From: Methanobacteriota archaeon
GTDB taxonomy: Archaea; Hydrothermarchaeota; Hydrothermarchaeia; Hydrothermarchaeales; BMS3B
Assembly (NCBI GenBank): GCA_013152685.1
Contig: JAADFX010000130.1
Location: 13,913 to 62,453 of the forward strand
Reading direction: 5' to 3'
Length of the DNA stretch: 48,541 nt
Shown here: positions 1-48,541 of the stretch, in pieces
Layout of the letters: each line of letters opens with the position of its first letter
How positions within the stretch are numbered: the stretch's first letter is position 1
Program-made: the position numbers and the translations under genes
Notes under the pieces: model-generated
Told to the model about the DNA's origin: nothing
Database searches by the model: none
Seen by the model: the letters and a program-made list of their open reading frames with translations, nothing else

Positions 1-350
1 TCAATCTGAAACAGGCGCAGTATCGCTATTGTGGTTGCGTCGGTGAAACTAAGCCCAGCTCGCTCAGAATACTTCTCAAAAATTTGGCAGCTCTCTTCAA
101 AAAGACCACCATCCACCCTGATTATCAGCATATCGCTTGCTATGGCACTTTTCATGAATTTCAGTGCAAGTTCTGGCGTGGCTTTTACCTTGAGCAGGGT
201 AACAGTCTCATCAATAATGTAATCAGAGGTATATACTGCACCGAATTTACCAGAAAAGGCGGAGAAGTAAATTCCTAAGGCATCGAGGTGATACCTGTCC
301 TCCTGGTTGAAGGCGCTGAAGAAGATTCCCGTATCGATGAATATTCCCAT
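1..350 (-). CDS. vapC: PIN-domain toxin VapC (partial; 3' end runs off the window)
   Basis: Absent from the ORF track because no stop lies inside the window. Reverse translation from ATG 350-348 gives MGIFIDTGIFFSAFNQEDRYH...YTSDYIIDETVTLL...LSFTDATTIAIL, with PIN-like conserved acidic residues. It starts 1 nt after the stop of the upstream small ORF. GC is visibly lower than in neighbouring genes. Confidence 0.8.
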   Translation of the reverse strand, partial: MGIFIDTGIFFSAFNQEDRYHLDALGIYFSAFSGKFGAVYTSDYIIDETVTLLKVKATPELALKFMKSAIASDMLIIRVDGGLFEESCQIFEKYSERAGLSFTDATTIAILRLFQI

Positions 351-351
351 G

Positions 352-618
352 CTACTCCCCGTAGAGGTATTCATCCACTCTGCGTGCGTCGGTTTTCCCG
401 TACCTGCCCTTTGCTTCGCGGAGTAGCCTGAGCATGGGCTCTTCCCCTTTCCTCCTTTTCAACGAGGCAAGGAATTCGTCCTTCCTCTTCTCAACAAAAT
501 TCATAACTTCCGAGAATGTTTCTCCCAGGCTGCGGCTGCCAATAGCCCTTGAGAGAGCCTCCAGCTTAATTTTATCCTTTTCCGCTATCCGGATAGTCAC
601 ACTCCTCACATTGATCAC
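352..618 (-). CDS. vapB: VapB-type antitoxin (ribbon-helix-helix-like)
   Basis: 88-aa ORF directly upstream of and almost abutting the PIN gene. The N-terminus VTIRIAEKDKIKLEALSRAIG resembles an RHH/CopG-like strand-helix. Confidence 0.65.
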   Translation of the reverse strand: MINVRSVTIRIAEKDKIKLEALSRAIGSRSLGETFSEVMNFVEKRKDEFLASLKRRKGEEPMLRLLREAKGRYGKTDARRVDEYLYGE

Positions 619-689
619 TGTGTCATGTAACGTGTTTCACAATTAAAGATAAAATTGTAAAACCGAAATAGAGTAAAAGATATCCGCAG

Positions 690-1259
690 CTACTCCTCCA
701 CCTCAATCACGAACTCGTCGCCCTCCAGCTTTGTGGAGGCGATTCTCGCGTGCCTGGGCAGGGTGAACAGGGTGAAGTAGGCCCTGTCCCTGGCGTAGCC
801 CCTCACCTCCACCGACTCCCTGAGCCTCTGCACGTCCACGTCCTCCTCGCTCTCAACGCCCGGCATGCGGAGGCGGTAGACAACCCTGTTTCCCCTGCGC
901 TCCACCCTCGTCTCGGGCTCCTCCGTAACCCTTGGCGGCTGGCGCTGCCTGGCCCTGAGGCGCGGGAGGATGTTCCTGTTTTTGAGGCTGCCGAAGGTCT
1001 GCACCTCCACCCGGGGCTCCTTTCCGGGCTCCGAGCTTATCCTTATGCTCACGCCCCCTCTCCTCTCCCCCGGCATCGCAAGCCTGCGGAGCATGCGCTC
1101 TATCTCGCGGAACTCGCGGTCTATCTCATCGAAGATGCCTCTGAAGCCGAGCAGGGCGGGGTACCTCTCGTATGCGCGCTCCCTGCGCAGATCTGCGCCG
1201 CAGTTGGGGCAGTAGTTCCACCTCCTGCGCACTGGCTCGCCGCATCTGAGGCAGCGCAT
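690..1259 (-). CDS. Zinc-ribbon protein with Hsp20/ACD-like C-terminal domain (tentative)
   Basis: The ORF 690-1319 contains an internal start, MRCLRCGEPVRRRWNYCPNCG (CxxC-x12-CxxC), at 1259. That start avoids overlap with tatD. The C-terminal beta-rich segment (VVYRLRMPGV...VEVRGYARDRAYFTLFTLP...FVIEVEE) resembles small-Hsp/CS folds. A start at 1319 remains possible. Confidence 0.5.
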   Translation of the reverse strand: MRCLRCGEPVRRRWNYCPNCGADLRRERAYERYPALLGFRGIFDEIDREFREIERMLRRLAMPGERRGGVSIRISSEPGKEPRVEVQTFGSLKNRNILPRLRARQRQPPRVTEEPETRVERRGNRVVYRLRMPGVESEEDVDVQRLRESVEVRGYARDRAYFTLFTLPRHARIASTKLEGDEFVIEVEE

Positions 1260-1293
1260 ACTCCTACTCTTCCTCCAGAAGGTAATAAACCTT

Positions 1294-2040
1294 TCATATT
1301 CCGTAGAACCTCCTCGCATTTCTGGTGGTGACCCTTACGACCTCCCGCTTCGGGATGCCCCTTATCCCAGCAAGCTCTTCAGCGCTCTTCAGGACGAACA
1401 CAGGCTCATTGCGCCTTCCCTTAAAGGGGGAGAGGTAGGGGGAGTCGGTCTCCAGGAGGAGGCTCTCCAGCGGAAGAGCGCGCGCAAGCTCCCTGTGGTG
1501 CTCCGAGAAGCACAGATTCGTCGCCAGGGAAATAACATACCCGCTCTCAACAATCCTCATCGCCGTCTCCAGGCTGCCGCCGTAGCAGTGGAACAGGGCC
1601 CTCTCCACCTCCAGCTCGAGGAGCACGTGCAGCGCCTCCTCCTCTGCCCCGCGCGCGTGCACCACCAGAGGCATGGAGTACTCCCTCGCGAGGGAGGCAA
1701 CAGCCTTGAACACCTCCCTCTGCTCCTCCGCGCTCTCAGCATCCAGGTGGTAGTCCAGGCCTGCCTCGCCGAGGGCGACCAGTTGCTCAACGCTGCGCTC
1801 TATGCAGTCAAGCAGCGCCTCGAGCTCGCGCCTCTCGAGCCTCGCCACCTTGTAGGGGTGCACTCCCGCGGTGGAGTGGACAAAGTCGTGGCTCGAGGAC
1901 AGCTCAAGGGAGCGCTCCAGCGTTGCCCTGGTTACGGCGCAGTCCACCACACCAACGCCCGCGCGGCGGCACCTTTCCAGCACCTCATCGCGGTCGCGGT
2001 TGAACTTCTTGAAGGAGATGTGAGCGTGGGCGTCGAGCAT
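1294..2040 (-). CDS. tatD: TatD-family metal-dependent hydrolase/DNase
   Basis: N-terminal MLDAHAHI (HxH metal motif). Later H/E/D residues (VHARGAEEE, FHCYGG, LETDSPYL) are typical of TatD. Confidence 0.85.
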   Translation of the reverse strand: MLDAHAHISFKKFNRDRDEVLERCRRAGVGVVDCAVTRATLERSLELSSSHDFVHSTAGVHPYKVARLERRELEALLDCIERSVEQLVALGEAGLDYHLDAESAEEQREVFKAVASLAREYSMPLVVHARGAEEEALHVLLELEVERALFHCYGGSLETAMRIVESGYVISLATNLCFSEHHRELARALPLESLLLETDSPYLSPFKGRRNEPVFVLKSAEELAGIRGIPKREVVRVTTRNARRFYGI

Positions 2041-2156
2041 GCAGCACCCTCGCTTCGAGGGCTAAAAAGCTTTGCGCACACACAAAATTTATATACCGCA
2101 TCCTGTATTACTTTTTACTTAAAACATAATACTAAATATGAGGAGGTGTGTTACAG

Positions 2157-2789
2157 TTGCATATCCCCGACGGGTTCATACCCCTCAGCCAGGCGGCCAT
2201 CTATGCTCTTATTGCCCTCATCTTTGTCGCCCGCTCACTCAGGTGGGCGCGCGAGGAGTTCGGTGAGGTTCCGCTGCTCGCCACCCTCGCCGCCGGCATA
2301 TTCGCAATTCAGGCGCTCAACATCCCCATCCCCTGGGGAACCTCGGGGCACATGACGGGAGGCGTTCTCGCCGCGATACTGCTGGGCTCCCCCTGGGGTG
2401 GAGTCCTCATCCTAACCCTGGTGCTCGTCGTTCAGGCGCTGTTCTTCGCCGACGGTGGCATAACAGTGCTGGGAGCGAACATCCTGAACATGGGTGTCAT
2501 CTCCAGCTTCCTGGGCTACTACACCTACCTCGCCCTCAGGGGCAGGGTGGGCGTTGCCGGCGCAAGCCTTGCCGGAGCCTGGCTCGGCCTTGTGGCTGCA
2601 GCCCTCGCCACTGCGCTGGAGCTCGCCATTGCCGGCACCTTCCCGCTGCGTGAGGGTTTGCTCTTCATGGGGATGTACCACGCCGTCATAGGCCTGGTGG
2701 CCGAGGGCGCCCTCACGGCGCTCGTTGTAACCACAGTGCTGAGGGTAAGCCCCGAAATACTGCCCGCCAGGGCAAGGGAGGTGGCCTAG
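2157..2789 (+). CDS. cbiM: ECF-type cobalt/nickel transporter substrate component CbiM
   Basis: The N-terminus MHIPDGF appears when the TTG at 2157 is used. AGGAGGTG at 2141-2148 gives 8-nt spacing. The track's GTG at 2148 sits inside that ribosome-binding site. The protein is a multi-TM protein. Confidence 0.88.
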   Translation: MHIPDGFIPLSQAAIYALIALIFVARSLRWAREEFGEVPLLATLAAGIFAIQALNIPIPWGTSGHMTGGVLAAILLGSPWGGVLILTLVLVVQALFFADGGITVLGANILNMGVISSFLGYYTYLALRGRVGVAGASLAGAWLGLVAAALATALELAIAGTFPLREGLLFMGMYHAVIGLVAEGALTALVVTTVLRVSPEILPARAREVA

Positions 2790-3068
2790 TTGGAGCGCAG
2801 GTACGCTGCAGCGCTGGGTGTGGTCTTCCTGGTGGCGGTGCTCGCGCCCTTCCTGGCGTCCCCCAACCCCGACGGCCTGGAGAAGACTGCGGAGAAGTTT
2901 GAAAGCGCCCGTGGTATTGATTTTCACCTCCTCCCCTCCCCCTTCCCCGACTACACAGTGCCGGGCATGCCGGGCGCCGCCTCCGAGGTTGCCGCCATGC
3001 TGATAGGCACCGCCCTGGTGTTTGTGCTTGGCCTAGGAGTTGCACGGGCTCTGACGAAGGCGGGATAG
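2790..3068 (+). CDS. PDGLE-domain small membrane protein (CbiN-like accessory component)
   Basis: Signal/TM segment followed by the literal PDGLEKT motif and a C-terminal TM helix. It sits between cbiM and cbiO. Confidence 0.7.
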   Translation: MERRYAAALGVVFLVAVLAPFLASPNPDGLEKTAEKFESARGIDFHLLPSPFPDYTVPGMPGAASEVAAMLIGTALVFVLGLGVARALTKAG

Positions 3069-3914
3069 ATGCACATCATCGAAACTCAGAAGCTCTGCTA
3101 CAGCTACCCCGATGGAACCGCGGCGCTGAGCAATGTGGACTTCCTGGTGCATAGAAGCGAGGCTGTAGCCCTGCTGGGAGCCAACGGCGCGGGTAAGACC
3201 ACTCTGCTGAAGCACCTGAACGGCCTGCTCACCCCGACCTCTGGTAAGGTGCTTGTCGCCGGAGAGGAGGTCACAAAGGGGAACCTGATGTGGGTGCGCA
3301 GGCTGGTGGGGCTGGTGTTCCAGAACCCGGATGAGCAGCTCTTTGCGCCGAGCGTGGCTGAGGACGTGGCCTTCGGGCCGAGAAACCTGGGGCTGAGCGA
3401 GGAGGTTGTGCAGCACCGCGTGGAGGAGGCGCTGCGCATAGTCGGCATGGAGGGCTACGAGGAGAAGGCGCCCCACAACCTGAGCTACGGGGAGAAGAAG
3501 CGCGTCGCCATCGCGGGCGTGCTCGCCATGGAGCCCCAGGTCCTGGTGCTGGACGAGCCCACCTCCGGCCTGGATCCCGCGGGAGCTGAGGAGCTCATCT
3601 CACTGCTCCAGAATCTGCGCAGGCTGGGGCTGAGCATAGTGGTCGCCACCCACGACGTGGACCTCCTGCCGGAGCTGGCTGAGAGGGTGTACCTCCTCCA
3701 CAGGGGCAGCGTTGTCGCCGAGGGAGGCCTCAGGGAGGTGTTCACCGGCGTGGTTGCAGAGTCGCCGGGCAGGTACAGGCTGCGCCTGCCCTACGTGACA
3801 CGGCTACTGCAGAGGCTGCGGGAGATGGGCTTCCAGGTGGAGCTGAAGCTCACCGTGGAGGAGGCGGCAGAGGAGGTGGCAAGGCACCTTGGAGCAGGAG
3901 ATATTCGAGGTTGA
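3069..3914 (+). CDS. cbiO: ECF transporter ATPase (CbiO/EcfA)
   Basis: Walker A GANGAGKTT, ABC signature LSYGEKKRV, Walker B VLVLDEPTSGLD and H-loop ATHD. Confidence 0.9.
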   Translation: MHIIETQKLCYSYPDGTAALSNVDFLVHRSEAVALLGANGAGKTTLLKHLNGLLTPTSGKVLVAGEEVTKGNLMWVRRLVGLVFQNPDEQLFAPSVAEDVAFGPRNLGLSEEVVQHRVEEALRIVGMEGYEEKAPHNLSYGEKKRVAIAGVLAMEPQVLVLDEPTSGLDPAGAEELISLLQNLRRLGLSIVVATHDVDLLPELAERVYLLHRGSVVAEGGLREVFTGVVAESPGRYRLRLPYVTRLLQRLREMGFQVELKLTVEEAAEEVARHLGAGDIRG

Positions 3915-4695
3915 GAGGGAGGCGCTGAAGCGCAGCAGAATTCACGCGCTTGACCCCAGGGTGAAGCTCCTCACCACGCTTCTCATCATCTCCGCGGCTG
4001 TCGCCATAGGGAGGAGTGATGCTGTAGAGGTGGGGAGCAGGCTCCTGAGCCTGGCGCTGCTTCAGGCCTACATCCTCACGCTCGCGTTCCTCGCCGGGCT
4101 GAGGATGCGCCTCTTCCTGATGCGCGTGGGTGTGATACTCCCCTTCGGCGGGGGCATCGCCCTGCTGAAGCCCTTCTTTGAGCCCGGGGAGGTGCTCTTC
4201 TCCTTCTACTTTGTTAAAGTCACCCGCGAGGGTGCTGCCTCCGGCGCGGTGCTCCTCGCGGTAGTCATCCTCTGCGCCTCCGCGGTGGTGCTCCTCTCCT
4301 CCACAACGCGCATGCAGGCGCTCATAGCTGGGCTGCGCAGCTTCCGCCTGCCGGGCGAGGTGGTCCTCCTGCTGGGCATGACTGTGCGCTTCCTCTTCCT
4401 CTACCTCAGAAGCCTCCAGGAGATAGTACAGGCGCAGCGCAACCGCTGCTTTGCCCTGCGCGGCAGGCGCGTGAGGAGAGGCCATGTGCTCCGCGTGCTG
4501 GGCTACACCGCGGCGATGATATTCATCCGCGCGTACAGGCACGGGGAGGCGGTGTACCAGGCGATGCTGAGCAGGGGCTACAGCGCCGAGAGGCTGCGGC
4601 TGAGTGCACCCCGGAAGGTGGGTGCCTCTGACTGGGCTTTCGCCTTAGCGAGCATCGCCGTCGTCGCCCTCTCCGCCTGGGTTGCCCTCAGCTGA
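3889..4695 (+). CDS. cbiQ: ECF transporter transmembrane component (CbiQ/EcfT)
   Basis: Polytopic membrane ORF. The TTG start at 3889 is preceded by AGGAGGTGG at 3871-3879. Arg-rich coupling-helix region (ALRGRRVRRG). Position in the cbi cluster supports the call. Confidence 0.8.
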   Translation: MEQEIFEVEREALKRSRIHALDPRVKLLTTLLIISAAVAIGRSDAVEVGSRLLSLALLQAYILTLAFLAGLRMRLFLMRVGVILPFGGGIALLKPFFEPGEVLFSFYFVKVTREGAASGAVLLAVVILCASAVVLLSSTTRMQALIAGLRSFRLPGEVVLLLGMTVRFLFLYLRSLQEIVQAQRNRCFALRGRRVRRGHVLRVLGYTAAMIFIRAYRHGEAVYQAMLSRGYSAERLRLSAPRKVGASDWAFALASIAVVALSAWVALS

Positions 4696-5632
4696 GGGCG
4701 GGCACCTGGAGGGCGCGGTGGAGCATGTACACCCCAGCGAACACCAGCGCAGCGCCCGCGAGGCGGCGCAGCCAGAGCTCGGGGATGAACTTGGAGTACC
4801 TGGGCCCCAGGAGGGCGCCCAGCACGAGCCCCGGGGCAAGGTTCAGGAAGAGCAGCCAGTCGACGCGCATCCCGAGGAGGAGGTAGTTTGCGCAGCTCCA
4901 CAGGGAGGTGAAGAGCACCGCAGTCAGGGTGGTGCCCACCACCAGGTGCATGGGCAGGCGGTAAACGCTGGCGAGCAGGAAGAGGAACAGGTTTCCGCCG
5001 CCTATTCCAAAGAGGGAGGACACGAAGCCTATGGCAGCGCCGCCCAGCGCGAGCTTCACCGGAGAGAGGCTCAGCGTCTCCCCCGCGAAGGCAAAGGTGA
5101 ACCTGCGCGGAGAGGCGTGCACCGTGGAGTAGCCGCTCTCAGCAAGCTTCTCCCACTCGCCGGTGCGGCGGAGCTCCTTCACCAGGCCCTCGAAGCGCCT
5201 CACCATCCTCACCAGCGGACCCTCCCTGTGCCACTCCCCGCTGAAGGTGTGGGCAGCGATGTAGCTACCGGTGAGCAGGGCGATGGTCCCCATCACCGCC
5301 AGGTAGGCGCCCGAAAAGCTCCTGCCGAAGGCGAGCACCGCAGTGCGGGAGCCGAGAAGCACGCCGAGCAGCACCCCTGCTATGAGGAAGGCAGCGACGG
5401 GAAGCGCCACGCGCCTCTCCCTGAGGTAGGTGCGCAGCCCCACAAGCGCCGCCAGGGAGGTGGAGAGCACATTTATTGGCTGGAGCGCCGTGGTGACGCC
5501 TATGAGGGTCTGGAAGAGGCTGGTAAAGGCCGCACCCGAGACGCTGAGGGTGGAGAAGGCGGCGCCTATGAGAAAGCCCGCCGCCAGGGTTGCGAGGAAG
5601 CCAGCCTCTGCACCGGCGACGGGATAGTGCAT
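4688..5632 (-). CDS. TauE/SafE-family anion permease (DUF81)
   Basis: Two 4-TM halves rich in G/A/L, with GIGGG in the second half, separated by a charged loop of about 65 aa. Confidence 0.7.
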   Translation of the reverse strand: MHYPVAGAEAGFLATLAAGFLIGAAFSTLSVSGAAFTSLFQTLIGVTTALQPINVLSTSLAALVGLRTYLRERRVALPVAAFLIAGVLLGVLLGSRTAVLAFGRSFSGAYLAVMGTIALLTGSYIAAHTFSGEWHREGPLVRMVRRFEGLVKELRRTGEWEKLAESGYSTVHASPRRFTFAFAGETLSLSPVKLALGGAAIGFVSSLFGIGGGNLFLFLLASVYRLPMHLVVGTTLTAVLFTSLWSCANYLLLGMRVDWLLFLNLAPGLVLGALLGPRYSKFIPELWLRRLAGAALVFAGVYMLHRALQVPALS

Positions 5633-5641
5633 CGCCCCACC

Positions 5642-6535
5642 TCAGCCCAGGAGCTCCCTGCCCTTCTGCACGAAGAAGCTGACGAACTCCTCCCTCTCGG
5701 GATGCGCCGAGTCCCTGCGGCACACCACGTAGAGGTGCCTCTCAACCCTGAAGTCGGCAATCTCCCTCACCAGAATTTTTGAGTTCATGCTCCGCGCCGC
5801 CACCTCGGAGGTAATTGCCGCTCCCAGGCCTCGAGCCACCGCCTGGAGCTGGGAGAAGACGCTGTTCACCTCGGCGATGCTCCTTATCTCCTCCGGAGCT
5901 ATGCCGCGCCGCTTTAGCGCGTGGTGCAGGTAGCGCGTTATGCCAGAGCTCTCCGGAAGGGTCACCAGGGGGTGGCGCAGCACCTCCCGAATCGTGAGCT
6001 CGGGCACCTCCGCGAGGGGGTGCCCCCGGCTAAGCGCAAGCACCAGGCGGTCCCTTCCCAGGGGGGTGCACCCGTAGCCAGCGCCGAGCTCGCCCTCCAG
6101 GAAGCACGCCACGGCGATGTCCACCTCGCTGCTCTCCAGCAGCGCGGCGCACTCGGAGGAGTTCTTTATCAGCACCGCGAGCTCAAGCTCGGGCCTGAGG
6201 AGGCGGTACTCGCGCAGCACCTCAGGCAGGAGCACCACTCCAGGGATGTTTCCCAGCGCAATGCGAAGCGGCGGTGTTCTCCGCGCCGCCACCTCCCTCC
6301 TGGCCGCCTCCAGCCTCCTGAGGATGCCCCCAACCTCCTGCACCGCTATCCTGCCCTTCTCGGTGAGCTCCACTCCGGTTTTCTTCCTCTCCAGGAGCTT
6401 CTCCCCGAAGAACTCCTCCACAGCCCTAACGTGGGCGCTGACGGTGCTCACAGAGAGGCCCAGCGCCCTTGCGGCGTAGAGCAGGCTCCCGTGCTCCACC
6501 ACCTTCTGAAAGGTGTGCAGGTACTCCAGCCTCAT
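5642..6535 (-). CDS. LysR-family transcriptional regulator
   Basis: N-terminal wHTH LEYLHTFQKVVEHGSLLYAARALGLSVSTVSAHVRAVEEFFGEKLLER followed by a periplasmic-binding-protein-like effector domain. It is divergent from the multihaem cytochrome gene. Confidence 0.85.
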   Translation of the reverse strand: MRLEYLHTFQKVVEHGSLLYAARALGLSVSTVSAHVRAVEEFFGEKLLERKKTGVELTEKGRIAVQEVGGILRRLEAARREVAARRTPPLRIALGNIPGVVLLPEVLREYRLLRPELELAVLIKNSSECAALLESSEVDIAVACFLEGELGAGYGCTPLGRDRLVLALSRGHPLAEVPELTIREVLRHPLVTLPESSGITRYLHHALKRRGIAPEEIRSIAEVNSVFSQLQAVARGLGAAITSEVAARSMNSKILVREIADFRVERHLYVVCRRDSAHPEREEFVSFFVQKGRELLG

Positions 6536-6566
6536 GGGCGTATATTCCCCCCGGCAGTATTTATAT

Positions 6567-6585
6567 TTTTCGGATTTTCAGAAAA
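6567..6585. promoter_or_regulatory. Dyad TTTTC-N9-GAAAA (T-N11-A-like) in the LysR/cytochrome divergent intergenic region
   Basis: TTTTCGGATTTTCAGAAAA, read directly. It lies between the LysR start (6535) and the cytochrome start (6661). The TATA-like ATTTATATA and the GGAGGTGG ribosome-binding site follow downstream. Confidence 0.25.
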
Positions 6586-6660
6586 ATTGGGCGTTTAATT
6601 CGTATTTTACAAAAGATTTATATACCTCCCGGCGGCAATTTCTCTTCGGAGGTGGTAAAC

Positions 6661-8541
6661 ATGAGGGCTGCAATAGGTGGGGCTGTGCTCCTGCTTGTGC
6701 TCCTCTTCCCGGTGTATGCAGACTCCTGCGTGGACTGCCACGGCAGCAGGGAGAAGATGGAGCAGCTGGGCTACCCGCAGTTCTACTTCCCCCTGGAGGA
6801 GGTGAGGGAGCAGACGGGCATGCCCGCCACCTGCGTGGACTGCCACCTGGGCAATCCCGAGGCAACTGACCTGGAGGAAGCCCACAGGGGCGTGCTCTCG
6901 GTGCAGGTGGTGAGCAAGAAGGCCTTCTCCCTGCTGGACAGGGAGAACCTGATGTCAGCGCTCACGCCCAACGGGAGCAGGCTCACCAGCATGTTGCCAA
7001 AGGACAGGAGGGTGAACACCCTCATATACCACGACCGCGAGCCAGAGCTTTTCACCTTCAACAGGAGCGCTGTGGAGAGGACCTGCGGAAAGTGCCACCC
7101 GCGCCAGGTGGAGGAGTTCGCCCGCACGGTGATGGGCTCTGTGAGGTACCAGAGCATGTACAGGAACTGGACCGACACCCAGCTCGGACCGCACAACTGC
7201 GGCCCCTGGTACCTGGACCACTGGGAGGAAATCGCCAGTGAGAGCAGCGCCAACTACACCTACGAGCAGGCGAGGATAAACCAGAAGGCGTGCAACAGGT
7301 GCCACGTCTCCTGCCTGGACTGCCACTACGCCCCCTTCGAGGGCGAGGGGGTGCACAGGTTTGAGCGCACGCCGTCGCCGGTGAGCTGCTACGGCGGTGG
7401 CAGGGGCTCAATATGCCACGCGGGACCAGAGGAGCGCCGCAGAGGTGCGGGCTACCTGGGTGCGGAGTTCTCGAAGCCTCCTGGAAGGGAGCCGGATGTG
7501 CACGTGAAGTACAACCTCACCTGCGTGGACTGCCATGACCCCCTCGCCAAGGGGGGCATGGGCGGCGTTGAGAGAGAAGCGAGCTGCACCACCTGCCACG
7601 GAGAGATTGCGGAGGCCGTGAGCTCGAGCGACCACGCCAGCGTCGCCTGCGAGTCCTGCCACATAAAGGATGTGGGCGGCTACCAGCTGACGGTGTGGGG
7701 TCCGGGAAAGGTCGCCGGTGTTGCAACGCCCTACAAGAAGTACAGGAACTACTACGGCGAGGCGCCCAATCCGATACTCATCAGAGATGCCTCCGGGAAG
7801 TGGATACCGGTGAAGCCCTTCCCCATGGTCACCGTGGGCGTGGCGAAGGAGGTGAAGGGCAAGCCCGGCCCGAGCTTCAGGAGGAACGGCTCCAGGGACG
7901 CCTTCGCGCTGGTGGGGACCTTCGACGGCCTGCCCGAGAACAACCTGGCTCTGCTCTGGTTCCAGATGGACAAGATGTCCCACGCCATAAGGAAAGAGGC
8001 CAGGGACTGCGAGAGCTGCCACGCCTCGACGGAGCAGGGATTCTACGCGAAGTGGAAGTTCACAGACCAGGGGGCGGAGCCCTTCGAGGGCGAGCACCGC
8101 ATCGTTGCCAACAGCTCTGGGCTATACGCCCTGGGGCTGAGGAACACCACGCCCATAGTCACAAAGAAGGGGTGGAGCATCGCAGACCTGGCGCCCTGGT
8201 ACTACCTGAGGGACAAGTTCTACGCCAGGGGCGACTACTCCCTGCCGGAGGTGGAGGAGGCGAAGTACGCCGCCGCCAGGGCTGAGGCGGAGAGCTTCCT
8301 GGAGGAGTACGCAGCGCTGGAGCAGAGGCTCTCCAGAGCAGGAGATGCGGAGAAGCTGGAAGAGCTGGAGAAGGTCAGGGCGATAGGTGTGCACAACCCG
8401 CAGGAGGGCATCCGCCTGCTGAAGGAGCTGGGAGCGGAGCCCGCTCCCAAGCCTGAGGAGCGCGGAGTGTGCGGCCCCACGGCGGTGGCGCTGCTCGCGG
8501 CGCTCACCCTGGCGCTGGGGCGGTGCCTCAGGAGGGCGTAG
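6661..8541 (+). CDS. Exported multihaem c-type cytochrome (9 CxxCH plus one possible CX8CH) with CGP-CTERM-like anchor
   Basis: GGAGGTGG lies 6 nt upstream of ATG 6661. Signal peptide MRAAIGGAVLLLVLLFPVYA. Haem sites are CVDCH x3, CGKCH, CNRCH, CLDCH, CTTCH and CESCH x2. Many N-x-S/T sequons are present. A coiled-coil segment precedes GVCGPTAVALLAALTLALGRCLRRA. The part of the track ORF upstream of 6661 overlaps lysR. Confidence 0.85.
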   Translation: MRAAIGGAVLLLVLLFPVYADSCVDCHGSREKMEQLGYPQFYFPLEEVREQTGMPATCVDCHLGNPEATDLEEAHRGVLSVQVVSKKAFSLLDRENLMSALTPNGSRLTSMLPKDRRVNTLIYHDREPELFTFNRSAVERTCGKCHPRQVEEFARTVMGSVRYQSMYRNWTDTQLGPHNCGPWYLDHWEEIASESSANYTYEQARINQKACNRCHVSCLDCHYAPFEGEGVHRFERTPSPVSCYGGGRGSICHAGPEERRRGAGYLGAEFSKPPGREPDVHVKYNLTCVDCHDPLAKGGMGGVEREASCTTCHGEIAEAVSSSDHASVACESCHIKDVGGYQLTVWGPGKVAGVATPYKKYRNYYGEAPNPILIRDASGKWIPVKPFPMVTVGVAKEVKGKPGPSFRRNGSRDAFALVGTFDGLPENNLALLWFQMDKMSHAIRKEARDCESCHASTEQGFYAKWKFTDQGAEPFEGEHRIVANSSGLYALGLRNTTPIVTKKGWSIADLAPWYYLRDKFYARGDYSLPEVEEAKYAAARAEAESFLEEYAALEQRLSRAGDAEKLEELEKVRAIGVHNPQEGIRLLKELGAEPAPKPEERGVCGPTAVALLAALTLALGRCLRRA

Positions 8542-8556
8542 CCCTCCCTTTATTTT

Positions 8557-9546
8557 TTAATCCAGCTCATCCAGCACGTAGTCCTCCCACTTCCGCTCCC
8601 CCAGCACAATCTCAAGCTCCTGGGGGGTGAGCATGGGCCTGGGAAAGCGCGGCGCATCCTCAATTGTCACGCGGGGGCAGGAGGTGTTCACCAGCGCATC
8701 CAGGTGGCGGAAGTAAATCAGGTTCTCTGGCGTGACCTCGGCGAGGTGAATCAGGTGGGCCTCCTTTTTCATCTCCCGGAGCTTCTGCTTTATCCGCCTC
8801 GCGAGCGCAAGGCGCCTCTGGCCGGGCTTCTCCCCCACGATTATGCCGAAGCGCTGCGCATCCCTCGCCTTCGCCATGGTGGCGAAGCGCTGCCTCAGGA
8901 AGCGCTCCCTCTTCTCCTCCATGTTCCTCACCTCCCCCTGAAGCAGGTCGAAGGCGTACACCGGCTTTCCCGTGGCAAGCGCAACGCCTAGGGGATGGAA
9001 GTCCCCGCTTCCCAGGTAGGCGAAGCAGTCCACCCTGCTGGAGATGCTCTTTGCGCAGGCGAAGGAGCAGCCCAGCACCTGCCCGGGGTAGCGCGCCCTT
9101 CCCCTCGCCCCGCCTATGTGCACCTCGAAGCCCCTCGCCTCGAGAAACCTCCTCGCCCTCTCGAGGATGTGCACGTGCTGCACTGTCGTAATTAAACCCA
9201 CCCTCTTCTCCAGCAGGTGGAGGTGCTCCTCCAGCAGGGGCTCCGCCTCCTGGGGGAGGCGCACCTCGATGTAGTGCACGGGTATGCGGGTGCTCTTTAA
9301 AAGCTGCGCGTGCCCGAAGTGGAACACCGCCTCTGCGCCGAGCTGTGCCGCCGGTTCGTCGGCGAGGTCGCAGGCGCCGTAGCAGGGGTTCGCCGAGATG
9401 AGCACCTCCGCTCCGGTGAGCTCCTCCACTTGGGAGGCCACCTCCGTGGCGTGGTCCCTAAGCCCCTCGGGAAACTGCAGGCTCACCCTGGAGTAGCCCT
9501 CCCTTTTTATAATCTCAGCGATGCGCTCAACCTCAAAGTTGTACAT
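8557..9546 (-). CDS. dph2: Diphthamide biosynthesis enzyme Dph2 (2-(3-amino-3-carboxypropyl)histidine synthase)
   Basis: The typical archaeal Dph2 N-terminus (YNFEVERIAEIIKREGYSRVSLQFPEGL) and conserved Cys residues (PCYGACD, SCP). Confidence 0.88.
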   Translation of the reverse strand: MYNFEVERIAEIIKREGYSRVSLQFPEGLRDHATEVASQVEELTGAEVLISANPCYGACDLADEPAAQLGAEAVFHFGHAQLLKSTRIPVHYIEVRLPQEAEPLLEEHLHLLEKRVGLITTVQHVHILERARRFLEARGFEVHIGGARGRARYPGQVLGCSFACAKSISSRVDCFAYLGSGDFHPLGVALATGKPVYAFDLLQGEVRNMEEKRERFLRQRFATMAKARDAQRFGIIVGEKPGQRRLALARRIKQKLREMKKEAHLIHLAEVTPENLIYFRHLDALVNTSCPRVTIEDAPRFPRPMLTPQELEIVLGERKWEDYVLDELD

Positions 9547-9702
9547 CTCAAGCAGCGCACAGGCTAACGTCGGGATGTTTCGAAATCCGTAAGTAAAATT
9601 TTATATTTGTGAAGAGGCACACAAAATTCCGGGGAGCGGTGGTGGAGCACGAGCCCAGCGGTCACCTCCTCTACTCCACCTCCTTTTTTGCATCTGCTCC
9701 CC

Positions 9703-9709
9703 AAAAAAA
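9703..9709 (-). terminator. Oligo-T tract (T7) right after the SHOCT gene stop
   Basis: The minus strand reads TAG-C-TTTTTTT immediately after the stop at 9711-9713. This is an archaeal oligo-T termination signal at the end of the co-oriented hao-downstream gene string. Confidence 0.35.
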
Positions 9710-9710
9710 G

Positions 9711-10040
9711 CTACTTCTCGCCAAGAATCTCGCGCTTCATCTCCAGGTACTCCTCCCGGGTGATCTCTCCCCTCGCAAGACGCCTGTTGAGGATGTCTAT
9801 GGCGCTCTCCTCCCTCTCCTCCCTGCCCGTGAGGAGCAGGTACAGGAAGGCGAGCACCAGCACCCAGAAGGCTATGCCGAAGATGCTGAAGCCGTAGCCG
9901 AAGGCGTAGCGGCGGTGCATCTCCATCATGCCTCCCCACGCCTGGCACAGGCCCCAGGGGTGACCCGTCTCATAGAGCACAGTAAGGAGCAGCAGAAAGC
10001 CCAGCACGGCGAAGGTTATGTAGCCCAGGTACCTCTTCAT
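9711..10040 (-). CDS. SHOCT-domain membrane protein
   Basis: The ATG at 10040 is preceded by GGTGA; the track start at 10076 is a TTG. Two TM helices are followed by the C-terminal ILNRRLARGEITREEYLEMKREIL SHOCT motif. Confidence 0.65.
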   Translation of the reverse strand: MKRYLGYITFAVLGFLLLLTVLYETGHPWGLCQAWGGMMEMHRRYAFGYGFSIFGIAFWVLVLAFLYLLLTGREEREESAIDILNRRLARGEITREEYLEMKREILGEK

Positions 10041-10094
10041 CACCCTGTCACCATCCCTACTTTCTCCCTCTTCCAACTTAATACTATCCCACGG

Positions 10095-10574
10095 CTACTT
10101 CTTTATCCAGTCCGCAATAAACACCTTGTAGGTCCTGCCGAGCCTCTCCCGGGTTATTATCCCCTTCTTCTCCAGATTGAGCAGCAGGGCGCTCACCTTC
10201 GACTTTGAGAAGCCTGTGCGGAAGCGCAGCGAGTCCTGGGTGATGCCCTCATTCTCCCTTATTATCTCTATGAGAAGCGCCTCATCCTCACTCAGGGCGC
10301 GCTCAAGTATGGCGTAGCTCTTGCTGTCCTGCTTCTTCTCCTCCTCGGGCTTTGCCCACATGTAGAATAGGGCGCCAGCGGCTATGCCGGCAATAAAGGA
10401 CAGGGTGAGGCGGTACCTGAGCAGGGAAAGGCTCTCCTCGGTGAGCAGCAGCGAGGCCAGGGAATCCAGGCCAAAGTACACGATGAACACCAGCAGAAAG
10501 GTCGCCAGAACGCGCTCATTCTCCGTGGCCGGCTTTTTTATCTTCATGGTGGTATCCTTATTGGCGCCGGTCAT
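10095..10574 (-). CDS. Membrane-anchored winged-helix (MarR/TrmB-like) DNA-binding protein
   Basis: Two N-terminal TM helices followed by EALLIEIIRENEGITQDSLRFRTGFSKSKVSALLLNLEKKGIITRERLGRTYKV, a wHTH. Confidence 0.6.
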   Translation of the reverse strand: MTGANKDTTMKIKKPATENERVLATFLLVFIVYFGLDSLASLLLTEESLSLLRYRLTLSFIAGIAAGALFYMWAKPEEEKKQDSKSYAILERALSEDEALLIEIIRENEGITQDSLRFRTGFSKSKVSALLLNLEKKGIITRERLGRTYKVFIADWIKK

Positions 10575-10583
10575 ATAAGAAGC

Positions 10584-11774
10584 CTATGGCAGCACTCCGG
10601 CACGCCTAATTATCCCCAGCATCTCCAGGCTGAAGGCCGAAGCCGAGAGCAGGAGCAGAAGGCCGCCCACCATGGAGACGGCGCTCTGGGACAGGTACAT
10701 CCCCAGGGCGAGCAGCACAACACCCGCATTGTAGGCGTAGAAAATCCAGCGAGAGCGCTCCGCGGAGAAGAGCTCCTTGAAGGAGGAGGGCGCCCTCTCC
10801 CGCTCCCTGGGCAGGATCCGCGCCCAAGCAAGCGTCGGGATCACGTGGTACAGCCCCCCGATTACCGTCTGGCCGACAAAGCCCAGGGCGGCCAGGTGGG
10901 CGTGGACTGAGGAGAGCCCCGCCTCAGGAAAGGCTGCCTGTACCAGGCCCAGGAGGAGAACCAGCAGCAGGTAGCCCAGGGCAGCCAGAAAGAACCTGGA
11001 CTCCACGGGCTCTGGCTTGAAGCTCATCCTGGTGGGCGCCGTGTAGCTCTTTACCATGTCGTAGGTGAAGAGGGCGGCTGCTGAGAGGAGGACCGCGCCG
11101 GAGAGGAGGAGAAGCGCCTCAGAGAGCCCGAAGCCGAGCACCATCCCCGCCGCCGAGATGAGGGTGAGGTAGAACACGTAGTCCACCCAGCGCCGGTTGT
11201 ATATGTCCTTGACCACCAGCATGGGGAGCATCCAGGACATGGCGCCGAAGATTATCAGGGTCACCCCGCCCACCAGGGAGAGGTGCACATGGGAAGGGCG
11301 GTAGCCGTAGAGGGCGGGGTTCAGGAGGATCAAAAACCCAAGCGTCGCCCCGAGGCTAAGAAGGACGCTGGCTGCCGAGTAGAACTTGAAGGCATAGTTT
11401 TCCCCCCTGCGCTCCGCGATGGTCGCCAGGATGTTGTAGGTGAAGAGGTAGAAGCACACCAGCAGGAGCAGTGCCCCAGCCGCCGCCACCAGGCGGTGGT
11501 GGGGGTAGCTCAGCGAAAACACCACCAGGCCGGAGTTGAAAAGCCAGAAACTCGCCGAGGCGGCGCGCTTGCTGTGGAGCTCAGCGCCGGTGAGGGTGGG
11601 AACCTGCTGGTACATGGTGGCAATTATAACGCCGCAGACGAACCCCACCAGGGCGAGGTGCACGTGCACAGGCGTGGGAACCGAGAGGCCGGCCAATCCG
11701 GCTAACCCGAGGAGGAGCGCCACAACAAAATACACCAGCGCCGCTGCCAGAAACCGCAGTATTACGGCCGACAT
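10584..11774 (-). CDS. Polytopic (about 12 TM) membrane protein with thrice-repeated H-x-H-L...P-x-L motif; function unknown, possibly haem/metal-binding
   Basis: The 396-aa ORF carries repeats PVHVHLALVGFVCGVIIATMYQQVPTL, PSHVHLSLVGGVTLIIFGAMSWMLPML and SVHAHLAALGFVGQTVIGGLYHVIPTL about 125-135 aa apart. It is co-oriented 200 nt downstream of the HAO-like gene. The CDS is confident; the function is not. Confidence 0.6.
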   Translation of the reverse strand: MSAVILRFLAAALVYFVVALLLGLAGLAGLSVPTPVHVHLALVGFVCGVIIATMYQQVPTLTGAELHSKRAASASFWLFNSGLVVFSLSYPHHRLVAAAGALLLLVCFYLFTYNILATIAERRGENYAFKFYSAASVLLSLGATLGFLILLNPALYGYRPSHVHLSLVGGVTLIIFGAMSWMLPMLVVKDIYNRRWVDYVFYLTLISAAGMVLGFGLSEALLLLSGAVLLSAAALFTYDMVKSYTAPTRMSFKPEPVESRFFLAALGYLLLVLLLGLVQAAFPEAGLSSVHAHLAALGFVGQTVIGGLYHVIPTLAWARILPRERERAPSSFKELFSAERSRWIFYAYNAGVVLLALGMYLSQSAVSMVGGLLLLLSASAFSLEMLGIIRRAGVLP

Positions 11775-11778
11775 AACC

Positions 11779-11916
11779 CTAACCGTGAATCAGCATCGGC
11801 AGGCAGCGGGTGCAGATGTAGTGCTTATCCTGCCGGTGGTAGTACTTTATGAGGGGAACCTCATCCTCACTCCGCTGGCAGTTTTCACACTTCTTCATGC
11901 TTATGAAGATAGCCAT
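11779..11916 (-). CDS. Small zinc-ribbon protein (45 aa; 39 aa from the second ATG), not in the ORF track
   Basis: Reverse translation gives MAIFISMKKCENCQRSEDEVPLIKYYHRQDKHYICTRCLPMLIHG* (CxxC-x24-CxxC). The stop lies 4 nt before the start of the downstream membrane-protein gene. Confidence 0.4.
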   Translation of the reverse strand: MAIFISMKKCENCQRSEDEVPLIKYYHRQDKHYICTRCLPMLIHG

Positions 11917-11948
11917 AGGCGAATAAAAGAGTTTTTGCGAACATGTTC

Positions 11949-11959
11949 AAAAAGAAAAA
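11949..11959 (-). terminator. T-rich tract (TTTTTCTTTTT) after the HAO-like gene stop
   Basis: The minus strand reads TGA-GCTTCCACCC-TTTTTCTTTTT. This is a possible partial terminator between hao and the downstream genes. Confidence 0.3.
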
Positions 11960-11969
11960 GGGTGGAAGC

Positions 11970-13460
11970 TCAGGGCTTCCTCCTTCTCCTGAGCAGCAGC
12001 GCATACCCTGCCACCGGCAGCAGCGCAAGGGCAGCCACTGACGTGGGACCGCACACGCCCTTCTGCTTCTCCAGCTTGGCAACGCGCTCCTCGAGCTCCT
12101 TCTTCTCCCGCTCCATCTCGAGCCACTCTTCCATCATGTTGAGCTTGTCCATCAGCGCATCCACTGCACCGTTCCAGTGGGTCCAGTCGGGCCCCATCAT
12201 GCTGGCGCCCATCCTCCACCTTCTGCCGTCGTGGTGCCAGATGTAGTAGTACATGATCTCCGGAATCTCGTCTATCGGGTTGGACTTGTCTATGAGTCCC
12301 TCCTCGTAGGCGGCGTTGAGGAGCTGCTCCGTGTACTCGTACACCCTGTTGTAGTCCTCCACCACCTTGTCGAAGCTCTCGAAGTAGCCGTCAACCCAGT
12401 CGCTGGCGTGGCACACCCTGCACACCTTCTTCATCTCTGCCCTGCCCCGCTTTGCCTGCTCCAAATCGGGCTTCTGCTCTCCCAGGGGCACCTTGCTGGC
12501 GTCGTCCCACTGGGGCGTCGACTTCTTGGGCTGAAGCTCCCAGTAGAGCCTGGCTCCAACGTCGTGGGTGCTCTCAACCACTCCGCCAAAGCCGGACATG
12601 TGGCAGGTGGCGCAGGTGGGTGCCGCTATGTCCTCGGGACCCCACTGACCAGGGGGCACGTCCCAGTTCCAGTCTTCGCCGCTGCTCGCGTAGATGTTGC
12701 CGTGCTTGCTCTCCTCGTAGATCTCTATCTGCGGATGGTCAGGGCCGAGATGGCACTGGCCGCAGGTCTCGGGCTTCCTCGCTTCGGCTATGCTGAACCT
12801 GTGGCGAGTGTGGCAGGCGGAGCAGGTTCCCATGCTGCCGTCGGGGTTGATCCTGCCTATGCCATTGTTGGGCCAGCCGTCCACCAGATTGCCGTTCTTT
12901 GATATCACGTAGCTTCCGTGGCACTCCAGGCAGCCCAGCACCTGGTTCTCCTGGTGGTAGTTCTCGTCATCCAGGAGGCCGATGCGCTTCAGGGCACCGC
13001 TGTCCGGGAACAGCGGCGTGAGCTGCCCCCTTATGAAGTCCCTGGGGTTGTTCTCAATGGCGGTCTCCAGCTTCAGCGGGTCCTTGCCCTGCTTCACCAT
13101 CTCCCTGTACCAGGGCTTCAGCGGCCCTATGAAGGCTGCCCAGGCGTGCTTGCTCCTTGAAAACTCCGCAACCTGCTTTGGATGACAGCTCTCGCAGTAG
13201 CGCGGTGATACCACTGCCGTGACCCTGTAGCCCATGTGCTCAAAGCCGGAGGGGTCGTCATCCTTGGCGAGGTGGCAAACATAACACTTCACTCCCACCT
13301 TGCTGTGCTTACTCTCCTCCCACTGCTTCACTATCCCTGGGGTTACGGTGTCGTGACAGCTCAGACAGGGCGCCCCTGGCTCTCTGAATTCCTGTGCGTT
13401 AGCTGTACTGAGCAACATCGCTGCAGCTATCGCAAAAATTAAGAGATGCTTTAACCTCAT
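11970..13460 (-). CDS. hao: HAO-family (hydroxylamine oxidoreductase-like) octahaem c-type cytochrome with CGP-CTERM-like anchor
   Basis: Signal peptide MRLKHLLIFAIAAAMLLSTANA. Eight CxxCH sites are present: CLSCH, CYVCH, CESCH, CLECH, CSACH, CGQCH, CATCH and CRVCH. HAO/HDH-like blocks include VKQWEESKHSKVGVKCYVCH and YIWHHDGRRWRMGASMMGPDWTHWNG. The C-terminus has a coiled coil followed by KGVCGPTSVAALALLPVAGYALLLRRRRKP. Confidence 0.85.
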   Translation of the reverse strand: MRLKHLLIFAIAAAMLLSTANAQEFREPGAPCLSCHDTVTPGIVKQWEESKHSKVGVKCYVCHLAKDDDPSGFEHMGYRVTAVVSPRYCESCHPKQVAEFSRSKHAWAAFIGPLKPWYREMVKQGKDPLKLETAIENNPRDFIRGQLTPLFPDSGALKRIGLLDDENYHQENQVLGCLECHGSYVISKNGNLVDGWPNNGIGRINPDGSMGTCSACHTRHRFSIAEARKPETCGQCHLGPDHPQIEIYEESKHGNIYASSGEDWNWDVPPGQWGPEDIAAPTCATCHMSGFGGVVESTHDVGARLYWELQPKKSTPQWDDASKVPLGEQKPDLEQAKRGRAEMKKVCRVCHASDWVDGYFESFDKVVEDYNRVYEYTEQLLNAAYEEGLIDKSNPIDEIPEIMYYYIWHHDGRRWRMGASMMGPDWTHWNGAVDALMDKLNMMEEWLEMEREKKELEERVAKLEKQKGVCGPTSVAALALLPVAGYALLLRRRRKP

Positions 13461-13503
13461 ATTCTCACCCAGTTAACAATCTCCCACTCATATATTAAAA
13501 AGG

Positions 13504-13544
13504 TTTTTTTAAAAAGTGATTTAAATAAAGATTGTAGTGTTAAA
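13504..13544 (-). promoter_or_regulatory. hao upstream composite element TTTAACACTA-N19-TTTTTAAAAAAA (gene orientation)
   Basis: Read directly. The plus strand is TTTTTTTAAAAA-GTGATTTAAATAAAGATTG-TAGTGTTAAA. N19 contains the TATA-like TATTTAAAT. The proximal end lies 43 nt from the hao ATG. The same outer blocks occur with the same spacing upstream of napA. Confidence 0.55.
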
Positions 13545-13551
13545 ATTTAGT

Positions 13552-14652
13552 TTAGGTTGATAGGCGCACCCTGTGCCTCAATTCGGGAAGCGGTGACGAG
13601 GCGGCGTACACCGTACCGGCGCAACCCTCGAGCTCCTCCTCCCTTTTAGCCGTGAGCACGCGGGGCTTTAATTCCTCATCCCTGCATGTGAGGACAACTT
13701 CATCCACAACCCCTGAATTTAAAGAAAATTTAAGCAGCGCCGTAACTGCACCGCCGTCCTGCCCTCCGCCACGGGTTGCCCTGGCAGCCAGGATGCGCCT
13801 GTACCTGCCCAGGTGCTCCCTCCGTAGCTCCCCCAGCTCCAGCTGCTCCTCCAGCGCCCTCAGAGGCAGCGCTGTTCTGGTGCAGGCAGCGTAGCACAGG
13901 CTGCAGTCCTGGGGGCACCTCCCCCTCAGCCTGGGCATGCCGTTCCTCATCTCCAGCTCCGAACATGCGGCGCTGCACGCACCGCACGCGTCGCACAGAC
14001 CGGAGACCACGATATCCCTCCACAGCTCCCGGAAGCCCCTGCCCTCGGTCCTGCTCAGCGCCTCCTCCAGCGAGCCCAGATCTCTGGTGGCGTGGTGGGG
14101 CACCTCATCCCCCTGCTCCACCCTGCTCTGTATCCTCCTGAGGCTCCTCTCAAACTTGGCGCGGGCGACCCGCTGGAGCTCCTCCACGCCCGCCTCGCCC
14201 ACCTCCATCAGCTCCAGAAGGCCCGCCTCCTCAGCACCATGCAGCACCTCCTCGCCCCGGGGGGTGCGCACAATCAGGGTGGTCCACCCCTCCGGGGAGC
14301 CGGTGCTACCTGCGCTAATGTCCGCCAGCTCTGAGGTGAAATCCAGGCACATCCTGCACGCCATCTTCACGTACTTCCTCATCTCCCCCAGGGGAAACTC
14401 CAGCTCCATGCCCCGGGCTGAAACCCTCACCCGGTCCCCGGAAATTCTCATCCGGGCCACCTCCTCTGGCGCCACGCCCCGCGCCTCCAGGAACCCTGCC
14501 ATGCAGGGGTAGCTCCAGTTGCCCATGCAGAAGAGGCCCACCACCAGCTCCACCCGCTCCACCAGCCTCCTCCCCAGCAGCCTGCCCAGCGCCTGCAGCT
14601 TTCGCAGCCCCTGCACCTGACACGGCGTCCCCACGAAGCCCAGCGCTCTCAC
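13552..14652 (-). CDS. FrhB/FdhB-family (F420-reducing hydrogenase beta-like) flavo-FeS protein, circularly permuted, with internal 2x[4Fe-4S] segment
   Basis: The N-terminus starts in the FrhB C-domain (GTPCQVQGLRKL, LFCMGNW, CRMCLDFTSELADISAGSTGSPEGWTTLIVRT). Next come CDACGACSAAC and CPQDCSLCYAAC. The FrhB N-domain (GGGQDGGAVTALL...AGTVYAASSP) comes last. The ATGA overlap with napD indicates translational coupling. Confidence 0.75.
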   Translation of the reverse strand: MRALGFVGTPCQVQGLRKLQALGRLLGRRLVERVELVVGLFCMGNWSYPCMAGFLEARGVAPEEVARMRISGDRVRVSARGMELEFPLGEMRKYVKMACRMCLDFTSELADISAGSTGSPEGWTTLIVRTPRGEEVLHGAEEAGLLELMEVGEAGVEELQRVARAKFERSLRRIQSRVEQGDEVPHHATRDLGSLEEALSRTEGRGFRELWRDIVVSGLCDACGACSAACSELEMRNGMPRLRGRCPQDCSLCYAACTRTALPLRALEEQLELGELRREHLGRYRRILAARATRGGGQDGGAVTALLKFSLNSGVVDEVVLTCRDEELKPRVLTAKREEELEGCAGTVYAASSPLPELRHRVRLST

Positions 14653-14891
14653 TCCACCTCATCCTCCACGTTCAGGTACACCAGCTGGAAGTCCACCACG
14701 TCCTCCCACTTCTCTATCTCCTCCGAGAGCTTCTTGAGCTCCTTTGTGCTTCTCCCCTCCATCACCACTGCAATTCCCCGGGTGCCCCTCCCCTTAACCT
14801 CGACTCCCGGGAGGTTCCTGAGGTTCCTCTCCACCTCGTCCTCCCTCCCGGGCACCGGCACAATTACCGCTCCAGATATGGGCAAATCCAT
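14649..14891 (-). CDS. napD: NapD-like Tat-proofreading chaperone
   Basis: 80 aa from the ATG at 14891, which overlaps the napH TGA within GGAGGTGATGG. The sequence ISGAVIVPVPGREDEVERNLRNLPGVEVKG...GIAVVMEGRSTKELKKLSEEIEKWEDVVDFQLVY matches the NapD ferredoxin-like pattern. The longer track ORF overlaps napH. Confidence 0.72.
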   Translation of the reverse strand: MDLPISGAVIVPVPGREDEVERNLRNLPGVEVKGRGTRGIAVVMEGRSTKELKKLSEEIEKWEDVVDFQLVYLNVEDEVE

Positions 14892-15736
14892 CACCTCCTT
14901 ACCGCATAGTACAGGGCGCCCGTTGGGCAGGCGTCCCTGCACAGTCCACAATTATCACAGGTTCTATCATTAAAATCCTTATCTATACCGAGCTCCACAG
15001 GGCGCAGACCATAGGGGCAGGCGATGTTGCACTCACCGCAGAAGATGCAGCGCTCCATCCTCTTGGAGATTCTCACCACCCTCTTCGCCCCCAGCAGCGA
15101 CAGGAAGCCTCCCGCCGGGCACAGGGAGCGGCACCAGATCCGCCTGGCGGCGAGCGCCTCGAGCAGGACCACGCCCGTCAGGAGGAGAAGGCCGCCGTAG
15201 CTCGGGGCGCCGTAGGTGAGGACATAGAAGATCTCCCTTCCCAGCACGTGGGGCAGGTCGAAGGCGGACACCACCGGAGTGGCAAAAAAGAAGCTCAGGA
15301 GCAGCGCAAACCCCAGCAGGTGGTAGCGGTAGTCCGCCACCCTGAGGCTGAGCCTCACGCCGCGCGAGCTGAGGAAGCTCCCAAGCCTCTGGTTGAGCTC
15401 CAGCAGGAACCCGGCGGGGCAGATCCAGGAGCAGAAGACCCTGCCCAGGAGGAGGGTAATCGCCAGGGGCAGAAGCGCCGCCGCCAGCAGCGGCAGGTAA
15501 ACCACCTTCGCCGCCAGCATCGCCTCCAGCGCCGCGAGGGGGTGGGTAACGGTGAAGCCGTAGAAGCTGAAGCTCCAGGTGTCGCCCCACACGCGGGACA
15601 CCCTGGGCGGCGGGAGCTCCCCCATGGCTATCCGGGATGGTGCCCACTCTATCGGATTCTGGGAGTACAGGGGGACGGCGACCAGCACCGCCAGGACCAG
15701 CACCTGAAACACGCGCCTCAACCTGCGGACTTCCAT
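14891..15736 (-). CDS. napH: NapH-type membrane FeS quinol dehydrogenase subunit
   Basis: The start MEVRRLRRVFQ lies at 15736, just after the napG stop. Four TM helices are present. CxxxCP motifs are CSWICPAG and CRSLCPAGG. C-terminal ferredoxin motifs are CIFCGECNIACP and CDNCGLCRDACP. Confidence 0.85.
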   Translation of the reverse strand: MEVRRLRRVFQVLVLAVLVAVPLYSQNPIEWAPSRIAMGELPPPRVSRVWGDTWSFSFYGFTVTHPLAALEAMLAAKVVYLPLLAAALLPLAITLLLGRVFCSWICPAGFLLELNQRLGSFLSSRGVRLSLRVADYRYHLLGFALLLSFFFATPVVSAFDLPHVLGREIFYVLTYGAPSYGGLLLLTGVVLLEALAARRIWCRSLCPAGGFLSLLGAKRVVRISKRMERCIFCGECNIACPYGLRPVELGIDKDFNDRTCDNCGLCRDACPTGALYYAVRR

Positions 15737-15737
15737 G

Positions 15738-16478
15738 CTAGACCCTCTTAACCACCCGCACCGCGGGAAGCTCAACACCCGGCCCCGCCCTGCCTATCAC
15801 ATTCCTCACCATGGCGGCGTACCTCTCCTCGAAGTAGGTGAGCTTCCTCCCCGGCTCCATCGTCGCCCTGGCAATCCTCTCATTCACCGGGCAGACGTAG
15901 TTGCACATCCCGCATCCGACGCAGTGCCTCTCATTCACGTGGGGCCTTATTCCCACGGCACCCTCTATCACCTCATTCGGCGGGTAGGCGAGCATGGCGT
16001 CATCCCTGAGGGGGCAGTTGTAGTAGCACTCCCCGCAGGAGTCGTACTGCCACGCCAGGCACAGGTCGCGGTTTAGCACAGAAACGCCCATCTTCAGCTC
16101 CTCTGGAAGTGCCAGGAGGGTGTCCCTGTCGTTCCTTATCTTCCTGAGGGCGCCCGTGGGGCACGCCTCGCCGCACAGCAGATACTCGCTCAGGGGCTCG
16201 TCCCTGCCCTCACTGGTTCGCCTGAGGCAGAGGTAGCAGGGGGTCTCCACGGGGTCAATGTAGGGCGTCGCCACCTTCGCGCCCGCGCTGATATCGAAGA
16301 ACTTTATGGAGTCGTAGGGGCACGCCTCACCGCACTTTCCACACCTGATGCAGCGGGCCAGAAAATCACGCGCCGCCCCCGGGGGGCGTATTGCCGGGGC
16401 GTCGCCTTCTCCGAGCCCTATGCCAGCCAGGCCGATGAGCACCACACCCTTGAGGAAGCTCCTGCGCTTAAGCTTCAC
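15738..16478 (-). CDS. napG: NapG-type Tat-exported poly-ferredoxin
   Basis: Tat signal KRRSFLKGVVLIGLAG. The sequence contains IRPPGA...F...CIRCGKCGEACP plus three further 4Fe-4S motifs (CGEACPTGA, CGECYYNCP, CVGCGMCNYVCP). It overlaps the upstream gene by 4 nt. Confidence 0.85.
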   Translation of the reverse strand: MKLKRRSFLKGVVLIGLAGIGLGEGDAPAIRPPGAARDFLARCIRCGKCGEACPYDSIKFFDISAGAKVATPYIDPVETPCYLCLRRTSEGRDEPLSEYLLCGEACPTGALRKIRNDRDTLLALPEELKMGVSVLNRDLCLAWQYDSCGECYYNCPLRDDAMLAYPPNEVIEGAVGIRPHVNERHCVGCGMCNYVCPVNERIARATMEPGRKLTYFEERYAAMVRNVIGRAGPGVELPAVRVVKRV

Positions 16479-16906
16479 CAGCCACCCTCCCTCTCAATCT
16501 CAATAATCGCAACCTCGTAGTGGCGCCCCTTTATCTGGTAGGGCACCACCACCCTGCCCCGCACCACCACCTCGGAGCCCTGCATCGGCATTGTTCCCCG
16601 GGTGATGACCCATATCTCACCCGTGCCGTCGTTCAGCAGATAGGGCTGCTCATCCACAAACTCAAAGGCAAGCCCCGGGAGTGCGGTGCCCCGCAGCACC
16701 ACCTCCATGCCCTCGTAGGCCTCCGGGTTGTCCAGAATATCGGCGACCCTGACACCGCCGCCCGCATCACCCGCCGGCGCCGGCTCTGGTTGTGGCGTCG
16801 CTACGGGCGCCTCCACCGCCTCCCCCACAGCCTCAACCACCGCTTCCTCCTTCTCAACGCAGCCGGCAAGAACCAGAAGTATCAGCAGCACTGCATAGAG
16901 CCGCAT
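16475..16906 (-). CDS. Predicted lipoprotein with A/P/E-rich linker and OB-fold-like C-terminal domain (unknown function) in the napB position
   Basis: Lipobox LLVLAGC, a low-complexity linker and then a beta-rich domain (MEVVLRGTA...GEIWVITRG...VVVRGRVVVPYQIKGRHYEVAIIEIE). There is no CxxCH, so it is not NapB. The stop overlaps the napG start. Confidence 0.55.
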   Translation of the reverse strand: MRLYAVLLILLVLAGCVEKEEAVVEAVGEAVEAPVATPQPEPAPAGDAGGGVRVADILDNPEAYEGMEVVLRGTALPGLAFEFVDEQPYLLNDGTGEIWVITRGTMPMQGSEVVVRGRVVVPYQIKGRHYEVAIIEIEREGGW

Positions 16907-16993
16907 GCAACCACCGCCGTTTTTAATTTAAGTATGTGATGCCAATAATTTATAAAGATAACTTTAAAATAAAATTCAGTCCCCCTATTTTTT

Positions 16994-17003
16994 AAAAGAA
17001 AAG
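16994..17003 (-). terminator. T-rich tract (CTTTTCTTTT) after the napA stop
   Basis: The minus strand after TAG reads GCCACCTCCCAACTTTTCTTTTAAAAAA. The 109-nt AT-rich spacer before the next gene also holds TATA-like CTTTATAAA, so napA and the downstream genes may be separate or attenuated transcription units. Confidence 0.3.
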
Positions 17004-17015
17004 TTGGGAGGTGGC

Positions 17016-19493
17016 CTACGCCTTGACCACCTTTATCTTGCACACCTTGTAGTCAGGCTCCGCCGCCTTTGACCAGCTCTCGGGCACGTCTATGGTGAGG
17101 TCGTTGATCAGCTTGGTCTCATCGAACCAGGGCACGAAGACCATGCCCGGCTGAGCGCGCTCTGTAACCCAGGCGGGGAGGACGATGCTGCCGCGCGGTG
17201 ATATCAGCTTTATCTTCTCACCGCTCTTGACCCCCAGCTTCCTGGCATCGCTCGGGTGTATCTCCACGTAGGCGGCCGGGTTCAGCTCACGCAGCAGGCG
17301 CACGCGCATGGTCATTGTTCCGGTGTGCCAGTGCTCTATAACCCTGCCGGTGTTCAGCACGAAGGGATAGCTGGCGTCCGGCATCTCGTAGTCCAGCTTC
17401 GCCGCGAGAGCGCGGATTACCGCCTTGTCCTTGGTGTTCTTGAGCTTGTGGCCTCCGTAGTAGTTTATCGGCCCTGGATAGCCGTGCTCCTCCATGTGCT
17501 GGTCGTACAGCGTGACGTAGCCCGTGGCGTACCTCTTCTTGTCCCTTCCGAACACCCTTATCGCGTACTCCCTGGAGATGTAGCGCTTGTTGCTTCCGCG
17601 GTTGTCAAACTCGGTGCTCGGGCAGGGCCACTGGACGCCGCCCGCGTGGGCCTTGAGCTTCTCGTAGGTGGCGCCGTAGAGGTCAACATCCTGTCCCCTG
17701 GTGAGCACCCTGTACTCGTTCCACGCGGCCTCCTCTGGCGTCATCTCGCCCTTCTTAACCCTGGGGTCGTCGTAGAAGCCCAGGCCGTAGACCTCTATGG
17801 TGTCCAGCACCTTGAGCGGGTCCTGCCTGTCCCTGATGGCATACTTAACCTTCCTTCCCAGCTTCTGGGCTATCCTCCTGGCCACCTCATTTATCTGCCA
17901 GAAGTCGGGCTTTGCCTCTCCCGGCGGGTCCACCAGCTTGTTTATAAACTGGCTCCTCCTGTCTGTCTGCCCCATGACGCCCTCCTTCTCCACCCACATG
18001 GCGCTGGGCAGTATGACCGTCGCCACCTCAGTGGTCTTGTTGGGGTAGATGTCGCTCACCACAGTGAAGGCCTTCATCATGGCCTCCGCATAGCGGTCGC
18101 AGTTGGGCAGGCTCTGCGCCGGGTTGGTGGTGTTTATCCATATCGCCTTTATCTCGCCCTTCTCCAGGCGCATGAACATGTTAACCGCCGGGCCCGTGGG
18201 CTTCTTGGGCATCTGCTCAACGGGCACGCCCCAGACCTCTGCCACCTCCTGCCTGTGCTTGGGATTCGCCACCGCCCTGTGCCCCGGCAGGATGTGGGTG
18301 AGTCCGCCCTGCTCGCGAGTGCCGCCGCAGGCGTTGGGCTGCCCCGTGAGGCTGAGGGAGTCACAGCCGGGCTTGCCTATCTTGCCTGTGAGCAGGTGCA
18401 GGTTGTGAACCTGGCAGTTGAGCTCCACGCCCTGGGTGCGCTGGTTCAAACCCATGGTCCACATGCTGAGGGCAGTGTAGCCGCGCCGCCCAAACCACCG
18501 CGCCGCCAGGCGTATGTCCTCAGCGGGCACCCCGGTTATGTCCTCCACCTTCTCCGGGGTGTAGTCCTTGAGGAACTCCCTGAAGCCGTCCAGGTCCATC
18601 TCCTCGCCGGCCGGACCAAGGCCCACCCTGAAGGTGCAGTACTTGAGGTGCTCGTAGTCCACCATGTCCTCCTCTATTATCACATACGCCATGGCGTTCA
18701 GCAGGTACATGTCGGTACCCGGCTTGAACTTCAGGTGGAGGTCCGCATACCTCGCTGTCGGAGTTGTGCGCGGGTCGGCCACTATAACCCTCACCCTGTC
18801 CGGATAGGCGCTCTTCCTGTCTATCACCCTGCGGAAGAGCATCGGGTGCTGCTCCGCCATGTTTGAGCCTATGATGAAGATGGTGTCCGCCAGGTCTATG
18901 TCGTCGTAGCTTCCCGCAGGCTCATCTGCGCCGAAGGTGTTGAGGTAGCCTCCAACCGCAGAAGCCATGCACAGCCTGGGGTTGCCCTCCACGTTGGCGG
19001 TGCCAATAAGCCCCTTGAAGAGCTTGTTGGCGGCGTAGGCTTCCTGGGTTGTGTTCTGTCCAGAGCCGTACCACGCGACGCTGTCGGGACCGTACTCCTT
19101 GATGTACTTGGCAAAGGTGTCGGCAATCAGCTCCAGCGCCTCGTCCCAGCTGACCTCCTTGTAGCTTCCATCCGGCTGACGCACCATGGGCTTGGTCAGC
19201 CTCTCCTTCCCGCCGCCACCGTACATTATGTGGGGCAGCGAGTACCCCTTCATGCAGAGTCTGCCGAAGTTTATCGGGGAATCCGCATCGCCCTTTACTG
19301 CCACCACCTTACCGTCACGCACGCCCACAAGTACAGTGCAGCCGGTGCCGCAGAACCTGCACTGGGCGCGCCCGAAGGTTATTCCCCCATCTCCCGGCGC
19401 CGCCATCGCGGGGGCACTCATGCCGGCTGCAAGCATCGCTGCAGTGGCGGCTGAAGCCTTTATGAACTCACGTCTGCTCATGCTTATTCCCAT
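17016..19493 (-). CDS. napA: Periplasmic-type nitrate reductase catalytic subunit NapA (Mo-bisPGD, Tat-exported)
   Basis: GGAGGTGA lies 5 nt before ATG 19493. Tat signal SRREFIKASAATAAMLAAGMSAPAMA. The N-terminal [4Fe-4S] motif is CRFCGTGCTVLV...C. The Mo-ligand region NPRLCMASAVGGYLNTFG resembles NapA. The napG/H/D context supports the call. Confidence 0.9.
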   Translation of the reverse strand: MGISMSRREFIKASAATAAMLAAGMSAPAMAAPGDGGITFGRAQCRFCGTGCTVLVGVRDGKVVAVKGDADSPINFGRLCMKGYSLPHIMYGGGGKERLTKPMVRQPDGSYKEVSWDEALELIADTFAKYIKEYGPDSVAWYGSGQNTTQEAYAANKLFKGLIGTANVEGNPRLCMASAVGGYLNTFGADEPAGSYDDIDLADTIFIIGSNMAEQHPMLFRRVIDRKSAYPDRVRVIVADPRTTPTARYADLHLKFKPGTDMYLLNAMAYVIIEEDMVDYEHLKYCTFRVGLGPAGEEMDLDGFREFLKDYTPEKVEDITGVPAEDIRLAARWFGRRGYTALSMWTMGLNQRTQGVELNCQVHNLHLLTGKIGKPGCDSLSLTGQPNACGGTREQGGLTHILPGHRAVANPKHRQEVAEVWGVPVEQMPKKPTGPAVNMFMRLEKGEIKAIWINTTNPAQSLPNCDRYAEAMMKAFTVVSDIYPNKTTEVATVILPSAMWVEKEGVMGQTDRRSQFINKLVDPPGEAKPDFWQINEVARRIAQKLGRKVKYAIRDRQDPLKVLDTIEVYGLGFYDDPRVKKGEMTPEEAAWNEYRVLTRGQDVDLYGATYEKLKAHAGGVQWPCPSTEFDNRGSNKRYISREYAIRVFGRDKKRYATGYVTLYDQHMEEHGYPGPINYYGGHKLKNTKDKAVIRALAAKLDYEMPDASYPFVLNTGRVIEHWHTGTMTMRVRLLRELNPAAYVEIHPSDARKLGVKSGEKIKLISPRGSIVLPAWVTERAQPGMVFVPWFDETKLINDLTIDVPESWSKAAEPDYKVCKIKVVKA

Positions 19494-19546
19494 ACTTTCA
19501 CCTCCGCCTCTGTATAATATTCATGGATTTTTAGGTTAATAAAACC

Positions 19547-19587
19547 TTTTTTTAAAAATTTTATTTATATCCCTCCATAGTGTTAAA
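19547..19587 (-). promoter_or_regulatory. napA upstream composite element TTTAACACTA-N19-TTTTTAAAAAAA (gene orientation)
   Basis: The plus strand is TTTTTTTAAAAA-TTTTATTTATATCCCTCCA-TAGTGTTAAA. N19 holds the TATA-like ATATAAATA. The proximal end lies 53 nt from the napA ATG. The outer blocks and the spacing are identical to the hao element. Confidence 0.55.
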
Positions 19588-19658
19588 TTAATTTTTATAT
19601 ACCCCCTCTTCGTGAACCTTTACGATTTAATTGGATATTTAATTTCAAATGATTATAT

Positions 19659-20318
19659 TTAAATGTTACCTTCCAGCGACAGCATGGTCATGAAGGCGCG
19701 CTTCCCCGTGTCGGAGATGTAGTAGTGGCGGTTTTCATCCTGGGCTATCAGCCCCGCCTGCTTTAGCACCCTCAGGTGAAAGCCGAGCTTTGCGGGCTCA
19801 TCGATGTCCAGGTAGTTCATTATGTCGGTAAAGCGCGCCTTCCCCTTTGCGTGGAGGTACTCTATTATCCTGCGGCGTATCGGGTTTGAGAGGGACTTGA
19901 GCACGTCCTTCCCGGTCTCCCTGACGCCCGCCTTCTCCCGCACCGCCTCCTCTATCCTGGTCTCCTCCAGCAGGCGGAGGATCTTGTTCCTGATCTCCTC
20001 CACCTTGAAGGGCTTGAGGATGTAGTCGCTGGCTCCCATCTTCATCGCCCTCACGGCGCTGTCCACTGTGCCAAAGGCGGTGATAATTATGACCTTTGTG
20101 AGAGGGGAGTACTTCTTGACGTTCCTCAGCACCTCCATCCCGTCGGCTCCCGGCATCACCAGGTCGGTGATGACCAGGTCAAACTTCTGCTTTTTTATCA
20201 TGTTTATGGCCTTGACCCCGTCCTCTGCGATTTTGGGGGAGTAGCCCTTCTTCTCCAGCAGAATCTTCAATCCCTCTCTGAGCTTCGGGTCATCCTCCAC
20301 TATCAGTATCTCCTGCAT
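19659..20318 (-). CDS. Response regulator: REC domain plus ArsR-type winged-helix output
   Basis: The start [13 protein letters not shown] lies at 20318. The phospho-acceptor context is DLVITDLVMPGADG. The C-terminal LSNPIRRRIIEYLHAKGKARFTDIM...KLGFHLRVLKQAGLI is an ArsR/SmtB-like wHTH. Confidence 0.82.
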   Translation of the reverse strand: MQEILIVEDDPKLREGLKILLEKKGYSPKIAEDGVKAINMIKKQKFDLVITDLVMPGADGMEVLRNVKKYSPLTKVIIITAFGTVDSAVRAMKMGASDYILKPFKVEEIRNKILRLLEETRIEEAVREKAGVRETGKDVLKSLSNPIRRRIIEYLHAKGKARFTDIMNYLDIDEPAKLGFHLRVLKQAGLIAQDENRHYYISDTGKRAFMTMLSLEGNI

Positions 20319-21753
20319 CTGACTCACCCGGCAGATATATTCTGAAGGTGGTGCCCCTGCCCACCTCGCTCTCAACCTCTATCTCTCCTCCGTGCTTCTC
20401 AATTATGCTGTAGGTGATGTAGAGGCCGAGCCCCGTGCCCTTGCCCACCTCCTTCGTGGTGAAGAAGGGGTCAAAAATCTTCCCGAGGTGCTCCTCGGGG
20501 ATTCCCACACCGGTGTCCCTGATTTCCACCACCACCCTGCCATCACTCCTGTAGGTGCGTATCGTCAGCTTGCCGCCTTCCTTCATCGCGTCAATTGCAT
20601 TGGTGGCTATGTTTATGAAGGCATCCAGCAGCTTTGAGGAGTCTCCCTTTATCTCCGGAAGCCTCTCGTCCAGGTCCAGCTCAAGCTTTATGTTTTTGTA
20701 CTGTAATTGGGGTTTGAGGATATTTAACATTTTCTTGATTATTTCGTTAACCTGGGCAACCTCATTTTTGAACTCCCGCTGCCTTGAGAAGTCGAGCAGC
20801 CCCTGAACCACCTTAGATGCGAGGGACGCCTCCTCCTCTATAATCTCCAGCACCTTCCTGGTCTCCTCATCCTTCACCTCCTCCCTGTGGATCTGGGAGT
20901 AGAGAATTATGTTCGCCAGGGGGTTGTTTATCTGATGAGCTATCCCGGCGGCCAGCTTGCCCACCGTGGCCATCTTCTCACTCTGTATCACCTGGGCCTC
21001 CTTGTTCTTGAGCTCCTCAACCATGCTGTTAAAAACCCTTGCGAGCTCTCCGAGCTCGTCTTCCTTGTCCACATCTACCCTGGCGGAGTAGTCCCGCTTT
21101 GAGAGTTTTATGGCAGCCTCCTTCACCTTGTTGAGGGGGGTGATCACCACGAAGCGCATTATCCCGAGTATTGCGAGCATTATTCCCAGGGAGAGGAGGA
21201 AGCCGTAGAAGATGAGCTGCCTCCTCGTCCTCTCCAGGGACGCCATTACCTCGCTCACGGGGATTTCCACCACAAGAGCGCCGCGCAGGTCGCCCTCCCG
21301 GTACCCCTGGTCCACGTGGCACTTCAGGCAGGGCTTCTCTATGTACAGGGGGACGGCGTACTCGTAGAAATCCGAGCTTACGGCGTACCTCTCCCCCTCA
21401 CCCCCCTGCATAAACTCCATCAGCACCCTCCTCTCAAACTCGTCGGCGGGGTAGTTATCCGGGTCCCTGGGCTTGAAGGTCACCAGCTTTATCTTGTAGT
21501 CGTACATCTCATTGGAAAGCTCGGAGAGCTCGTAGGTGAGCTCTGCCGGCACAGGCATCACCCTCTCCCTGTTTTCCGCCGCCCACAGCCTCACCAGCAG
21601 GATCTGGTCTGTAACACTCTTTGCCTGCTGCCGCAGCTGCTCCATGATGTTCCTCTCGTGCACCTCGCTCATGTAGTAGAAAATTCCCTGAACTGAGAGG
21701 AACACTATTATGCCCACGGCAAGCATCACCTTTGTGCCAACGCTCGCCTTCAT
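20290..21753 (-). CDS. Sensor histidine kinase with extracytoplasmic haem-c (CxxCH, DUF3365/Tll0287-like) sensor, HAMP, HisKA and HATPase domains
   Basis: TM1 is followed by an exported domain of about 150 aa ending [31 protein letters not shown] (CLKCH at 21316-21330). TM2 and HAMP follow. The H-box is [12 protein letters not shown]. The N, G1 and G2 boxes are [16 protein letters not shown] and GKGTGLGL. Confidence 0.85.
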
Positions 21754-22745
21754 TCGCCCACCTCGGGGGGTACCACGCGCACTGGAAGGCGCTCCGGGAG
21801 ATGGCGCAGATCCAGGACCACTATTCCGCCGTCGTAGTCTGCAACATACGCACTGCCCTCCGCCACCGCTATGCCGTAGGCGTTTCCGGGGGTGTCGTAC
21901 TCCGCCACCGGCTCAAGCCTGCCGTCCTCGTGGATCCTGAGCAGCGCCACGCCGCTGTTCGCGAGGGTTACCAGCAGGTAGTCCCTGTAGCTGGCTAGCC
22001 GCAGGGCAAAGCCCGGAAGCTGGAGGTTCTGCTGGTGAACAAGCCTGCCGTCCGGAGATATCCTGTACACATCCACCCCGGCATCTGAGCTAGCCACGTA
22101 CGCGTGGGAGCCCCTGACCAGGACGTCGTGGGCAACACTGCTCGTGGGAACAAAGCCCAGGAACTCCAGGGAGCCGTTCTTCCGGAGCCTGGCCACGTAC
22201 AGCCGCATTGTGAAGTCGGCCAGGTACAGCGTCCTGTCCCTTACGCTCACGCCCTTTGGGTAGCTGTAGTTGCCGGGCTTGTAGAACCTCTGGCTGAGGG
22301 TGGCAAGGTCAAGAACCACCAGGCCAGAGGCCACACAGGCGAGGAAGGCACTGTTGCCGGAGATAACAATCTTCTGGGCGGTGTGGTTCAGCACCACCTC
22401 CGCCAGGAGCTGCGGCTGGGCGGGGGTGCTCACGTCCAGCAGGTAAAGCTTCCCCAGGGTGTCGCTGACGTAGAGCGTCCTCCCGGACACCGCCAGGGTC
22501 TGGGCCTCGCCGGGGGTTCTGAAGCCCCCTATCCTGCGCAGGCTTCCCGCCCCTATTGAGAAGATGTCCAGCCCCCAGGGTGAGACCGCATATAAGTACT
22601 CGTCGTACACCAGAACATCGTAGTAGTAGTGGGGCTTTTGAGGACTGATGTCCGGCTGATATCCCTGATTCTCGCCGGACACGCATCCTGCAAGCACCAG
22701 CAGCAGTGGAATCGCCACCCAGTAGAGGGTCCTATGTCCACACAT
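21750..22745 (-). CDS. LVIVD-repeat beta-propeller lipoprotein
   Basis: Lipobox LLLVLAGC. The repeated units are G.a..v.v.g..aYva....Gl.v.D.s (YLLDVS, LVVLDLA, GVDVYRI, GIVVLDL). The ATGA overlap with the kinase gene couples the two. A start at 22772 is also possible. Confidence 0.7.
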   Translation of the reverse strand: MCGHRTLYWVAIPLLLVLAGCVSGENQGYQPDISPQKPHYYYDVLVYDEYLYAVSPWGLDIFSIGAGSLRRIGGFRTPGEAQTLAVSGRTLYVSDTLGKLYLLDVSTPAQPQLLAEVVLNHTAQKIVISGNSAFLACVASGLVVLDLATLSQRFYKPGNYSYPKGVSVRDRTLYLADFTMRLYVARLRKNGSLEFLGFVPTSSVAHDVLVRGSHAYVASSDAGVDVYRISPDGRLVHQQNLQLPGFALRLASYRDYLLVTLANSGVALLRIHEDGRLEPVAEYDTPGNAYGIAVAEGSAYVADYDGGIVVLDLRHLPERLPVRVVPPEVGE

Positions 22746-22893
22746 CTTCTCCTCTAAGGCCACAGCGCACATCTGGTAAATTTTACTTAAATTTTTACTT
22801 ATTTATCTTTTAATATAAAATTCCCTTTATATAAAATTTCTTTTAAAATAAAGTTTTAAGGACTGGAGGTTCAAAAGATACTACGGTGATGGT

Positions 22894-23034
22894 ATGCTTG
22901 TGGGAAACACCGAAATCCTGCTGGTGATTGCGCTGGTGGTCCTCCTCTTCGGAGCCGGGAAGATTCCGGAGCTCGCCCGCAGCCTCGGGAGGGCCAGGGT
23001 TGAGTTCAGACGCGGCATGGAAGAGGAGAAGTAG
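22894..23034 (+). CDS. tatA: Twin-arginine translocase subunit TatA/E (46 aa, not in the ORF track)
   Basis: Translation gives MLVGNTEILLVIALVVLLFGAGKIPELARSLGRARVEFRRGMEEEK*. This is the TatA TM helix, the F-G hinge and an amphipathic helix. GGTGAT lies just upstream. Confidence 0.78.
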   Translation: MLVGNTEILLVIALVVLLFGAGKIPELARSLGRARVEFRRGMEEEK

Positions 23035-23067
23035 ACTCCCGCCACCTGGAGCGGACGATGGGGGAAA

Positions 23068-23715
23068 ATGAGCAAAATACTGATAGTGGATGACGACAGG
23101 CACACGACGGGGGTTCTGGAAAAAGCCCTCCGCAGGAGCGGATTCCAGGTCATCACCGCCGAGAGCGCCACGGAGGGTATAAACAGGCTCGTGGAGGAGC
23201 AGCCCGACCTGGTGCTCCTGGACCTCGTGCTCCCTGACATGCGCGGACTGCAGGCCCTGGATGAGATAAGCAGGCTCTCCCCGGAGACAAAGGTCATAAT
23301 AATAAGCGCCTTCCCCTCCATAGGCGACGTGGTGGAGGCCATGAAGCTGGGAGCGAGCGATGTGCTGGTGAAGCCCTTCAACGTGGACGAGCTGGTGAGC
23401 ATAGTAAAGAAGACCCTGGAGGAGGCCCGGCTGGAGCGCAGGATTGAGGCCAAGATAAGCGACACGGTGATAAAGGCGCTCTCAAACCCCATCCGCAAGA
23501 GGATAGCCTTCTACCTGCTGCATGCCGGTGTCAGGAGGTTCTCCGAGATAGCCAGGAGCACAGAGATGGACGACCCCTCCAAGCTCAGCTTTCACCTGCG
23601 AGTCCTGATAGACGCCGGGATAGTGTGCAAGAACAGGGCTGGGCAGTACTCCCTCACAGGCGACGGCAGGGCGATAGTGGAGAGGCTCCTGCTCAGGCTG
23701 GAGGAGGAGGTCTGA
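23068..23715 (+). CDS. Response regulator: REC domain plus ArsR-type winged-helix output (paralog of 19659-20318)
   Basis: MSKILIVDDD..., DLVLLDLVLPDMRG, and C-terminal LSNPIRKRIAFYLLHAGVRRFSEIA...KLSFHLRVLIDAGIV. The architecture and motifs match the other regulator. Confidence 0.85.
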   Translation: MSKILIVDDDRHTTGVLEKALRRSGFQVITAESATEGINRLVEEQPDLVLLDLVLPDMRGLQALDEISRLSPETKVIIISAFPSIGDVVEAMKLGASDVLVKPFNVDELVSIVKKTLEEARLERRIEAKISDTVIKALSNPIRKRIAFYLLHAGVRRFSEIARSTEMDDPSKLSFHLRVLIDAGIVCKNRAGQYSLTGDGRAIVERLLLRLEEEV

Positions 23716-23841
23716 GCACAGCCCCTCCACCCGCTGCCCAGCGGAGTATTATAAAAATTTTTTTAAAACAAGCTTTTTATATCCGCATATTTAAAAAATG
23801 TATAGATTTAAATAAAAATGTTTATTGTCCGGGTGGCGTCG

Positions 23842-25065
23842 ATGGAGAAGCTTGTGACTCTCAAGAGGGCGCGCGAGATTATCAACTCCCTCAGGGAGAG
23901 GTGCTACTTCAACCGCACCACTGAGCTAGTGGAGGTTGACACCTCCCTGCTCGGCAGGGAGCTCGCCAGGGATGTGCCCGCCCCGGAGGACTCCCCTCCC
24001 CACGACATCGCCAGCTACGACGGGTATGCCATGCGCAGCGACGACGCCAAGCGTTATCCGCTGCGCATTGTGGGAAGCGTGTATGCGGGCGACGCCTACG
24101 AAACCCTGCCCGAGCTGGGCGAGGGTGAGGCTGTGTACGTCGCCACGGGTGCCTTTCTGCCCCCGGGCGCCGACTGCGTGCTGCGCTTGGAGGATGCCCG
24201 CGTTGAGGGCGACCTGCTCTACGGCATAGACATCCAGAGGGGCACAAAGGTCGTGCCCCGTGGGAGCAACTACCGGAAGGGTGAGGTGGTGCTTAGGGCA
24301 AAAACAAGGATCCGCGCCCAGGAGTTCGGGATACTCCACGGCCTCGGCGTTGACAGGGTGGAGGTCTTCCGCAGGCCCAGGGTTGCGGTATTCGCCACAG
24401 GAAACGAAATCGCCCGCGGGATAATCAGGGACGTAAACTCCTTCGTGGTGCTCGCGCTGCTGGAGCAGTGGGGGTGTGAGGCGGAGTACCTGGGAGCCAT
24501 CGAGGACGACTACGACGCAACTGTGAGCGCCATCTCCCGGGCCGCGGAGGAGTACGACTGCGTTGTCACCAGCGGCGGTGTCAGCGTCGGGCGGCGGGAC
24601 TATGTGCTCCGCGCCATCGAGGAGCTGGGCGACGTGCTGCTCTACAAGGTGAAAACCCGCCCCGGCAAGCCGGTGGCGGTTGGAGTGGTGGGCGAAAAGC
24701 CGGTGTTTGCGCTGCCCGGCAAGCCGACGGGCGCCCTGGTGGCGGCACTTCTCCACCTCCGCAGGTACTTCCTGGGCAGGGGCGAGGAGCCCTTCGTCTT
24801 CGCGAGAATTACCGAGGACATCCTCCTCTCAACGAAGGACACGGACGCCCCCGACATCGCAAACCTGGTGTTTGTGCACCTGGAAAACGGCTCTGCCCGG
24901 CCCATAGGCTTCCCGGGGAGTGAGATGCCGCTGATGAAGAGGGGCGAGCGGTACAACGTCTCCGCCATCGCCTCCAACCTGCGCAGCGCCCTGGTGGACG
25001 GGTATGCGATTGTGGAGAGGGACACCCGGAGGGGTGAGCAGGTAAAGGTTCACCTGTTTACGTGA
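23842..25065 (+). CDS. moeA: Molybdopterin molybdotransferase MoeA
   Basis: The ATG at 23842 follows GGTGG. The sequence shows the MoeA pattern (SYDGYAMRSDD, GEAVYVATGAFLPPGADCVL, VAVFATGNEI, VVTSGGVSVG..D, KPGKP). Confidence 0.88.
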   Translation: MEKLVTLKRAREIINSLRERCYFNRTTELVEVDTSLLGRELARDVPAPEDSPPHDIASYDGYAMRSDDAKRYPLRIVGSVYAGDAYETLPELGEGEAVYVATGAFLPPGADCVLRLEDARVEGDLLYGIDIQRGTKVVPRGSNYRKGEVVLRAKTRIRAQEFGILHGLGVDRVEVFRRPRVAVFATGNEIARGIIRDVNSFVVLALLEQWGCEAEYLGAIEDDYDATVSAISRAAEEYDCVVTSGGVSVGRRDYVLRAIEELGDVLLYKVKTRPGKPVAVGVVGEKPVFALPGKPTGALVAALLHLRRYFLGRGEEPFVFARITEDILLSTKDTDAPDIANLVFVHLENGSARPIGFPGSEMPLMKRGERYNVSAIASNLRSALVDGYAIVERDTRRGEQVKVHLFT

Positions 25066-25076
25066 GGTGGTAAAGG

Positions 25077-25673
25077 ATGGAAGCTGAAGAGAGGGAAATT
25101 GTGGAGCTGGCGGAGAGGCTCCACGGTCACCTCGCACCCGGCATAGCGCTCGGCGTCAGGATGGCATCGCTGGCGCTCAGGAGGCTGGGCACACGGCGGG
25201 GTAGCAAGAAGCTCATAGCGATAAGCGAGACTGCGCGCTGCCTCGCCGACGGAATGCAGGCGGCCACCGGCGCAACCCTGGGGCACGGCAACGCCTTCGT
25301 GGAGAACTACGGCAAGCTCGCCCTCACCGTCGCAAGGAGCGACACCATGCAGGGCTACCGGGTCGCCCTCCGCAGGGACGCCTGGCGCCACTCCAGGCTG
25401 ATGAAGAAGTGGATGCTCAGGGAGGGCAAGCTGACCAGGGAGGAGGAGAAACGCCTCGCCGAGGAGCTCCTGAACCTGGGCGAGGAGTGGCTCGAGGTCA
25501 CCCCGGTCAGGGTGAACATGGATGTGCTCTTCGAGAACTCCAGGATAGTGAGGTGCTCCTCCTGCGGCGACCTGGTGCCCGAGAGGCTCAGCATCGGTGA
25601 AAACGGAAGCCGCATCTGCAAGAGCTGCGCCGGCACCGGATACTACCGCATGGCCGAGTGTGCGCTGGTGTAG
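25077..25673 (+). CDS. FmdE-family protein with C-terminal zinc ribbon
   Basis: ERLHGHLAPGIALGVRMA and CLADGMQAATGATLGHGN are typical of FmdE. The C-terminal CSSCGDLV...CKSC forms the zinc ribbon. Confidence 0.78.
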   Translation: MEAEEREIVELAERLHGHLAPGIALGVRMASLALRRLGTRRGSKKLIAISETARCLADGMQAATGATLGHGNAFVENYGKLALTVARSDTMQGYRVALRRDAWRHSRLMKKWMLREGKLTREEEKRLAEELLNLGEEWLEVTPVRVNMDVLFENSRIVRCSSCGDLVPERLSIGENGSRICKSCAGTGYYRMAECALV

Positions 25674-25680
25674 GCGGCTG

Positions 25681-26088
25681 CTACATCACCATGACCTCTC
25701 CGTCGCGGGTGACCGCCACCTCTATCTCGGAGAGCACCCGCCTACCCCGGATCTTATCCCCCGCCCCCTGCTGTATGAGCACCGCCAGCGACGGGAAGCT
25801 GTAGGAAATCCATATCCCCGCCTCATCCGCCCTGCGGTATATCTCCCTGACCGCCTGGTTCAGGTCTGTCTCGGGCTTGATCACCACGCTCAGCGGTGCC
25901 TCGAGCATCTTCACCAGCCGCAGGGTGTTCTCCGCGCGCTTTATGTTCTCCCTCGCCTTCCTCTCCGTCGCCGAGACGTTGGCAACCGTCGTCCCCAGGC
26001 GCCGGGCTATCTCGCTGGTGGTGAGCCCCTGAGCCTTCAGCTTCAGCACCTCAATCTGACGCTCCGTGAGTACAGTATCACGGACCAT
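25681..26088 (-). CDS. tfx: Tfx-family DNA-binding transcriptional regulator
   Basis: The N-terminal LuxR/sigma-r4-like HTH is LTERQIEVLKLKAQGLTTSEIARRLGTTVANVSATERKARENI. The size and C-terminal domain match archaeal Tfx. Confidence 0.75.
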   Translation of the reverse strand: MVRDTVLTERQIEVLKLKAQGLTTSEIARRLGTTVANVSATERKARENIKRAENTLRLVKMLEAPLSVVIKPETDLNQAVREIYRRADEAGIWISYSFPSLAVLIQQGAGDKIRGRRVLSEIEVAVTRDGEVMVM

Positions 26089-26584
26089 GGTGCAGGAACC
26101 TCTCCTCTATGAAGTCAGCCAGCCTGTCGGTATCGTCGAAGCCGAAGACCTCACACCCCGCCCTGAGCTCAGTGTCGCTGACCACGGCAACAATCTCACC
26201 GCCGGCGGCGCCCGTGAACAGCTTCAGGTCCTCGTCGCCGGTTGCCACCAGGATCTTAGGCGTCTCCGCCCTGGCATAGCCCTCCGTCAGCACCAGGTCC
26301 ATGTCCCCCATGTAGCGGGAGACGATGTCCCTCAGGAACATCTCCTTCGGCGTGGTGCGCATCAGCACCAGGCGATCCGGGGAGGAAATCGCCACCACGT
26401 CCGCGCCCGCCGCCGCGTGCCTCCAGGTGTCCTTGCCCGGCATGTCCATGCTGAAGCCGTAGTGGATGTGGTGCTTTACGGTCCCCACCCGGTACCCCCT
26501 CGCCTTGAGGGCGGCTATCAGACGCTCGAGCACCGTCGTTTTGCCCGCCTTCTTCCTGCCAATAACCGAGATTACGGGGGGCAT
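26078..26584 (-). CDS. mobB: Molybdopterin-guanine dinucleotide biosynthesis adapter MobB
   Basis: P-loop GRKKAGKTT, then GYRVGTVKHH...DMPGKDTWRH. Confidence 0.88.
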   Translation of the reverse strand: MPPVISVIGRKKAGKTTVLERLIAALKARGYRVGTVKHHIHYGFSMDMPGKDTWRHAAAGADVVAISSPDRLVLMRTTPKEMFLRDIVSRYMGDMDLVLTEGYARAETPKILVATGDEDLKLFTGAAGGEIVAVVSDTELRAGCEVFGFDDTDRLADFIEERFLHHGP

Positions 26585-26656
26585 GTTAAATGATGCAGTT
26601 TTAACTGGATATAAATTTTGCGGAATCCGGGGGATAGTTAAACAAAGTAATTTAAG

Positions 26657-27343
26657 CTACTTGCGCATGCTGCGGGACGCCAGGCGCAGCCACCCGTCGA
26701 AGAAGACCTCCGCCCAGCGGTTGAGCTCCGCCACCCTCTGCTCCAGGTTGTGCAATATCTCCTCCCGCCTCTCGGGCACCTCCCTCACCCAGTCGCGCAC
26801 CATCTCGGCGGTGACCTCCAGGTGGTACTGCAGCGCGTAGCTCCTGCCTGTTCGGAATGCCTGGTGCGGGTAAAGCTCGGAGCCGGCGAGCAGCCTCGCC
26901 CCGGCGGGCAGGTCGAAGGTTTCGCCGTGCCAGTGAAAGACCTCGAGGCGGTGAGGAAAGGCTGAGAAAACCTCATCCCGCCTCCCCTCCCCGGTGAGGG
27001 TTATCGGGTACCACCCCAGCTCCCTCTCCCTGCCGGGGTACACCCTCGCACCCAGGGCGCTTGCTATCAGCTGCGCCCCCAGGCAGATGCCGAGGAGCGG
27101 CTTCTCCACCTCAAGGGCGCGCCTTATGAGCGCCTTCTCCTCCGCCAGGTAGGGGTAATCGGACTCCTCGTTTACGCTCATCGGACCCCCCAGGAACACC
27201 AGGAGGTCATAATCCAGGGCGCCCTCCAGGTCGTCTCCCCTCCACAGGCGCCGGTACTCAACCTCTATACCGCGCGCCTCTGCAAGCTCCTCGAGGCAGC
27301 CCAGGTGCTCCCCCTCCGCATTCTCAAAGGCCAGGAGCCTCAC
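26657..27343 (-). CDS. Class I glutamine amidotransferase-like protein (GMP-synthase-type GATase1)
   Basis: Nucleophile elbow LLGICLGAQL. A later H-x-E lies in LQYHLE. Size is about 228 aa. Confidence 0.75.
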   Translation of the reverse strand: MRLLAFENAEGEHLGCLEELAEARGIEVEYRRLWRGDDLEGALDYDLLVFLGGPMSVNEESDYPYLAEEKALIRRALEVEKPLLGICLGAQLIASALGARVYPGRERELGWYPITLTGEGRRDEVFSAFPHRLEVFHWHGETFDLPAGARLLAGSELYPHQAFRTGRSYALQYHLEVTAEMVRDWVREVPERREEILHNLEQRVAELNRWAEVFFDGWLRLASRSMRK

Positions 27344-27352
27344 ACAACAACC

Positions 27353-27565
27353 TCAGCAGGAGCTGTGCTCTATAGCTCCCTCGGGGCACGCCTCCACGCA
27401 GGCGCAGCACTCTATGCAGTCCGCCACGCGCGGCGCAGTGCTCTTGCCGTCCACCAGCTCGTAGACCTCCGCCGGGCACACGTCAACGCACTCCCCGTGC
27501 CCCTTGCACTTGTCGTAGTCTATCTTGATGGTCACATCAGCCTTGAACTCCCTTATGTCAGCCAT
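27353..27565 (-). CDS. Small 2x[4Fe-4S]-type ferredoxin
   Basis: 70 aa with CKGHGECVDVCP and CIECCACVEACP. Confidence 0.85.
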   Translation of the reverse strand: MADIREFKADVTIKIDYDKCKGHGECVDVCPAEVYELVDGKSTAPRVADCIECCACVEACPEGAIEHSSC

Positions 27566-27615
27566 GCCGCTACCTCCTAGGATAATTCTCCCGCTCCATC
27601 TATTTATACTTAGCG

Positions 27616-28044
27616 CTACGGGTGCTCCTCCACCCAGACCTCGCCCTCACTGGTGTACTCCTTCTTCCAGATGGGCACGTGCTTCTTCAGCTCATCTATC
27701 ACGTAGCGGCAGGCCTCAAACGCCTGCCTGCGATGCTCCGCCGCGGCAACGATGAGCACTATGTTCTCCCCTATTCCCAGCTCACCGTAGCGGTGGACCA
27801 CGGATATCTCCACCAGGTCGAACTTCTGCTTCGCCTGCCTTCGAATCTCCTCCAGCTTCTTCTCAGCCATCCCCGGGTAGTGCTCGAACTCCAGCTTCTC
27901 CACCTCCTTCCCCCGGGAGAAGTCGCGCACCGTTCCCAGGAAGGTAACTATGCCCCCTATTCTGCTCGACACGGCCTTTATGCGGTTTATCTCCTCCTCG
28001 ACGGAGAAGTCCTCCCTCTGCACGCGAACCCATTCGCCTGCCAT
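27616..28044 (-). CDS. moaE: Molybdopterin synthase catalytic subunit MoaE
   Basis: GGIVTFLGTVRD...LEFEHYPGMAEK...VHRYGEL.IGE..V.I..AA.HR..AF.AC.Y.ID.LK..VPIWKKE is the canonical MoaE pattern. Confidence 0.88.
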   Translation of the reverse strand: MAGEWVRVQREDFSVEEEINRIKAVSSRIGGIVTFLGTVRDFSRGKEVEKLEFEHYPGMAEKKLEEIRRQAKQKFDLVEISVVHRYGELGIGENIVLIVAAAEHRRQAFEACRYVIDELKKHVPIWKKEYTSEGEVWVEEHP

Positions 28045-28162
28045 AGAGCACCAGAGGTTAAGCGCAGACTACCATTGAAAAGTTTGGAATGCGGCTTAAC
28101 CTTAATATAGAGGGTGCGCCATATATTCATGCAGTCCGTTTCCGGGTGGAGGCAACAGGGTT

Positions 28163-29155
28163 ATGCAGCCAAAGATTCTGGTTGTTGATGACGAGGAGCT
28201 AATACGCCTCAGTCTCAGGAAGCTTCTCGAAAAGCACGGCTATCCCGTGGAGGTCGCCAGCTCCGCCTCCGAGGCTCTGGAAAAGCTGAAGGCGGACGGG
28301 TTCCGCATAGTCATCACCGACATAATGATGCCAGACATGGACGGGATAGAGCTCCTCAGGAAGATAAAGGAGCAGGACAGGGGCATTTACGTCATAATGA
28401 TCACCGCCTACGCCAGCCTGGAGCGCGCCATTGCCAGCCTAAAGTTCGGCGCCAGCGACTTCATACAGAAGCCCTACGAGAACAGGGAGATCATCGAGGC
28501 GGTTAAGAAGGCCGTCGAGACCCTCGAGGAGGAGAGCAGGGGGCCCGAGCTCGCCGTGTCGGTGAAGCCTGCCGTTATAGACGCCTTCCGCAGGACATGC
28601 CATGAGAGCGTCGCCGAACTTGCGGAGGCTGTCAGGAAGATAACCGGCATAGACACGAGCATAAAAATTGAGGGGCCCGTGGTGGAGGAGATAGAGAACT
28701 TCCCCAACCTGGTGGGAGGGGAGGGGATCGCCATGGTGGGCTCCTACGCCAGCCTCTACGGCGCCCTCAGCGGGAGCGCCACCCTGCTCTTCCCCATAGA
28801 GGATGCGATTCGCTTCATTGAGCTCCTCTCCGACAAGAAGGTCGACTACGCCGACTTTCCCAACCCCGACGACAGGGAGGTGCTCAAGGAGGTGGGGAGC
28901 ATAATCTCCGAGGACCACACCAGGAGGCTGAGGGAGCTCGCCGGTATAGACGTGAAGATTACCCCGGCAAGCTTCGTGGACCTGGTGTCGGGCAACTTTG
29001 TCTCCTTCCTGGAGCTGCGCACCGGCAGGAAGAGGCAGTACTACTTCGCCCACAAGCTGCTCTTTCAGATAGGGGGCGCCAAGCAGATACTCGGCTACCT
29101 GCTGCTGATTTTCGACCTGAGGAACATAGGGGTGCTTAACAGCCGCTTTCAGTAG
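28163..29155 (+). CDS. Response-regulator receiver protein with C-terminal domain of about 190 aa of uncertain family (weakly CheC/CheX-like)
   Basis: The REC domain shows ILVVDDEE, IVITDIMMPDMDG and KP. The C-terminal half has two pseudo-repeats with an EVG-x-I-type helix (LKEVGSIISE). It lacks a clear CheC E-x2-N motif. Confidence 0.65.
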   Translation: MQPKILVVDDEELIRLSLRKLLEKHGYPVEVASSASEALEKLKADGFRIVITDIMMPDMDGIELLRKIKEQDRGIYVIMITAYASLERAIASLKFGASDFIQKPYENREIIEAVKKAVETLEEESRGPELAVSVKPAVIDAFRRTCHESVAELAEAVRKITGIDTSIKIEGPVVEEIENFPNLVGGEGIAMVGSYASLYGALSGSATLLFPIEDAIRFIELLSDKKVDYADFPNPDDREVLKEVGSIISEDHTRRLRELAGIDVKITPASFVDLVSGNFVSFLELRTGRKRQYYFAHKLLFQIGGAKQILGYLLLIFDLRNIGVLNSRFQ

Positions 29156-29287
29156 ATAACCATCAACTTTTTATAGTACCCCCCGTTTAAAAATAGTTGA
29201 AGGGCAGCGCAGGGTTTTGGTCGGATTTCAGGGGTCTCCGGCACGCCGCCGCCCGCACACTGTGTGAGGCAGCAGGCGGATATAAAA

Positions 29288-31915
29288 ATGCTTCAAGGCG
29301 GAAAAATGGATGAGGACCTCAAGAAGGCCATAGAGTACCACAAAAGGGGAGAGTACGGGAAGGCGAGGGAGTACTACCTGAGGGCGGTGGGGAAGGACCC
29401 CGCCAATCCTAGGCTCCGGGTTCTCCTGGGGAACACCTTCTACTACGACGGACACGTGGAGGAGGGCATCGCCCAGTACAGGGAGGCGATAAGGATTGAC
29501 CCTGAGTACTGCGTCGCCTACTTCAACCTGGCGATTGCCCTGGAGCACAAGGGCGACGTTGAGGGAGCGATTGAGAACTACAGGAAGGCGATAGAGAAGA
29601 ACCCGGAGTATGCGGAGGCCTACGCAAACCTGGGCGCGCTGCTGAAGGAGTGCGGCGAGGTAGACGAGGCGATTACCTGCCTGAGGAAGGCGCTGGAGAT
29701 TGACAAGAGCCTAGAGGCGCCCCGCAAGAAGCTGCAGCAGATCCTGAATGAGGTCCACGAGCAGGTGAGGGTGAGGGAGAGGATAAGGGAGGCGGAGGAG
29801 TACATAAAGGACGGGGACATCTTCGAAGAGGTGGGGGACCTGGACAGGGCCATCGAGTGCTACAGGAACTCAATAAGGGTGTATCCCAGCATAGTGGGCC
29901 ACTTTCTCCTGGGTCTGGCCCTGGAAAAAAAGGGAGACATGAAGGGGGCGACGGAGAACTACAGGGCGCTCCTCGAGATGGACGTCTCCAACATCAGGGA
30001 CTTCACCGCCGACACCCTTAACATCCTGGGGAAGCGCCTCGGAAAGCTCAGGTTCACCGACGAGGACCTGGTGAAGATGCTCAAGAAGCTCCACTCCCAG
30101 GTCAAGGAGCGGAAGCTCTTCATCTCCATGATAGGCTACGTGATAAAGGAGTCGGTGCAGACCGCGGAGGACTACATAAGGCTCGGCTCGGAGTGCGAGC
30201 AGAAGGGCGACCTCCACAGCGCCGTGGACTACTACCGACGCGCCGTGGAGCTGGAGCCCTTCTCGCCCATGCCCTACTACATCCTCGGCCTGGCGCTGGA
30301 GCGCCTGGGCAGGAAGCAGGAGGCTATCCGCAACTACCAGCGCGCCATGGAGCTGGACATAGGCTCCCTGAACCCCGAGGCGTCCCAGAAGCTCGCCGAG
30401 GCTCTTGCCAGGCAGATAGGGAACGTGTACGTGAGCTTCCTCGACTCGAGACAGCTGCTGATGGAGTTCAAGGACTACGCCAGGAGCACCGGAGAGGCGA
30501 GCTTTGAGACCTTCCTGCGGCGCAAGATAACGGGCGAGGCGGAGAGCAAGATTGAGGAGGGCTACCTGCTGGACAGGGAGGGCACCCTGGACGTGGCGAT
30601 TCAGAGGTACCAGGAGGCCGTGGAGATAGACCCCAACAACCTGGTTGCCCACTACATCCTCGGCTTGGCTCTGGAGAGCAAGGGCGACTACGAGGGTGCC
30701 ATCCGCAGGTACCGGGAGAGCGAGAAGGTTGACCTGGACAGGGCTCCCAGGGAGATCTCCAGGAGGGTGATAGAAATCCTCAACAAGTACCTCACAAAGA
30801 CCACAAAGGACGGACACAGGGTGGGCACCATACTGATGAGGTACTTTGAGATCATCAGCCAGAACCCCGAGAAGATGACCCAGCTGCTGAGCTACATAGA
30901 GGACATAAAGCTCGACACCCTCTCCAAGATCCTCAAAACCTATGTGGAGAAGGCGATGAAGGAGGGTGGCGGCGGGGTAATAATACGCGACATGGAGGAC
31001 TTTGCGGAAAACGTGGAGGAGAAGCTCAAGCTGAAGAGGTCAGAGGAGCTGAGCCAGGTCAGGGTGCGGCTCGCCTGGAAGTACAAGACGGGCAGGGCGA
31101 TCAGGTGCGCCGCCATGTCCGCGGGAGGGGAGGTTATAGCCGGAGGCTCTGAAAACGGCAAGATATACTTCATCAACCAGAAGGGTGAGCTCATCTGGAA
31201 GAAGAAGAGGGAGATAATGATAGTGGACATCGACGTCTCCCCGGAGGGGGAGTACATCGCCGTGGGGCTGCAGAGCGGTGTGGTGGAGCTCTTCGACTCC
31301 GCCGGCGGGCTGGTGTGGAAGAGGGACTTCAGCAAGCACGGCGTCACCTGCCTGGCGGTCTCGGGGGGAGCGGAGTACACCACCGTCGCCACCAGGGACT
31401 GCAAGCTCATCACCCTGGACAGGTTCGGGGAGGTGGTGTGGGAGCGCTCCGTTGACGGGTACTGCACGAGGGTGGACATATCCCACAGCGGGAGGGAGAT
31501 TATAGCCTGCTCCGACGTCGGATTCATCTACTTCATCAGGAATGAGGGGCTGGTGATAGTGGACAGCATCCACGCCAAGGACACCCCCTACTCCGTCGCC
31601 GTATCCCCGGAGGGCAGGTTCTACGCCTCAGGCTCCACCTCCGGGAAGGTGTACCTGATGGACAGGGAGAAGCAGGTGCTCTGGAAGCAGGAGACCATGA
31701 GCCCCATCTACGGGCTGGCGGTGAGCAGGGATGGGAAGAACGTGGTGGCGGGGACCTCCGCGGGGGTGGTGTACCTCTACGACGAGAAGGGGGACCTCCT
31801 GTGGAAGTACCCCACGGGGGTAAACATCTGGGACACCGACATCTCAGAGGACGGCACCAGGACCATAGCCGGCTGCGGTCTTGTCTTCGGTGACATATAC
31901 CACTTCATCACCTGA
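29288..31915 (+). CDS. Large TPR-repeat protein with C-terminal 7-bladed PQQ/WD-like beta-propeller
   Basis: The N-terminal two thirds carry repeated A-x3-Y-x2-A-(I/L/V)-x2-(D/N)P TPR signatures (for example YREAIRIDPEY, YRKAIEKNPEY, YQEAVEIDPNN). The C-terminus has seven repeats of the type G.vy.....G..lWk. The start is uncertain (GTG 29264, ATG 29288 or ATG 29306). Confidence 0.78.
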   Translation: MLQGGKMDEDLKKAIEYHKRGEYGKAREYYLRAVGKDPANPRLRVLLGNTFYYDGHVEEGIAQYREAIRIDPEYCVAYFNLAIALEHKGDVEGAIENYRKAIEKNPEYAEAYANLGALLKECGEVDEAITCLRKALEIDKSLEAPRKKLQQILNEVHEQVRVRERIREAEEYIKDGDIFEEVGDLDRAIECYRNSIRVYPSIVGHFLLGLALEKKGDMKGATENYRALLEMDVSNIRDFTADTLNILGKRLGKLRFTDEDLVKMLKKLHSQVKERKLFISMIGYVIKESVQTAEDYIRLGSECEQKGDLHSAVDYYRRAVELEPFSPMPYYILGLALERLGRKQEAIRNYQRAMELDIGSLNPEASQKLAEALARQIGNVYVSFLDSRQLLMEFKDYARSTGEASFETFLRRKITGEAESKIEEGYLLDREGTLDVAIQRYQEAVEIDPNNLVAHYILGLALESKGDYEGAIRRYRESEKVDLDRAPREISRRVIEILNKYLTKTTKDGHRVGTILMRYFEIISQNPEKMTQLLSYIEDIKLDTLSKILKTYVEKAMKEGGGGVIIRDMEDFAENVEEKLKLKRSEELSQVRVRLAWKYKTGRAIRCAAMSAGGEVIAGGSENGKIYFINQKGELIWKKKREIMIVDIDVSPEGEYIAVGLQSGVVELFDSAGGLVWKRDFSKHGVTCLAVSGGAEYTTVATRDCKLITLDRFGEVVWERSVDGYCTRVDISHSGREIIACSDVGFIYFIRNEGLVIVDSIHAKDTPYSVAVSPEGRFYASGSTSGKVYLMDREKQVLWKQETMSPIYGLAVSRDGKNVVAGTSAGVVYLYDEKGDLLWKYPTGVNIWDTDISEDGTRTIAGCGLVFGDIYHFIT

Positions 31916-33569
31916 GCTGCACCAGCGGCTCCACGTCCAGCTCCAGCGCCGCCACCGGGTACTCAAGCTGGAAGTTCTCCAGCACCTCCGGGTGGACCTC
32001 CCCGAATACCCCAGCCCCGGTGCCGGATATCCGCAGGGCGGCGCACCTGCCCGGTATGAAGGCCGGGTCCTCCGAGGGCACCACCTCGTACTCCTCAACC
32101 CCCAGGTCCCTGAGGATCCCCTGCACCAGCGCCTTTATTTCGGTGAAGCTCGCCCTGTCGTGGATGCTCGCCGCTGCGAGCCTGCGCCTCCTGACGGCAC
32201 CCACCTCAGCCTCTCCGCTCAGGAGCACCACATCCCCCAGCTCAAATATGCGCTGCGGAAGCTCGTGATGCCTGTTCAGCCTCAGGGTGCGCAGCAGCCC
32301 CGGGAGCAGCGACGTCCTCACCAGGGTGTGCTCCTCGCTGATGGGGTTCTTTATCCTCACCGCCCCGCCCGGGGTGCGGCGCATCCAGGAGAAGCTCTCC
32401 GCCTCGTTGGTGAGCATCAGGTTCATCACCTCGGTAAAGCCGTAGCCGGGCAGCAGCATGCGCAGCTTCTCCCCCAGCTCCTCCAGGGGCAGCTTTTCCC
32501 CCACGGTGGGAACCGCCGGCATCCTGCTGGAAAAGTTGCCGTAGCCGTAGCCTATGGCGACGTCCTCCACCAGGTCTATCTCGTGGAAGATGTCGCACCT
32601 GTAGCAGGGGACCAGCACCTCCAGCTCCTCTCCTTCATCCCTGACGCCGAAGCCCATCCTCTCCAGGCAGGCCCTCACCTCCTCCGCATCCAGGCTGAGC
32701 CCCAGCATCCTGTTCACGTACTCCACCCGCAGCCTCCTCACCCCGGGCGAGAAGTCGGGTGTCAGGAGGCTGCGCTCCGGGTACCTCACCTCCACCTGCC
32801 GCACGGTAAAGCCGCGCTCCGCCAGGGCGGTTGCCAGGATGTTCAGGGCCTGGGAGATCAGCGTGAGGTCGGTGCCGGTAACGTCTATGAAGAAGCTGCG
32901 CGTCGCCTCGGTTACCCTGGTCAGCTCGCCGTTTATTATCGGCGGGAGGCTGAGCACCCTGCCGCGGGAGTCGAGAATCACCGGGTACCTGTCGAAGGAG
33001 GAGATGATGTGGCCATACTCCACACCCTTGGGGTGCTCCTGGAGGATCTCCCGGGGCGTCATCTCCTCCCCATACCCCAGGGGCACGAAGCGTATCTCAT
33101 CCGGGGCAACGGTGGTGTACCTGTAGGGCGGTGTCACCCGCGCCGGGTCGTGCACACCTATGGAGACCTTCCTCCTGTCCCTGCCAAGCGCCCAGTGGAG
33201 CTTCTCCTGGAGCTCCATAAGCTCCGCTATGAGCTCATCGGTGAGCCTCACCCCCTCCACCTCGCAGGCCACCACGTAGTCGCGGATGCCGGCCACGCTC
33301 CCGTCCACCAGCAGCTGATTCCTCGCCTCCTCCGCCGTGTACTCCTTCAGCCCGGGCTCCACGCCGAAGAAGGCGCGGTACGCCCTGGCGATGCCCTCCA
33401 CGGAGTAGAGGTCGGGCCGGTTTGGGAAGTACTCCACGTAGAGGTGCTCCCCGTCGTAGCCCTCGATGTCGCAGCCCAGCAGGGGAAGCTTCTCCATAAG
33501 CTCCACGTCGCTCATCTCAACGCGGAGCATGCGCCTGAGCTCAGCCATGTTGACCTTTATGACCGGCAT
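31908..33569 (-). CDS. pheT: Phenylalanine--tRNA ligase beta subunit (archaeal type)
   Basis: The N-terminus MPVIKVNMAELRRML is followed by B3/4 and B5 regions and the characteristic archaeal PheT length of 553 aa. It lies immediately downstream of pheS. Confidence 0.9.
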   Translation of the reverse strand: MPVIKVNMAELRRMLRVEMSDVELMEKLPLLGCDIEGYDGEHLYVEYFPNRPDLYSVEGIARAYRAFFGVEPGLKEYTAEEARNQLLVDGSVAGIRDYVVACEVEGVRLTDELIAELMELQEKLHWALGRDRRKVSIGVHDPARVTPPYRYTTVAPDEIRFVPLGYGEEMTPREILQEHPKGVEYGHIISSFDRYPVILDSRGRVLSLPPIINGELTRVTEATRSFFIDVTGTDLTLISQALNILATALAERGFTVRQVEVRYPERSLLTPDFSPGVRRLRVEYVNRMLGLSLDAEEVRACLERMGFGVRDEGEELEVLVPCYRCDIFHEIDLVEDVAIGYGYGNFSSRMPAVPTVGEKLPLEELGEKLRMLLPGYGFTEVMNLMLTNEAESFSWMRRTPGGAVRIKNPISEEHTLVRTSLLPGLLRTLRLNRHHELPQRIFELGDVVLLSGEAEVGAVRRRRLAAASIHDRASFTEIKALVQGILRDLGVEEYEVVPSEDPAFIPGRCAALRISGTGAGVFGEVHPEVLENFQLEYPVAALELDVEPLVQLR

Positions 33570-33570
33570 C

Positions 33571-35064
33571 CTACCTCACCTTCGCCCTCCGCAGCCAGGT
33601 AATGTCGCTCATGTAGAGCCGCCGGATGTCCTCCAGGCCCAGGCGTAGCATTGCCAGGCGCTCTATGCCCAGGCCCCAGGCCAAAACCGGGTGCCGGATC
33701 CCGAGGGGCTCGGTGACCTCCGGGCGGAAGATGCCCGCACCTCCCAGCTCCAGCCACTTGCCCCTGTCCTGGAAGAAGACCTCTATCTCGAGGCTCGGCT
33801 CCGTGTAGGGGAAGTAGCCGGGGCGGAAGCGCACCCGCTCAAAGCCCATCTTGCTGTAGAACTCCCTGAGCAGCCCCAGCAGGTCGGCGAAGCTCACATC
33901 GCCCACCACAATGCCCTCCACCTGGTGGAACTCGGGAAGGTGCTTGAAGGTTATGCGCTCCTTCCTGAAGACCCTGTCAACGCAGAACACCTTTATCGGC
34001 GGCTTCTGCCTCCTCGCCAGGTAGCGGATGGTGGTGGCGGTGGTGTGCGTCCTGAGCAGCGCGGTGCGCGCAACCTCCTCGCTCCAGGAGTAGCGCCACC
34101 CCGTGGAGCCTGTGTCGCCACCGCACTCGTGGGCGCGCCTCACCGCCTCCACGGTCTCCCTGTCCGGCAGCTCTGCCCGGGCGGGCTCCTCCAGGTAGAA
34201 GGTGTCCTGCATCTCCCTGGCCGGGTGGTCCTGGGGAACAAAGAGGGCATCGAAGTTCCAGAAGCTTGACTCCACCAGAGGACCAGAGATCTCCCTGAAG
34301 CCCATCTGGAGAAATATGGAGCGGATCTCATCCATTATTATCCGCAGGGGGTGGAGTTTTGCGGGCAGCACCTCCGGCGCCGGGAGGGTGACATCATACC
34401 CGCGCAGCTTCTTCCCCCGCCAGCTGCCCTCCCTGAGCACCCGGTGGGTGAGTTGGGAGATCTCCTCCTCCAGCTCAACCCCCTCCGACAGGAGCCTCCG
34501 TCCCTCCTCCGTCAGGCGCGCACGCCTGGTGCTCCTCTCCTCAACTCTGACAACGCGCTGCCTGCTCCTGAGGAGCTCCAGCGCTGAGCGCTCCGCATCG
34601 CTGAGGCGGCTGACCAGAAGCTCACCATCCCTCAGCCTCTCCAGCAGCTTCTCGTCCTCCCCGGGCTCTCCCCTTCTGCCCTCCTCGGTGAGCACAACCC
34701 TGCCCTTTGAGATGGTCGCCAGGTTCTTCCTGCGCAGCCACCCCAGGGCTATCCTGACCTCCTCGCCCCGGAGCACCTCCCCCAGGGAGGATATCTCCGC
34801 CTCGCCGCCCCTCCTCTTCAGGTACTCCAGCGCCCTGCGCTCTGGCAGGCCCCTCTCCACGTAGAGCCTGCCCTCCTCATCCAGGGAGACGGCGCTGTCC
34901 TCCCTCTCCTCCAGCTCCACCAGGCCCTTGCGCACCAGCCAGTACAGGGCGCGGTTGACGGCGCTTTCCCCGAGCCCCGAGCGCCGGGCAATCTCTCCGG
35001 GGGACGCCTCCTGAAGCTCTCCCAGCGCCCGGAGAACCAGCTTTTCGTTCCTGCTCAGCTCCAT
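33571..35064 (-). CDS. pheS: Phenylalanine--tRNA ligase alpha subunit (archaeal type)
   Basis: The start MELSRNEKLVLRAL lies at 35064. N-terminal repeated wHTH modules are followed by class II motifs (HPAREMQDTFY, FRKE...HLPEFHQVEG, GAGIFRPEV...GLGIERLAM). The track extension upstream of 35064 overlaps the next gene. Confidence 0.9.
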   Translation of the reverse strand: MELSRNEKLVLRALGELQEASPGEIARRSGLGESAVNRALYWLVRKGLVELEEREDSAVSLDEEGRLYVERGLPERRALEYLKRRGGEAEISSLGEVLRGEEVRIALGWLRRKNLATISKGRVVLTEEGRRGEPGEDEKLLERLRDGELLVSRLSDAERSALELLRSRQRVVRVEERSTRRARLTEEGRRLLSEGVELEEEISQLTHRVLREGSWRGKKLRGYDVTLPAPEVLPAKLHPLRIIMDEIRSIFLQMGFREISGPLVESSFWNFDALFVPQDHPAREMQDTFYLEEPARAELPDRETVEAVRRAHECGGDTGSTGWRYSWSEEVARTALLRTHTTATTIRYLARRQKPPIKVFCVDRVFRKERITFKHLPEFHQVEGIVVGDVSFADLLGLLREFYSKMGFERVRFRPGYFPYTEPSLEIEVFFQDRGKWLELGGAGIFRPEVTEPLGIRHPVLAWGLGIERLAMLRLGLEDIRRLYMSDITWLRRAKVR

Positions 35065-35065
35065 G

Positions 35066-35323
35066 CTATCCCTGCTCTGCCCTTTTTTCCGCCTCTTCGT
35101 TGAAGTAGAGCATCGCAACAAGCACAAAGAGCACCGCCATTGCGATAAAGTACTCAAAGTTTGGCCTGTTACCCGCGACCATGTAAACAGATATTATTCC
35201 GAAGAGCACCCCCAGACCCGAGAAAACCCAGAATACCTCATCCCTCTTGAGCTCCCTCTCCAGGTAGTACATGGCAAATATAACCAGGGCGACACCCAAA
35301 CCAAAAACCACGCGTGCATCCAT
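35066..35323 (-). CDS. Small membrane protein (3 TM), unknown function
   Basis: 85-aa hydrophobic ORF packed tightly between GGGPS and pheS. Confidence 0.45.
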   Translation of the reverse strand: MDARVVFGLGVALVIFAMYYLERELKRDEVFWVFSGLGVLFGIISVYMVAGNRPNFEYFIAMAVLFVLVAMLYFNEEAEKRAEQG

Positions 35324-35372
35324 TGCATTGCAGAGTTTATCTAAATGTTATATAAAGCTTTCCGGGAAGCGC

Positions 35373-36116
35373 CTAAACCCGGGCAATTGCCTCAACAAAC
35401 TCCCTCACCTTCGCCTCCACGTCCCCGGCGCTCTCCACGGCGGTGCCGGTTACGATTATATCAGCGCCCGCCTTCGCCACCCTGTAGGCGTCCTCCCCAC
35501 TCCTTATCCCGCCCCCCACTATAACGGGGACGTCCACAGCTCGCCTGACGGCGAGAACCATCTCCTCGGGCACCGGCTGCGCAGCGCCTGATCCAGCCTC
35601 CAGGTACACCAGCCTCATGCCCAGGTACTGGGCTGCGAGGGCGTAGCCCGCGGCCAGCTGGGGCTTCGACCTGGGTATGGCCCGGGCGTCGCCCACCCAT
35701 CCCACGGCTCCCCCCGGCTCAACGATTATGTAGCCCATGGGTATGGGCTCAATGCCTGCCCGCTTCACCGCGGGGGCACCTATAGCCTGGGCGCCGGTGA
35801 TGTAGTAGGGGTTGCGGGAGTTCAGGAGGCTCATGAAGAATATGGCATCCGCATGCCTCGAAACTCCGGTAACATCGCCGGGGAAGAGTATCACAGGCCT
35901 GCCGCCGGCGCTCCGCTTTACCGCCTTTACGGTCTCGTCGAGCAGGTGCTGGTCTATGCCGGCGCTCCCACCGACCATTATCGCGTCGCTTCCGCCGCTG
36001 ACCGCAAGAGCGGCGATCTCCCCCGCCCTCTCCGGGCTCTGCTTGTCGGGGTCAATGAGGGTGAAGTGAGCCTTCCGCTCGGCGACCAGGTCTGAGATGT
36101 ACTCCAGGACCTTCAT
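35373..36116 (-). CDS. Geranylgeranylglyceryl phosphate synthase (PcrB family)
   Basis: The start MKVLEYISD lies at 36116. Family motifs are HFTLIDPDK, IMVGGS, FPG, LNSRNPYYI, EAGSGA and VGGGIRS. The track extension overlaps rpl40e. Confidence 0.87.
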   Translation of the reverse strand: MKVLEYISDLVAERKAHFTLIDPDKQSPERAGEIAALAVSGGSDAIMVGGSAGIDQHLLDETVKAVKRSAGGRPVILFPGDVTGVSRHADAIFFMSLLNSRNPYYITGAQAIGAPAVKRAGIEPIPMGYIIVEPGGAVGWVGDARAIPRSKPQLAAGYALAAQYLGMRLVYLEAGSGAAQPVPEEMVLAVRRAVDVPVIVGGGIRSGEDAYRVAKAGADIIVTGTAVESAGDVEAKVREFVEAIARV

Positions 36117-36124
36117 CGCCCAGC

Positions 36125-36271
36125 TCAGCCCTTGGCCTCCTTGCGCTTGGGGCGCAGAGCCTTGGAGCCGCACTTCCTGCACTTCTTCGCAAGCCAGGCG
36201 TTTCTCGCCTTGCACTTTCTGCATATCTTTACCCTGAAGAGCCTGCGCTCAGCCTCGGGAAACCTAGCCAT
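36125..36271 (-). CDS. rpl40e: 50S ribosomal protein L40e
   Basis: [48 protein letters not shown] (48 aa) has a CxxC...CxxC zinc ribbon. GCGGAGG lies upstream. Only the 3' third of the 105-aa track ORF is the gene. Confidence 0.85.
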
Positions 36272-36384
36272 TTCCATTCCTCCGCAAGAGCGACTTACCT
36301 TCTTATCCCGCTCTATATAAATATTTCTCGAAAATGTGCCCTTCCCTGCCGCCGGAACACCCGGACAGGAAAGTTGCCTTGGAG

Positions 36385-36458
36385 TGCCCCCGCCGGGATT
36401 TGAACCCGGGCCTAGACCTCCGCAGGGTCCCGTTCTATCCAAACTATACTACGGGGGC
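36385..36458 (-). tRNA. tRNA-Arg (anticodon GCG)
   Basis: The reverse complement is GCCCCCGTAGTATAGTTTGGATAGAACGGGACCCTGCGGAGGTCTAGGCCCGGGTTCAAATCCCGGCGGGGGCA. The 7-bp acceptor stem pairs perfectly. The anticodon arm is GGACC-CTGCGGA-GGTCT. The T-arm is CCGGG-TTCAAAT-CCCGG. CCA is not encoded. Confidence 0.85.
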
Positions 36459-36492
36459 GGTAATGCTGTTCCTAGCGGGGAAGGTAACCTTA

Positions 36493-37281
36493 TTAATCTT
36501 TTCTTAACAGCTCTGCCAGCTCCTCCAGCCTCTCCAGGGCGGGGTAGCTGGTGAAATCCAGGCTCAGGGGCGAGACAGATATGCACCCCTCCACGCGCAC
36601 CGCGTGCACATCTGTCCCCGGCTCTGAGTCGTAGATGGGGTCGCCGTCAATCCAGAAGTAGGTCCTGCCCCTGGGGTCCCGGCGCCTCTGGAGGCGGGTG
36701 GTGTACATCCTCCGGGCCAGGCGGGTTATCCTCACACCGCCCCTCGGCCTCTCCGGCACATTTATGTTCAGCAGGTCCACCCCCTCGGGAAGGCCCCTCT
36801 CCAGCACGTACTCGGCGCACCTCCTGAGCACCCTCCTGCCCCAGGAGAAGTCCACCTCGGGCTGGATCTCCTCGAACTTTATCCTGCCCTCGGCGTGCAG
36901 CGAGACAGCAATCGCCGGCACCCCCTGGCTGGCGCCCTCCATGGCGGCGCCCACAGTTCCGCTGGTGGTGGCCTCGCAGCTCATGTTCTCCCCAATGTTT
37001 ATGCCCGAGACCAGCAGCTCAGGCTTCTCACCCAGTACGCCGTAGATGCCCACGATCACGGCATCCACGGGCGTGCCGTCTATCGCAAAGGCCCGGGCGC
37101 CGTCGATTCTCGCCTGGGAGATGCTCACAGGGGAGAACAGGGACATGCTCCTCCCCACGCCGCTCTTCTGCGTAGCCGGCGCGACGGCGGTTATCTCCCC
37201 CAGCCCGGAGAGCGCCTCCACCGCCGCCCTAAGGCCGGGCGAGTTGATGCCGTCGTCGTTCACCACCAGGATTTTCCTCAT
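36493..37281 (-). CDS. surE: 5'/3'-nucleotidase SurE
   Basis: The N-terminus MRKILVVNDDGINSPGL and GINIGEN and SGTVGAAMEG are the canonical SurE motifs. Confidence 0.9.
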   Translation of the reverse strand: MRKILVVNDDGINSPGLRAAVEALSGLGEITAVAPATQKSGVGRSMSLFSPVSISQARIDGARAFAIDGTPVDAVIVGIYGVLGEKPELLVSGINIGENMSCEATTSGTVGAAMEGASQGVPAIAVSLHAEGRIKFEEIQPEVDFSWGRRVLRRCAEYVLERGLPEGVDLLNINVPERPRGGVRITRLARRMYTTRLQRRRDPRGRTYFWIDGDPIYDSEPGTDVHAVRVEGCISVSPLSLDFTSYPALERLEELAELLRKD

Positions 37282-37354
37282 AGCCTCTAGCCCCCTGGCT
37301 AACGATGCGATAAAAATTTACAGGCGTTAACTCTGCCGTATTCTCCTGCTACCT

Positions 37355-37438
37355 GCGGGGGTAGCCAAGCGGACAAAGGCGCCAGATTCAGGGTCTGGTC
37401 CCTAAGTGGGTTCGAGGGTTCAAATCCCTTCCCCCGCA
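37355..37438 (+). tRNA. tRNA-Leu (anticodon CAG), long variable arm
   Basis: The sequence is GCGGGGGTAGCCAAGCGGACAAAGGCGCCAGATTCAGGGTCTGGTCCCTAAGTGGGTTCGAGGGTTCAAATCCCTTCCCCCGCA. The acceptor stem pairs perfectly. The anticodon arm is CCAGA-TTCAGGG-TCTGG. An extra arm is present. The T-loop is TTCAAAT. Confidence 0.88.
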
Positions 37439-37545
37439 TCTCCACTCTGAGGGGTGCTTCCCCTGTTTTCAATCTCGGCGCTGCTGGCGAAAATGTTATA
37501 TCAAAAATACCGGCAAATCATCTGTGTGCAGCATTTCCCGGGTGG

Positions 37546-38889
37546 TTGAATTTGAGAAGAATTTCGGAGGGGCTCTCGCCTCTGAAAATCACAGTAATAT
37601 ACGTCTTCATCGCCAGCATGTGGATAGTAATATCTGACAGGCTGCTCGCCCTCTCCGTTACCGACCCGGAGAGGCTCGCCAGCATCGAGTGGGTGATGGA
37701 GAGCGTATTTATACTGATAACGGGCGCACTGCTCTACCTGCTGATAAGCCGCTACGAGGCAGCCATGCGGCGCTCCCGCGAGGCGCTGGAGGAGAGCGAG
37801 GAGCGCTACCGGCAGATGGTGGAGAACTCACCCAACCCGATTTTTTCTGTGGACGCTGAGGGGAGCATAGTGATGTGGAACAGGGCCTGCGAGAAGGTCT
37901 TCGGGCTGGGGAGGGAGGAGGCGCTGGGGATGAAGTACACGGAGCTTCTGACCCCCGAAGAGGTGGAGCAGGTAAGGGCAATGGTGGACAGGGTGTTCAG
38001 GGAAAAGCGCGCCTTCAGGGATGTGGACATAACCTACCTCTCCAGAGACGGCAGCCAGCGCACAATGCTCTCAAGGCTCTACCCCCTGCTGGACGGGCAC
38101 GGCAGGGTGAGAGCCTGCGTCTTTGCGAACACCGACGTAACCGAGAGGAGGCGCGCCGAGGAGGAGCTGAAGCGGGCCTACAGGAAGCTCAAGAAGACCA
38201 ACGAGGAGCTCAGGACCCTGGACGAGATGAAGGCAAACATAATCGCCAACGTGAGCCACGAGCTGCGCACACCCATAACCATCGCCAAGGGCGCCATAGA
38301 GCTGGCGATGGACGAGCAGGACCAGGAGAAGAGGCGTGACCTGCTGAACATGGCAATGAACGCCCTCCTCAGGCAGAACTTCATCGTGGAGGACCTGCTG
38401 CAGGCCGCCCGGCTGGAGAGGGGGGAGCTCAGGATGGAGGAGGTGAACCTGGGGGAGCTGGTGGAGCGCGTCGCCGAGGAGTTCAGGCCGGTGCTCATCA
38501 AGCACGGGCTCAGGATGAGCCTGAAGGTGGGGGACGACCTGCTGGCAACCGCGGACCCGGAGCAGGTGGAGCACGTGCTGCGCAACCTGATAAACAACGC
38601 AATAAAGTTCAACCGCGAGGGGGGCAGCATAACCATCGAGGCGGAGCGGAAGGACGGCGAAGTGGAGGTGTGCGTCAGCGACACGGGGATAGGCATACCC
38701 GAGGAGGAGCTCGACAGGATCTTCGACCGCTTTTACCAGATAGACGCCTCCCCAACCAGGCGCTACGGGGGCACCGGGCTGGGGCTGGCCATCGTCAAGG
38801 AGATAGTGGAGGCCCACGGGGGCAGGGTTACCGTGACCTCGAAGGTGGGCGAGGGCTCCCGATTCTGCTTTACGCTGCCCGCCGCCTAG
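37546..38889 (+). CDS. Membrane-anchored PAS sensor histidine kinase
   Basis: Two TM helices. The PAS domain includes SEERYRQMVENSPNPIFSVDAEGSIVMWN. The H-box is SHELRTPIT. The N, G1 and G2 boxes are NNAIKFN, DTGIGI and GGTGLGLAIV. The start is a TTG. Confidence 0.85.
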   Translation: MNLRRISEGLSPLKITVIYVFIASMWIVISDRLLALSVTDPERLASIEWVMESVFILITGALLYLLISRYEAAMRRSREALEESEERYRQMVENSPNPIFSVDAEGSIVMWNRACEKVFGLGREEALGMKYTELLTPEEVEQVRAMVDRVFREKRAFRDVDITYLSRDGSQRTMLSRLYPLLDGHGRVRACVFANTDVTERRRAEEELKRAYRKLKKTNEELRTLDEMKANIIANVSHELRTPITIAKGAIELAMDEQDQEKRRDLLNMAMNALLRQNFIVEDLLQAARLERGELRMEEVNLGELVERVAEEFRPVLIKHGLRMSLKVGDDLLATADPEQVEHVLRNLINNAIKFNREGGSITIEAERKDGEVEVCVSDTGIGIPEEELDRIFDRFYQIDASPTRRYGGTGLGLAIVKEIVEAHGGRVTVTSKVGEGSRFCFTLPAA

Positions 38890-39438
38890 GGGTGCTCCCT
38901 GGAGAGGTACTCCACTATGCCCGGAGTGAGCATCAGCCTTCCGGAGTGCACCACATATCCGTAGGGCAGCAGGATGCGCTCCTCATCGCCGAGGCGCACC
39001 TCCACCTCGCTGGTGACCTCTATGTCCTCCAGCCGCTCCCCCAGGTAGATGAGCCTGCGCGCTGTCTATGCTCAGCTGAACCCTGCCCAGGTGCCTCGCC
39101 CTGTGGGTCAGCTCCCGGGTTATGTACCTCGCCGTCCTGCCCCGGGGCTTCTCATACCCCAGGATTCCTCCCACCACCACCGCCTTCGCACCGGCGAGGT
39201 CCTCCGCCCTGAGGGGCCTCTCCGCCCCGGGGTCCAGGATTACCACCTCCTCCCCCGCAAAGAGTTCCCTGAAGCTCCCTGCGTGAACCTCGCCCAGCCG
39301 GGCAAGCCGCGACCTCATGCTGCGGGGCACATTGGTGAATACAGCGCCACCCCAGTAGCGGGAGGCCGCCGCATACTCCAGGTAAAGCCACTCCGAGAGT
39401 TCCGGCTCCAGGTTCTCAATCACCAGCCTGGGCGGCAT
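38886..39438 (-). pseudogene. DUF431-like SAM-dependent RNA methyltransferase with an apparent +1 frameshift near 39056-39062
   Basis: The frame from ATG 39438 reads LVIENLEPELSEWLYLEY...VVGGILGYEKPRGRT...LGRVQLSIDSA and then decays into a G/R/A-rich tail to a stop at 38983. Shifting one base at the GCGCGC run gives RLIYLGERLEDIEVTSEVEVRLGDEERILLPYGYVVHSGRLMLTPGIVEYLSREHP* ending at 38886. The total span of 553 nt is not a multiple of 3. Confidence 0.55.
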
Positions 39439-39456
39439 GTCTCTGAAGGGGTAAAA

Positions 39457-40551
39457 TTAACCTTCAAAAACAAGTATTGCCGTGGGCAGCCTGCCGTACA
39501 CAATGTCGATGCGCCTGTCCGGCTCCCTGCTGAAGAACTCGGGCCTCGCGGTGAGTATCACCGCCCTGCGCCAGCTCCCAGAAGAGAGGTTGCGCTCAAA
39601 CTCCCTGTAGAGCCTCCGTATCTTCCTGACACTGCCCATCCGCAGCCCGTAGGGTAGGTTGGTCACAATCCTGTCAGAGTCCAGGGGCACCCTGGTGGCG
39701 TCGCAGGTGTGGAAGTCCACCCGCACGCCGGCACGCTCCGCATTCATCCTCGCACCCGCCACGTGCTTTGGCGAAATGTCGCATCCGCGTATTTTCAGCT
39801 CTTGCCGGAGCACCCGCGCGTCGAATCTCCGGATGAGCTCCCTGAACCTCTCCAGTGGGAGGAAGCCCAGATTCCAGAAGAGAAAGCTGTCCCTGCGGAG
39901 CTGGTTTGGCATCCTCAAGGCGTAGCGCGCCGCCTCTATGCAGATGGTGCCCGAGCCGCAGAAGGGGTCGAGCAGCGCCTCCTCCGCAGACCAATCGGCA
40001 ATTCTCACCAGGGCGTGGCAGATGCTGGGCTTCAGGGGTGCTGGATGCTGGTACACCCGGTACCCGCGCCGGTGGAGGCTCTCGCCGGTGGTGTCTATGC
40101 CCACGTAGCACAGCCTCTGCCTCAGCTCAATGCGCACCACAACCTCGGGCGTATCCAGATTTACCCTGAGCCGCACACCGCGCGCCGAGGCGTAGCTGTC
40201 TATCACCGCCTGCCCCGCCACCCGGGCGATGTCCATGGAGGTGAAGCTGTGCTCGCCCATGCGCGAGGCCCTCACGGCGAAGGTCTGCCCGGGTGAGATG
40301 TACTCCTCGAAGGGCAGCCGCCTCACCGCGCCGTATATGTCCTGGAGGTCCTGCACCTCACCCCGGTGCAGCAGGAGCACAACCCGGTGGAGCGAGTTTG
40401 AGCAGTAGTTTAGGGTCAGTATGTCCTCCACCTCGCCCCGGAGCAGCAGCCTGCCACCCCCGTCGATGACGGGGCTCCTGCGGGTGAGCTCGCGCACCTC
40501 CTGCGCCGCTACCTCCTCGATGCCCCGCTCCGTGGTGAGCAGAAGCTCCAT
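39457..40551 (-). CDS. THUMP-domain class I SAM-dependent RNA (tRNA guanine-N2, Trm14/RlmL-like) methyltransferase
   Basis: The start MELLLTTERGIEE lies at 40551. A THUMP-like N-terminal half is followed by LLDPFCGSGTICIEAA (SAM motif I) and TNLPYG (motif IV). Confidence 0.78.
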   Translation of the reverse strand: MELLLTTERGIEEVAAQEVRELTRRSPVIDGGGRLLLRGEVEDILTLNYCSNSLHRVVLLLHRGEVQDLQDIYGAVRRLPFEEYISPGQTFAVRASRMGEHSFTSMDIARVAGQAVIDSYASARGVRLRVNLDTPEVVVRIELRQRLCYVGIDTTGESLHRRGYRVYQHPAPLKPSICHALVRIADWSAEEALLDPFCGSGTICIEAARYALRMPNQLRRDSFLFWNLGFLPLERFRELIRRFDARVLRQELKIRGCDISPKHVAGARMNAERAGVRVDFHTCDATRVPLDSDRIVTNLPYGLRMGSVRKIRRLYREFERNLSSGSWRRAVILTARPEFFSREPDRRIDIVYGRLPTAILVFEG

Positions 40552-40603
40552 GCTCCCAGAATCACCCTTAATTATATATAACACCTTTTCCTTACCGCAG
40601 GTT
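40552..40603. promoter_or_regulatory. Divergent promoter spacer with a symmetric TATA element
   Basis: A 52-nt spacer lies between the THUMP-MTase ATG (40551) and the ClC ATG (40604). It contains TTAATTATATATAAC. The TATA centre is about 25-30 nt from each start codon, which suggests near-leaderless divergent transcripts. Confidence 0.4.
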
Positions 40604-42397
40604 ATGCGGCTTTTCTGGCTCGACAGCGAGGAGTTCAGGTACCTCAGGAAGTGGTCCACAATTGCAACCCTAATAGGAGTGATCTCCGGTGTGGGGGCGA
40701 TAATCTTCTACGAGCTTCTCAACCTGGGCACAGAACTCTTCCTAGGGAAAGGTGCGGGCTTCGTACCGCCTAGGGCGGGGGTGTCCCTTCACGAGGCGCT
40801 GGCCTGGACTCCGCCCCCCGAGCCCCTGATGATCCTGCCCGTTATAGTCCTGGGTGGGCTGCTGTCGGGAATCCTGGTGTTCACCCTCGCACCCGAGGCG
40901 GAGGGTCACGGCACCGACGCCGCAATACGCGCCTTCCACAGGGAGGGAGGAAGGATACGCCGGCGGATTCCGCTGGTGAAGATGGCAGCCTCTGTGCTCA
41001 CCATCTCCACCGGAGGAAGCGCCGGCAGAGAGGGCCCAATCGCACAAATTGGAGCGGGCTTCGGCTCCTTGGTGGGGGAGGTGTTCCGGCTGAGTGAGCG
41101 CGACCGCAGGATAGCCCTGGCGGTGGGCATAGGCGCCGGGGTGGGGAGCATATTCAAGGCGCCCCTGGGCGGCGCATTGCTGAGCACTGAGATCCTCTAC
41201 AGGCAGGACTTCGAGAAGGAGGCGCTCATACCCAGCGTAATCGCCAGCGTCGTGGGCTACTCCATCTTCGCCATGTACGACGGGTTCTCACCCGTATTTG
41301 CGGCGCAACCCTACCAGTGGAGCCTGGCGCAGATACCCCTCTACATGCTCCTGGGCGCTGCCTGTGCCGGCGTGGGAATCCTCTACATAAAGGCCTTCTA
41401 CTCCACAAAGGCCTTCGACAGGCTGAAGATAAAGAGGCACATCAAGCCCGCGCTGGGAGCCCTCGCCGTGGGCGTCCTAGCGCTGGCGCTTATGGAGGCG
41501 CTCCCCCAGGCGAAGGGGGCGGCGGGGCTCGGCGCCCTGGGGATGGGCTACGGGTTTATACAGCTCGCCCTGTACAACGCCCTGCCCCTCGAGGTGATGT
41601 TTACCCTGATATTTGCAAAGATAGCAGCCACCGCCCTGACCATAGGTAGCGGTGGCTCGGGGGGAGTGTTTGCCCAGGGGATGGTGATAGGGGCGATGGT
41701 GGGCGGCACTGTGGGCGCCATCTTCGCAGAACTCTTCCCCGGGCTGGTTACGCCGGAGGCGGTGCCCGCCTTCGTGATCATAGGGATGATGGCCCTCTTC
41801 GGCGGCGTGAGCAAGGCACCCATCGCGGTGCTGATAATGGTGAGTGAGATGACTGGCGACTACTCCCTCCTGTTCCCGGCGATGGTGGCAATTGTCGGCT
41901 CCTACAGCCTGACGGGGAAGCACAGCATATACAGCGAGCAGGTACCCACGCGGATACACTCCCCGGCGCATGCGGAGGAGTACTTCCGCGACCTGCTGCG
42001 CATTCACAGGGTAAGCGACGCCATGCGCAGCGAGTTCCCCACCACCACGAGGGGTGAGAGCCTGAGCGGGGCAATGCTCAAGATGCGCCACGGAGTCAGC
42101 GCGCTGCCCATCGTCGAGAGGGGGAGGATAGAGGGGATAGTGAGACTGCGCGACATAGTGGCGGTGCCGGTGGAGAAGTGGGGCGAGACCAGGGTGGAGG
42201 AGGTGATGCGCGAGAAGTACTCCACCATAACCCCCGACAGGTCGCTCTACGAGGCCCTGGACTTCATGGAGCGGCGCGGCGTGGGGACGCTGGTGGTGGT
42301 GTCACCGGAGGACCCCGAAAAGCCGCTTGGGCTGCTGCTCAAGAGGGACGTGATAAAGATTGGGGAGGCAAAGCTGGGGAAGAAGCCTAACACTTGA
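40604..42397 (+). CDS. ClC-family chloride channel/antiporter with C-terminal CBS pair
   Basis: The start MRLFWLDSEEF lies at 40604. ClC motifs are GGSAGREGP and GGSGGVFAQ. About 10-12 TM helices are present. Two CBS-like repeats follow (VSDAM...ALPIVERGRIEGIV, VEEVM...TLVVVSPED). Confidence 0.87.
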   Translation: MRLFWLDSEEFRYLRKWSTIATLIGVISGVGAIIFYELLNLGTELFLGKGAGFVPPRAGVSLHEALAWTPPPEPLMILPVIVLGGLLSGILVFTLAPEAEGHGTDAAIRAFHREGGRIRRRIPLVKMAASVLTISTGGSAGREGPIAQIGAGFGSLVGEVFRLSERDRRIALAVGIGAGVGSIFKAPLGGALLSTEILYRQDFEKEALIPSVIASVVGYSIFAMYDGFSPVFAAQPYQWSLAQIPLYMLLGAACAGVGILYIKAFYSTKAFDRLKIKRHIKPALGALAVGVLALALMEALPQAKGAAGLGALGMGYGFIQLALYNALPLEVMFTLIFAKIAATALTIGSGGSGGVFAQGMVIGAMVGGTVGAIFAELFPGLVTPEAVPAFVIIGMMALFGGVSKAPIAVLIMVSEMTGDYSLLFPAMVAIVGSYSLTGKHSIYSEQVPTRIHSPAHAEEYFRDLLRIHRVSDAMRSEFPTTTRGESLSGAMLKMRHGVSALPIVERGRIEGIVRLRDIVAVPVEKWGETRVEEVMREKYSTITPDRSLYEALDFMERRGVGTLVVVSPEDPEKPLGLLLKRDVIKIGEAKLGKKPNT

Positions 42398-42854
42398 GCA
42401 CCGAGAAGTAGTCCTCCTCCCTTATGTCCGAGGGTACCAGCAGCACGGGTATCTTCCTCTTCTTCAGTATTTCCGGCAGGTGGGGCTTCTCCACAAGCTC
42501 CCTCAGCCACCCCGTGGGGGAGTAGCCCACTATCACCAGCTTTATGTCCTCATCTCCCTCCAGCTCCTTCTGGAGCACCTCGTGGGATATGCCACTCTTA
42601 ACGCTGTACTCTATGTTGAGGCTGAGCTCCCTGAAGACCCTGAGCTCCTCCGTGGCTCGAGCCTCCACCTCCTCACGTAGGGCGTCCACACTGCGCTCGT
42701 GGAGTCCGCCGCCTATAAGCTCCACCGCATACCTCTCGTCGGCTATGAAGAGCAGCTTTATGTCGTACTTGATGGAGCACGCCAGGCCTATGGTGTAGCG
42801 TTCCACCGCCCTTCCTTCTCCCACTCCTTCGGATACCAGGAGTATCTTCGGCAC
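42387..42854 (-). CDS. Universal stress protein (UspA family)
   Basis: The GTG start at 42854 (MPKILLVSEG) follows AGGGAGG. The C-terminal G-x2-G-x9-G(S/T)-like region is VGYSPTGWLRELVEKPHLPEILKKRKIPVLLV. Confidence 0.7.
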   Translation of the reverse strand: MPKILLVSEGVGEGRAVERYTIGLACSIKYDIKLLFIADERYAVELIGGGLHERSVDALREEVEARATEELRVFRELSLNIEYSVKSGISHEVLQKELEGDEDIKLVIVGYSPTGWLRELVEKPHLPEILKKRKIPVLLVPSDIREEDYFSVLKC

Positions 42855-42893
42855 ACGTCTCGCCTCCCTGCATAACCTTAAGGGCACCCTCTA

Positions 42894-44186
42894 TTACTTA
42901 ACCTTTCCGGAGGAAGCCCGGGGACGCACCCCCGCGAAGTCCTCAAGCCTGGACTGCTGCAGCAGGGTGCTCCTCCTCAGGTACTCCCTGAGGGGAATCT
43001 TAAGCCTCCCGGCAATGCTCTCCAGGGCCTCGCCGAGGGTGGAGAAGCGCTCATACCCGCGCCTGAAGGCCTGCCTCACATTCTCCCTGACCTCCCAGAC
43101 CCCAACCGGCATTATGTAGCCCTCATATATCTCGCGGAAGACCACCACACCAGCCTGGCGGCGCATCTTTGCGAGGGCTTCCAGCACCGCGAAGCGCGCG
43201 GCGTAGTAGCCCCCTCCCTCCTGCTCGGCGTAGCTGCTCCTGCCGTGGTAGCCCTCGTGCTCCACATTTATCGCGGGCTTGCTCAGAGCCAGGGTCCACA
43301 GCGTATTGGGCGCCCACGCCTCGAACTGCTCGTACTCCCACTTTCTGGGCATGAGAAGAACCTCGAAGTGGTTGTCCAGGTAGGTGTTGTGGTAGACGCG
43401 GTACTCGTTGATTACCGGATAACGGTGGACCTCCCTGAGCAGCGCCTTCCCCAGGAGGTCGTCCACGGCGGTGATGCTCCAGCGCGTGGGCACCAGCCTG
43501 CGGCGCTCCTCGTAGCCGAGAGCGCCCGAGGAGAGCACCCGGGTGAGGTAGTACACGTCGTAGCCCTCGCGGTAGAGCCTGGTTGCGGCGAAGCTCGCGC
43601 TCACCTCGTCTCCCGCCAGTGCCTCCACCTTCCGCGGAATCTTCGGGTTCTCGGCTATGCTCAGCTTCTTCAGGGGCGCCGCTGGACCTAAAGGCTGGGT
43701 GAGGGGCGAGAAGCTTATCCCGTAGCTGGGCCTGCGCTCAAAAACCAGCTCGGTGTCGGGGGCGTTCACCGCGAGGGCGACCTCCTGCGCCTGCTCCACT
43801 ATGCGGGAGCGCTGCGACACGTGCTGCCTCACCTTTGAGCGCACCAGCAGGGAGCGCATGCGTATTATTTCGTCGAAGTCGAGGCCGTACCACCTCGCCG
43901 GGTCGTCGTAGAGCTCGGGGTTCTCCTCACTCAGGGAGGTGAGGGGTCCCACGAAGACGTTGGGGTAGCCCCTCCAGCCCACAAAAATGCTGGGCGAGGG
44001 GCCGAAGAGGTCCTCCTTCAGCTTCCTCTCTATGGGGCTCCTGATTTTTATCCTGGCGAGCAGCGGACAGGAGGGGCGGCCGCACAGGAGTCTGCCGCCC
44101 TTGCAGGCCAGGCACAGCTCCCGCGACATGGGGCGGAGCTTGAGTATTGCCCTGACTATCTCGCAGCTGGGCTTCTTTTCGGGCAT
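42894..44186 (-). CDS. nreA: Nre-family archaeal DNA-repair protein (NreA-like)
   Basis: The N-terminal Cys cluster is CLACKGGRLLCGRPSCPLL, followed by LFGPSPSIFVGWRGYPNVFVGPL. These are characteristic of the archaeal Nre (DUF650/DUF651) family. Confidence 0.75.
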   Translation of the reverse strand: MPEKKPSCEIVRAILKLRPMSRELCLACKGGRLLCGRPSCPLLARIKIRSPIERKLKEDLFGPSPSIFVGWRGYPNVFVGPLTSLSEENPELYDDPARWYGLDFDEIIRMRSLLVRSKVRQHVSQRSRIVEQAQEVALAVNAPDTELVFERRPSYGISFSPLTQPLGPAAPLKKLSIAENPKIPRKVEALAGDEVSASFAATRLYREGYDVYYLTRVLSSGALGYEERRRLVPTRWSITAVDDLLGKALLREVHRYPVINEYRVYHNTYLDNHFEVLLMPRKWEYEQFEAWAPNTLWTLALSKPAINVEHEGYHGRSSYAEQEGGGYYAARFAVLEALAKMRRQAGVVVFREIYEGYIMPVGVWEVRENVRQAFRRGYERFSTLGEALESIAGRLKIPLREYLRRSTLLQQSRLEDFAGVRPRASSGKVK

Positions 44187-44217
44187 TAAGCTAATATCCC
44201 CGCCGGAATTAATGAAG

Positions 44218-44586
44218 CTAACCCAGGGTTCTGAGCTTCTTGAGCGACTCTATGCTCCCCGACTTCCTGTAGAACTCCTTCGCCTTCTCGGTCATGCCCC
44301 TCCTGGCATAGACGTCTCCGAGGAGGTTGTAAACCACCTCGTTGCCATAGACGCCAAGGCTTAAGGCGTAGTCCAGCAGCTCCTCCGCCCTGCGCAGATT
44401 CCCCTGCCTCAGCGCCTGCTCCGCCTGGGTGCAGTAGTCCATCTTCTTCCTGTACTTCCTCTTCAGGGCCTCGAGCTCCTCAGCAGAGGCGTGCTTCTTC
44501 AAAAGCTGGGTGACCTCCTCGGCACTCAGCTCCTCCGGGTTAATTCCGTACTTCTTCAGAAGCTCCCTTTCCTGCCTGGGAGTCAT
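44218..44586 (-). CDS. Hypothetical helical (TPR-like) protein
   Basis: 122-aa charged helical ORF. The C-terminal half has TPR-like A/Y/G spacing (LLGDVYARRGMTEKAKEFYRKS). Confidence 0.45.
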   Translation of the reverse strand: MTPRQERELLKKYGINPEELSAEEVTQLLKKHASAEELEALKRKYRKKMDYCTQAEQALRQGNLRRAEELLDYALSLGVYGNEVVYNLLGDVYARRGMTEKAKEFYRKSGSIESLKKLRTLG

Positions 44587-44627
44587 GGGAGAACCTCCGC
44601 GAACTGTGGAAACAGTAGCTCAAGAGT

Positions 44628-44843
44628 TTAAACACTCGCCTCCACCTCACCCTCCTCCTGCCTCATTGCTATTTTAGTAGCCTCAGCCAGAAACTCACTG
44701 GCATCGAGAATTTCCAGGAGCACAGGCTTTTCATCCTTCGTAAAGTGCACTATTATGGGGCCCACTTCTTCCGCATAATCTATAGGCTCCTCCGATACCT
44801 CGACGAGAAGTATATCCTCCTTCCGGCTGTATCTAATCCTCAT
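44628..44843 (-). CDS. DUF2283-family small protein (putative antitoxin partner)
   Basis: MRIRYSRKEDILLVEVSEEPIDYAEEVGPIIVHFTKDEKPVLLEILDASEF matches the DUF2283 pattern. It overlaps the upstream DUF4258-like gene by 11 nt. The region is low in GC. Confidence 0.68.
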   Translation of the reverse strand: MRIRYSRKEDILLVEVSEEPIDYAEEVGPIIVHFTKDEKPVLLEILDASEFLAEATKIAMRQEEGEVEASV

Positions 44844-45084
44844 ATCTTTCCCTCCTTGCAGGATAAAATGTGATTATCACAATATCTTCTCCTTTTTCAT
44901 AAACCACCCTCAATAGATGTTCTGCGTCAATTCTTTTTTGAGCTATTAAGCGCCCCTTTCTACCCTCCATTATTTTGTCAGGTTTGAGGACAGTATCTTC
45001 TACCTGTTTTTTTGTAACTCTGAACCCATGGTTCCCAAGAATTTCAAACTTTAGTTCTGCATGGTCGGTGAAGACAATTTTCAT
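44833..45084 (-). CDS. DUF4258-family small protein (putative toxin partner)
   Basis: The sequence is FTDHAELKFEILGNHGFRVTKKQVEDTVLKPDKI...LLRVVYEKGEDIVIITFYPARRERY. The H-A-x3-(R/K) start and the ...I.T.Y.. end are typical of the family. Confidence 0.65.
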   Translation of the reverse strand: MKIVFTDHAELKFEILGNHGFRVTKKQVEDTVLKPDKIMEGRKGRLIAQKRIDAEHLLRVVYEKGEDIVIITFYPARRERYED

Positions 45085-45195
45085 GATTTCTAATATTGCT
45101 GTGTGATTAAATAAATACTTACTTCGATGAAGCTTGCTGAGGAGGGTTAAAGTTATACCCGGGGAATGCAGAAAAGCTTTTCAGGAGGCTGAGAA

Positions 45196-46827
45196 ATGAC
45201 AGAGCTCCTCTACCTCAGGGACAGCTACCTGCGAAGCTTTGAGGCAACTGTGGAGAAGGTTGAAGGGGGGAAGGTGGTGCTCTCGGCCACCGCCTTCTAT
45301 CCCGAGGGGGGCGGGCAGCCATCCGACACCGGTGCGCTGCTCTGCGAGGGCGAGAGCCACCCCGTGGTGAAGGTGAAGCGCGAGGGTGGAGAGGTGGTGC
45401 ACCACTGCGAGGGCGAGCTCGAAGAGGGCAAAACTGTGAGGGGGGAGATAGACTGGGAGAGGCGCTACACCTTCATGCGCTACCACACGGCGCTGCACCT
45501 CCTGGCTAGGGTGCTCTACGACGAGCTCGGCGCTGTGGTGACGGGAAACCAGATAGGCCTGGAAAAGTCGCGCCTGGACTTCGATACTGCAAGCTTTGAC
45601 CGCTCCCTTCTGCCCGAGATAGAGGCGAAGACGAATGAGGCAATAGCCCGGGGGCTCGAGGTGAGGACGTACACCCTGCCCAGGGAGGAGGCCTTCGCAA
45701 GGCTCGACCCGGAGAAGACGCGGTTAGATTTAATCCCACGGCACATCCGCGAGATTCGCCTGGTGGAGATCGCGGGCTTCGACGTGGACGCCTGCGGAGG
45801 TACGCACGTGAGGAACACCCGGGAAGTGGGCGGGATAGAGATAGCAGGCTTCAGGAGCAAGGGCAGGAGGAACAAGCGCCTGGAGGTGGTGCTCTCCGCA
45901 AAGCTTTTTAGCCCATTCTGTGAAGACCCTACAATGAATTTTCAGAAAAGGGCCGTGAGCCGGAGAAGGGTCGCCTTCTCCTTCATCCTCGCCTTTTTGA
46001 TAATATACCTGATGCTGTCCAGCATCTCAACGGAGGAGTTGGTTGAAAATTTAAAGAAGGTGGACCCCGCCACCTACGCCGGTGGACTCCTGGTCTTCTA
46101 CCTCTCGGTTTTCCTTAGAGGGGTGCGCTGGAAGTACCTGCTGGACAGGGTTAACATAAGGCTGGGGCTGAGGGAAAATCTGACGGTGTACTTCCTATCC
46201 TGGTTCTTCAACTGCCTGCTTCCGGCGAAGATGGGGGATGTGTACAGGGGCTACTACCTGAGGCCCCACTTTTCCAAGGTCATGGGGAGGGTCCTGCTGG
46301 AGAGGGTGGTGGACATTGTAACCCTCGTGGCTCTGGTGGGGCTGGTTTCCCTCCTCTACGTCAGGGAGGCGCCACCCCAAATCTCCAGCGCAATAGAGGC
46401 GGGCGTGCTGCTCTCCCTGGTGGCGGTGGCGGTAATCGTGGGGCTGAGGCGAATAAACCTCTCCAGGAAGTTTCTGGTGTCCTTCAGGGACGGGGCGTCC
46501 GTCAGCGCCTCCGAGGTTCCCCCGCTTCTTATCGCAAGCTCCGTAATATGGCTCCTGGAGTCGGGAAGGCTCTACCTGGTCGCCGGTGCGGCGGGGGTGG
46601 AGCTGGGCTTTGGCGTCGCAGTGCTTATCGCCCTGGCGGCGGCGCTGCTGACAGCCTTCCCCACGCCCGCGGGCCTGGGCGCGGTGGAGCTGGGTATTGC
46701 GGGGCTCCTCATCCTCTTCGGCACCGGAAAGGAGGCGGCGGTCTCCATAGCCCTGCTGGACAGGCTTATAAGCTACTGGAGTATACTTGTGTCGGGTGGT
46801 ATCCTGTATGCGCTCAGAAGGGGCTAG
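45196..46827 (+). CDS. alaX: Single ORF joining an AlaX-type alanyl-tRNA editing domain (aa 1-235) to a flippase-like / LPG_synthase_TM (UPF0104) membrane domain (from Met247, nt 45934)
   Basis: The N-terminal part shows FYPEGGGQPSDTG, MRYHTALHLL and CGGTHV (HxxxH...CxxxH zinc site). An AT-rich 40-nt linker without a stop follows. From MNFQKRAVSRRRVAFSFIL onward there are about 8 TM helices, with LPAKMGDVYR and PAGLGAVE typical of UPF0104. Confidence 0.7.
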   Translation: MTELLYLRDSYLRSFEATVEKVEGGKVVLSATAFYPEGGGQPSDTGALLCEGESHPVVKVKREGGEVVHHCEGELEEGKTVRGEIDWERRYTFMRYHTALHLLARVLYDELGAVVTGNQIGLEKSRLDFDTASFDRSLLPEIEAKTNEAIARGLEVRTYTLPREEAFARLDPEKTRLDLIPRHIREIRLVEIAGFDVDACGGTHVRNTREVGGIEIAGFRSKGRRNKRLEVVLSAKLFSPFCEDPTMNFQKRAVSRRRVAFSFILAFLIIYLMLSSISTEELVENLKKVDPATYAGGLLVFYLSVFLRGVRWKYLLDRVNIRLGLRENLTVYFLSWFFNCLLPAKMGDVYRGYYLRPHFSKVMGRVLLERVVDIVTLVALVGLVSLLYVREAPPQISSAIEAGVLLSLVAVAVIVGLRRINLSRKFLVSFRDGASVSASEVPPLLIASSVIWLLESGRLYLVAGAAGVELGFGVAVLIALAAALLTAFPTPAGLGAVELGIAGLLILFGTGKEAAVSIALLDRLISYWSILVSGGILYALRRG

Positions 46828-47509
46828 GTTCTCCCTGGTGATACCAGCGTACAACGAGGAGGAGAGGATAGGGGAGGTGCTGAGGGCATACCTGGCTGCT
46901 GCCGACGAGGTCATCGTGGTGGCAAACGGGTGCACCGACGCCACGGTGGAGATTGTGGAGGAGTTCTCCAAGAGGTGCAGGAACCTGAGCCTCCTGGTGT
47001 TCAGGGAGAGGCTGGGAAAGGGCGGCGCCGTTGTGGAGGGGCTCAGAAGAGCCTCCGGCGAGGTCGTCGGCTTCGTGGACTCTGACCTGTCGGTGCCACC
47101 GGAAGAGCTCAGGCGGCTGGTGGGGGTGCTCGTGGAGGAGGGGTGGGACTGTGTGATAGGGAGCAGACGGGCACCGGGGGCGGTGGTTCAGATAAGACAG
47201 CCCCTCCTGAGGAGGCTCTCCAGCAGGGGGTTCAACGCCCTGGTGAGGCTCCTCTTCGGGCTTAAGTTCAGGGACACCCAGTGCGGGGCAAAGGTGTTTA
47301 AAAGGGAGGCGCTGGAGGATGTGCTTCCCTCAATAACCTCAAGGGGGTACGAGTTCGATGTGGAGCTGCTCTGGAAGCTCTCCAGGAGGGGGTGCAGAAT
47401 CAGGGAGGTGGGAATCCGCTGGCGCCACTCGGGAAAGTCGAAGTTCAGGCTGCTCTACGGCCCCGAGATGGTGCTGAGCCTCCTGCGAATACGCCTCCTC
47501 GGCGGGTAG
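46808..47509 (+). CDS. Family-2 glycosyltransferase (dolichyl/polyprenyl-phosphate glycosyltransferase-like)
   Basis: FSLVIPAYNEEERI, VVANGCTDAT, the DxD-like FVDSDL, and RDTQCGAKVF. The ATG at 46808 overlaps the previous ORF by 20 nt. Confidence 0.85.
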   Translation: MRSEGARFSLVIPAYNEEERIGEVLRAYLAAADEVIVVANGCTDATVEIVEEFSKRCRNLSLLVFRERLGKGGAVVEGLRRASGEVVGFVDSDLSVPPEELRRLVGVLVEEGWDCVIGSRRAPGAVVQIRQPLLRRLSSRGFNALVRLLFGLKFRDTQCGAKVFKREALEDVLPSITSRGYEFDVELLWKLSRRGCRIREVGIRWRHSGKSKFRLLYGPEMVLSLLRIRLLGG

Positions 47510-48541
47510 CTGGCGAGGAGGAGAAGGGAGAGCAGGGTGATGAGCCACCCGAGCTTCCTGAGGGGAGTGCTCCCGAATTCGACCCTTATTTCCGCAGCTC
47601 CCCCGGGTACCTGAAAGCTGATGAGGCCCCTGGGGTCGGGGTGAACGGGAACCTCAGCGCCGTTGACCAGCACCCTCCACCCCGGGAAGTAGAAGATGGG
47701 CAGGGTGAGGCTTCCTCCCCCTGAGAGGTTCGCCGACATTAAATAAACGTTGCACCCGGGGGAGGTGACCTCCAGGGGCCACTGAACCCTGGGCTCCCGG
47801 CGGAGTTGGGAGAAGCTGGCAGCCCAAAGGGGGAGGAGCTCATTTTCTCCCACTGTGGTGGTGGGACCGAGGCGCTGTATGTTGGCGTAGGTATAGAGGG
47901 AAACCTCCTCCTCAGGCGCCGGGAAGGTCTGGAGTAAGGGCAGGGAGTACACCAGGAAGAGCACCGAGAGGGCAGCCATCAGGAGCTCCCTGCTCCTGCC
48001 CTCCACCAGCAGCAGGGCACTGGCGGAGAGCAGGGAGGTGGCGAAGGCGACCGCCGCGAGAAACCGCCAGGGGAACTGGATAAAGTCTGCGAAGGGTATA
48101 AGCTTCCAGAGGGGTGCGGAGAGGGGCAGGGTCATAAGGGTGGAGAGGAGGAAGATGAGGAGGAGGAAGGCAACGTACTTCCGGGTCAACCTCCTCCAGA
48201 GATTCCTCAGGGCGACGAGGGAGAAGATTAGGTGGATGGCGCCTATCTGGAAGCTCATGCCATCCTCCGGACCCGGAACGCTGCCTCCGAAGCCCCACCT
48301 CTTCTCCACGAGCTGCTGGGGATACACGAAGTGGTCGGCGTAGTGGAAGGTGGGGGCGGTGTTCAGGTACCTGAGCTCCAGGAGGGCGGGAAGCCAGTAG
48401 AAGGAGCTGATACCCATGCCCAGGGCAAGGAAGAGGAGGAGCCTCCTCCTGTGCTCATGCATCAGGGCAAAGATGAGAAGGAAGGGGGTGAAGATGAGGG
48501 CGGTTACGCTGTGGATGAGAACCAGCGCCGCGTAGGAGAGG
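47455..48541 (-). CDS. Large polytopic membrane protein, GT-C-like / COG5617-type (partial; 5' end beyond the window)
   Basis: The reading frame stays open upstream of the track's Met (48462) to the window edge. The sequence contains FYWLPALLELRYL, PQQLVEKRWGFGGSVPGPEDGMSFQIG and the C-terminal extracytoplasmic FYFPGWRVLVNGAEV. The functional call is tentative. Confidence 0.5.
   Translation of the reverse strand, partial: LSYAALVLIHSVTALIFTPFLLIFALMHEHRRRLLLFLALGMGISSFYWLPALLELRYLNTAPTFHYADHFVYPQQLVEKRWGFGGSVPGPEDGMSFQIGAIHLIFSLVALRNLWRRLTRKYVAFLLLIFLLSTLMTLPLSAPLWKLIPFADFIQFPWRFLAAVAFATSLLSASALLLVEGRSRELLMAALSVLFLVYSLPLLQTFPAPEEEVSLYTYANIQRLGPTTTVGENELLPLWAASFSQLRREPRVQWPLEVTSPGCNVYLMSANLSGGGSLTLPIFYFPGWRVLVNGAEVPVHPDPRGLISFQVPGGAAEIRVEFGSTPLRKLGWLITLLSLLLLASYPPRRRIRRRLSTISGP

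Follow-up and report, generated by a model that had tools for sequence, protein, structure and literature searches.

A circularly permuted FrhB-family protein encoded beside napD in archaeal nap clusters, a candidate cytoplasmic F420H2-oxidising module

Proteins of the FrhB/FpoF family are described in the classification of F420 enzymes as having a fixed topology in which the N domain precedes the C domain (PMC8518648). In the 48,541-nucleotide stretch of a Hydrothermarchaeota genome analysed here (the window), one gene of a nap cluster encodes these domains in the opposite order, raising the questions of whether this order is genuine, how widely it occurs, and what a flavin/Fe-S protein of this kind might do beside a periplasmic nitrate reductase. 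The gene, which we call cpFrhB (13552..14652; minus strand, like the other window genes described below), was identified from the list of open reading frames and from Pfam and NCBIfam matches; it begins with GTG and encodes a 366-residue protein identical to P0001 of our protein collection. An in-frame TGA lies two codons 5' of the GTG and therefore rules out a hidden N-terminal extension.

In this cluster napA (17016..19493) encodes a product with a Tat signal (NCBIfam NapA, E 6e-202; Pfam TAT_signal). Between napA and napG lies X143 (16475..16906), encoding a lipoprotein-like product that has no Pfam or NCBIfam match and is conserved in all related nap clusters. There follow napG (15738..16478; NCBIfam NapG, E 1.6e-31), with the twin-arginine signal KRRSFLKG at its N-terminus, and napH (14891..15736; NCBIfam NapH/MauN, E 1.6e-34), a membrane protein with transmembrane-like segments, two CX3CP motifs and a C-terminal 2x[4Fe-4S] domain, which we propose as the docking partner of cpFrhB. 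The 80-residue NapD is encoded from an ATG that overlaps the napH stop codon as TGATG (14649..14891; Pfam NapD, E 2.6e-13). X143, napG, napH, napD and cpFrhB are tightly packed, with overlapping stop and start codons. The napD/cpFrhB overlap, given in a preliminary description as ATGA, in fact reads GTGA (14649..14652), combining the GTG start of cpFrhB with the TGA stop of napD; the same 4-nt overlap is also called in the relatives L001 and L003. An AT-rich spacer of 91 nt with two T5 runs and TATA-like boxes (13461..13551) comes after cpFrhB, and probably both closes a napGHD-cpFrhB unit and carries the promoter for the gene that follows. That gene (11970..13460) encodes an octahaem HAO-family cytochrome c, recognised by domain matches and by its eight CxxCH motifs, signal peptide and C-terminal transmembrane helix. 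cpFrhB has no signal peptide or transmembrane helix and is accordingly predicted to be a cytoplasmic protein; NapA, NapG and the cytochrome, by contrast, are exported.

The chain of cpFrhB opens with an FrhB_FdhB_C domain (PF04432) at residues 2-151 (14200..14649), which covers positions 2-147 of the 150-position profile with E 4.7e-42 and 143.8 bits, against a Pfam gathering cut-off of 23.3. It contains the proximal-cluster cysteines C11, C42, C99 and C102 and the motifs D104-x6-D111-I-S and G115-x2-G-S-P-x-G-W123. Residues 152-208 (14029..14199) reach past the C-termini of canonical proteins in the alignment, and comprise the long helix that is C-terminal in those proteins (153-179 in an AF2 model) and a new linker of about 20 residues leading to the old N-terminal leader. 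A ferredoxin-type 2x[4Fe-4S] domain follows at residues 209-270 (13843..14028), supported by its alignment to residues 11-83 of 8riu_B, a match to the C-terminal ferredoxin of FrhG, and cysteine conservation; its eight cysteines, in two motifs (C220, C223, C226, C230 and C246, C250, C253, C257), thus lie between the C and N halves of the protein. The FrhB_FdhB_N domain (PF04422) comes last, at residues 288-357 (13582..13791), matching profile positions 2-75 of 78 with E 3.1e-15 and 56.5 bits against a gathering cut-off of 22, and including the conserved motifs Q298-D-G-G-A-V-T304 and G346-T-x-Y349. The order proposed in the preliminary description, with an FrhB C domain at the N-terminus, a double-cluster cysteine segment next and the N domain at the end, is thus confirmed by the Pfam order, the cysteine positions and pairwise phmmer alignments to PDB chains.

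In those phmmer alignments the blocks are swapped: cpFrhB residues 209-349 align as a single block, ferredoxin plus N domain, to residues 11-158 of 8riu_B, while residues 4-173 align to 178-345; against FrhB (3zfs_C), residues 281-363 align to 3-90 and residues 3-185 to 96-280; and the blocks of 8rja_E are swapped in the same way. Pfam, phmmer and split tblastn all place PF04432 ahead of PF04422, the reverse of the family order; the ferredoxin domain directly precedes the N domain. When residues 201-366 are placed in silico ahead of residues 1-200, the resulting sequence aligns collinearly with canonical Fer4-N-C proteins, as had been predicted for the joined termini. The new junction (...RHRVRLST followed by VRALGFVGTPCQ) matches the canonical inter-domain loop with no indel and no residues lost, placing the termini of cpFrhB within that loop.

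Structure prediction is compatible with this picture. The AF2 model of the native order is confident (pLDDT 83.9, pTM 0.86); its Foldseek matches to the PDB (TMq 0.33-0.36 over about 180 columns) cover one half only, as a sequential aligner would produce, and are uninformative on topology. A model of the de-permuted sequence, computed with canonical homologues as additional input and hence biased towards the canonical fold, superposes on 8riu_B over 355 columns with TM 0.85/0.85 and an rmsd of 2.1 Å. The same canonical-guided model gives TMt 0.89 against FrhB (9r51_B), TM 0.80 against 8RJA_E, and TMq 0.77-0.79 against structures of the FpoF/FqoF-Fsr type (7NP8/7NPA). Secondary-structure elements of the native and de-permuted models pair one to one. 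We conclude that cpFrhB is a clean circular permutation of an Fer4-N-C protein of the FrhB/FpoF type, encoded by an intact gene.

The cofactor-binding motifs have survived this rearrangement. The flavin-site motifs QDGGxVT, GSxGSPxGW and DF..ELADIS are all present in cpFrhB. Each of the four proximal-cluster cysteines, in PCQ, GLFC and CxxC contexts, is found in 19-20 of the 20 permuted proteins compared and also in canonical homologues, and the QDGGxVT/GTxY motif of the N domain is invariant in 18-20 of the 20. One permuted member, P0007, lacks four of the eight ferredoxin-domain cysteines. Judged by these alignments, all cofactor ligands are kept in cpFrhB and are under evident constraint.

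Permuted proteins collinear with cpFrhB make up at least 14 clusters among the best 150 of 4,941 matches (clusters at 50% identity). In species-representative genomes, the C-Fer4-N order occurs in 21 GTDB species, including the complete genome of the cultured Methanobrevibacter acididurans; split tblastn found canonical order in 57 of the 59 remaining loci and called no order in the other two. All named hosts of the permuted proteins are Hydrothermarchaeota or Methanobacteriales/Methanobacteriota. The recurrence of one architecture in the separate assemblies of these species, and across independent NCBI, JGI, ENA and Logan assemblies, means that the mis-assembly at 13.5-14.7 kb contemplated in the preliminary description is not borne out. 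With an intact reading frame and no repeats, a mis-assembled or frameshifted canonical gene is ruled out; given also the complete isolate genome and the confident fold model, we see next to no chance that cpFrhB is an assembly or annotation artefact or a pseudogene. The permuted variant is rare, and our search of the literature, which covered open-access papers, found no earlier description of it.

The permuted proteins form a small archaeal subfamily with a common breakpoint, and are alike in linker length and in an S/D-x-E-E-[ILF] pattern within it. Neighbour-joining bootstraps recover a Methanobacteriales clade of permuted proteins in 199 of 200 replicates, group the nap- and por-linked proteins of Hydrothermarchaeota in 61 of 200, and unite all permuted proteins in 0 of 200. 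Because of the latter two values, the tree does not demonstrate a single origin of the permutation, to which the identical breakpoint and alignable linker alone point. As to mechanism, tandem duplication followed by trimming, as first suggested, is compatible with the data, since the new linker is still flanked by the helix and the leader that lie at the C- and N-termini, respectively, of canonical proteins; gene fission and re-fusion fits the same data and cannot be separated from it. We found no repeat or duplication scar around the cpFrhB gene.

The permuted subfamily is not nap-specific. In eight species, permuted genes lie directly upstream of, or overlap, PorC-D-A-B; one overlaps Mtd, an F420-dependent enzyme; another is located inside a split glutamate synthase cluster; and a further one is upstream of a PreA-like DHO_dh+Fer4 gene. 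The permuted proteins therefore probably act, like their canonical relatives, as plug-in electron-transfer subunits beside varied redox enzymes, most of which possess a ferredoxin-type Fe-S domain.

These contexts also bear on the substrate. Some FrhB-family members do not use F420, among them HCAR, so that F420 is not a certain substrate for cpFrhB; HCAR and BciB are both ferredoxin-dependent. With fold and position unchanged, the physiological substrate of cpFrhB could likewise be reduced ferredoxin, NAD(P)H or some other small molecule: matches to cpFrhB include HCAR (5dqr), and new termini at the N/C domain junction, which houses the flavin site in FrhB structures, could alter the substrate pocket. 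However, proven F420 enzymes are far closer to cpFrhB (8riu_B, E 1.4e-45; FrhB, E 2e-43; Fsr, E 8e-37) than HCAR is (E 2.4e-6), and one permuted member overlaps the F420-dependent Mtd. Methanogens use F420. All named hosts of the subfamily come from F420-using lineages, and for Hydrothermarchaeota a published metabolic model includes the F420-dependent mtd, mer and frhABG (PMC6775978). No F420 genes were found within the window itself. Overall, we regard a substrate other than F420 as unlikely, and retain F420H2 as the favoured electron donor.

Relatives of the nap cluster show how cpFrhB is tied to its neighbours. The same architecture is found beside nap genes elsewhere, always after napD, and every nap-linked relative has the order X143-napG-napH-napD-cpFrhB. 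Nine sister nap loci of identical layout lack cpFrhB, and in sister clusters without it the octahaem cytochrome gene directly follows napD on its 3' side. Thus cpFrhB is an accessory gene in nap clusters; because sister clusters of identical layout work without it, core electron flow does not depend on it. The clusters that carry cpFrhB form one clade in trees of NapH (200/200), NapG (170/200) and NapA (150/200), and for this reason a single gain fits. We propose that an archaeal nap cluster acquired one copy in a single event, that this copy was inserted 3' of napD, and that it has since been inherited together with the cluster.

At 56-60% identity, cpFrhB is the least conserved and fastest-evolving gene of the cluster, its neighbours reaching 75-93%. 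This, together with its absence from sister clusters, could also mean that it is a functionally unrelated passenger that came to lie by chance between napD and the gene for the cytochrome, or that it serves the downstream octahaem cytochrome or COX1-like genes. We think this very improbable: relatives with as little as 50% identity still show the 4-nt overlap with napD, no member of a clade in which NapH identity has fallen to 56% has lost the gene, and its cofactor ligands are evidently constrained, while the downstream cytochrome is exported and set apart by the AT-rich spacer with its T-runs.

We infer that cpFrhB most likely serves as a cytoplasmic F420H2-oxidising module that feeds either the cytoplasmic Fe-S domain of NapH or NapA before its export. 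In this mechanism F420H2 would reduce FAD held between the N and C domains. The electrons would travel on by way of the proximal [4Fe-4S] cluster and then the two clusters of the ferredoxin domain, and a cytoplasmic Fe-S acceptor belonging to the Nap system would receive them; the 2x[4Fe-4S] domain at the C-terminus of NapH is the likeliest candidate. The cytoplasmic F420H2 pool would thereby be connected with nitrate reduction in the periplasm, as an additional input that serves redox balance and not as the core route, which runs from quinol. Two considerations count against such an input to NapH: electrons passing directly from the cytoplasm to the outside would have to move against the membrane potential, and no transmembrane redox chain is known in NapH. 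In its favour, the closest solved relatives of cpFrhB are experimentally F420-reducing modules docked via their ferredoxin domains onto CODH and Fwd (PMC11493965).

The bioenergetic penalty would be avoided if cpFrhB were instead a NapF-like maturation factor, acting with NapD on cytoplasmic pre-NapA and using F420H2 as a reductant rather than as a respiratory donor, for example in reductive Fe-S/Mo-cofactor insertion or in keeping the clusters reduced until Tat export. This alternative, which we rate as improbable but worth keeping in view, draws support from the predicted cytoplasmic location of cpFrhB and its translational coupling to napD, the gene for the NapA signal-peptide chaperone. 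Against it, cpFrhB has no match to the NapF model TIGR00402 at E<=0.01, whereas NapG has one; MoeA and FmdE-type maturation proteins have genes of their own; and beside neighbours with ferredoxin domains (POR, GltS, PreA-like) the module is placed like a catalytic electron input or output subunit. The NapF-like position noted in the preliminary description holds only in the loose sense that cpFrhB adjoins napD.

We lean modestly towards the account as a whole, that of a functional permuted flavin/Fe-S protein from an archaeal plug-in subfamily, captured once by nap and delivering electrons from F420H2 to NapH. Its structural and evolutionary part is near certain. The F420H2-to-NapH mechanism taken alone, for which we infer the substrate, the NapH partner and the direction of electron flow, is plausible while falling somewhat short of an even chance. 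More tentative and on the doubtful side is a stricter version, in which cpFrhB docks on NapH at the latter's cytoplasmic Fe-S domain and turns NapGH-NapA into an F420H2:nitrate oxidoreductase; equally tentatively, the new termini at the N/C junction, with the ferredoxin domain as an internal hinge, might adapt the module to several partners. If NapH docking is correct, cpFrhB would provide the first natural example of a cytoplasmic hydride carrier with a dedicated input to a membrane protein of the NapH/NosH family, and the long-unexplained cytoplasmic clusters of NapH could take electrons from the cytoplasm.

With these findings the FrhB/FpoF family, whose N-then-C order is reportedly fixed, gains a circular permutation that occurs in nature and has been stable in evolution. 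What is new here is the wider archaeal permuted subfamily, its several redox-enzyme contexts and its accessory status in nap clusters. The subfamily offers a ready-made test of how far an FAD/Fe-S fold tolerates re-threading, and would extend the plug-in F420 reductase principle of CODH-zeta and FwdI to pyruvate:ferredoxin oxidoreductase, glutamate synthase, a dihydropyrimidine-dehydrogenase-like enzyme and periplasmic nitrate reductase. For nap systems, cpFrhB is a concrete, testable candidate for what interacts in archaea with NapH and NapD on the cytoplasmic side, and suggests a route by which Hydrothermarchaeota of the deep crust could dispose of electrons from F420H2 on trace nitrate.

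Among known systems, NapF (TIGR00402) resembles cpFrhB by functional analogy only, with no fold relationship: both are cytoplasmic poly-[4Fe-4S] proteins encoded beside napD and dispensable or absent in many nap clusters. In place of the four tetra-cysteine [4Fe-4S] motifs of NapF, cpFrhB has two ferredoxin-type motifs and an FrhB-type cluster; unlike NapF it also has a flavin site, and would therefore have its own route to a soluble hydride donor. FrhB, the beta subunit of F420-reducing [NiFe] hydrogenase (3ZFS/4OMF/4CI0, 9R51), has in common with cpFrhB both Pfam domains (36-37% identity over the C domain), the proximal-cluster cysteines and the FAD motifs, but lacks the ferredoxin domain, follows the N-then-C order and acts within the FrhABG complex. 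FpoF/FqoF and the N-terminal half of Fsr (7NP8/7NPA), F420H2-oxidising input modules for a membrane complex or a fused reductase, have the same Fer4-N-C composition in canonical order; cpFrhB scores 108 bits with the NCBIfam model for FpoF and 176 bits with that for FrhB, well short of the respective cut-offs of 475 and 331 bits.

The closest parallels are the ACDS zeta subunit (8RIU_B) and FwdI (8RJA_E) of Ca. Ethanoperedens thermophilum (Lemaire et al. 2024, PMC11493965), the best PDB sequence matches to cpFrhB (E 1.4e-45 and 5e-41). They are built from the same blocks, namely a 2x[4Fe-4S] ferredoxin domain, an FrhB N domain, and an FrhB C domain with [4Fe-4S] and FAD, and ACDS zeta, the zeta subunit of an F420-reducing CODH, and FwdI each match the re-ordered (canonical-guided) cpFrhB model over the full length. 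The chain order differs, C-Fer4-N in cpFrhB and Fer4-N-C in ACDS zeta and FwdI, as do the partners: CODH or Fwd for those proteins, and Nap, POR, GltS, PreA-like or Mtd, by gene context, for the permuted subfamily. Unlike ACDS zeta and FwdI, cpFrhB would be expected to run in the direction of F420H2 oxidation. Common to all is the concept of a plug-in F420 oxidoreductase module that is encoded with an Fe-S enzyme and docks on it, which for cpFrhB is read from gene context.

The permutation that the preliminary description read from the sequence of cpFrhB, a 366-residue FrhB-family protein with a GTG start (13552-14652, minus strand), is real and clean. Pfam places FrhB_FdhB_C first (residues 2-151, E 4.7e-42) and FrhB_FdhB_N last (residues 288-357, E 3.1e-15), the order given in that description. 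The two are separated by a long helix, about 20 linker residues and a ferredoxin domain that contributes eight cysteines (C220/223/226/230 and C246/250/253/257). Alignment to the ACDS zeta subunit (8riu_B) swaps the halves, query 209-349 matching 11-158 and query 4-173 matching 178-345, and the same holds for FrhB (3zfs_C), where query 281-363 matches 3-90 and query 3-185 matches 96-280. When residues 201-366 are moved ahead of 1-200 in silico, the de-permuted protein aligns end to end with canonical homologues of the order ferredoxin-N-C, and its new junction (...RHRVRLST joined to VRALGFVGTPCQ) is the canonical inter-domain loop, with no insertion or deletion. Permuted and canonical proteins alike keep a set of columns unchanged, among them the ferredoxin cysteines, QDGGxV, VGxPCQ, GLFC, CxxCxD, DxS and GW. 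A missed N-terminal domain is excluded by an in-frame TGA two codons 5' of the GTG.

Structure prediction strongly suggests that three-dimensional topology is kept despite the permutation. In its native order, cpFrhB is modelled by AF2 with confidence as a single body (pLDDT 83.9, pTM 0.86), which matches FrhB-type chains over only about 180 columns (TMq 0.33-0.36), because Foldseek aligns sequentially. The de-permuted model, built with canonical homologues (pLDDT 86.9, pTM 0.88), superposes on 8riu_B over 355 columns (TM 0.85/0.85, rmsd 2.1 Å), on FwdI (8rja_E) with TM 0.80/0.83, on Fsr with TMq 0.77-0.79, and on FrhB with TMt 0.87-0.89; secondary-structure elements of the native and de-permuted models match one to one.

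Permuted proteins form a small part of a large family. Searching all 1.84 billion cluster representatives with a profile returned 4,941 members, and at least 14 of the best 150 are collinear with cpFrhB. In a collection of 5.8 billion proteins, eight matches (P0001-P0008, P0001 being identical) cover 93-100% of the query collinearly, and every later match covers about 45%. Split tblastn with separate C, Fer4 and N segments recovered the C-Fer4-N order in 21 GTDB species representatives; among the 59 remaining loci, 57 are canonical in order and two gave no clear order. Hosts of the permuted order are Hydrothermarchaeota, unclassified 'Methanobacteriota', Methanobacterium and Methanobrevibacter; for Methanobrevibacter acididurans DSM 15163 the genome is complete. 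That cpFrhB is an artefact is ruled out by these 21 representatives and the collinear P0001-P0008. Every permuted protein starts within a few residues of the strand before VGxPCQ, and the linkers are alignable and equal in length, with two exceptions (L017, L018); an S/D-x-EE-[ILF] pattern is common to them. A single origin is plausible rather than demonstrated, since neighbor-joining of the N and C domains never groups all permuted proteins as one clan (0/200); the Methanobacteriales permuted clade is recovered in 199/200. The flanks of the window's cpFrhB gene show no repeats or duplication scars. Separately, P0006 (L007 9950-11044) has a wrong start in the database: the annotated sequence opens with MQAL…, so that the PCQ cysteine is missing, and tblastn places the true start about 50 nt upstream, abutting napD.

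In the window, cpFrhB is the last gene of a tightly packed minus-strand cluster comprising napA (17016-19493, with a Tat signal), X143 (16475-16906), napG (15738-16478, with a twin-arginine signal), napH (14891-15736) and napD (14649-14891). Successive stop/start junctions from X143 through cpFrhB overlap or abut (GTGA, TAG+1, TGATG, GTGA); the napD/cpFrhB overlap, previously given as ATGA, reads GTGA. X143 encodes 143 residues with a lipoprotein-type signal (…LAGC) and has no family match in Pfam or NCBIfam. Because this cluster lacks both NapB and NapC, X143 may be an unrecognised Nap subunit. It is conserved at this position, flanked by napA and napG, in all related archaeal nap clusters, whether they carry cpFrhB or not.

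A 91-nt spacer, AT-rich and containing two T5 runs, separates cpFrhB from the genes on its 3' side, which encode an exported octahaem HAO/hydrazine-dehydrogenase-like cytochrome c (11970-13460, minus strand; eight CxxCH, C-terminal membrane anchor), a COX1/NnrS-like protein with ten transmembrane helices (10584-11774, minus strand), and a membrane MarR-like regulator (10095-10574), which together probably form a nitrite/NO-handling module downstream of Nap. Relatives keep this arrangement at 64-90% identity. A second large multihaem cytochrome (6469-8541, plus strand; 690 residues, nine CxxCH, MtrC/MtrF-like domain match) is encoded nearby. The genes 5' of napA (19659-23715), a Tll0287-like/HAMP histidine kinase, an LVIVD beta-propeller and two response regulators with DUF7347/ArsR-type HTH domains, are candidates for an archaeal two-component system that would respond to nitrate. 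This stretch also holds a possible small TatA-like ORF (22843-23103), the Pfam annotation as TatA being that of syntenic loci L001 and L003, and is followed by MoeA (23818-25065) and FmdE (25077-25673). The window is archaeal DNA; it also encodes Dph2, a PcrB-type GGGP synthase, archaeal Nre, and a 543-residue protein (45196-46827, plus strand) that combines, unusually, an AlaRS C-terminal/tRNA_SAD (AlaX-like) region with an LPG_synthase_TM membrane domain of the MprF flippase type. Its nearest relatives are Candidatus Hydrothermarchaeota MAGs (Ca. Pyrohabitans jungbluthii JdFR-16, JdFR-17 and S141 isolates).

Sought beside nap genes in other archaea, the permuted architecture is present in the nap-linked clade P0001-P0007, always in the order napA-X-napG-napH-napD-cpFrhB, and called genes in L001 and L003 share the 4-nt napD/cpFrhB overlap. 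NapH loci fetched from metagenomes independently of cpFrhB yielded four further nap loci with the gene. Nine others of X143-napG-napH-napD-octahaem layout, with NapH 44-57% identical, contain no FrhB-like sequence and have the cytochrome gene directly after napD; cpFrhB is also absent from the bacterial-type clusters of different gene order in this set. Since cpFrhB-bearing clusters form a single clade (NapH 200/200, NapG 170/200, NapA 150/200, NapH+NapG 200/200), the data fit one insertion, after which cpFrhB was inherited together with its cluster as NapH diverged to 56% identity. Within this clade cpFrhB is by far the least conserved gene, with 56-60% identity between the window and L001, L009 and L012. 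NapA reaches 90-93%, the cytochrome 87-90% and NapG/NapH 75-82%. The low value may reflect either relaxed constraint or adaptation to a partner. Cofactor ligands are kept in all but one lineage: the nap-linked P0007 (L003 10001-11062, GCA_054014855.1) has lost four of the eight ferredoxin-domain cysteines and should bind only one of the two clusters.

Members of the permuted subfamily are found beside several redox enzymes. In eight species the gene lies directly 5' of, or overlaps, porC-porD-porA-porB (for example L016 8957-13043), with PorC and PorB above NCBIfam equivalog cut-offs and PorA (549 vs 550 bits) and PorD (111 vs 120 bits) just under them. One member, with a C-terminal extension of about 90 residues, overlaps mtd, encoding F420-dependent methylene-H4MPT dehydrogenase (L089 55-2339); another lies within a cluster for split glutamate synthase that also contains P-II (L090 4296-8504), and a third 5' of a gene for a PreA-like DHO_dh + 2x[4Fe-4S] flavoprotein (L095 6001-8305). 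The Methanobrevibacter and JdFR-18 copies stand alone. In the POR, Nap, GltS and PreA-like contexts, the neighbouring enzyme has a ferredoxin-type Fe-S domain. Beside GltS- and PreA-type enzymes, the usual occupant is an NAD(P)H-oxidising flavoprotein (GltD, PreT). The Mtd, split glutamate synthase, PreA-like and PorCDAB enzymes encoded beside a permuted member are candidate F420-linked versions.

We propose that cpFrhB, an intact reading frame that keeps the ligands of FAD, of a proximal [4Fe-4S] cluster and of two further [4Fe-4S] clusters of ferredoxin type, would oxidise F420H2 and, by way of its ferredoxin domain, reduce an Fe-S acceptor in the cytoplasm. F420 is the likely substrate because cpFrhB is close to proven F420 enzymes and distant from HCAR, because the permuted subfamily is restricted to F420-using archaeal lineages, and because one member overlaps mtd. 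The protein has no signal peptide or transmembrane helix and ends the translationally coupled napGHD unit. Nap offers no cytoplasmic Fe-S acceptors other than the C-terminal 2x[4Fe-4S] domain of NapH and NapD-bound NapA before export. By analogy with the POR, GltS and PreA contexts, we favour NapH. The chief alternative is that cpFrhB helps to mature NapA, as a counterpart of NapF. NapF, of which cpFrhB is not a homologue, is likewise a cytoplasmic protein with its gene beside napD, and it is often missing. Outward electron transfer from F420H2 would conserve no energy, and the gene is dispensable in sister clusters; for these two reasons we infer that cpFrhB would serve redox balance as an accessory input and would not be the principal path of respiration.

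The closest solved relatives of cpFrhB are ACDS-zeta and FwdI, whose ferredoxin domains dock on CODH and Fwd and for which F420 reduction has been shown (PMC11493965); cpFrhB may work in the manner of these proteins, of FpoF, and of the N-terminal half of Fsr. Published Hydrothermarchaeota analyses list NapADGH, with the cpFrhB gene not among the listed genes, and none of the twelve nap genes in four operon types of a 2026 Nap review resembles it. We found no prior description of a permuted FrhB architecture in the open-access literature, and both the permutation and its association with Nap appear to be undescribed so far. The building blocks and the plug-in principle are already known. By sequence, motifs and modelled fold cpFrhB belongs to the FrhB superfamily, but it departs from the domain order that defines the family, and is for that reason classed as a permuted variant of it.

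Follow-up and report, generated by a model that had tools for sequence, protein, structure and literature searches.

A periplasmic nitrate reductase locus without NapB, NapC or NapM in a Hydrothermarchaeota archaeon, with an HAO-family octahaem cytochrome as candidate partner of NapA

The window, by which we mean the whole 48.5-kb stretch of DNA analysed (48,541 nt), comes from a Hydrothermarchaeota archaeon and carries a set of periplasmic nitrate reductase (nap) genes, all on the minus strand. Its contig backbone is archaeal and close to Ca. Pyrohabitans, as three lines of evidence indicate. NapA shares 93% identity with a Hydrothermarchaeota MAG protein, 90% with that of Ca. Pyrohabitans jungbluthii JdFR-16 and 75% with that of JdFR-18, and the window also holds a diphthamide synthase gene as well as pheT_arch, archaeal PheS, Trm14_Arch and NreA. 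The initial annotation had described an operon of napA, a lipoprotein gene, napG, napH and napD, and these ORFs were found on the minus strand exactly where it had placed them. It had also linked the genes by overlaps of 1-4 nt, which holds for the lipoprotein gene with napG (4 nt) and for napH with napD (1 nt), but napG and napH are separated by 1 nt, and between napA and the lipoprotein gene there is no overlap but an AT-rich spacer of 109 nt. The limits proposed for the operon, 14649-19493, were too narrow, as they omit a translationally coupled FrhB-like gene, which shares 4 nt (GTGA) with the stop of napD and extends the overlap chain beyond it, and the gene for an octahaem cytochrome, the neighbour found most constantly in this NapA clade. 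The reported absence of napB, napC and napF was confirmed for both the operon and the 48.5-kb window: none of the five proteins NapA, lipoprotein, NapG, NapH and NapD contains CxxCH, no cytochrome of NapB or NapC size is encoded in the window, and the only ORFs in it with at least two CxxCH motifs encode an eight-haem (11970-13460) and a nine-haem (6469-8541) protein.

The napA gene (17016-19493, minus strand) encodes 825 aa of a predicted periplasmic nitrate reductase that is exported by the Tat system, carries Mo-bisMGD and [4Fe-4S] and belongs to the monomeric (NapB-independent) type, with Pfam matches to TAT_signal, Molybdop_Fe4S4, Molybdopterin and Molydop_binding. The Tat signal, the CRFCGTGC motif (from residue 45) and the CMASA region (from residue 175) were all present, as first noted. 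The initial annotation had allowed that the catalytic subunit might group with Nas or Fdh enzymes, but scores identify it as Nap, with 673 bits against the NCBIfam NapA model, 506 against Fdh-alpha and 414 against NasC, and with monomeric Desulfovibrio desulfuricans NapA (2NAP/2JIO) as the closest PDB match at 650 bits, the top Fdh reaching 377. That this enzyme reduces a substrate other than nitrate seems most improbable. The clade is long-branched, with 40-49% identity to other NapAs, it carries a clade-specific insertion of 21 residues (643-663), and the score of 673 bits lies under the NCBIfam equivalog cut-off of 904 (NapG and NapH also score under theirs), but the Mo-Cys is conserved, as are the equivalents of Met141, Met308 and Arg354 (Dd numbering) in the pocket, NapD, NapG and NapH accompany NapA, the linked octahaem protein is of a nitrite-reductase type, and one related locus (L009) includes an MFS transporter gene.

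The operon could also merely look incomplete, with a canonical NapB and/or NapC (or a NapM- or NrfH-type protein) encoded elsewhere in the genome serving NapA, which we consider very unlikely. Our inspection covered 48.5 kb and MAGs are incomplete, and of the two NapB-contact residues checked, which are reported to be critical in Cereibacter NapA, S772 is conservatively replaced by T793. Against this reading, the other residue, E47, is lost to proline (P73), NapA has its nearest relative in the monomeric Desulfovibrio enzyme and is without the ~28-residue insert borne by heterodimeric NapAs near residue 291, and no such gene lies nearby in our clade synteny set of 24 related loci from archaea and bacteria, while nearly all other NapA lineages have one. 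Nor does the nitrogen gene table of published Hydrothermarchaeota genomes (PMC6775978) list napB or napC.

Between napA and napG lies a gene (16475-16906, minus strand) for a 143-aa lipoprotein with the lipobox LLVLAGC, predicted to be a cofactor-less OB fold. It has no matches in Pfam or NCBIfam, resembles DUF5818 weakly, and belongs to a family of only 22 clusters among 5.8 billion proteins, in which the lipobox Cys is conserved and the domain itself has no conserved Cys or His; its AF2 model (pLDDT 82) was matched by Foldseek to OB domains of aminoacyl-tRNA synthetases. NapG (15738-16478, minus strand; 246 aa) is a predicted Tat-exported ferredoxin with an RRSFLK signal and 16 Cys in four 4-Cys motifs, and its top NCBIfam models are NapG and MauM/NapG. 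NapH (14891-15736, minus strand; ORF 14891-15778, with a likely ATG start at 15736 giving 281 aa) is a membrane Fe-S protein with four TM helices, two CX3CP motifs and a cytoplasmic PorD-like 2x[4Fe-4S] domain, and has NapH/MauN as its top NCBIfam models. NapD (14649-14891, minus strand; ORF 14649-14951, with a likely ATG start at 14891 after AAGGAGGTG giving 80 aa) matches PF03927 (E 2.6e-13), the Tat proofreading chaperone for NapA. Judged from these sequences, NapA is a monomeric-type, Tat-exported molybdoenzyme matured by NapD.

The FrhB-like gene (13552-14652, minus strand) encodes a circularly permuted flavo-Fe-S protein with the domain order C-domain, 2x[4Fe-4S] ferredoxin, N-domain (Pfam FrhB_FdhB_C at residues 2-151 and FrhB_FdhB_N at 288-357), the two halves of which align to 8RIU_B in swapped order. 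Only 8 full-length clusters were found. The one further homologue with a permuted order is coupled to genes for POR gamma/delta, and the Fe-S domain of NapH is itself PorD-like. Foldseek searches with the AF2 model (pTM 0.83) returned FrhB, Fsr and 8RIU_B at the top, and the nearest solved relatives are F420-reductase add-on subunits of the Ca. Ethanoperedens CODH and Fwd; we regard the protein as a candidate F420H2-oxidising input module. All 8 archaeal-type loci that have napGH also have the gene, and it is missing from every archaeal locus that lacks them; an archaeal-specific insertion that might mark a docking site for the FrhB-like protein was looked for in NapH, and none was found. It is doubtful that the protein, rather than serving as an electron input, matures or activates apo-NapA in the cytoplasm and so takes over the function of the missing NapF. 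In keeping with such a role, it is Fe-S-rich and appears cytoplasmic, with neither signal peptide nor TM helix, and its gene directly follows that of the chaperone NapD in an operon without napF, but the gene is missing where archaeal napA-napD stand without napGH (L001, L005, L092, L099), a pattern that a factor for NapA maturation would not be expected to show, it was not found in any bacterial clade locus, and the nearest solved relatives are electron-transfer add-ons.

The octahaem cytochrome c gene (11970-13460, minus strand) encodes a member of the HAO/IhOCC family, with eight CxxCH motifs, a PF13447 match, a signal peptide, and a C-terminal membrane anchor made up of Cys-Gly-Pro, a TM helix and RRRR. 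Its best PDB match is Ignicoccus IhOCC (4QO5, E 1e-56), followed by the nitrite-reducing Kuenenia HAOr (the matches listed are 4QO5, 6H5L and 1FGJ), and IhOCC has been termed an octahaem nitrite reductase (PMC9250108). The catalytic Asp-His pair (NeHAO D267/H268) is kept as GPDHP, a motif invariant in 31 of 32 nap-linked homologues, and there is no Tyr at the expected P460 cross-link position. These features make the protein a candidate nitrite reductase, and we also propose it as a candidate partner of NapA.

A promoter motif common to napA, the octahaem gene and moeA, and conserved in archaeal relatives, suggests that the octahaem gene is co-regulated with napA. The motif TTTTTAAAAAAAGGTTTT lies 48 nt upstream of napA (19541-19558, minus strand), where it has the same position in L004, L002, L011 and L088; a second copy (13498-13515, minus strand) lies 38 nt upstream of the octahaem gene, in an AT-rich spacer with a TATA-like TTTAATATA, and a third, with one mismatch (23760-23777, plus strand), lies 41 nt upstream of the molybdopterin biosynthesis gene moeA (23818-25065; named from synteny and Pfam annotation in relatives). 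These are 3 matches in the window against 0 expected. Upstream of napA are genes for a response regulator whose output domain is an ArsR/DUF7347 winged helix (19659-20318, minus strand), a sensor histidine kinase whose Tll0287-like periplasmic domain carries one CxxCH, suggesting a haem-c sensor (20290-21753, minus strand), which is conserved next to napA in archaeal and bacterial clade loci alike, and an LVIVD-repeat beta-propeller lipoprotein (21750-22772, minus strand), the gene of which shares 4 nt with the start of the kinase gene and is likewise kept in archaeal loci. Further on is a TatA-like ORF of 46 aa (22894-23034, plus strand; ILLVIALVVLLFGAGKIPELARSLG), with TatA genes called at the equivalent place in L002 and L088. 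On the other side of the octahaem gene we read from the sequence a 39-aa zinc-ribbon ORF with CxxC...CxxC (11779-11898, minus strand), which ends 4 nt before the next gene and has same-size counterparts called in L001 and L088. That next gene (10584-11774, minus strand) encodes a COX1/NnrS-like polytopic membrane protein (Pfam COX1 E 1e-20, NnrS weak) with three HxH...G...(Y/W)..P repeats, from a small family of 376 representatives, and was found only in archaeal loci.

Many of the 24 loci belong to MAGs that are close relatives, so that counts across them are not independent. In these loci NapA, NapD and the octahaem protein (or its three-haem N-terminal module) form a constant core wherever the contig is long enough, and in L005 and L086 the octahaem gene overlaps the napA start. 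The lipoprotein, NapG and NapH behave as a cassette that is present or absent as a unit, the lipoprotein gene occurring in 14 of 14 loci with napG and 0 of 10 without it. Distant NapA loci nearly always have a small 2- or 4-haem cytochrome, whereas the clade never does: of 72 distant genome loci, 71 have a further ORF with at least two CxxCH no more than 7 kb from napA, and of 34 evaluable distant metagenome loci, 32 have one of <400 aa within 3 kb, compared with 0 of the 24 clade loci. HAO-like genes also stand beside napA in 17 distant loci equipped with a small cytochrome of their own, and therefore the primary role of the HAO-like protein there would be the next catalytic step, not electron donation.

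The initial annotation had offered NapGH acting directly, or a neighbouring multihaem cytochrome, as the electron donor of NapA, and both options stay live. We lean, at slightly better than even confidence, towards a Nap that is independent of NapB, NapC and NapM and works with an IhOCC-type nitrite reductase, the latter probably doubling as the cytochrome partner of NapA, with NapGH as an optional and possibly F420H2-linked input. NapA would reduce nitrate to nitrite on the outward side of the membrane, and the octahaem enzyme would reduce nitrite to ammonium or NO; through its N-terminal three-haem module, the latter may also be the c-type cytochrome that passes electrons to NapA, and would thus replace NapB or NapM. 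NapGH and the lipoprotein would deliver electrons from menaquinol, with those from NapG reaching NapA directly or through the octahaem protein, and the archaeal cassette may also take electrons from F420H2 by way of the FrhB-like module docked on the cytoplasmic ferredoxin domain of NapH.

It is possible, though we judge it less probable, that the lipoprotein holds NapGH together and NapGH passes electrons from menaquinol straight to NapA without a cytochrome, and that the octahaem protein is only a downstream nitrite reductase with its own donor. NapG and NapH bear every hallmark of a quinol-dehydrogenase pair, and the lipoprotein gene, gained and lost jointly with napGH, occupies the slot of the 2- or 4-haem cytochrome gene in sister lineages (napA-X-napG-napH). 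The retained catalytic pocket of the octahaem protein, and the HAO-like genes beside napA in lineages already supplied with a small cytochrome, point the same way. By such a route, however, NapA would have no donor encoded at the 9-10 clade loci from which napGH is missing altogether (L001, L005, L009, L092, L094, L097, L099, L100 and perhaps L098), and L097 retains after napA-napD only a 3-haem cytochrome homologous to the octahaem N-terminal module. To our knowledge, and also in the text of Carr et al., every characterised Nap has a c-type cytochrome between NapGH or NapC and NapA. We know of no characterised Nap that is fed by an HAO-family protein, as the octahaem reading proposes.

Nap on an archaeal backbone, and in unusual company, is real, as the initial annotation had it, but is not new. 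A composition without NapB and NapC is published for this lineage by Carr et al. (2019; ISME J, PMC6775978), whose main text and supplement give napA with napGHD, without napC or napM, beside a "transmembrane cytochrome c-7"; their "NapADGH" cluster has the same lineage, genes and conclusion as ours. The candidate octahaem partner of the archaeal NapA is an overlooked HAO-family cytochrome, called "c-7" in the available text. Hydroxylamine oxidoreductase has 0 occurrences there, and that text gives no description of the lipoprotein, the permuted FrhB-like gene, the COX1-like gene or the motif that the promoters share. The term "NapAGHD" is also used for Desulfurivibrio.

Among other Nap systems, D. 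desulfuricans NapA is the best solved relative, a short NapB-independent form accompanied, as here, by NapD, NapG and NapH, but NapA here is ~70 residues longer, with its own insertions. The napCMADGH and napMADGH operons encode the tetrahaem NapM, plus NapC in Desulfovibrio, both absent here, and the gene order A-x-G-H-D is unlike theirs. The epsilonproteobacterial napAGHBFLD (Wolinella, Campylobacter, Nautilia) likewise has napA-napG-napH in order and napD last, with NapGH standing in for NapC as membrane donor; that operon has NapB, NapF and NapL, all three absent here, and is without the OB-fold lipoprotein between napA and napG.

The closest solved octahaem relative, IhOCC of Ignicoccus hospitalis (4QO5), is likewise archaeal, membrane-associated, of the HAO clade and without P460, but has Asp-Val in place of Asp-His, and a link to Nap is not reported for it in the available Ignicoccus sources. 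Nautilia profundicola and thermophilic sulfur disproportionators ("reverse HURM", epsilon-Hao) combine Nap with an HAO-family octahaem protein that lacks the cross-link Tyr, as here, and for which nitrite reduction has been proposed or shown. Their hao lies apart from nap and has a NapC/cM552-type tetrahaem protein as its partner, whereas here the octahaem gene is a constant and sometimes overlapping neighbour of napA, with no NapC-type gene. The FrhB-like protein has its top sequence matches in CODH zeta (8RIU_B), FwdI (8RJA_E), FrhB and Fsr, which are built from the same three parts (2x[4Fe-4S] ferredoxin, FrhB N- and C-domains), and an F420 module bolted onto an Fe-S enzyme is an established principle in the Ca. 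Ethanoperedens CODH and Fwd. Unlike all of these, the protein described here is permuted (C-Fd-N), its putative partner is the membrane protein NapH, and its putative direction is F420H2 oxidation.

The five nap ORFs occupy 14649-19493 on the minus strand, in the order napA, lipoprotein gene, napG, napH and napD. The first of these, napA (17016-19493, minus strand), encodes an 825-aa protein with a Tat signal and Fe4S4, molybdopterin and dinucleotide-binding domains. All three hallmarks reported for it in the initial annotation were located in this ORF: a twin-arginine motif (SRREFIK; PF10518, 24.1 bits, cut-off 22.7), CRFCGTGC from residue 45, with cluster ligands C45-x2-C48-x3-C52, and CMASA at residue 175, where the Mo ligand is C175 within an RLCMASA motif. 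The [4Fe-4S] and Mo cysteines align residue for residue with those of Desulfovibrio desulfuricans NapA. In curated models the protein scored best as NapA (673 bits), ahead of Fdh-alpha (506) and NasC (414), which favors Nap over Nas or Fdh, although the score is below the NapA equivalog cut-off of 904. A substrate other than nitrate might be considered for a protein scoring under that cut-off; this is the less likely reading, and in a HMMER alignment to 2JIO the equivalents of D. desulfuricans Met141, Met308 and Arg354, which we take to be substrate-pocket residues, are identical. The best solved relative is the monomeric D. desulfuricans NapA (650 bits), followed by heterodimeric NapAs (493-517) and, at 377, the best Fdh. 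By sequence, the window NapA is of the monomeric type and, with its relatives, forms a divergent clade. Of two NapB-contact residues known from Cereibacter NapA (PMC13223375), one is lost (E47, here P73) and the other conservatively changed (S772, here T793), and inspection of the NapB interface thus gave a mixed answer.

The identification of a Nap-type enzyme on an archaeal backbone was borne out. The window also encodes diphthamide synthase, archaeal PheT and PheS, Trm14_Arch and NreA, and its NapA is 93% identical to that of a Hydrothermarchaeota MAG, 90% to that of Candidatus Pyrohabitans jungbluthii JdFR-16, and 75% to that of Candidatus Hydrothermarchaeum profundi JdFR-18; the nap genes do not lie on a stray bacterial contig.

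Genome and metagenome scans recovered a clade of 24 loci with NapAs 60-94% identical to that of the window. In a neighbor-joining tree, midpoint-rooted and built without a Nas or Fdh outgroup, they fell into one long-branched group, in which an archaeal and a Nitrospirota/Thermodesulfobacteriota subclade are sisters; the neighboring lineages have a 4-haem gene flanking napA. Both napA and napD are present at every clade locus (the window NapD matches PF03927 at E 2.6e-13). A 21-residue insertion, YAIRVFGRDKKRYATGYVTLY, at NapA residues 643-663 (approximately 17505-17567, minus strand) is found in all clade NapAs and missing from approximately 70 more distant ones, and is a candidate docking surface for clade-specific partners.

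The absence of napB, napC and napF was confirmed. NapA, the lipoprotein, NapG, NapH and NapD all lack CxxCH motifs; no napB, expected as a dihaem protein of approximately 150 aa beside napA, was found in the operon or the window; no small 4-haem gene of the NapC/NrfH or NapM kind, which nearly all other lineages do have, lies by napA in the window or at any of the 24 clade loci; and the NapF model matched only NapG, weakly (36.6 bits), with no other candidate ORF for a separate NapF polyferredoxin. The chain of 1-4-nt overlaps described for these genes held in part, as a 109-nt AT-rich spacer separates napA from the lipoprotein gene and the chain runs on past napD. Only two ORFs in the 48.5-kb window have at least two CxxCH motifs, one with eight (11970-13460) and one with nine (6469-8541, plus strand). 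The nine-haem cytochrome (690 aa), whose MtrC/OmcA-like and cytochrome c7 matches are weak and whose gene diverges from that of a LysR regulator (5642-6535), is unrelated to NapB or NapC by size and motif count, and may act in extracellular electron transfer.

Outside the clade, 71 of 72 distant genome loci have a further ORF with at least two CxxCH motifs within 7 kb of napA, and 32 of 34 evaluable distant metagenome loci have one shorter than 400 aa within 3 kb; no such further multihaem ORF occurs near napA at any of the 24 clade loci. A 66-aa ORF with two CxxCH motifs upstream of napA at two loci (L002 and L003) proved spurious, as it falls within the kinase gene but in a different frame. 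A distal napB or napC could serve a NapA whose surroundings encode neither, an explanation we consider less likely; the gene table of Carr et al. (2019; PMC6775978) lists no napB or napC.

The eight-haem gene (11970-13460, minus strand) encodes a cytochrome of the HAO family (PF13447) with a signal peptide and a C-terminus consisting of Cys-Gly-Pro, a transmembrane segment and an RRRR anchor; matches of this terminus to the CGP-CTERM (13.4 bits, cut-off 21) and MYXO-CTERM (18.4 bits, cut-off 20) models were below threshold. Its closest solved relatives are the octahaem cytochrome of Ignicoccus hospitalis, IhOCC (4QO5, E 1e-56), Kuenenia HAO (6H5L), which is nitrite-reducing and Tyr-less, and Nitrosomonas HAO (NeHAO). 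A GPDHP motif at residues 239-243, aligned with the NeHAO VDH that holds the catalytic pair D267/H268, is essentially invariant among 32 nap-linked octahaem homologues. Residues 414-432, homologous to the C-terminal region of IhOCC, include no Tyr, though the position of NeHAO Tyr467 was not reliably placed by the HMMER alignment, and a search with the C-terminal fragment returned IhOCC as the only match. IhOCC is described as an octahaem nitrite reductase lacking P460 (PMC9250108), and HAOs free of the cross-link are regarded in the literature as reductases. The octahaem protein is thus enzyme-like and, by analogy to relatives of known activity, a candidate nitrite or hydroxylamine reductase. 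Near the expected cross-link region, a PD[W/Y] column (residue 426 in the window protein) has Trp in the window protein and IhOCC; three related loci (L007, L009 and L010) have Tyr there, as do most of the distant HAO-like proteins linked to nap.

Within the clade the octahaem gene was found wherever the contig extends far enough, at two loci (L005 and L086) upstream of napA and overlapping its start, and at 17 distant loci an HAO-like gene flanks napA alongside a small cytochrome. At one clade locus, on a metagenomic contig (L097), napA-napD is followed only by a three-haem cytochrome (3215-3634) that is a homologue of the octahaem protein's N-terminal module and represents either a naturally "pruned" form or a remnant.

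NapG has a Tat signal (RRSFLK) and 16 Cys arranged in four 4-Cys Fe-S motifs, and its best NCBIfam model is NapG, at 109 bits (cut-off 269). NapH scored 120 bits with the NapH/MauN model (cut-off 213) and has four hydrophobic segments, two CX3CP motifs (CSWICP and CRSLCP), two CxxCxxCxxxCP motifs (CIFCGECNIACP and CDNCGLCRDACP) and a PorD-like ferredoxin domain. Judged by these motifs, the two constitute a complete NapGH pair, a putative menaquinol dehydrogenase that may pass electrons to NapA. The lipoprotein between NapA and NapG had no family assignment, and its 22 relatives are all unnamed. Besides a conserved lipobox Cys and a low-complexity linker, it contains a domain of 85 residues, strongly conserved and with no conserved Cys or His, which AlphaFold2 modeled confidently as an OB-fold beta-barrel (with a faint DUF5818 signal). 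Its gene takes the position of the cytochrome gene in sister lineages (napA-cyt-napG-napH); that it is a degenerate NapB was ruled out by the confident OB-fold model and the lack of conserved Cys or His. The lipoprotein carries no redox cofactor, and its likeliest role is to support or anchor NapG and NapH as a structural partner. Lipoprotein, napG and napH occur as a block, present at 14 clade loci and missing from approximately ten.

The earlier interpretation is partly supported. Both of the routes it suggested for electrons to reach NapA, NapGH or a neighboring multihaem cytochrome, are plausible: the NapGH pair is complete, and the octahaem gene is the constant neighbor in the clade. The main rival explanation is that NapG reduces NapA directly and the octahaem protein is only a nitrite reductase. 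That the octahaem protein instead doubles as the cytochrome partner of NapA is suggested by three observations: to our knowledge, every characterized Nap receives its electrons directly from a c-type cytochrome, the small cytochrome has been lost in the clade, and the roughly ten loci without the block encode nothing else.

The unit extends beyond the five genes first described. The overlap chain past napD leads to a gene for an FrhB-like protein (13552-14652, minus strand), which has a GTG start and a 4-nt overlap with the napD stop; the octahaem gene lies 91 nt further on, across an AT-rich spacer that contains a TATA-like box. Pfam matches were to FrhB_FdhB_N (E 3e-15) and FrhB_FdhB_C (E 5e-42), and the canonical N-then-C domain order does not apply to this protein, in which the C domain (residues 2-151) comes first, an eight-Cys 2x[4Fe-4S] ferredoxin is in the middle, and the N domain (288-357) is last. 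Relative to the closest solved protein, 8RIU_B, the order of the two aligned halves is reversed, indicating a clean circular permutation. Full-length matches in a collection of 5.8 billion sequences were limited to eight protein clusters, and the AlphaFold model (pLDDT 80, pTM 0.83) had FrhB, Fsr and 8RIU/8RJA subunits as its top structural matches. We regard the protein as a candidate FrhB-type F420 module with putative FAD/F420 binding and F420H2 oxidation.

The gene is present at all eight archaeal-type loci that have the lipoprotein-napG-napH block, and at no archaeal locus without the block and no bacterial-type locus of the 24-locus clade. This co-occurrence, the coupling to napD, and nearest solved relatives that are F420-reductase modules bolted onto the CODH and Fwd of Candidatus Ethanoperedens suggest that it may be an F420H2-oxidizing add-on. 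The only permuted FrhB-like protein seen outside nap loci (38% identity; L084, 3584-4675, and L085, 111-1202) is encoded by a gene translationally coupled to those for the gamma and delta subunits of 2-oxoacid:ferredoxin oxidoreductase (POR), and this, with the PorD-like ferredoxin domain of NapH, points to the cytoplasmic ferredoxin domain of NapH as its possible docking point. An archaeal-specific NapH insertion that could form such a docking site was looked for and not found. The FrhB-like protein might also fill a NapF-like role at a locus with no NapF, given its own ferredoxin segment; we consider this less likely. F420-dependent enzymes and menaquinone have been reported for Hydrothermarchaeota. 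In one archaeal relative (L086), a second octahaem gene lies downstream of the nap genes and is followed by a gene (13223-14632) for a 469-aa FlpD (MvhD-like) polyferredoxin, which hints at further cytoplasmic electron-input modules.

A regulatory sequence may tie several of these genes together. The window contains three copies of an 18-nt motif, TTTTTAAAAAAASSTTTT (0 expected), which lie 38-48 nt upstream of napA (19541-19558, minus strand), the octahaem gene (13498-13515, minus strand) and moeA (23760-23777, plus strand). Archaeal relatives have the motif at the corresponding positions and bacterial relatives lack it; that the three genes share it is an argument for one regulon served by two or more promoters. 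The spacer between napA and the lipoprotein gene includes a degenerate copy, TTTTAAAAAATAGG, at approximately 16985-17000. A scan for sigma-70 promoters and intrinsic terminators, a method unsuited to an archaeon, gave counts close to shuffled expectation, and the only hits of Rfam and tRNA scans were two tRNAs located far from the nap locus.

Upstream of napA are genes for a response regulator, a sensor histidine kinase (20290-21753, minus strand) and an LVIVD-repeat beta-propeller lipoprotein (21750-22772, minus strand), the last overlapping the kinase start by 4 nt, and divergently a 46-aa TatA-like ORF (22894-23034, plus strand), a second regulator and moeA; the propeller and TatA-like genes are kept in archaeal relatives. 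The kinase has a Tll0287-like periplasmic domain with a single CxxCH (CLKCH, residue 142) and probably acts as a haem-c sensor; kinases of this type adjoin napA in archaeal and bacterial clade members (L005, L009, L086 and L097). On the other side of the octahaem gene are a conserved 39-aa zinc-ribbon ORF (CxxC...CxxC; 11779-11898, minus strand) and the gene it precedes, for a 396-aa COX1/NnrS-like membrane protein (10584-11774, minus strand). The latter, from a small family with 376 representatives, has three internal HxH...G...(Y/W)..P repeats resembling haem-copper oxidase helix X, and its gene lies by the octahaem gene in archaeal loci only; it may handle NO or serve as a haem-b anchor linked to quinol.

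In the mechanism we propose, NapA would reduce nitrate to nitrite outside the membrane and the octahaem cytochrome would reduce nitrite further, to ammonium or NO, with NapGH and the lipoprotein as an optional quinol-linked input. In its fullest form this would be a self-contained archaeal module whose two couplings would be without precedent: the octahaem protein would be both nitrite reductase and NapA donor, its three-haem N-terminal module replacing NapB or NapM, and the permuted FrhB protein would sit on NapH, so that F420H2 drives periplasmic nitrate reduction via NapH and NapG; that both couplings hold together we judge rather unlikely. If the octahaem protein is donor and nitrite reductase, it and NapA would form a minimal two-enzyme unit for nitrate ammonification or NO formation, and the octahaem protein would fill the "missing nitrite reductase" gap of earlier Hydrothermarchaeota surveys. 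If the FrhB-like protein feeds NapH, it would connect the F420 pool to a periplasmic nitrate reductase for the first time, and the cytoplasmic Fe-S domain of NapH, long unexplained, would gain a function.

The gene composition, at first considered unusual, is ordinary for this lineage. The supplement to Carr et al. (2019; PMC6775978) describes Hydrothermarchaeota napA co-located with napGHD, without napC and napM, and with a transmembrane cytochrome gene also by napA; the composition was thus already known, the Nap assignment was repeated by Kato et al. (2019), and composition alone changes little. In the portions of this literature available to us, we found no description of the HAO/IhOCC identity of the cytochrome or its constancy beside the clade NapA, nor of the OB-fold lipoprotein, the permuted FrhB-like gene or the shared promoter motif, which we offer as new annotations and hypotheses. 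They give a more sharply defined and testable view of Nap function without NapB, NapC or NapM, in which an HAO-family octahaem cytochrome is the only redox gene always accompanying the NapA clade, across archaea and bacteria. Among known systems, the term "NapAGHD" has also been applied to Desulfurivibrio, although a related locus (L026) does have a 4-haem gene upstream of napA. None of the four canonical types of nap operon distinguished in a 2026 review is identical to that of the window.

Follow-up and report, generated by a model that had tools for sequence, protein, structure and literature searches.

The locus described here encodes a histidine kinase with a predicted haem-c sensor domain, set between the genes of an LVIVD-repeat lipoprotein and a REC-ArsR regulator (RR1), directly upstream of napA. 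It lies in a stretch of 48,541 nucleotides of Hydrothermarchaeota DNA, referred to below as the window. Our preferred reading, to which we assign a probability of about 0.6, is that the kinase would sense NO (or redox state) by means of haem c and, via RR1, control the nap-hao nitrate ammonification genes. If this is true, the module is among the few archaeal two-component systems with both a plausible signal and plausible target genes, and the host, an uncultured, Pyrohabitans-like archaeon of the hot subsurface (Candidatus Hydrothermarchaeota), would carry this switch just ahead of the genes for nitrate and nitrite reduction. All functional claims for the locus are drawn from sequence, predicted structure and gene context. 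The features of the window used in the text are as follows.

11970..13460, minus strand: Hao-family octahaem cytochrome, 8 CXXCH (PF13447, CXXCH count)
13461..13551, minus strand: hao promoter region
17016..19493, minus strand: napA, Tat-exported molybdoenzyme (Pfam)
19494..19658, minus strand: napA promoter region
19659..20318, minus strand: RR1, REC (D52, K103) and C-terminal ArsR-type winged helix (DUF7347/HTH_5/HTH_20; Pfam)
20290..21753, minus strand: kinase gene, 487 aa, TM1 - sCache_haem - TM2 - HAMP - HisKA - HATPase_c (Pfam, hydropathy, AlphaFold)
20935..20937, minus strand: H273 codon, predicted phospho-acceptor (AHQINNPL; HisKA match 265-326, motif position)
21220..21669, minus strand: sCache_haem (Tll0287/DUF3365) domain, extracytoplasmic, kinase residues 29-178 (PF11845, sensor profile)
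21316..21330, minus strand: CLKCH haem-c attachment motif (C142, C145, H146), kinase residues 142-146
21750..22745, minus strand: LVIVD-repeat lipoprotein (longest ORF to 22772; probable start M10 at 22745)
22773..22893: divergent AT-rich promoter region, LVIVD operon versus tatA-RR2
22894..23034, plus strand: tatA, 46 aa (PF02416, 47 bits, cut-off 21, E 1.5e-12)
23068..23715, plus strand: RR2, paralogous REC and ArsR-type winged-helix regulator (Pfam)

The layout reported in an earlier note on this DNA is borne out by the sequence. The LVIVD gene and the kinase gene overlap by ATGA, i.e. the TGA stop of the former is fused with the ATG of the latter, and the kinase gene overlaps that of RR1 by 29 nt, with the true RR1 start (MQEILIV) at 20318 and the kinase stop at 20290. 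The module was also rightly placed directly upstream of napA, which starts 165 nt past RR1, and the second regulator of the same architecture, said to lie divergently after tatA, was recovered as RR2, a paralogue with a full-length identity of 41% to RR1 (E 1e-44). The domains proposed there were likewise found by Pfam, namely Tll0287-like (DUF3365), HAMP, HisKA, REC and the ArsR-type HTH (HTH_5, HTH_20), along with HATPase_c. The gene order, in which RR2 and tatA diverge from LVIVD, kinase, RR1, napA and, further on, hao, recurs in three further assemblies of Hydrothermarchaeota, with kinase identities as low as 60%, and is thus not a chance arrangement.

The putative haem-c sensor kinase and its predicted propeller partner

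Pfam placed the Tll0287-like domain (PF11845) at kinase residues 34-165 (E 2.6e-20, 73.7 bits, cut-off 24.1), with HAMP at 203-249, HisKA at 265-326 and HATPase_c at 370-476. When the sensor-domain profile was compared with the PDB, it matched 5B82 (Tll0287) with an E of 1.8e-9 and, marginally, 3B47 and 3B42 (GSU0582 and GSU0935), the CXXCH motifs being aligned. The AlphaFold model of the kinase (pLDDT 88) has this motif in a short helix (140-149) between beta3 (129-137) and beta4 (156-165), and a CXXCH helix inserted between these two strands is diagnostic for sCache_haem (bioRxiv 10.64898/2026.02.01.703092). Pfam, profile match and model topology together bear out the DUF3365/Tll0287-type haem-c fold that had been suggested from the letters alone. 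The motif CLKCH had been correctly located at 21316-21330, but the domain does not end with it, as strand 156-165 still follows before TM2 (residues ~179-201). CXXCH is invariant in 60 aligned homologues, and about 15 further sensor positions are invariant or nearly so. A structural search with the full-length kinase was dominated by the kinase core, with a WalK-YycH model as the best match.

By hydropathy, two TM segments flank the sensor domain, and the genome encodes several multihaem cytochromes and four PF01578 CcmC/CcmF-type genes, in line with the earlier expectation that the sensor would need cytochrome-c maturation. Together these make haem attachment feasible, and judging from the sequence a covalent haem should be present on the sensor domain. 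The kinase has a total of two Cys, both in CLKCH, which places it in the signaling class without an axial Cys; M66, near the position of the axial ligand in Tll0287, varies among the orthologues (M/T/L/K/A). NO binding is known from a single bacterial signaling member, that of P. azotoformans, described in a preprint: this receptor, the sole tested signaling member without an axial Cys, bound NO with a k_off of 6e-4 s-1 but gave no stable complex with O2 (bioRxiv 10.64898/2026.02.01.703092). The NO- or redox-responsive role put forward in the earlier note fits these data, as it does the repeated occurrence of modules beside nap, Hao-like and NrfA-like genes.

The LVIVD protein (PF08309, 60.4 bits, cut-off 20.2) carries a lipobox, LAGC, at residues 27-30, the Cys of which is nearly invariant in 13 aligned homologues. 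According to its AlphaFold model (pLDDT 87, pTM 0.83, 28 strands) it is predicted to be a seven-bladed beta-propeller, tethered on the outer membrane face. A structural search with this model returned generic propellers only, so that its proposed role is taken from gene linkage alone: LVIVD genes of this subfamily always lie immediately upstream of a haem-sensor kinase gene. Among orthologues the propeller is less conserved than its two partners, with 63-70% identity versus 83-97% for kinase and regulator (94-97% for RR1).

Distribution and neighbors of the triad

The triad of LVIVD, kinase and regulator genes was found in two paralogous sets, at about 12 genome loci and at all of the 11 metagenome loci of the LVIVD subfamily, where kinase and regulator follow directly downstream; the same was seen for none of 68 other LVIVD relatives. 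Both LVIVD genes in the genome of the window are kinase-linked, and its two modules are mutually closest for all three genes (kinase 48%, regulator ~50% and LVIVD 33% identity), the next kinase cluster among 1.8 billion representatives having a full-length identity of ~34-35%. Gene ends overlap at every triad locus where they were read. The triad behaves as a unit.

Four assemblies have the module upstream of napA and hao, while the paralogous module of the same genome, on contig C43, is situated upstream of an NrfA-family octahaem cytochrome (PF02335, E 9e-51; 7 CXXCH and CLNCK). Other configurations include a module upstream of a second Hao-like octahaem gene (G007), one upstream of an NrfA-like cytochrome gene (G035), and a haem-sensor kinase with its regulator directly upstream of hao-napA but with no LVIVD gene (G013). 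Two group B modules, in G001 and G010, had no adjoining cytochrome gene. The link to N-oxide enzymes is frequent, not universal. The haem-sensor domain itself was identified in 14 out of 38 Hydrothermarchaeota species genomes, and in 10 out of 11 of the family to which the window belongs, with 1-4 copies each, compared to the one archaeal RefSeq genome given in the preprint, where archaeal transfer is called "exceedingly limited" (bioRxiv 10.64898/2026.02.01.703092).

Regulators, promoters and competing explanations

RR1 scored above the Pfam cut-offs for REC, HTH_5, HTH_20 and DUF7347. Much of the partner specificity in two-component pairs lies in helix alpha1, and here RR1 has L-R-E-G-L, a motif common to other kinase-adjacent regulators; in general form, [LMI]-R-x-G-L is present in every regulator encoded beside a haem-sensor kinase. 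RR1 is likely the cognate regulator of the kinase. RR2 instead has T-T-G-V-L. It is probably co-transcribed with tatA, from which it is separated by a spacer of 33 nt with no AT-rich element, and its orthologues (79-88% identity) were found only beside the haem-sensor module, in all five genus genomes and a more distant assembly. The near-identical recognition-helix motifs of RR1 and RR2 pointed out in the earlier note are indeed present in both, but the helix is common to all 23 aligned family members and so does not show shared targets. That REC-ArsR regulators are an uncommon class is only partly right: it holds against a 2018 census of complete archaeal genomes (PMC5847659), but protein clusters with such an architecture now number at least 417, the named sources of which are Hydrothermarchaeales, Methanoperedens and Nitrososphaerota. 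Six copies occur in the genome of the window. In their REC and kinase cores the proteins most resemble the bacterial NtrC/AtoC and AtoS/ZraS types, with an ArsR-type winged helix replacing the sigma-54 output.

The divergent promoter region (22773..22893) contains a conserved core of ~55 nt, with a palindrome at 22809-22852 and TTTTAAAA at 22841. All five AT-rich promoters at the locus have a single copy of the latter, i.e. 5 observed against ~0.76 expected among AT-only 8-mers. A rare 12-mer, TTTTTTTAAAAA, is found in the napA promoter region (19547-19558, plus strand) and in that of hao (13504-13515); out of its four copies in the 1.8-Mb genome, the remaining two are located upstream of a chemotaxis-type operon and of an Lrp-like gene. 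The core of this candidate operator persists in relatives, and even in one whose kinase is only 60% identical it stands at both the napA and hao promoters, amid diverged flanks. Being AT-rich and at the expected archaeal TATA/BRE position, the candidate operator may belong to the promoter itself instead of serving as a regulator site. From the gene context napA is the probable first regulated gene of the module, its protein having NapA as best NCBIfam match at 673 bits, short of the equivalog cut-off of 904, and the Hao-family octahaem gene is the probable second.

The LVIVD and RR1 genes are both translationally coupled to the kinase gene. In the mechanism we propose, archaeal Ccm would attach haem c to C142/C145, with H146 as proximal ligand and the sixth coordination position open or water-bound. 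The signal would be NO from nitrate/nitrite reduction, or, less likely, a redox change of the haem, passed on through TM2 and HAMP to the HisKA/HATPase core. Autophosphorylation of H273 would thereby be altered, followed by phosphotransfer to D52 of RR1, a dimer of which would bind AT-rich palindromes, built around a T(4-7)A(4-7) core, in the promoters of napA and hao and probably in that of its own operon. This would set how strongly the Nap nitrate reductase and the Hao-type octahaem protein (a probable nitrite reductase) are expressed. The propeller lipoprotein would most likely dock on the sensor domain as co-sensor or modulator. RR2, with tatA and near molybdenum-cofactor genes, would be a lineage-specific paralogue that may control export and cofactor supply.

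The earlier note had instead read one kinase with two regulators as a branched circuit. In such a circuit the kinase would phosphorylate both, RR1 acting on nap-hao and RR2 on tatA and the molybdenum-cofactor genes. We regard this as doubtful. RR2 retains D52 and K103, lacks a kinase gene of its own in the vicinity and always accompanies the module; the genes flanking it (tatA, moeA, an fmdE-like one and, in L125, those of a molybdate-type ABC transporter) are all needed for active NapA, and a T7A4 core also occurs in the moeA promoter. However, a kinase feeding both regulators is not supported, and on sequence not favored, given the deviating alpha1 motif of RR2 and the family-wide recognition helix. 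RR2 also sits on a separate long branch of the regulator tree (length 1.5), in two out of three RR2 orthologues Val replaces the conserved aromatic residue of the switch (SDV versus SDY), and relatives carry a further pair of sCache_3-GAF kinase and regulator beside RR2.

Redox sensing in place of NO sensing, with the haem reporting how oxidized or reduced the extracytoplasmic space or the electron-transfer chain is, would turn the module into a general respiratory switch, tied to acceptor availability, for whichever reductase genes adjoin it. The structurally related sensor domains of GSU0582/GSU0935, which align with that of the kinase, agree with this, as do the diverse neighbors (Nap, Hao-like, NrfA-like, an unassigned 1135-aa molybdoenzyme, or none); both sCache_haem proteins tested in the preprint had c-type spectra of the ordinary kind when oxidized and when reduced, and its authors propose that members standing alone are redox proteins (bioRxiv 10.64898/2026.02.01.703092). 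We nevertheless find it unlikely, as the one tested signaling-fused member that, like this kinase, has no axial Cys bound NO with a slow off-rate in the same preprint, and almost all neighboring enzymes use nitrate, nitrite or NO-related substrates rather than arbitrary acceptors. It is decidedly unlikely that the propeller is the primary sensor, signaling to the kinase upon meeting a ligand, a mineral surface or a partner such as a lipid-anchored Hao or Nap complex, with the haem as secondary modulator or structural cofactor only. Strict linkage and translational coupling to the kinase gene would fit such a role, as would the Ca. Methanoperedens pairs of kinase and REC-ArsR regulator, which are preceded by a Phosphonate-bd lipoprotein upstream of Psr-like molybdoenzyme operons and make lipoprotein co-sensor, kinase and REC-ArsR regulator a recurrent design. 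Against it stand the G013 locus, the low conservation of the propeller, and the CXXCH and near-invariant sensor positions, which argue that the haem domain itself was selected as sensor. Very improbable, finally, is a coincidental neighborhood, in which the module would regulate only itself or distant genes and other factors would control napA and hao. These genes do have AT-rich promoter regions of their own, and some group B modules have no respiratory neighbor, but modules of this kind repeatedly adjoin nap, Hao-like or NrfA-like genes, in five different arrangements that extend over genera, families and a second class, and the locus promoters have a rare motif in common.

Related systems

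A close counterpart among the sCache_haem signaling proteins is the Cache_haem-HAMP receptor of P. azotoformans, for which NO sensing has been proposed and which also has two TM helices, a periplasm-facing Cache fold, the beta3/beta4 CXXCH helix, no axial Cys, and HAMP directly after TM2 (bioRxiv 10.64898/2026.02.01.703092, 10.64898/2026.05.25.727664). It differs in having a docked Ser/Thr kinase, as opposed to the complete HisKA kinase of this archaeal member, the gene of which is obligatorily paired with that of an LVIVD lipoprotein and which has a REC-ArsR regulator. Tll0287 of Thermosynechococcus and GSU0582/GSU0935 belong to the same domain family, with CXXCH aligned, but the former stands alone, has His/Cys ligation and is proposed to have a redox function, whereas the kinase has no Cys for axial ligation, and the Geobacter proteins are chemoreceptors rather than kinases.

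As to the overall design, TorT-TorS-TorR of E. coli also joins a membrane kinase to an extracytoplasmic accessory protein and to a regulator that binds DNA, beside a Tat-exported molybdoenzyme respiratory operon, although TorR is an OmpR-type regulator, unlike the REC-ArsR type found here. NarX-NarL and NarQ-NarP of enterobacteria similarly exert two-component control over a periplasmic nitrate reductase and a multihaem nitrite reductase through two paralogous regulators, but there nitrate and nitrite are sensed directly by a cofactor-free four-helix P-box domain, the regulators are of the NarL/FixJ type, and homology to the module is limited to generic kinase and REC cores. WalK of Bacillus and Staphylococcus is a kinase with a Cache-type sensor modulated by membrane-anchored accessory proteins of the same operon (YycH/YycI), which differ in fold, with no haem and a role in cell-wall physiology. 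Within the archaea, FilI-FilR1/FilR2 (Methanosaeta harundinacea) and LtrK-LtrR (Methanococcoides burtonii) likewise pair kinases with winged-helix transcription regulators, but with the HTH N-terminal and REC C-terminal, and with kinases that have no extracytoplasmic haem sensor (PMC5847659). The same three-part design, again beside a molybdoenzyme operon, is found in Ca. Methanoperedens L006 (Phosphonate-bd lipoprotein, sCache_3 kinase and REC-ArsR regulator). There, as in the Tor system, the accessory protein is a substrate-binding one, in contrast to the beta-propeller and the haem-carrying kinase sensor predicted here, while the regulators from Methanoperedens are members of this REC-ArsR family, with 42-44% identity.

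Genes and gene order at the nap/hao locus

The regulatory genes next to napA consist of a minus-strand run of three genes and, on the divergent strand, a second regulator gene. Coordinates and motifs quoted in the earlier note were all found to be correct, as were the overlaps described there: an ATGA combines the stop of the LVIVD lipoprotein gene with the start of the kinase gene, which in turn overlaps the gene of the first regulator (RR1) by 29 nt.

Regulatory genes in the window
22772 to 19659, minus strand: LVIVD, kinase and RR1 genes, a run of three with overlapping ends
first gene of the run, minus strand: LVIVD-repeat protein, 331-340 aa, lipobox LAGC
20290-21753, minus strand: histidine kinase, 487 aa
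19659-20318, minus strand: response regulator RR1, 219 aa, true start MQEILIV at 20318
23068-23715, plus strand: response regulator RR2, paralogue of RR1

The end of RR1 is separated by 165 nt from the start of napA. After napA come a lipoprotein gene, napG, napH, napD, an FrhB-like gene, and the genes for a Hao-family octahaem cytochrome (8 CXXCH motifs) and a COX1/NnrS-like membrane protein. On the plus strand, beyond a 121-nt AT-rich spacer, tatA (46 aa; TatA/E family, PF02416 with 47 bits against a cut-off of 21) precedes RR2.

MAGs of Candidatus Hydrothermarchaeota, among them Ca. Pyrohabitans jungbluthii JdFR-16, are the nearest relatives. The contig measures 62 kb and belongs to a 1.8 Mb assembly that is 96% complete. 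The possibility of a mis-binned bacterial contig was rejected on the basis of archaeal genes in the window, for which Pfam gave FmdE and a Tfx C-terminal domain and translation a dph2-like product, and of synteny between the locus and a contig of 620 kb from Ca. Pyrohabitans jungbluthii. The order of RR2 and tatA on one side and LVIVD, kinase, RR1 and napA through hao on the other is shared with two assemblies (L004 and L005), whose kinases are 89% and 83% identical to that of the window, and with a further one in which kinase identity is only 60%; in the latter, RR2 has moeA, an fmdE-like gene and an ABC transporter of the molybdate type as neighbors. Conservation across relatives is striking for RR1 (94-97% identity), compared to 63-70% for the propeller.

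Two other parts of the window may be mentioned here. The 396-aa membrane protein 3' of hao (10584-11774, minus strand) has a partial COX1 match (74.6 bits) and a sub-threshold NnrS match, and could be an NO-related haem-copper-type membrane protein; an ORF on another contig of the same genome (C101, 8513-9694) starts with a similar N-terminal sequence. At 28163-29155 (plus strand), a protein of 330 aa combines a REC domain at its N-terminus with a 200-aa C-terminal part without assignment, and is followed at 29264-31915 (plus strand) by an 883-aa TPR and beta-propeller protein. This may represent another uncharacterised archaeal output.

The sensor domain of the kinase

The sensor domain was proposed in the earlier note to be of the DUF3365/Tll0287 haem-c type, and a predicted haem-c domain is indeed supported by a Pfam match, an invariant CXXCH, a profile match, a structural model, transmembrane flanks and Ccm-type genes. 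Kinase residues 34-165 match the Tll0287-like family PF11845 with 73.7 bits (cut-off 24.1, E 2.6e-20). In an alignment of 60 homologues, the residues C142, C145 and H146 of the motif CLKCH are invariant, likewise W57 and G158, and the two motif cysteines are the only ones in the kinase. A profile of 20 sensor domains matched Tll0287 (PDB 5B82) at E 1.8e-9 and, marginally, both Geobacter haem-c chemoreceptor domains, with the CXXCH motifs superposed in all three cases; the profile was required for this, as a single-sequence query reached 5B82 at E 0.29 only. In the AlphaFold model (pLDDT 88 for the kinase, >90 across most of the sensor domain) the CXXCH is located in helix 140-149, which is preceded by strand 129-137 and followed by strand 156-165. 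The earlier note was imprecise in letting the extracytoplasmic domain end in the motif (residues 142-146), since one further beta-strand precedes the second transmembrane segment. Hydropathy places the two such segments at approximately 9-28 and 179-201, on either side of the sensor domain. Four genes of the CcmC/CcmF type (PF01578) are found in the genome.

No conserved Met or His was apparent at the Tll0287 axial-ligand position among the aligned homologues and orthologues; the near-invariant residue of this stretch in the 60 homologues is P69. M66 was dropped as a candidate distal Met ligand, as it varies among orthologues.

The sensor is fused to HAMP, HisKA (55 bits) and HATPase_c (102 bits) domains, with the H-box AH273QINNPL and the G1 and G2 motifs DTGVGI and GTGLGL. 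ZraS and CckA are among the PDB matches (E ~1e-38), and the Foldseek matches of the full-length model were confined to kinase cores and a WalK model. No NCBIfam equivalog was found for the kinase, RR1, RR2 or the propeller. The domain profiles suggested as a check in the earlier note (DUF3365, HAMP, HisKA, REC, HTH_20/ArsR) all gave matches, the HTH_20 of RR2 alone being below cut-off. The system differs from NarX/NarQ in that the P-box four-helix periplasmic domain and a NarL-type regulator are absent by Pfam and NCBIfam, the sensor being PF11845 and the output ArsR-type.

The sensor family has been renamed sCache_haem and is defined by insertion of the CXXCH helix between beta3 and beta4 (Deshpande et al., bioRxiv 10.64898/2026.02.01.703092). 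According to the same study, the P. azotoformans signalling member lacking the axial Cys, the sole such member tested, released bound NO slowly and gave no stable complex with O2, and the stand-alone Cys/His member tested showed the behavior of a redox protein. Judging from its sequence, the window kinase falls within the signalling subclass ("Cluster 2"), with its signalling fusion and absent axial Cys, and by analogy we infer that NO would be its best-supported candidate signal.

The study also reported a single archaeal RefSeq genome with sCache_haem and called transfer to archaea "exceedingly limited". We found the sensor domain in 14 out of 38 Hydrothermarchaeota species genomes, and in 10 of the 11 genomes of the window's own family, with one to four copies each and three in the window's genome, i.e. 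a haem-Cache sensor family established and expanded within one archaeal lineage and not a sporadic import. The third haem-sensor kinase of the genome (C104:11910-13310) is 27% identical to the window kinase; a receiver-only protein and more kinase genes are found nearby, and an LVIVD gene is absent. A separate origin of this kinase is suggested by its closest relatives, which are clusters of bacterial type at 37% identity.

The propeller-kinase-regulator module and its neighbors

The LVIVD protein (PF08309, 60.4 bits) has a conserved lipobox Cys and was modeled as seven blades with 28 strands (pTM 0.83). Foldseek with this model yielded generic propellers only (YbhE, WD40 domains, BamB; TM up to 0.74) and no functional lead, and a literature search for DUF7347 and LVIVD returned only the 2004 description of the repeat and one passing mention. 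While a word-indexed homologue search was confined to nine close relatives, a metagenome scan with an LVIVD alignment separated a kinase-linked subfamily. Out of 79 loci, all 11 of the group A or B type (see below) had a haem kinase and a REC-ArsR regulator directly downstream, compared to none of the 68 other LVIVD relatives. Both LVIVD genes of the window's genome are kinase-linked, the second one in a triad of the same order (LVIVD, haem-sensor kinase, REC-ArsR regulator) outside the window, at C43:16445-21989. Gene ends overlap at all triad loci where they were read.

Phylum-wide, the triads form two orthologous sets, namely group A, linked to nap/hao, and group B, of the C43 type. The two groups are mutual closest relatives for all three genes (48% identity for the kinase, about 50% for the regulator and 33% for the propeller), and the module was therefore duplicated as a unit. 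Among 1.8 billion representatives, the next kinase cluster shows about 34-35% identity over the full length, or 40% when a partial stretch is compared. Downstream genes vary as follows.

Genes downstream of the modules
Group A, four assemblies: napA through hao
Group A, genome G003: Hao-like gene directly
Group B, window's genome (C43): thioredoxin-like gene (CRFC motif, PF13192), then 647-aa NrfA-family cytochrome
Group B, genome G007: second Hao-like octahaem cytochrome
Genome G035, another class: NrfA-like cytochrome, then large molybdoenzyme
Genome G013, module of a longer haem-sensor kinase and a regulator without an LVIVD gene: hao-napA directly

The 647-aa cytochrome (PF02335, E 9e-51; seven CXXCH plus CLNCK, C-terminal membrane anchor) is likely a second nitrite reductase of the organism. 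In two group B genomes (G001 and G010) no cytochrome or reductase neighbor of this kind was found downstream. The modules thus adjoin nitrite-making or nitrite-consuming enzymes frequently, but not absolutely, and this recurrent placement favors the earlier suggestion that nap/hao would be under N-oxide or redox control. At L106 (G003:C104, 1100-3660) the RR1 orthologue has an in-frame TAG, and the Hao-like gene beside it is broken into ORFs of 144 and 393 aa, reflecting either module decay or assembly errors.

What is new here within a known sensor family is the strictly linked propeller partner and the archaeal-type output. The propeller, in which a recognisable site is absent, would be a partner of the kinase on the basis of gene linkage, and the module points to a function for LVIVD propellers. 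A more far-reaching reading is that the lipoprotein would be an obligatory extracytoplasmic co-receptor docked on the haem-Cache domain, and that propeller, haem-c kinase and REC-ArsR regulator would make up a true three-component device. A bacterial NtrB/NtrC-type system would have entered Hydrothermarchaeota, exchanged its sigma-54 output for an archaeal-compatible ArsR winged helix and recruited a surface propeller, after which the whole module was duplicated to govern separate nitrite-reducing cytochromes. We regard this as tentative, with a probability of roughly 0.3; if true, it would be the first time that a function is assigned to an LVIVD-repeat protein, and that an NO-responsive transcription switch with a defined operator is known from archaea. 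There are very few archaeal two-component systems for which the signal is known, the regulator binds DNA and target promoters have been identified. The module is conserved and heterologously testable, and compactly supplies a soluble sensor domain, a kinase core, two regulators and short promoters. It also suggests how deep-subsurface archaea turn on nitrate/nitrite ammonification, in a setting where nitrate is scarce and NO a likely by-product.

Regulators and candidate control sites

The residues required for phosphorylation are present in both REC domains, i.e. E8-D9-D10, D52, the T in IIITA and K103 in RR1 (PF00072, 113 bits), and D8-D9-D10, D52, the S in IIISA and K103 in RR2 (103 bits). 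The output of RR1 matches HTH_5 (36.4 bits, cut-off 22), HTH_20 (35.4, cut-off 27) and DUF7347 (30.3, cut-off 27.6), and that of RR2 matches DUF7347 (33.2) and HTH_5 (30.7), with HTH_20 at 22.8 under the cut-off of 27. As the earlier note stated, the two share one architecture, REC plus an ArsR-type winged helix; they are 41% identical over their full length. An ArsR/SmtB metal sensor was ruled out for RR1, which has zero Cys and a REC domain as input, and it is therefore ArsR-like in fold only. No REC-ArsR structure was found in PDB, where matches span the REC domain only. The REC and kinase cores are nearest to the bacterial NtrC/AtoC and AtoS/ZraS types, which suggests import of an NtrB/NtrC-type pair with replacement of the sigma-54 output.

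The regulator class had been considered uncommon. It is not listed in a 2018 census of complete archaeal genomes, which found DNA-binding regulators to be rare (PMC5847659), but public data hold at least 417 clusters (E <= 1e-10) and the window's genome alone encodes six full-length members, namely RR1, RR2 and four more on contigs C43, C34, C102 and C19. Clusters with a named source are mostly from Hydrothermarchaeales, Methanoperedens and Nitrososphaerota. In Ca. Methanoperedens nitroreducens (L006, 8643-20061), two tandem modules of a Phosphonate-bd lipoprotein, an sCache_3-HAMP kinase and a regulator of this same family have a Psr/Ttr-like molybdoenzyme operon on either side; the one downstream includes a Tat signal, an FeS subunit, NrfD and a TorD-like chaperone. 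Lipoprotein, kinase, REC-ArsR regulator and respiratory reductase therefore make up a recurrent design, and the architecture is a recurring archaeal output beside respiratory reductase operons in Hydrothermarchaeota and Methanoperedens.

A branched circuit, in which the one kinase would phosphorylate both RR1 and RR2, was put forward in the earlier note from the arrangement of these genes next to the napA/hao promoters. The recognition-helix motif KLxFHL[RK]xL, near-identical in the two regulators, is common to all 23 family members in our alignment and tree; shared operators deduced from this identity were discarded accordingly. Helix alpha1 also separates the two, as regulators adjacent to haem-sensor kinases carry [LMI]-R-x-G-L and RR2 carries T-T-G-V-L, on a long branch of its own in the tree. 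(Regulators adjacent to sCache_3/GAF kinases have [IV]-C-x-x-L.) The circuit does draw some support from genomic context: clear RR2 orthologues (79-88% identity) were found only in the window's genus and always beside a group A module, an RR2-like gene has the same position in the more distant assembly L125, and RR2 has no nearby kinase gene of its own and is grouped with genes for NapA export and cofactor loading. On balance the branched circuit is not supported, and we find it unlikely. In two relatives (L004, 4428-7112; L005, 4849-7537) a pair of an sCache_3-like-HAMP-GAF kinase and a REC-ArsR regulator adjoins RR2, with a counterpart on another contig of the window's genome (C34:2051-3570), where the true RR2 neighborhood may have been broken by assembly.

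Candidate control sites were found as TTTTAAAA palindromes, one per AT-rich spacer.

Positions of TTTTAAAA in the window
13507: hao spacer, 13461-13551
16990: lipoprotein/napG spacer, 16907-17015
19550: napA spacer, 19494-19658
22841: divergent spacer, 22773-22893
23761: moeA spacer, 23716-23817

The genome contains 37 copies, five of them in these nap/hao/regulator/Moco spacers. Within this 11-kb stretch, five were observed against 0.76 expected when normalised to AT-only 8-mers (Poisson tail ~0.001). Of the longer TTTTTTTAAAAA there are four genome copies, two at the napA and hao promoters. At both promoters, the relative whose kinase is 60% identical retains the core and its GG/CC-TTTT flank amid diverged surroundings, and the divergent spacer has a nearly invariant 55-nt core. 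It is equally possible that the AT-rich motif belongs to the TATA/BRE region. The other two TTTTTTTAAAAA copies are located upstream of an Lrp-like HTH gene (C27:3970) and of a 476-aa gene (C13:16676) heading a likely chemotaxis operon, its three downstream ORFs being CheW-, CheY- and CheB-like as read from their translations; they may belong to the regulon as well, or have arisen by chance.
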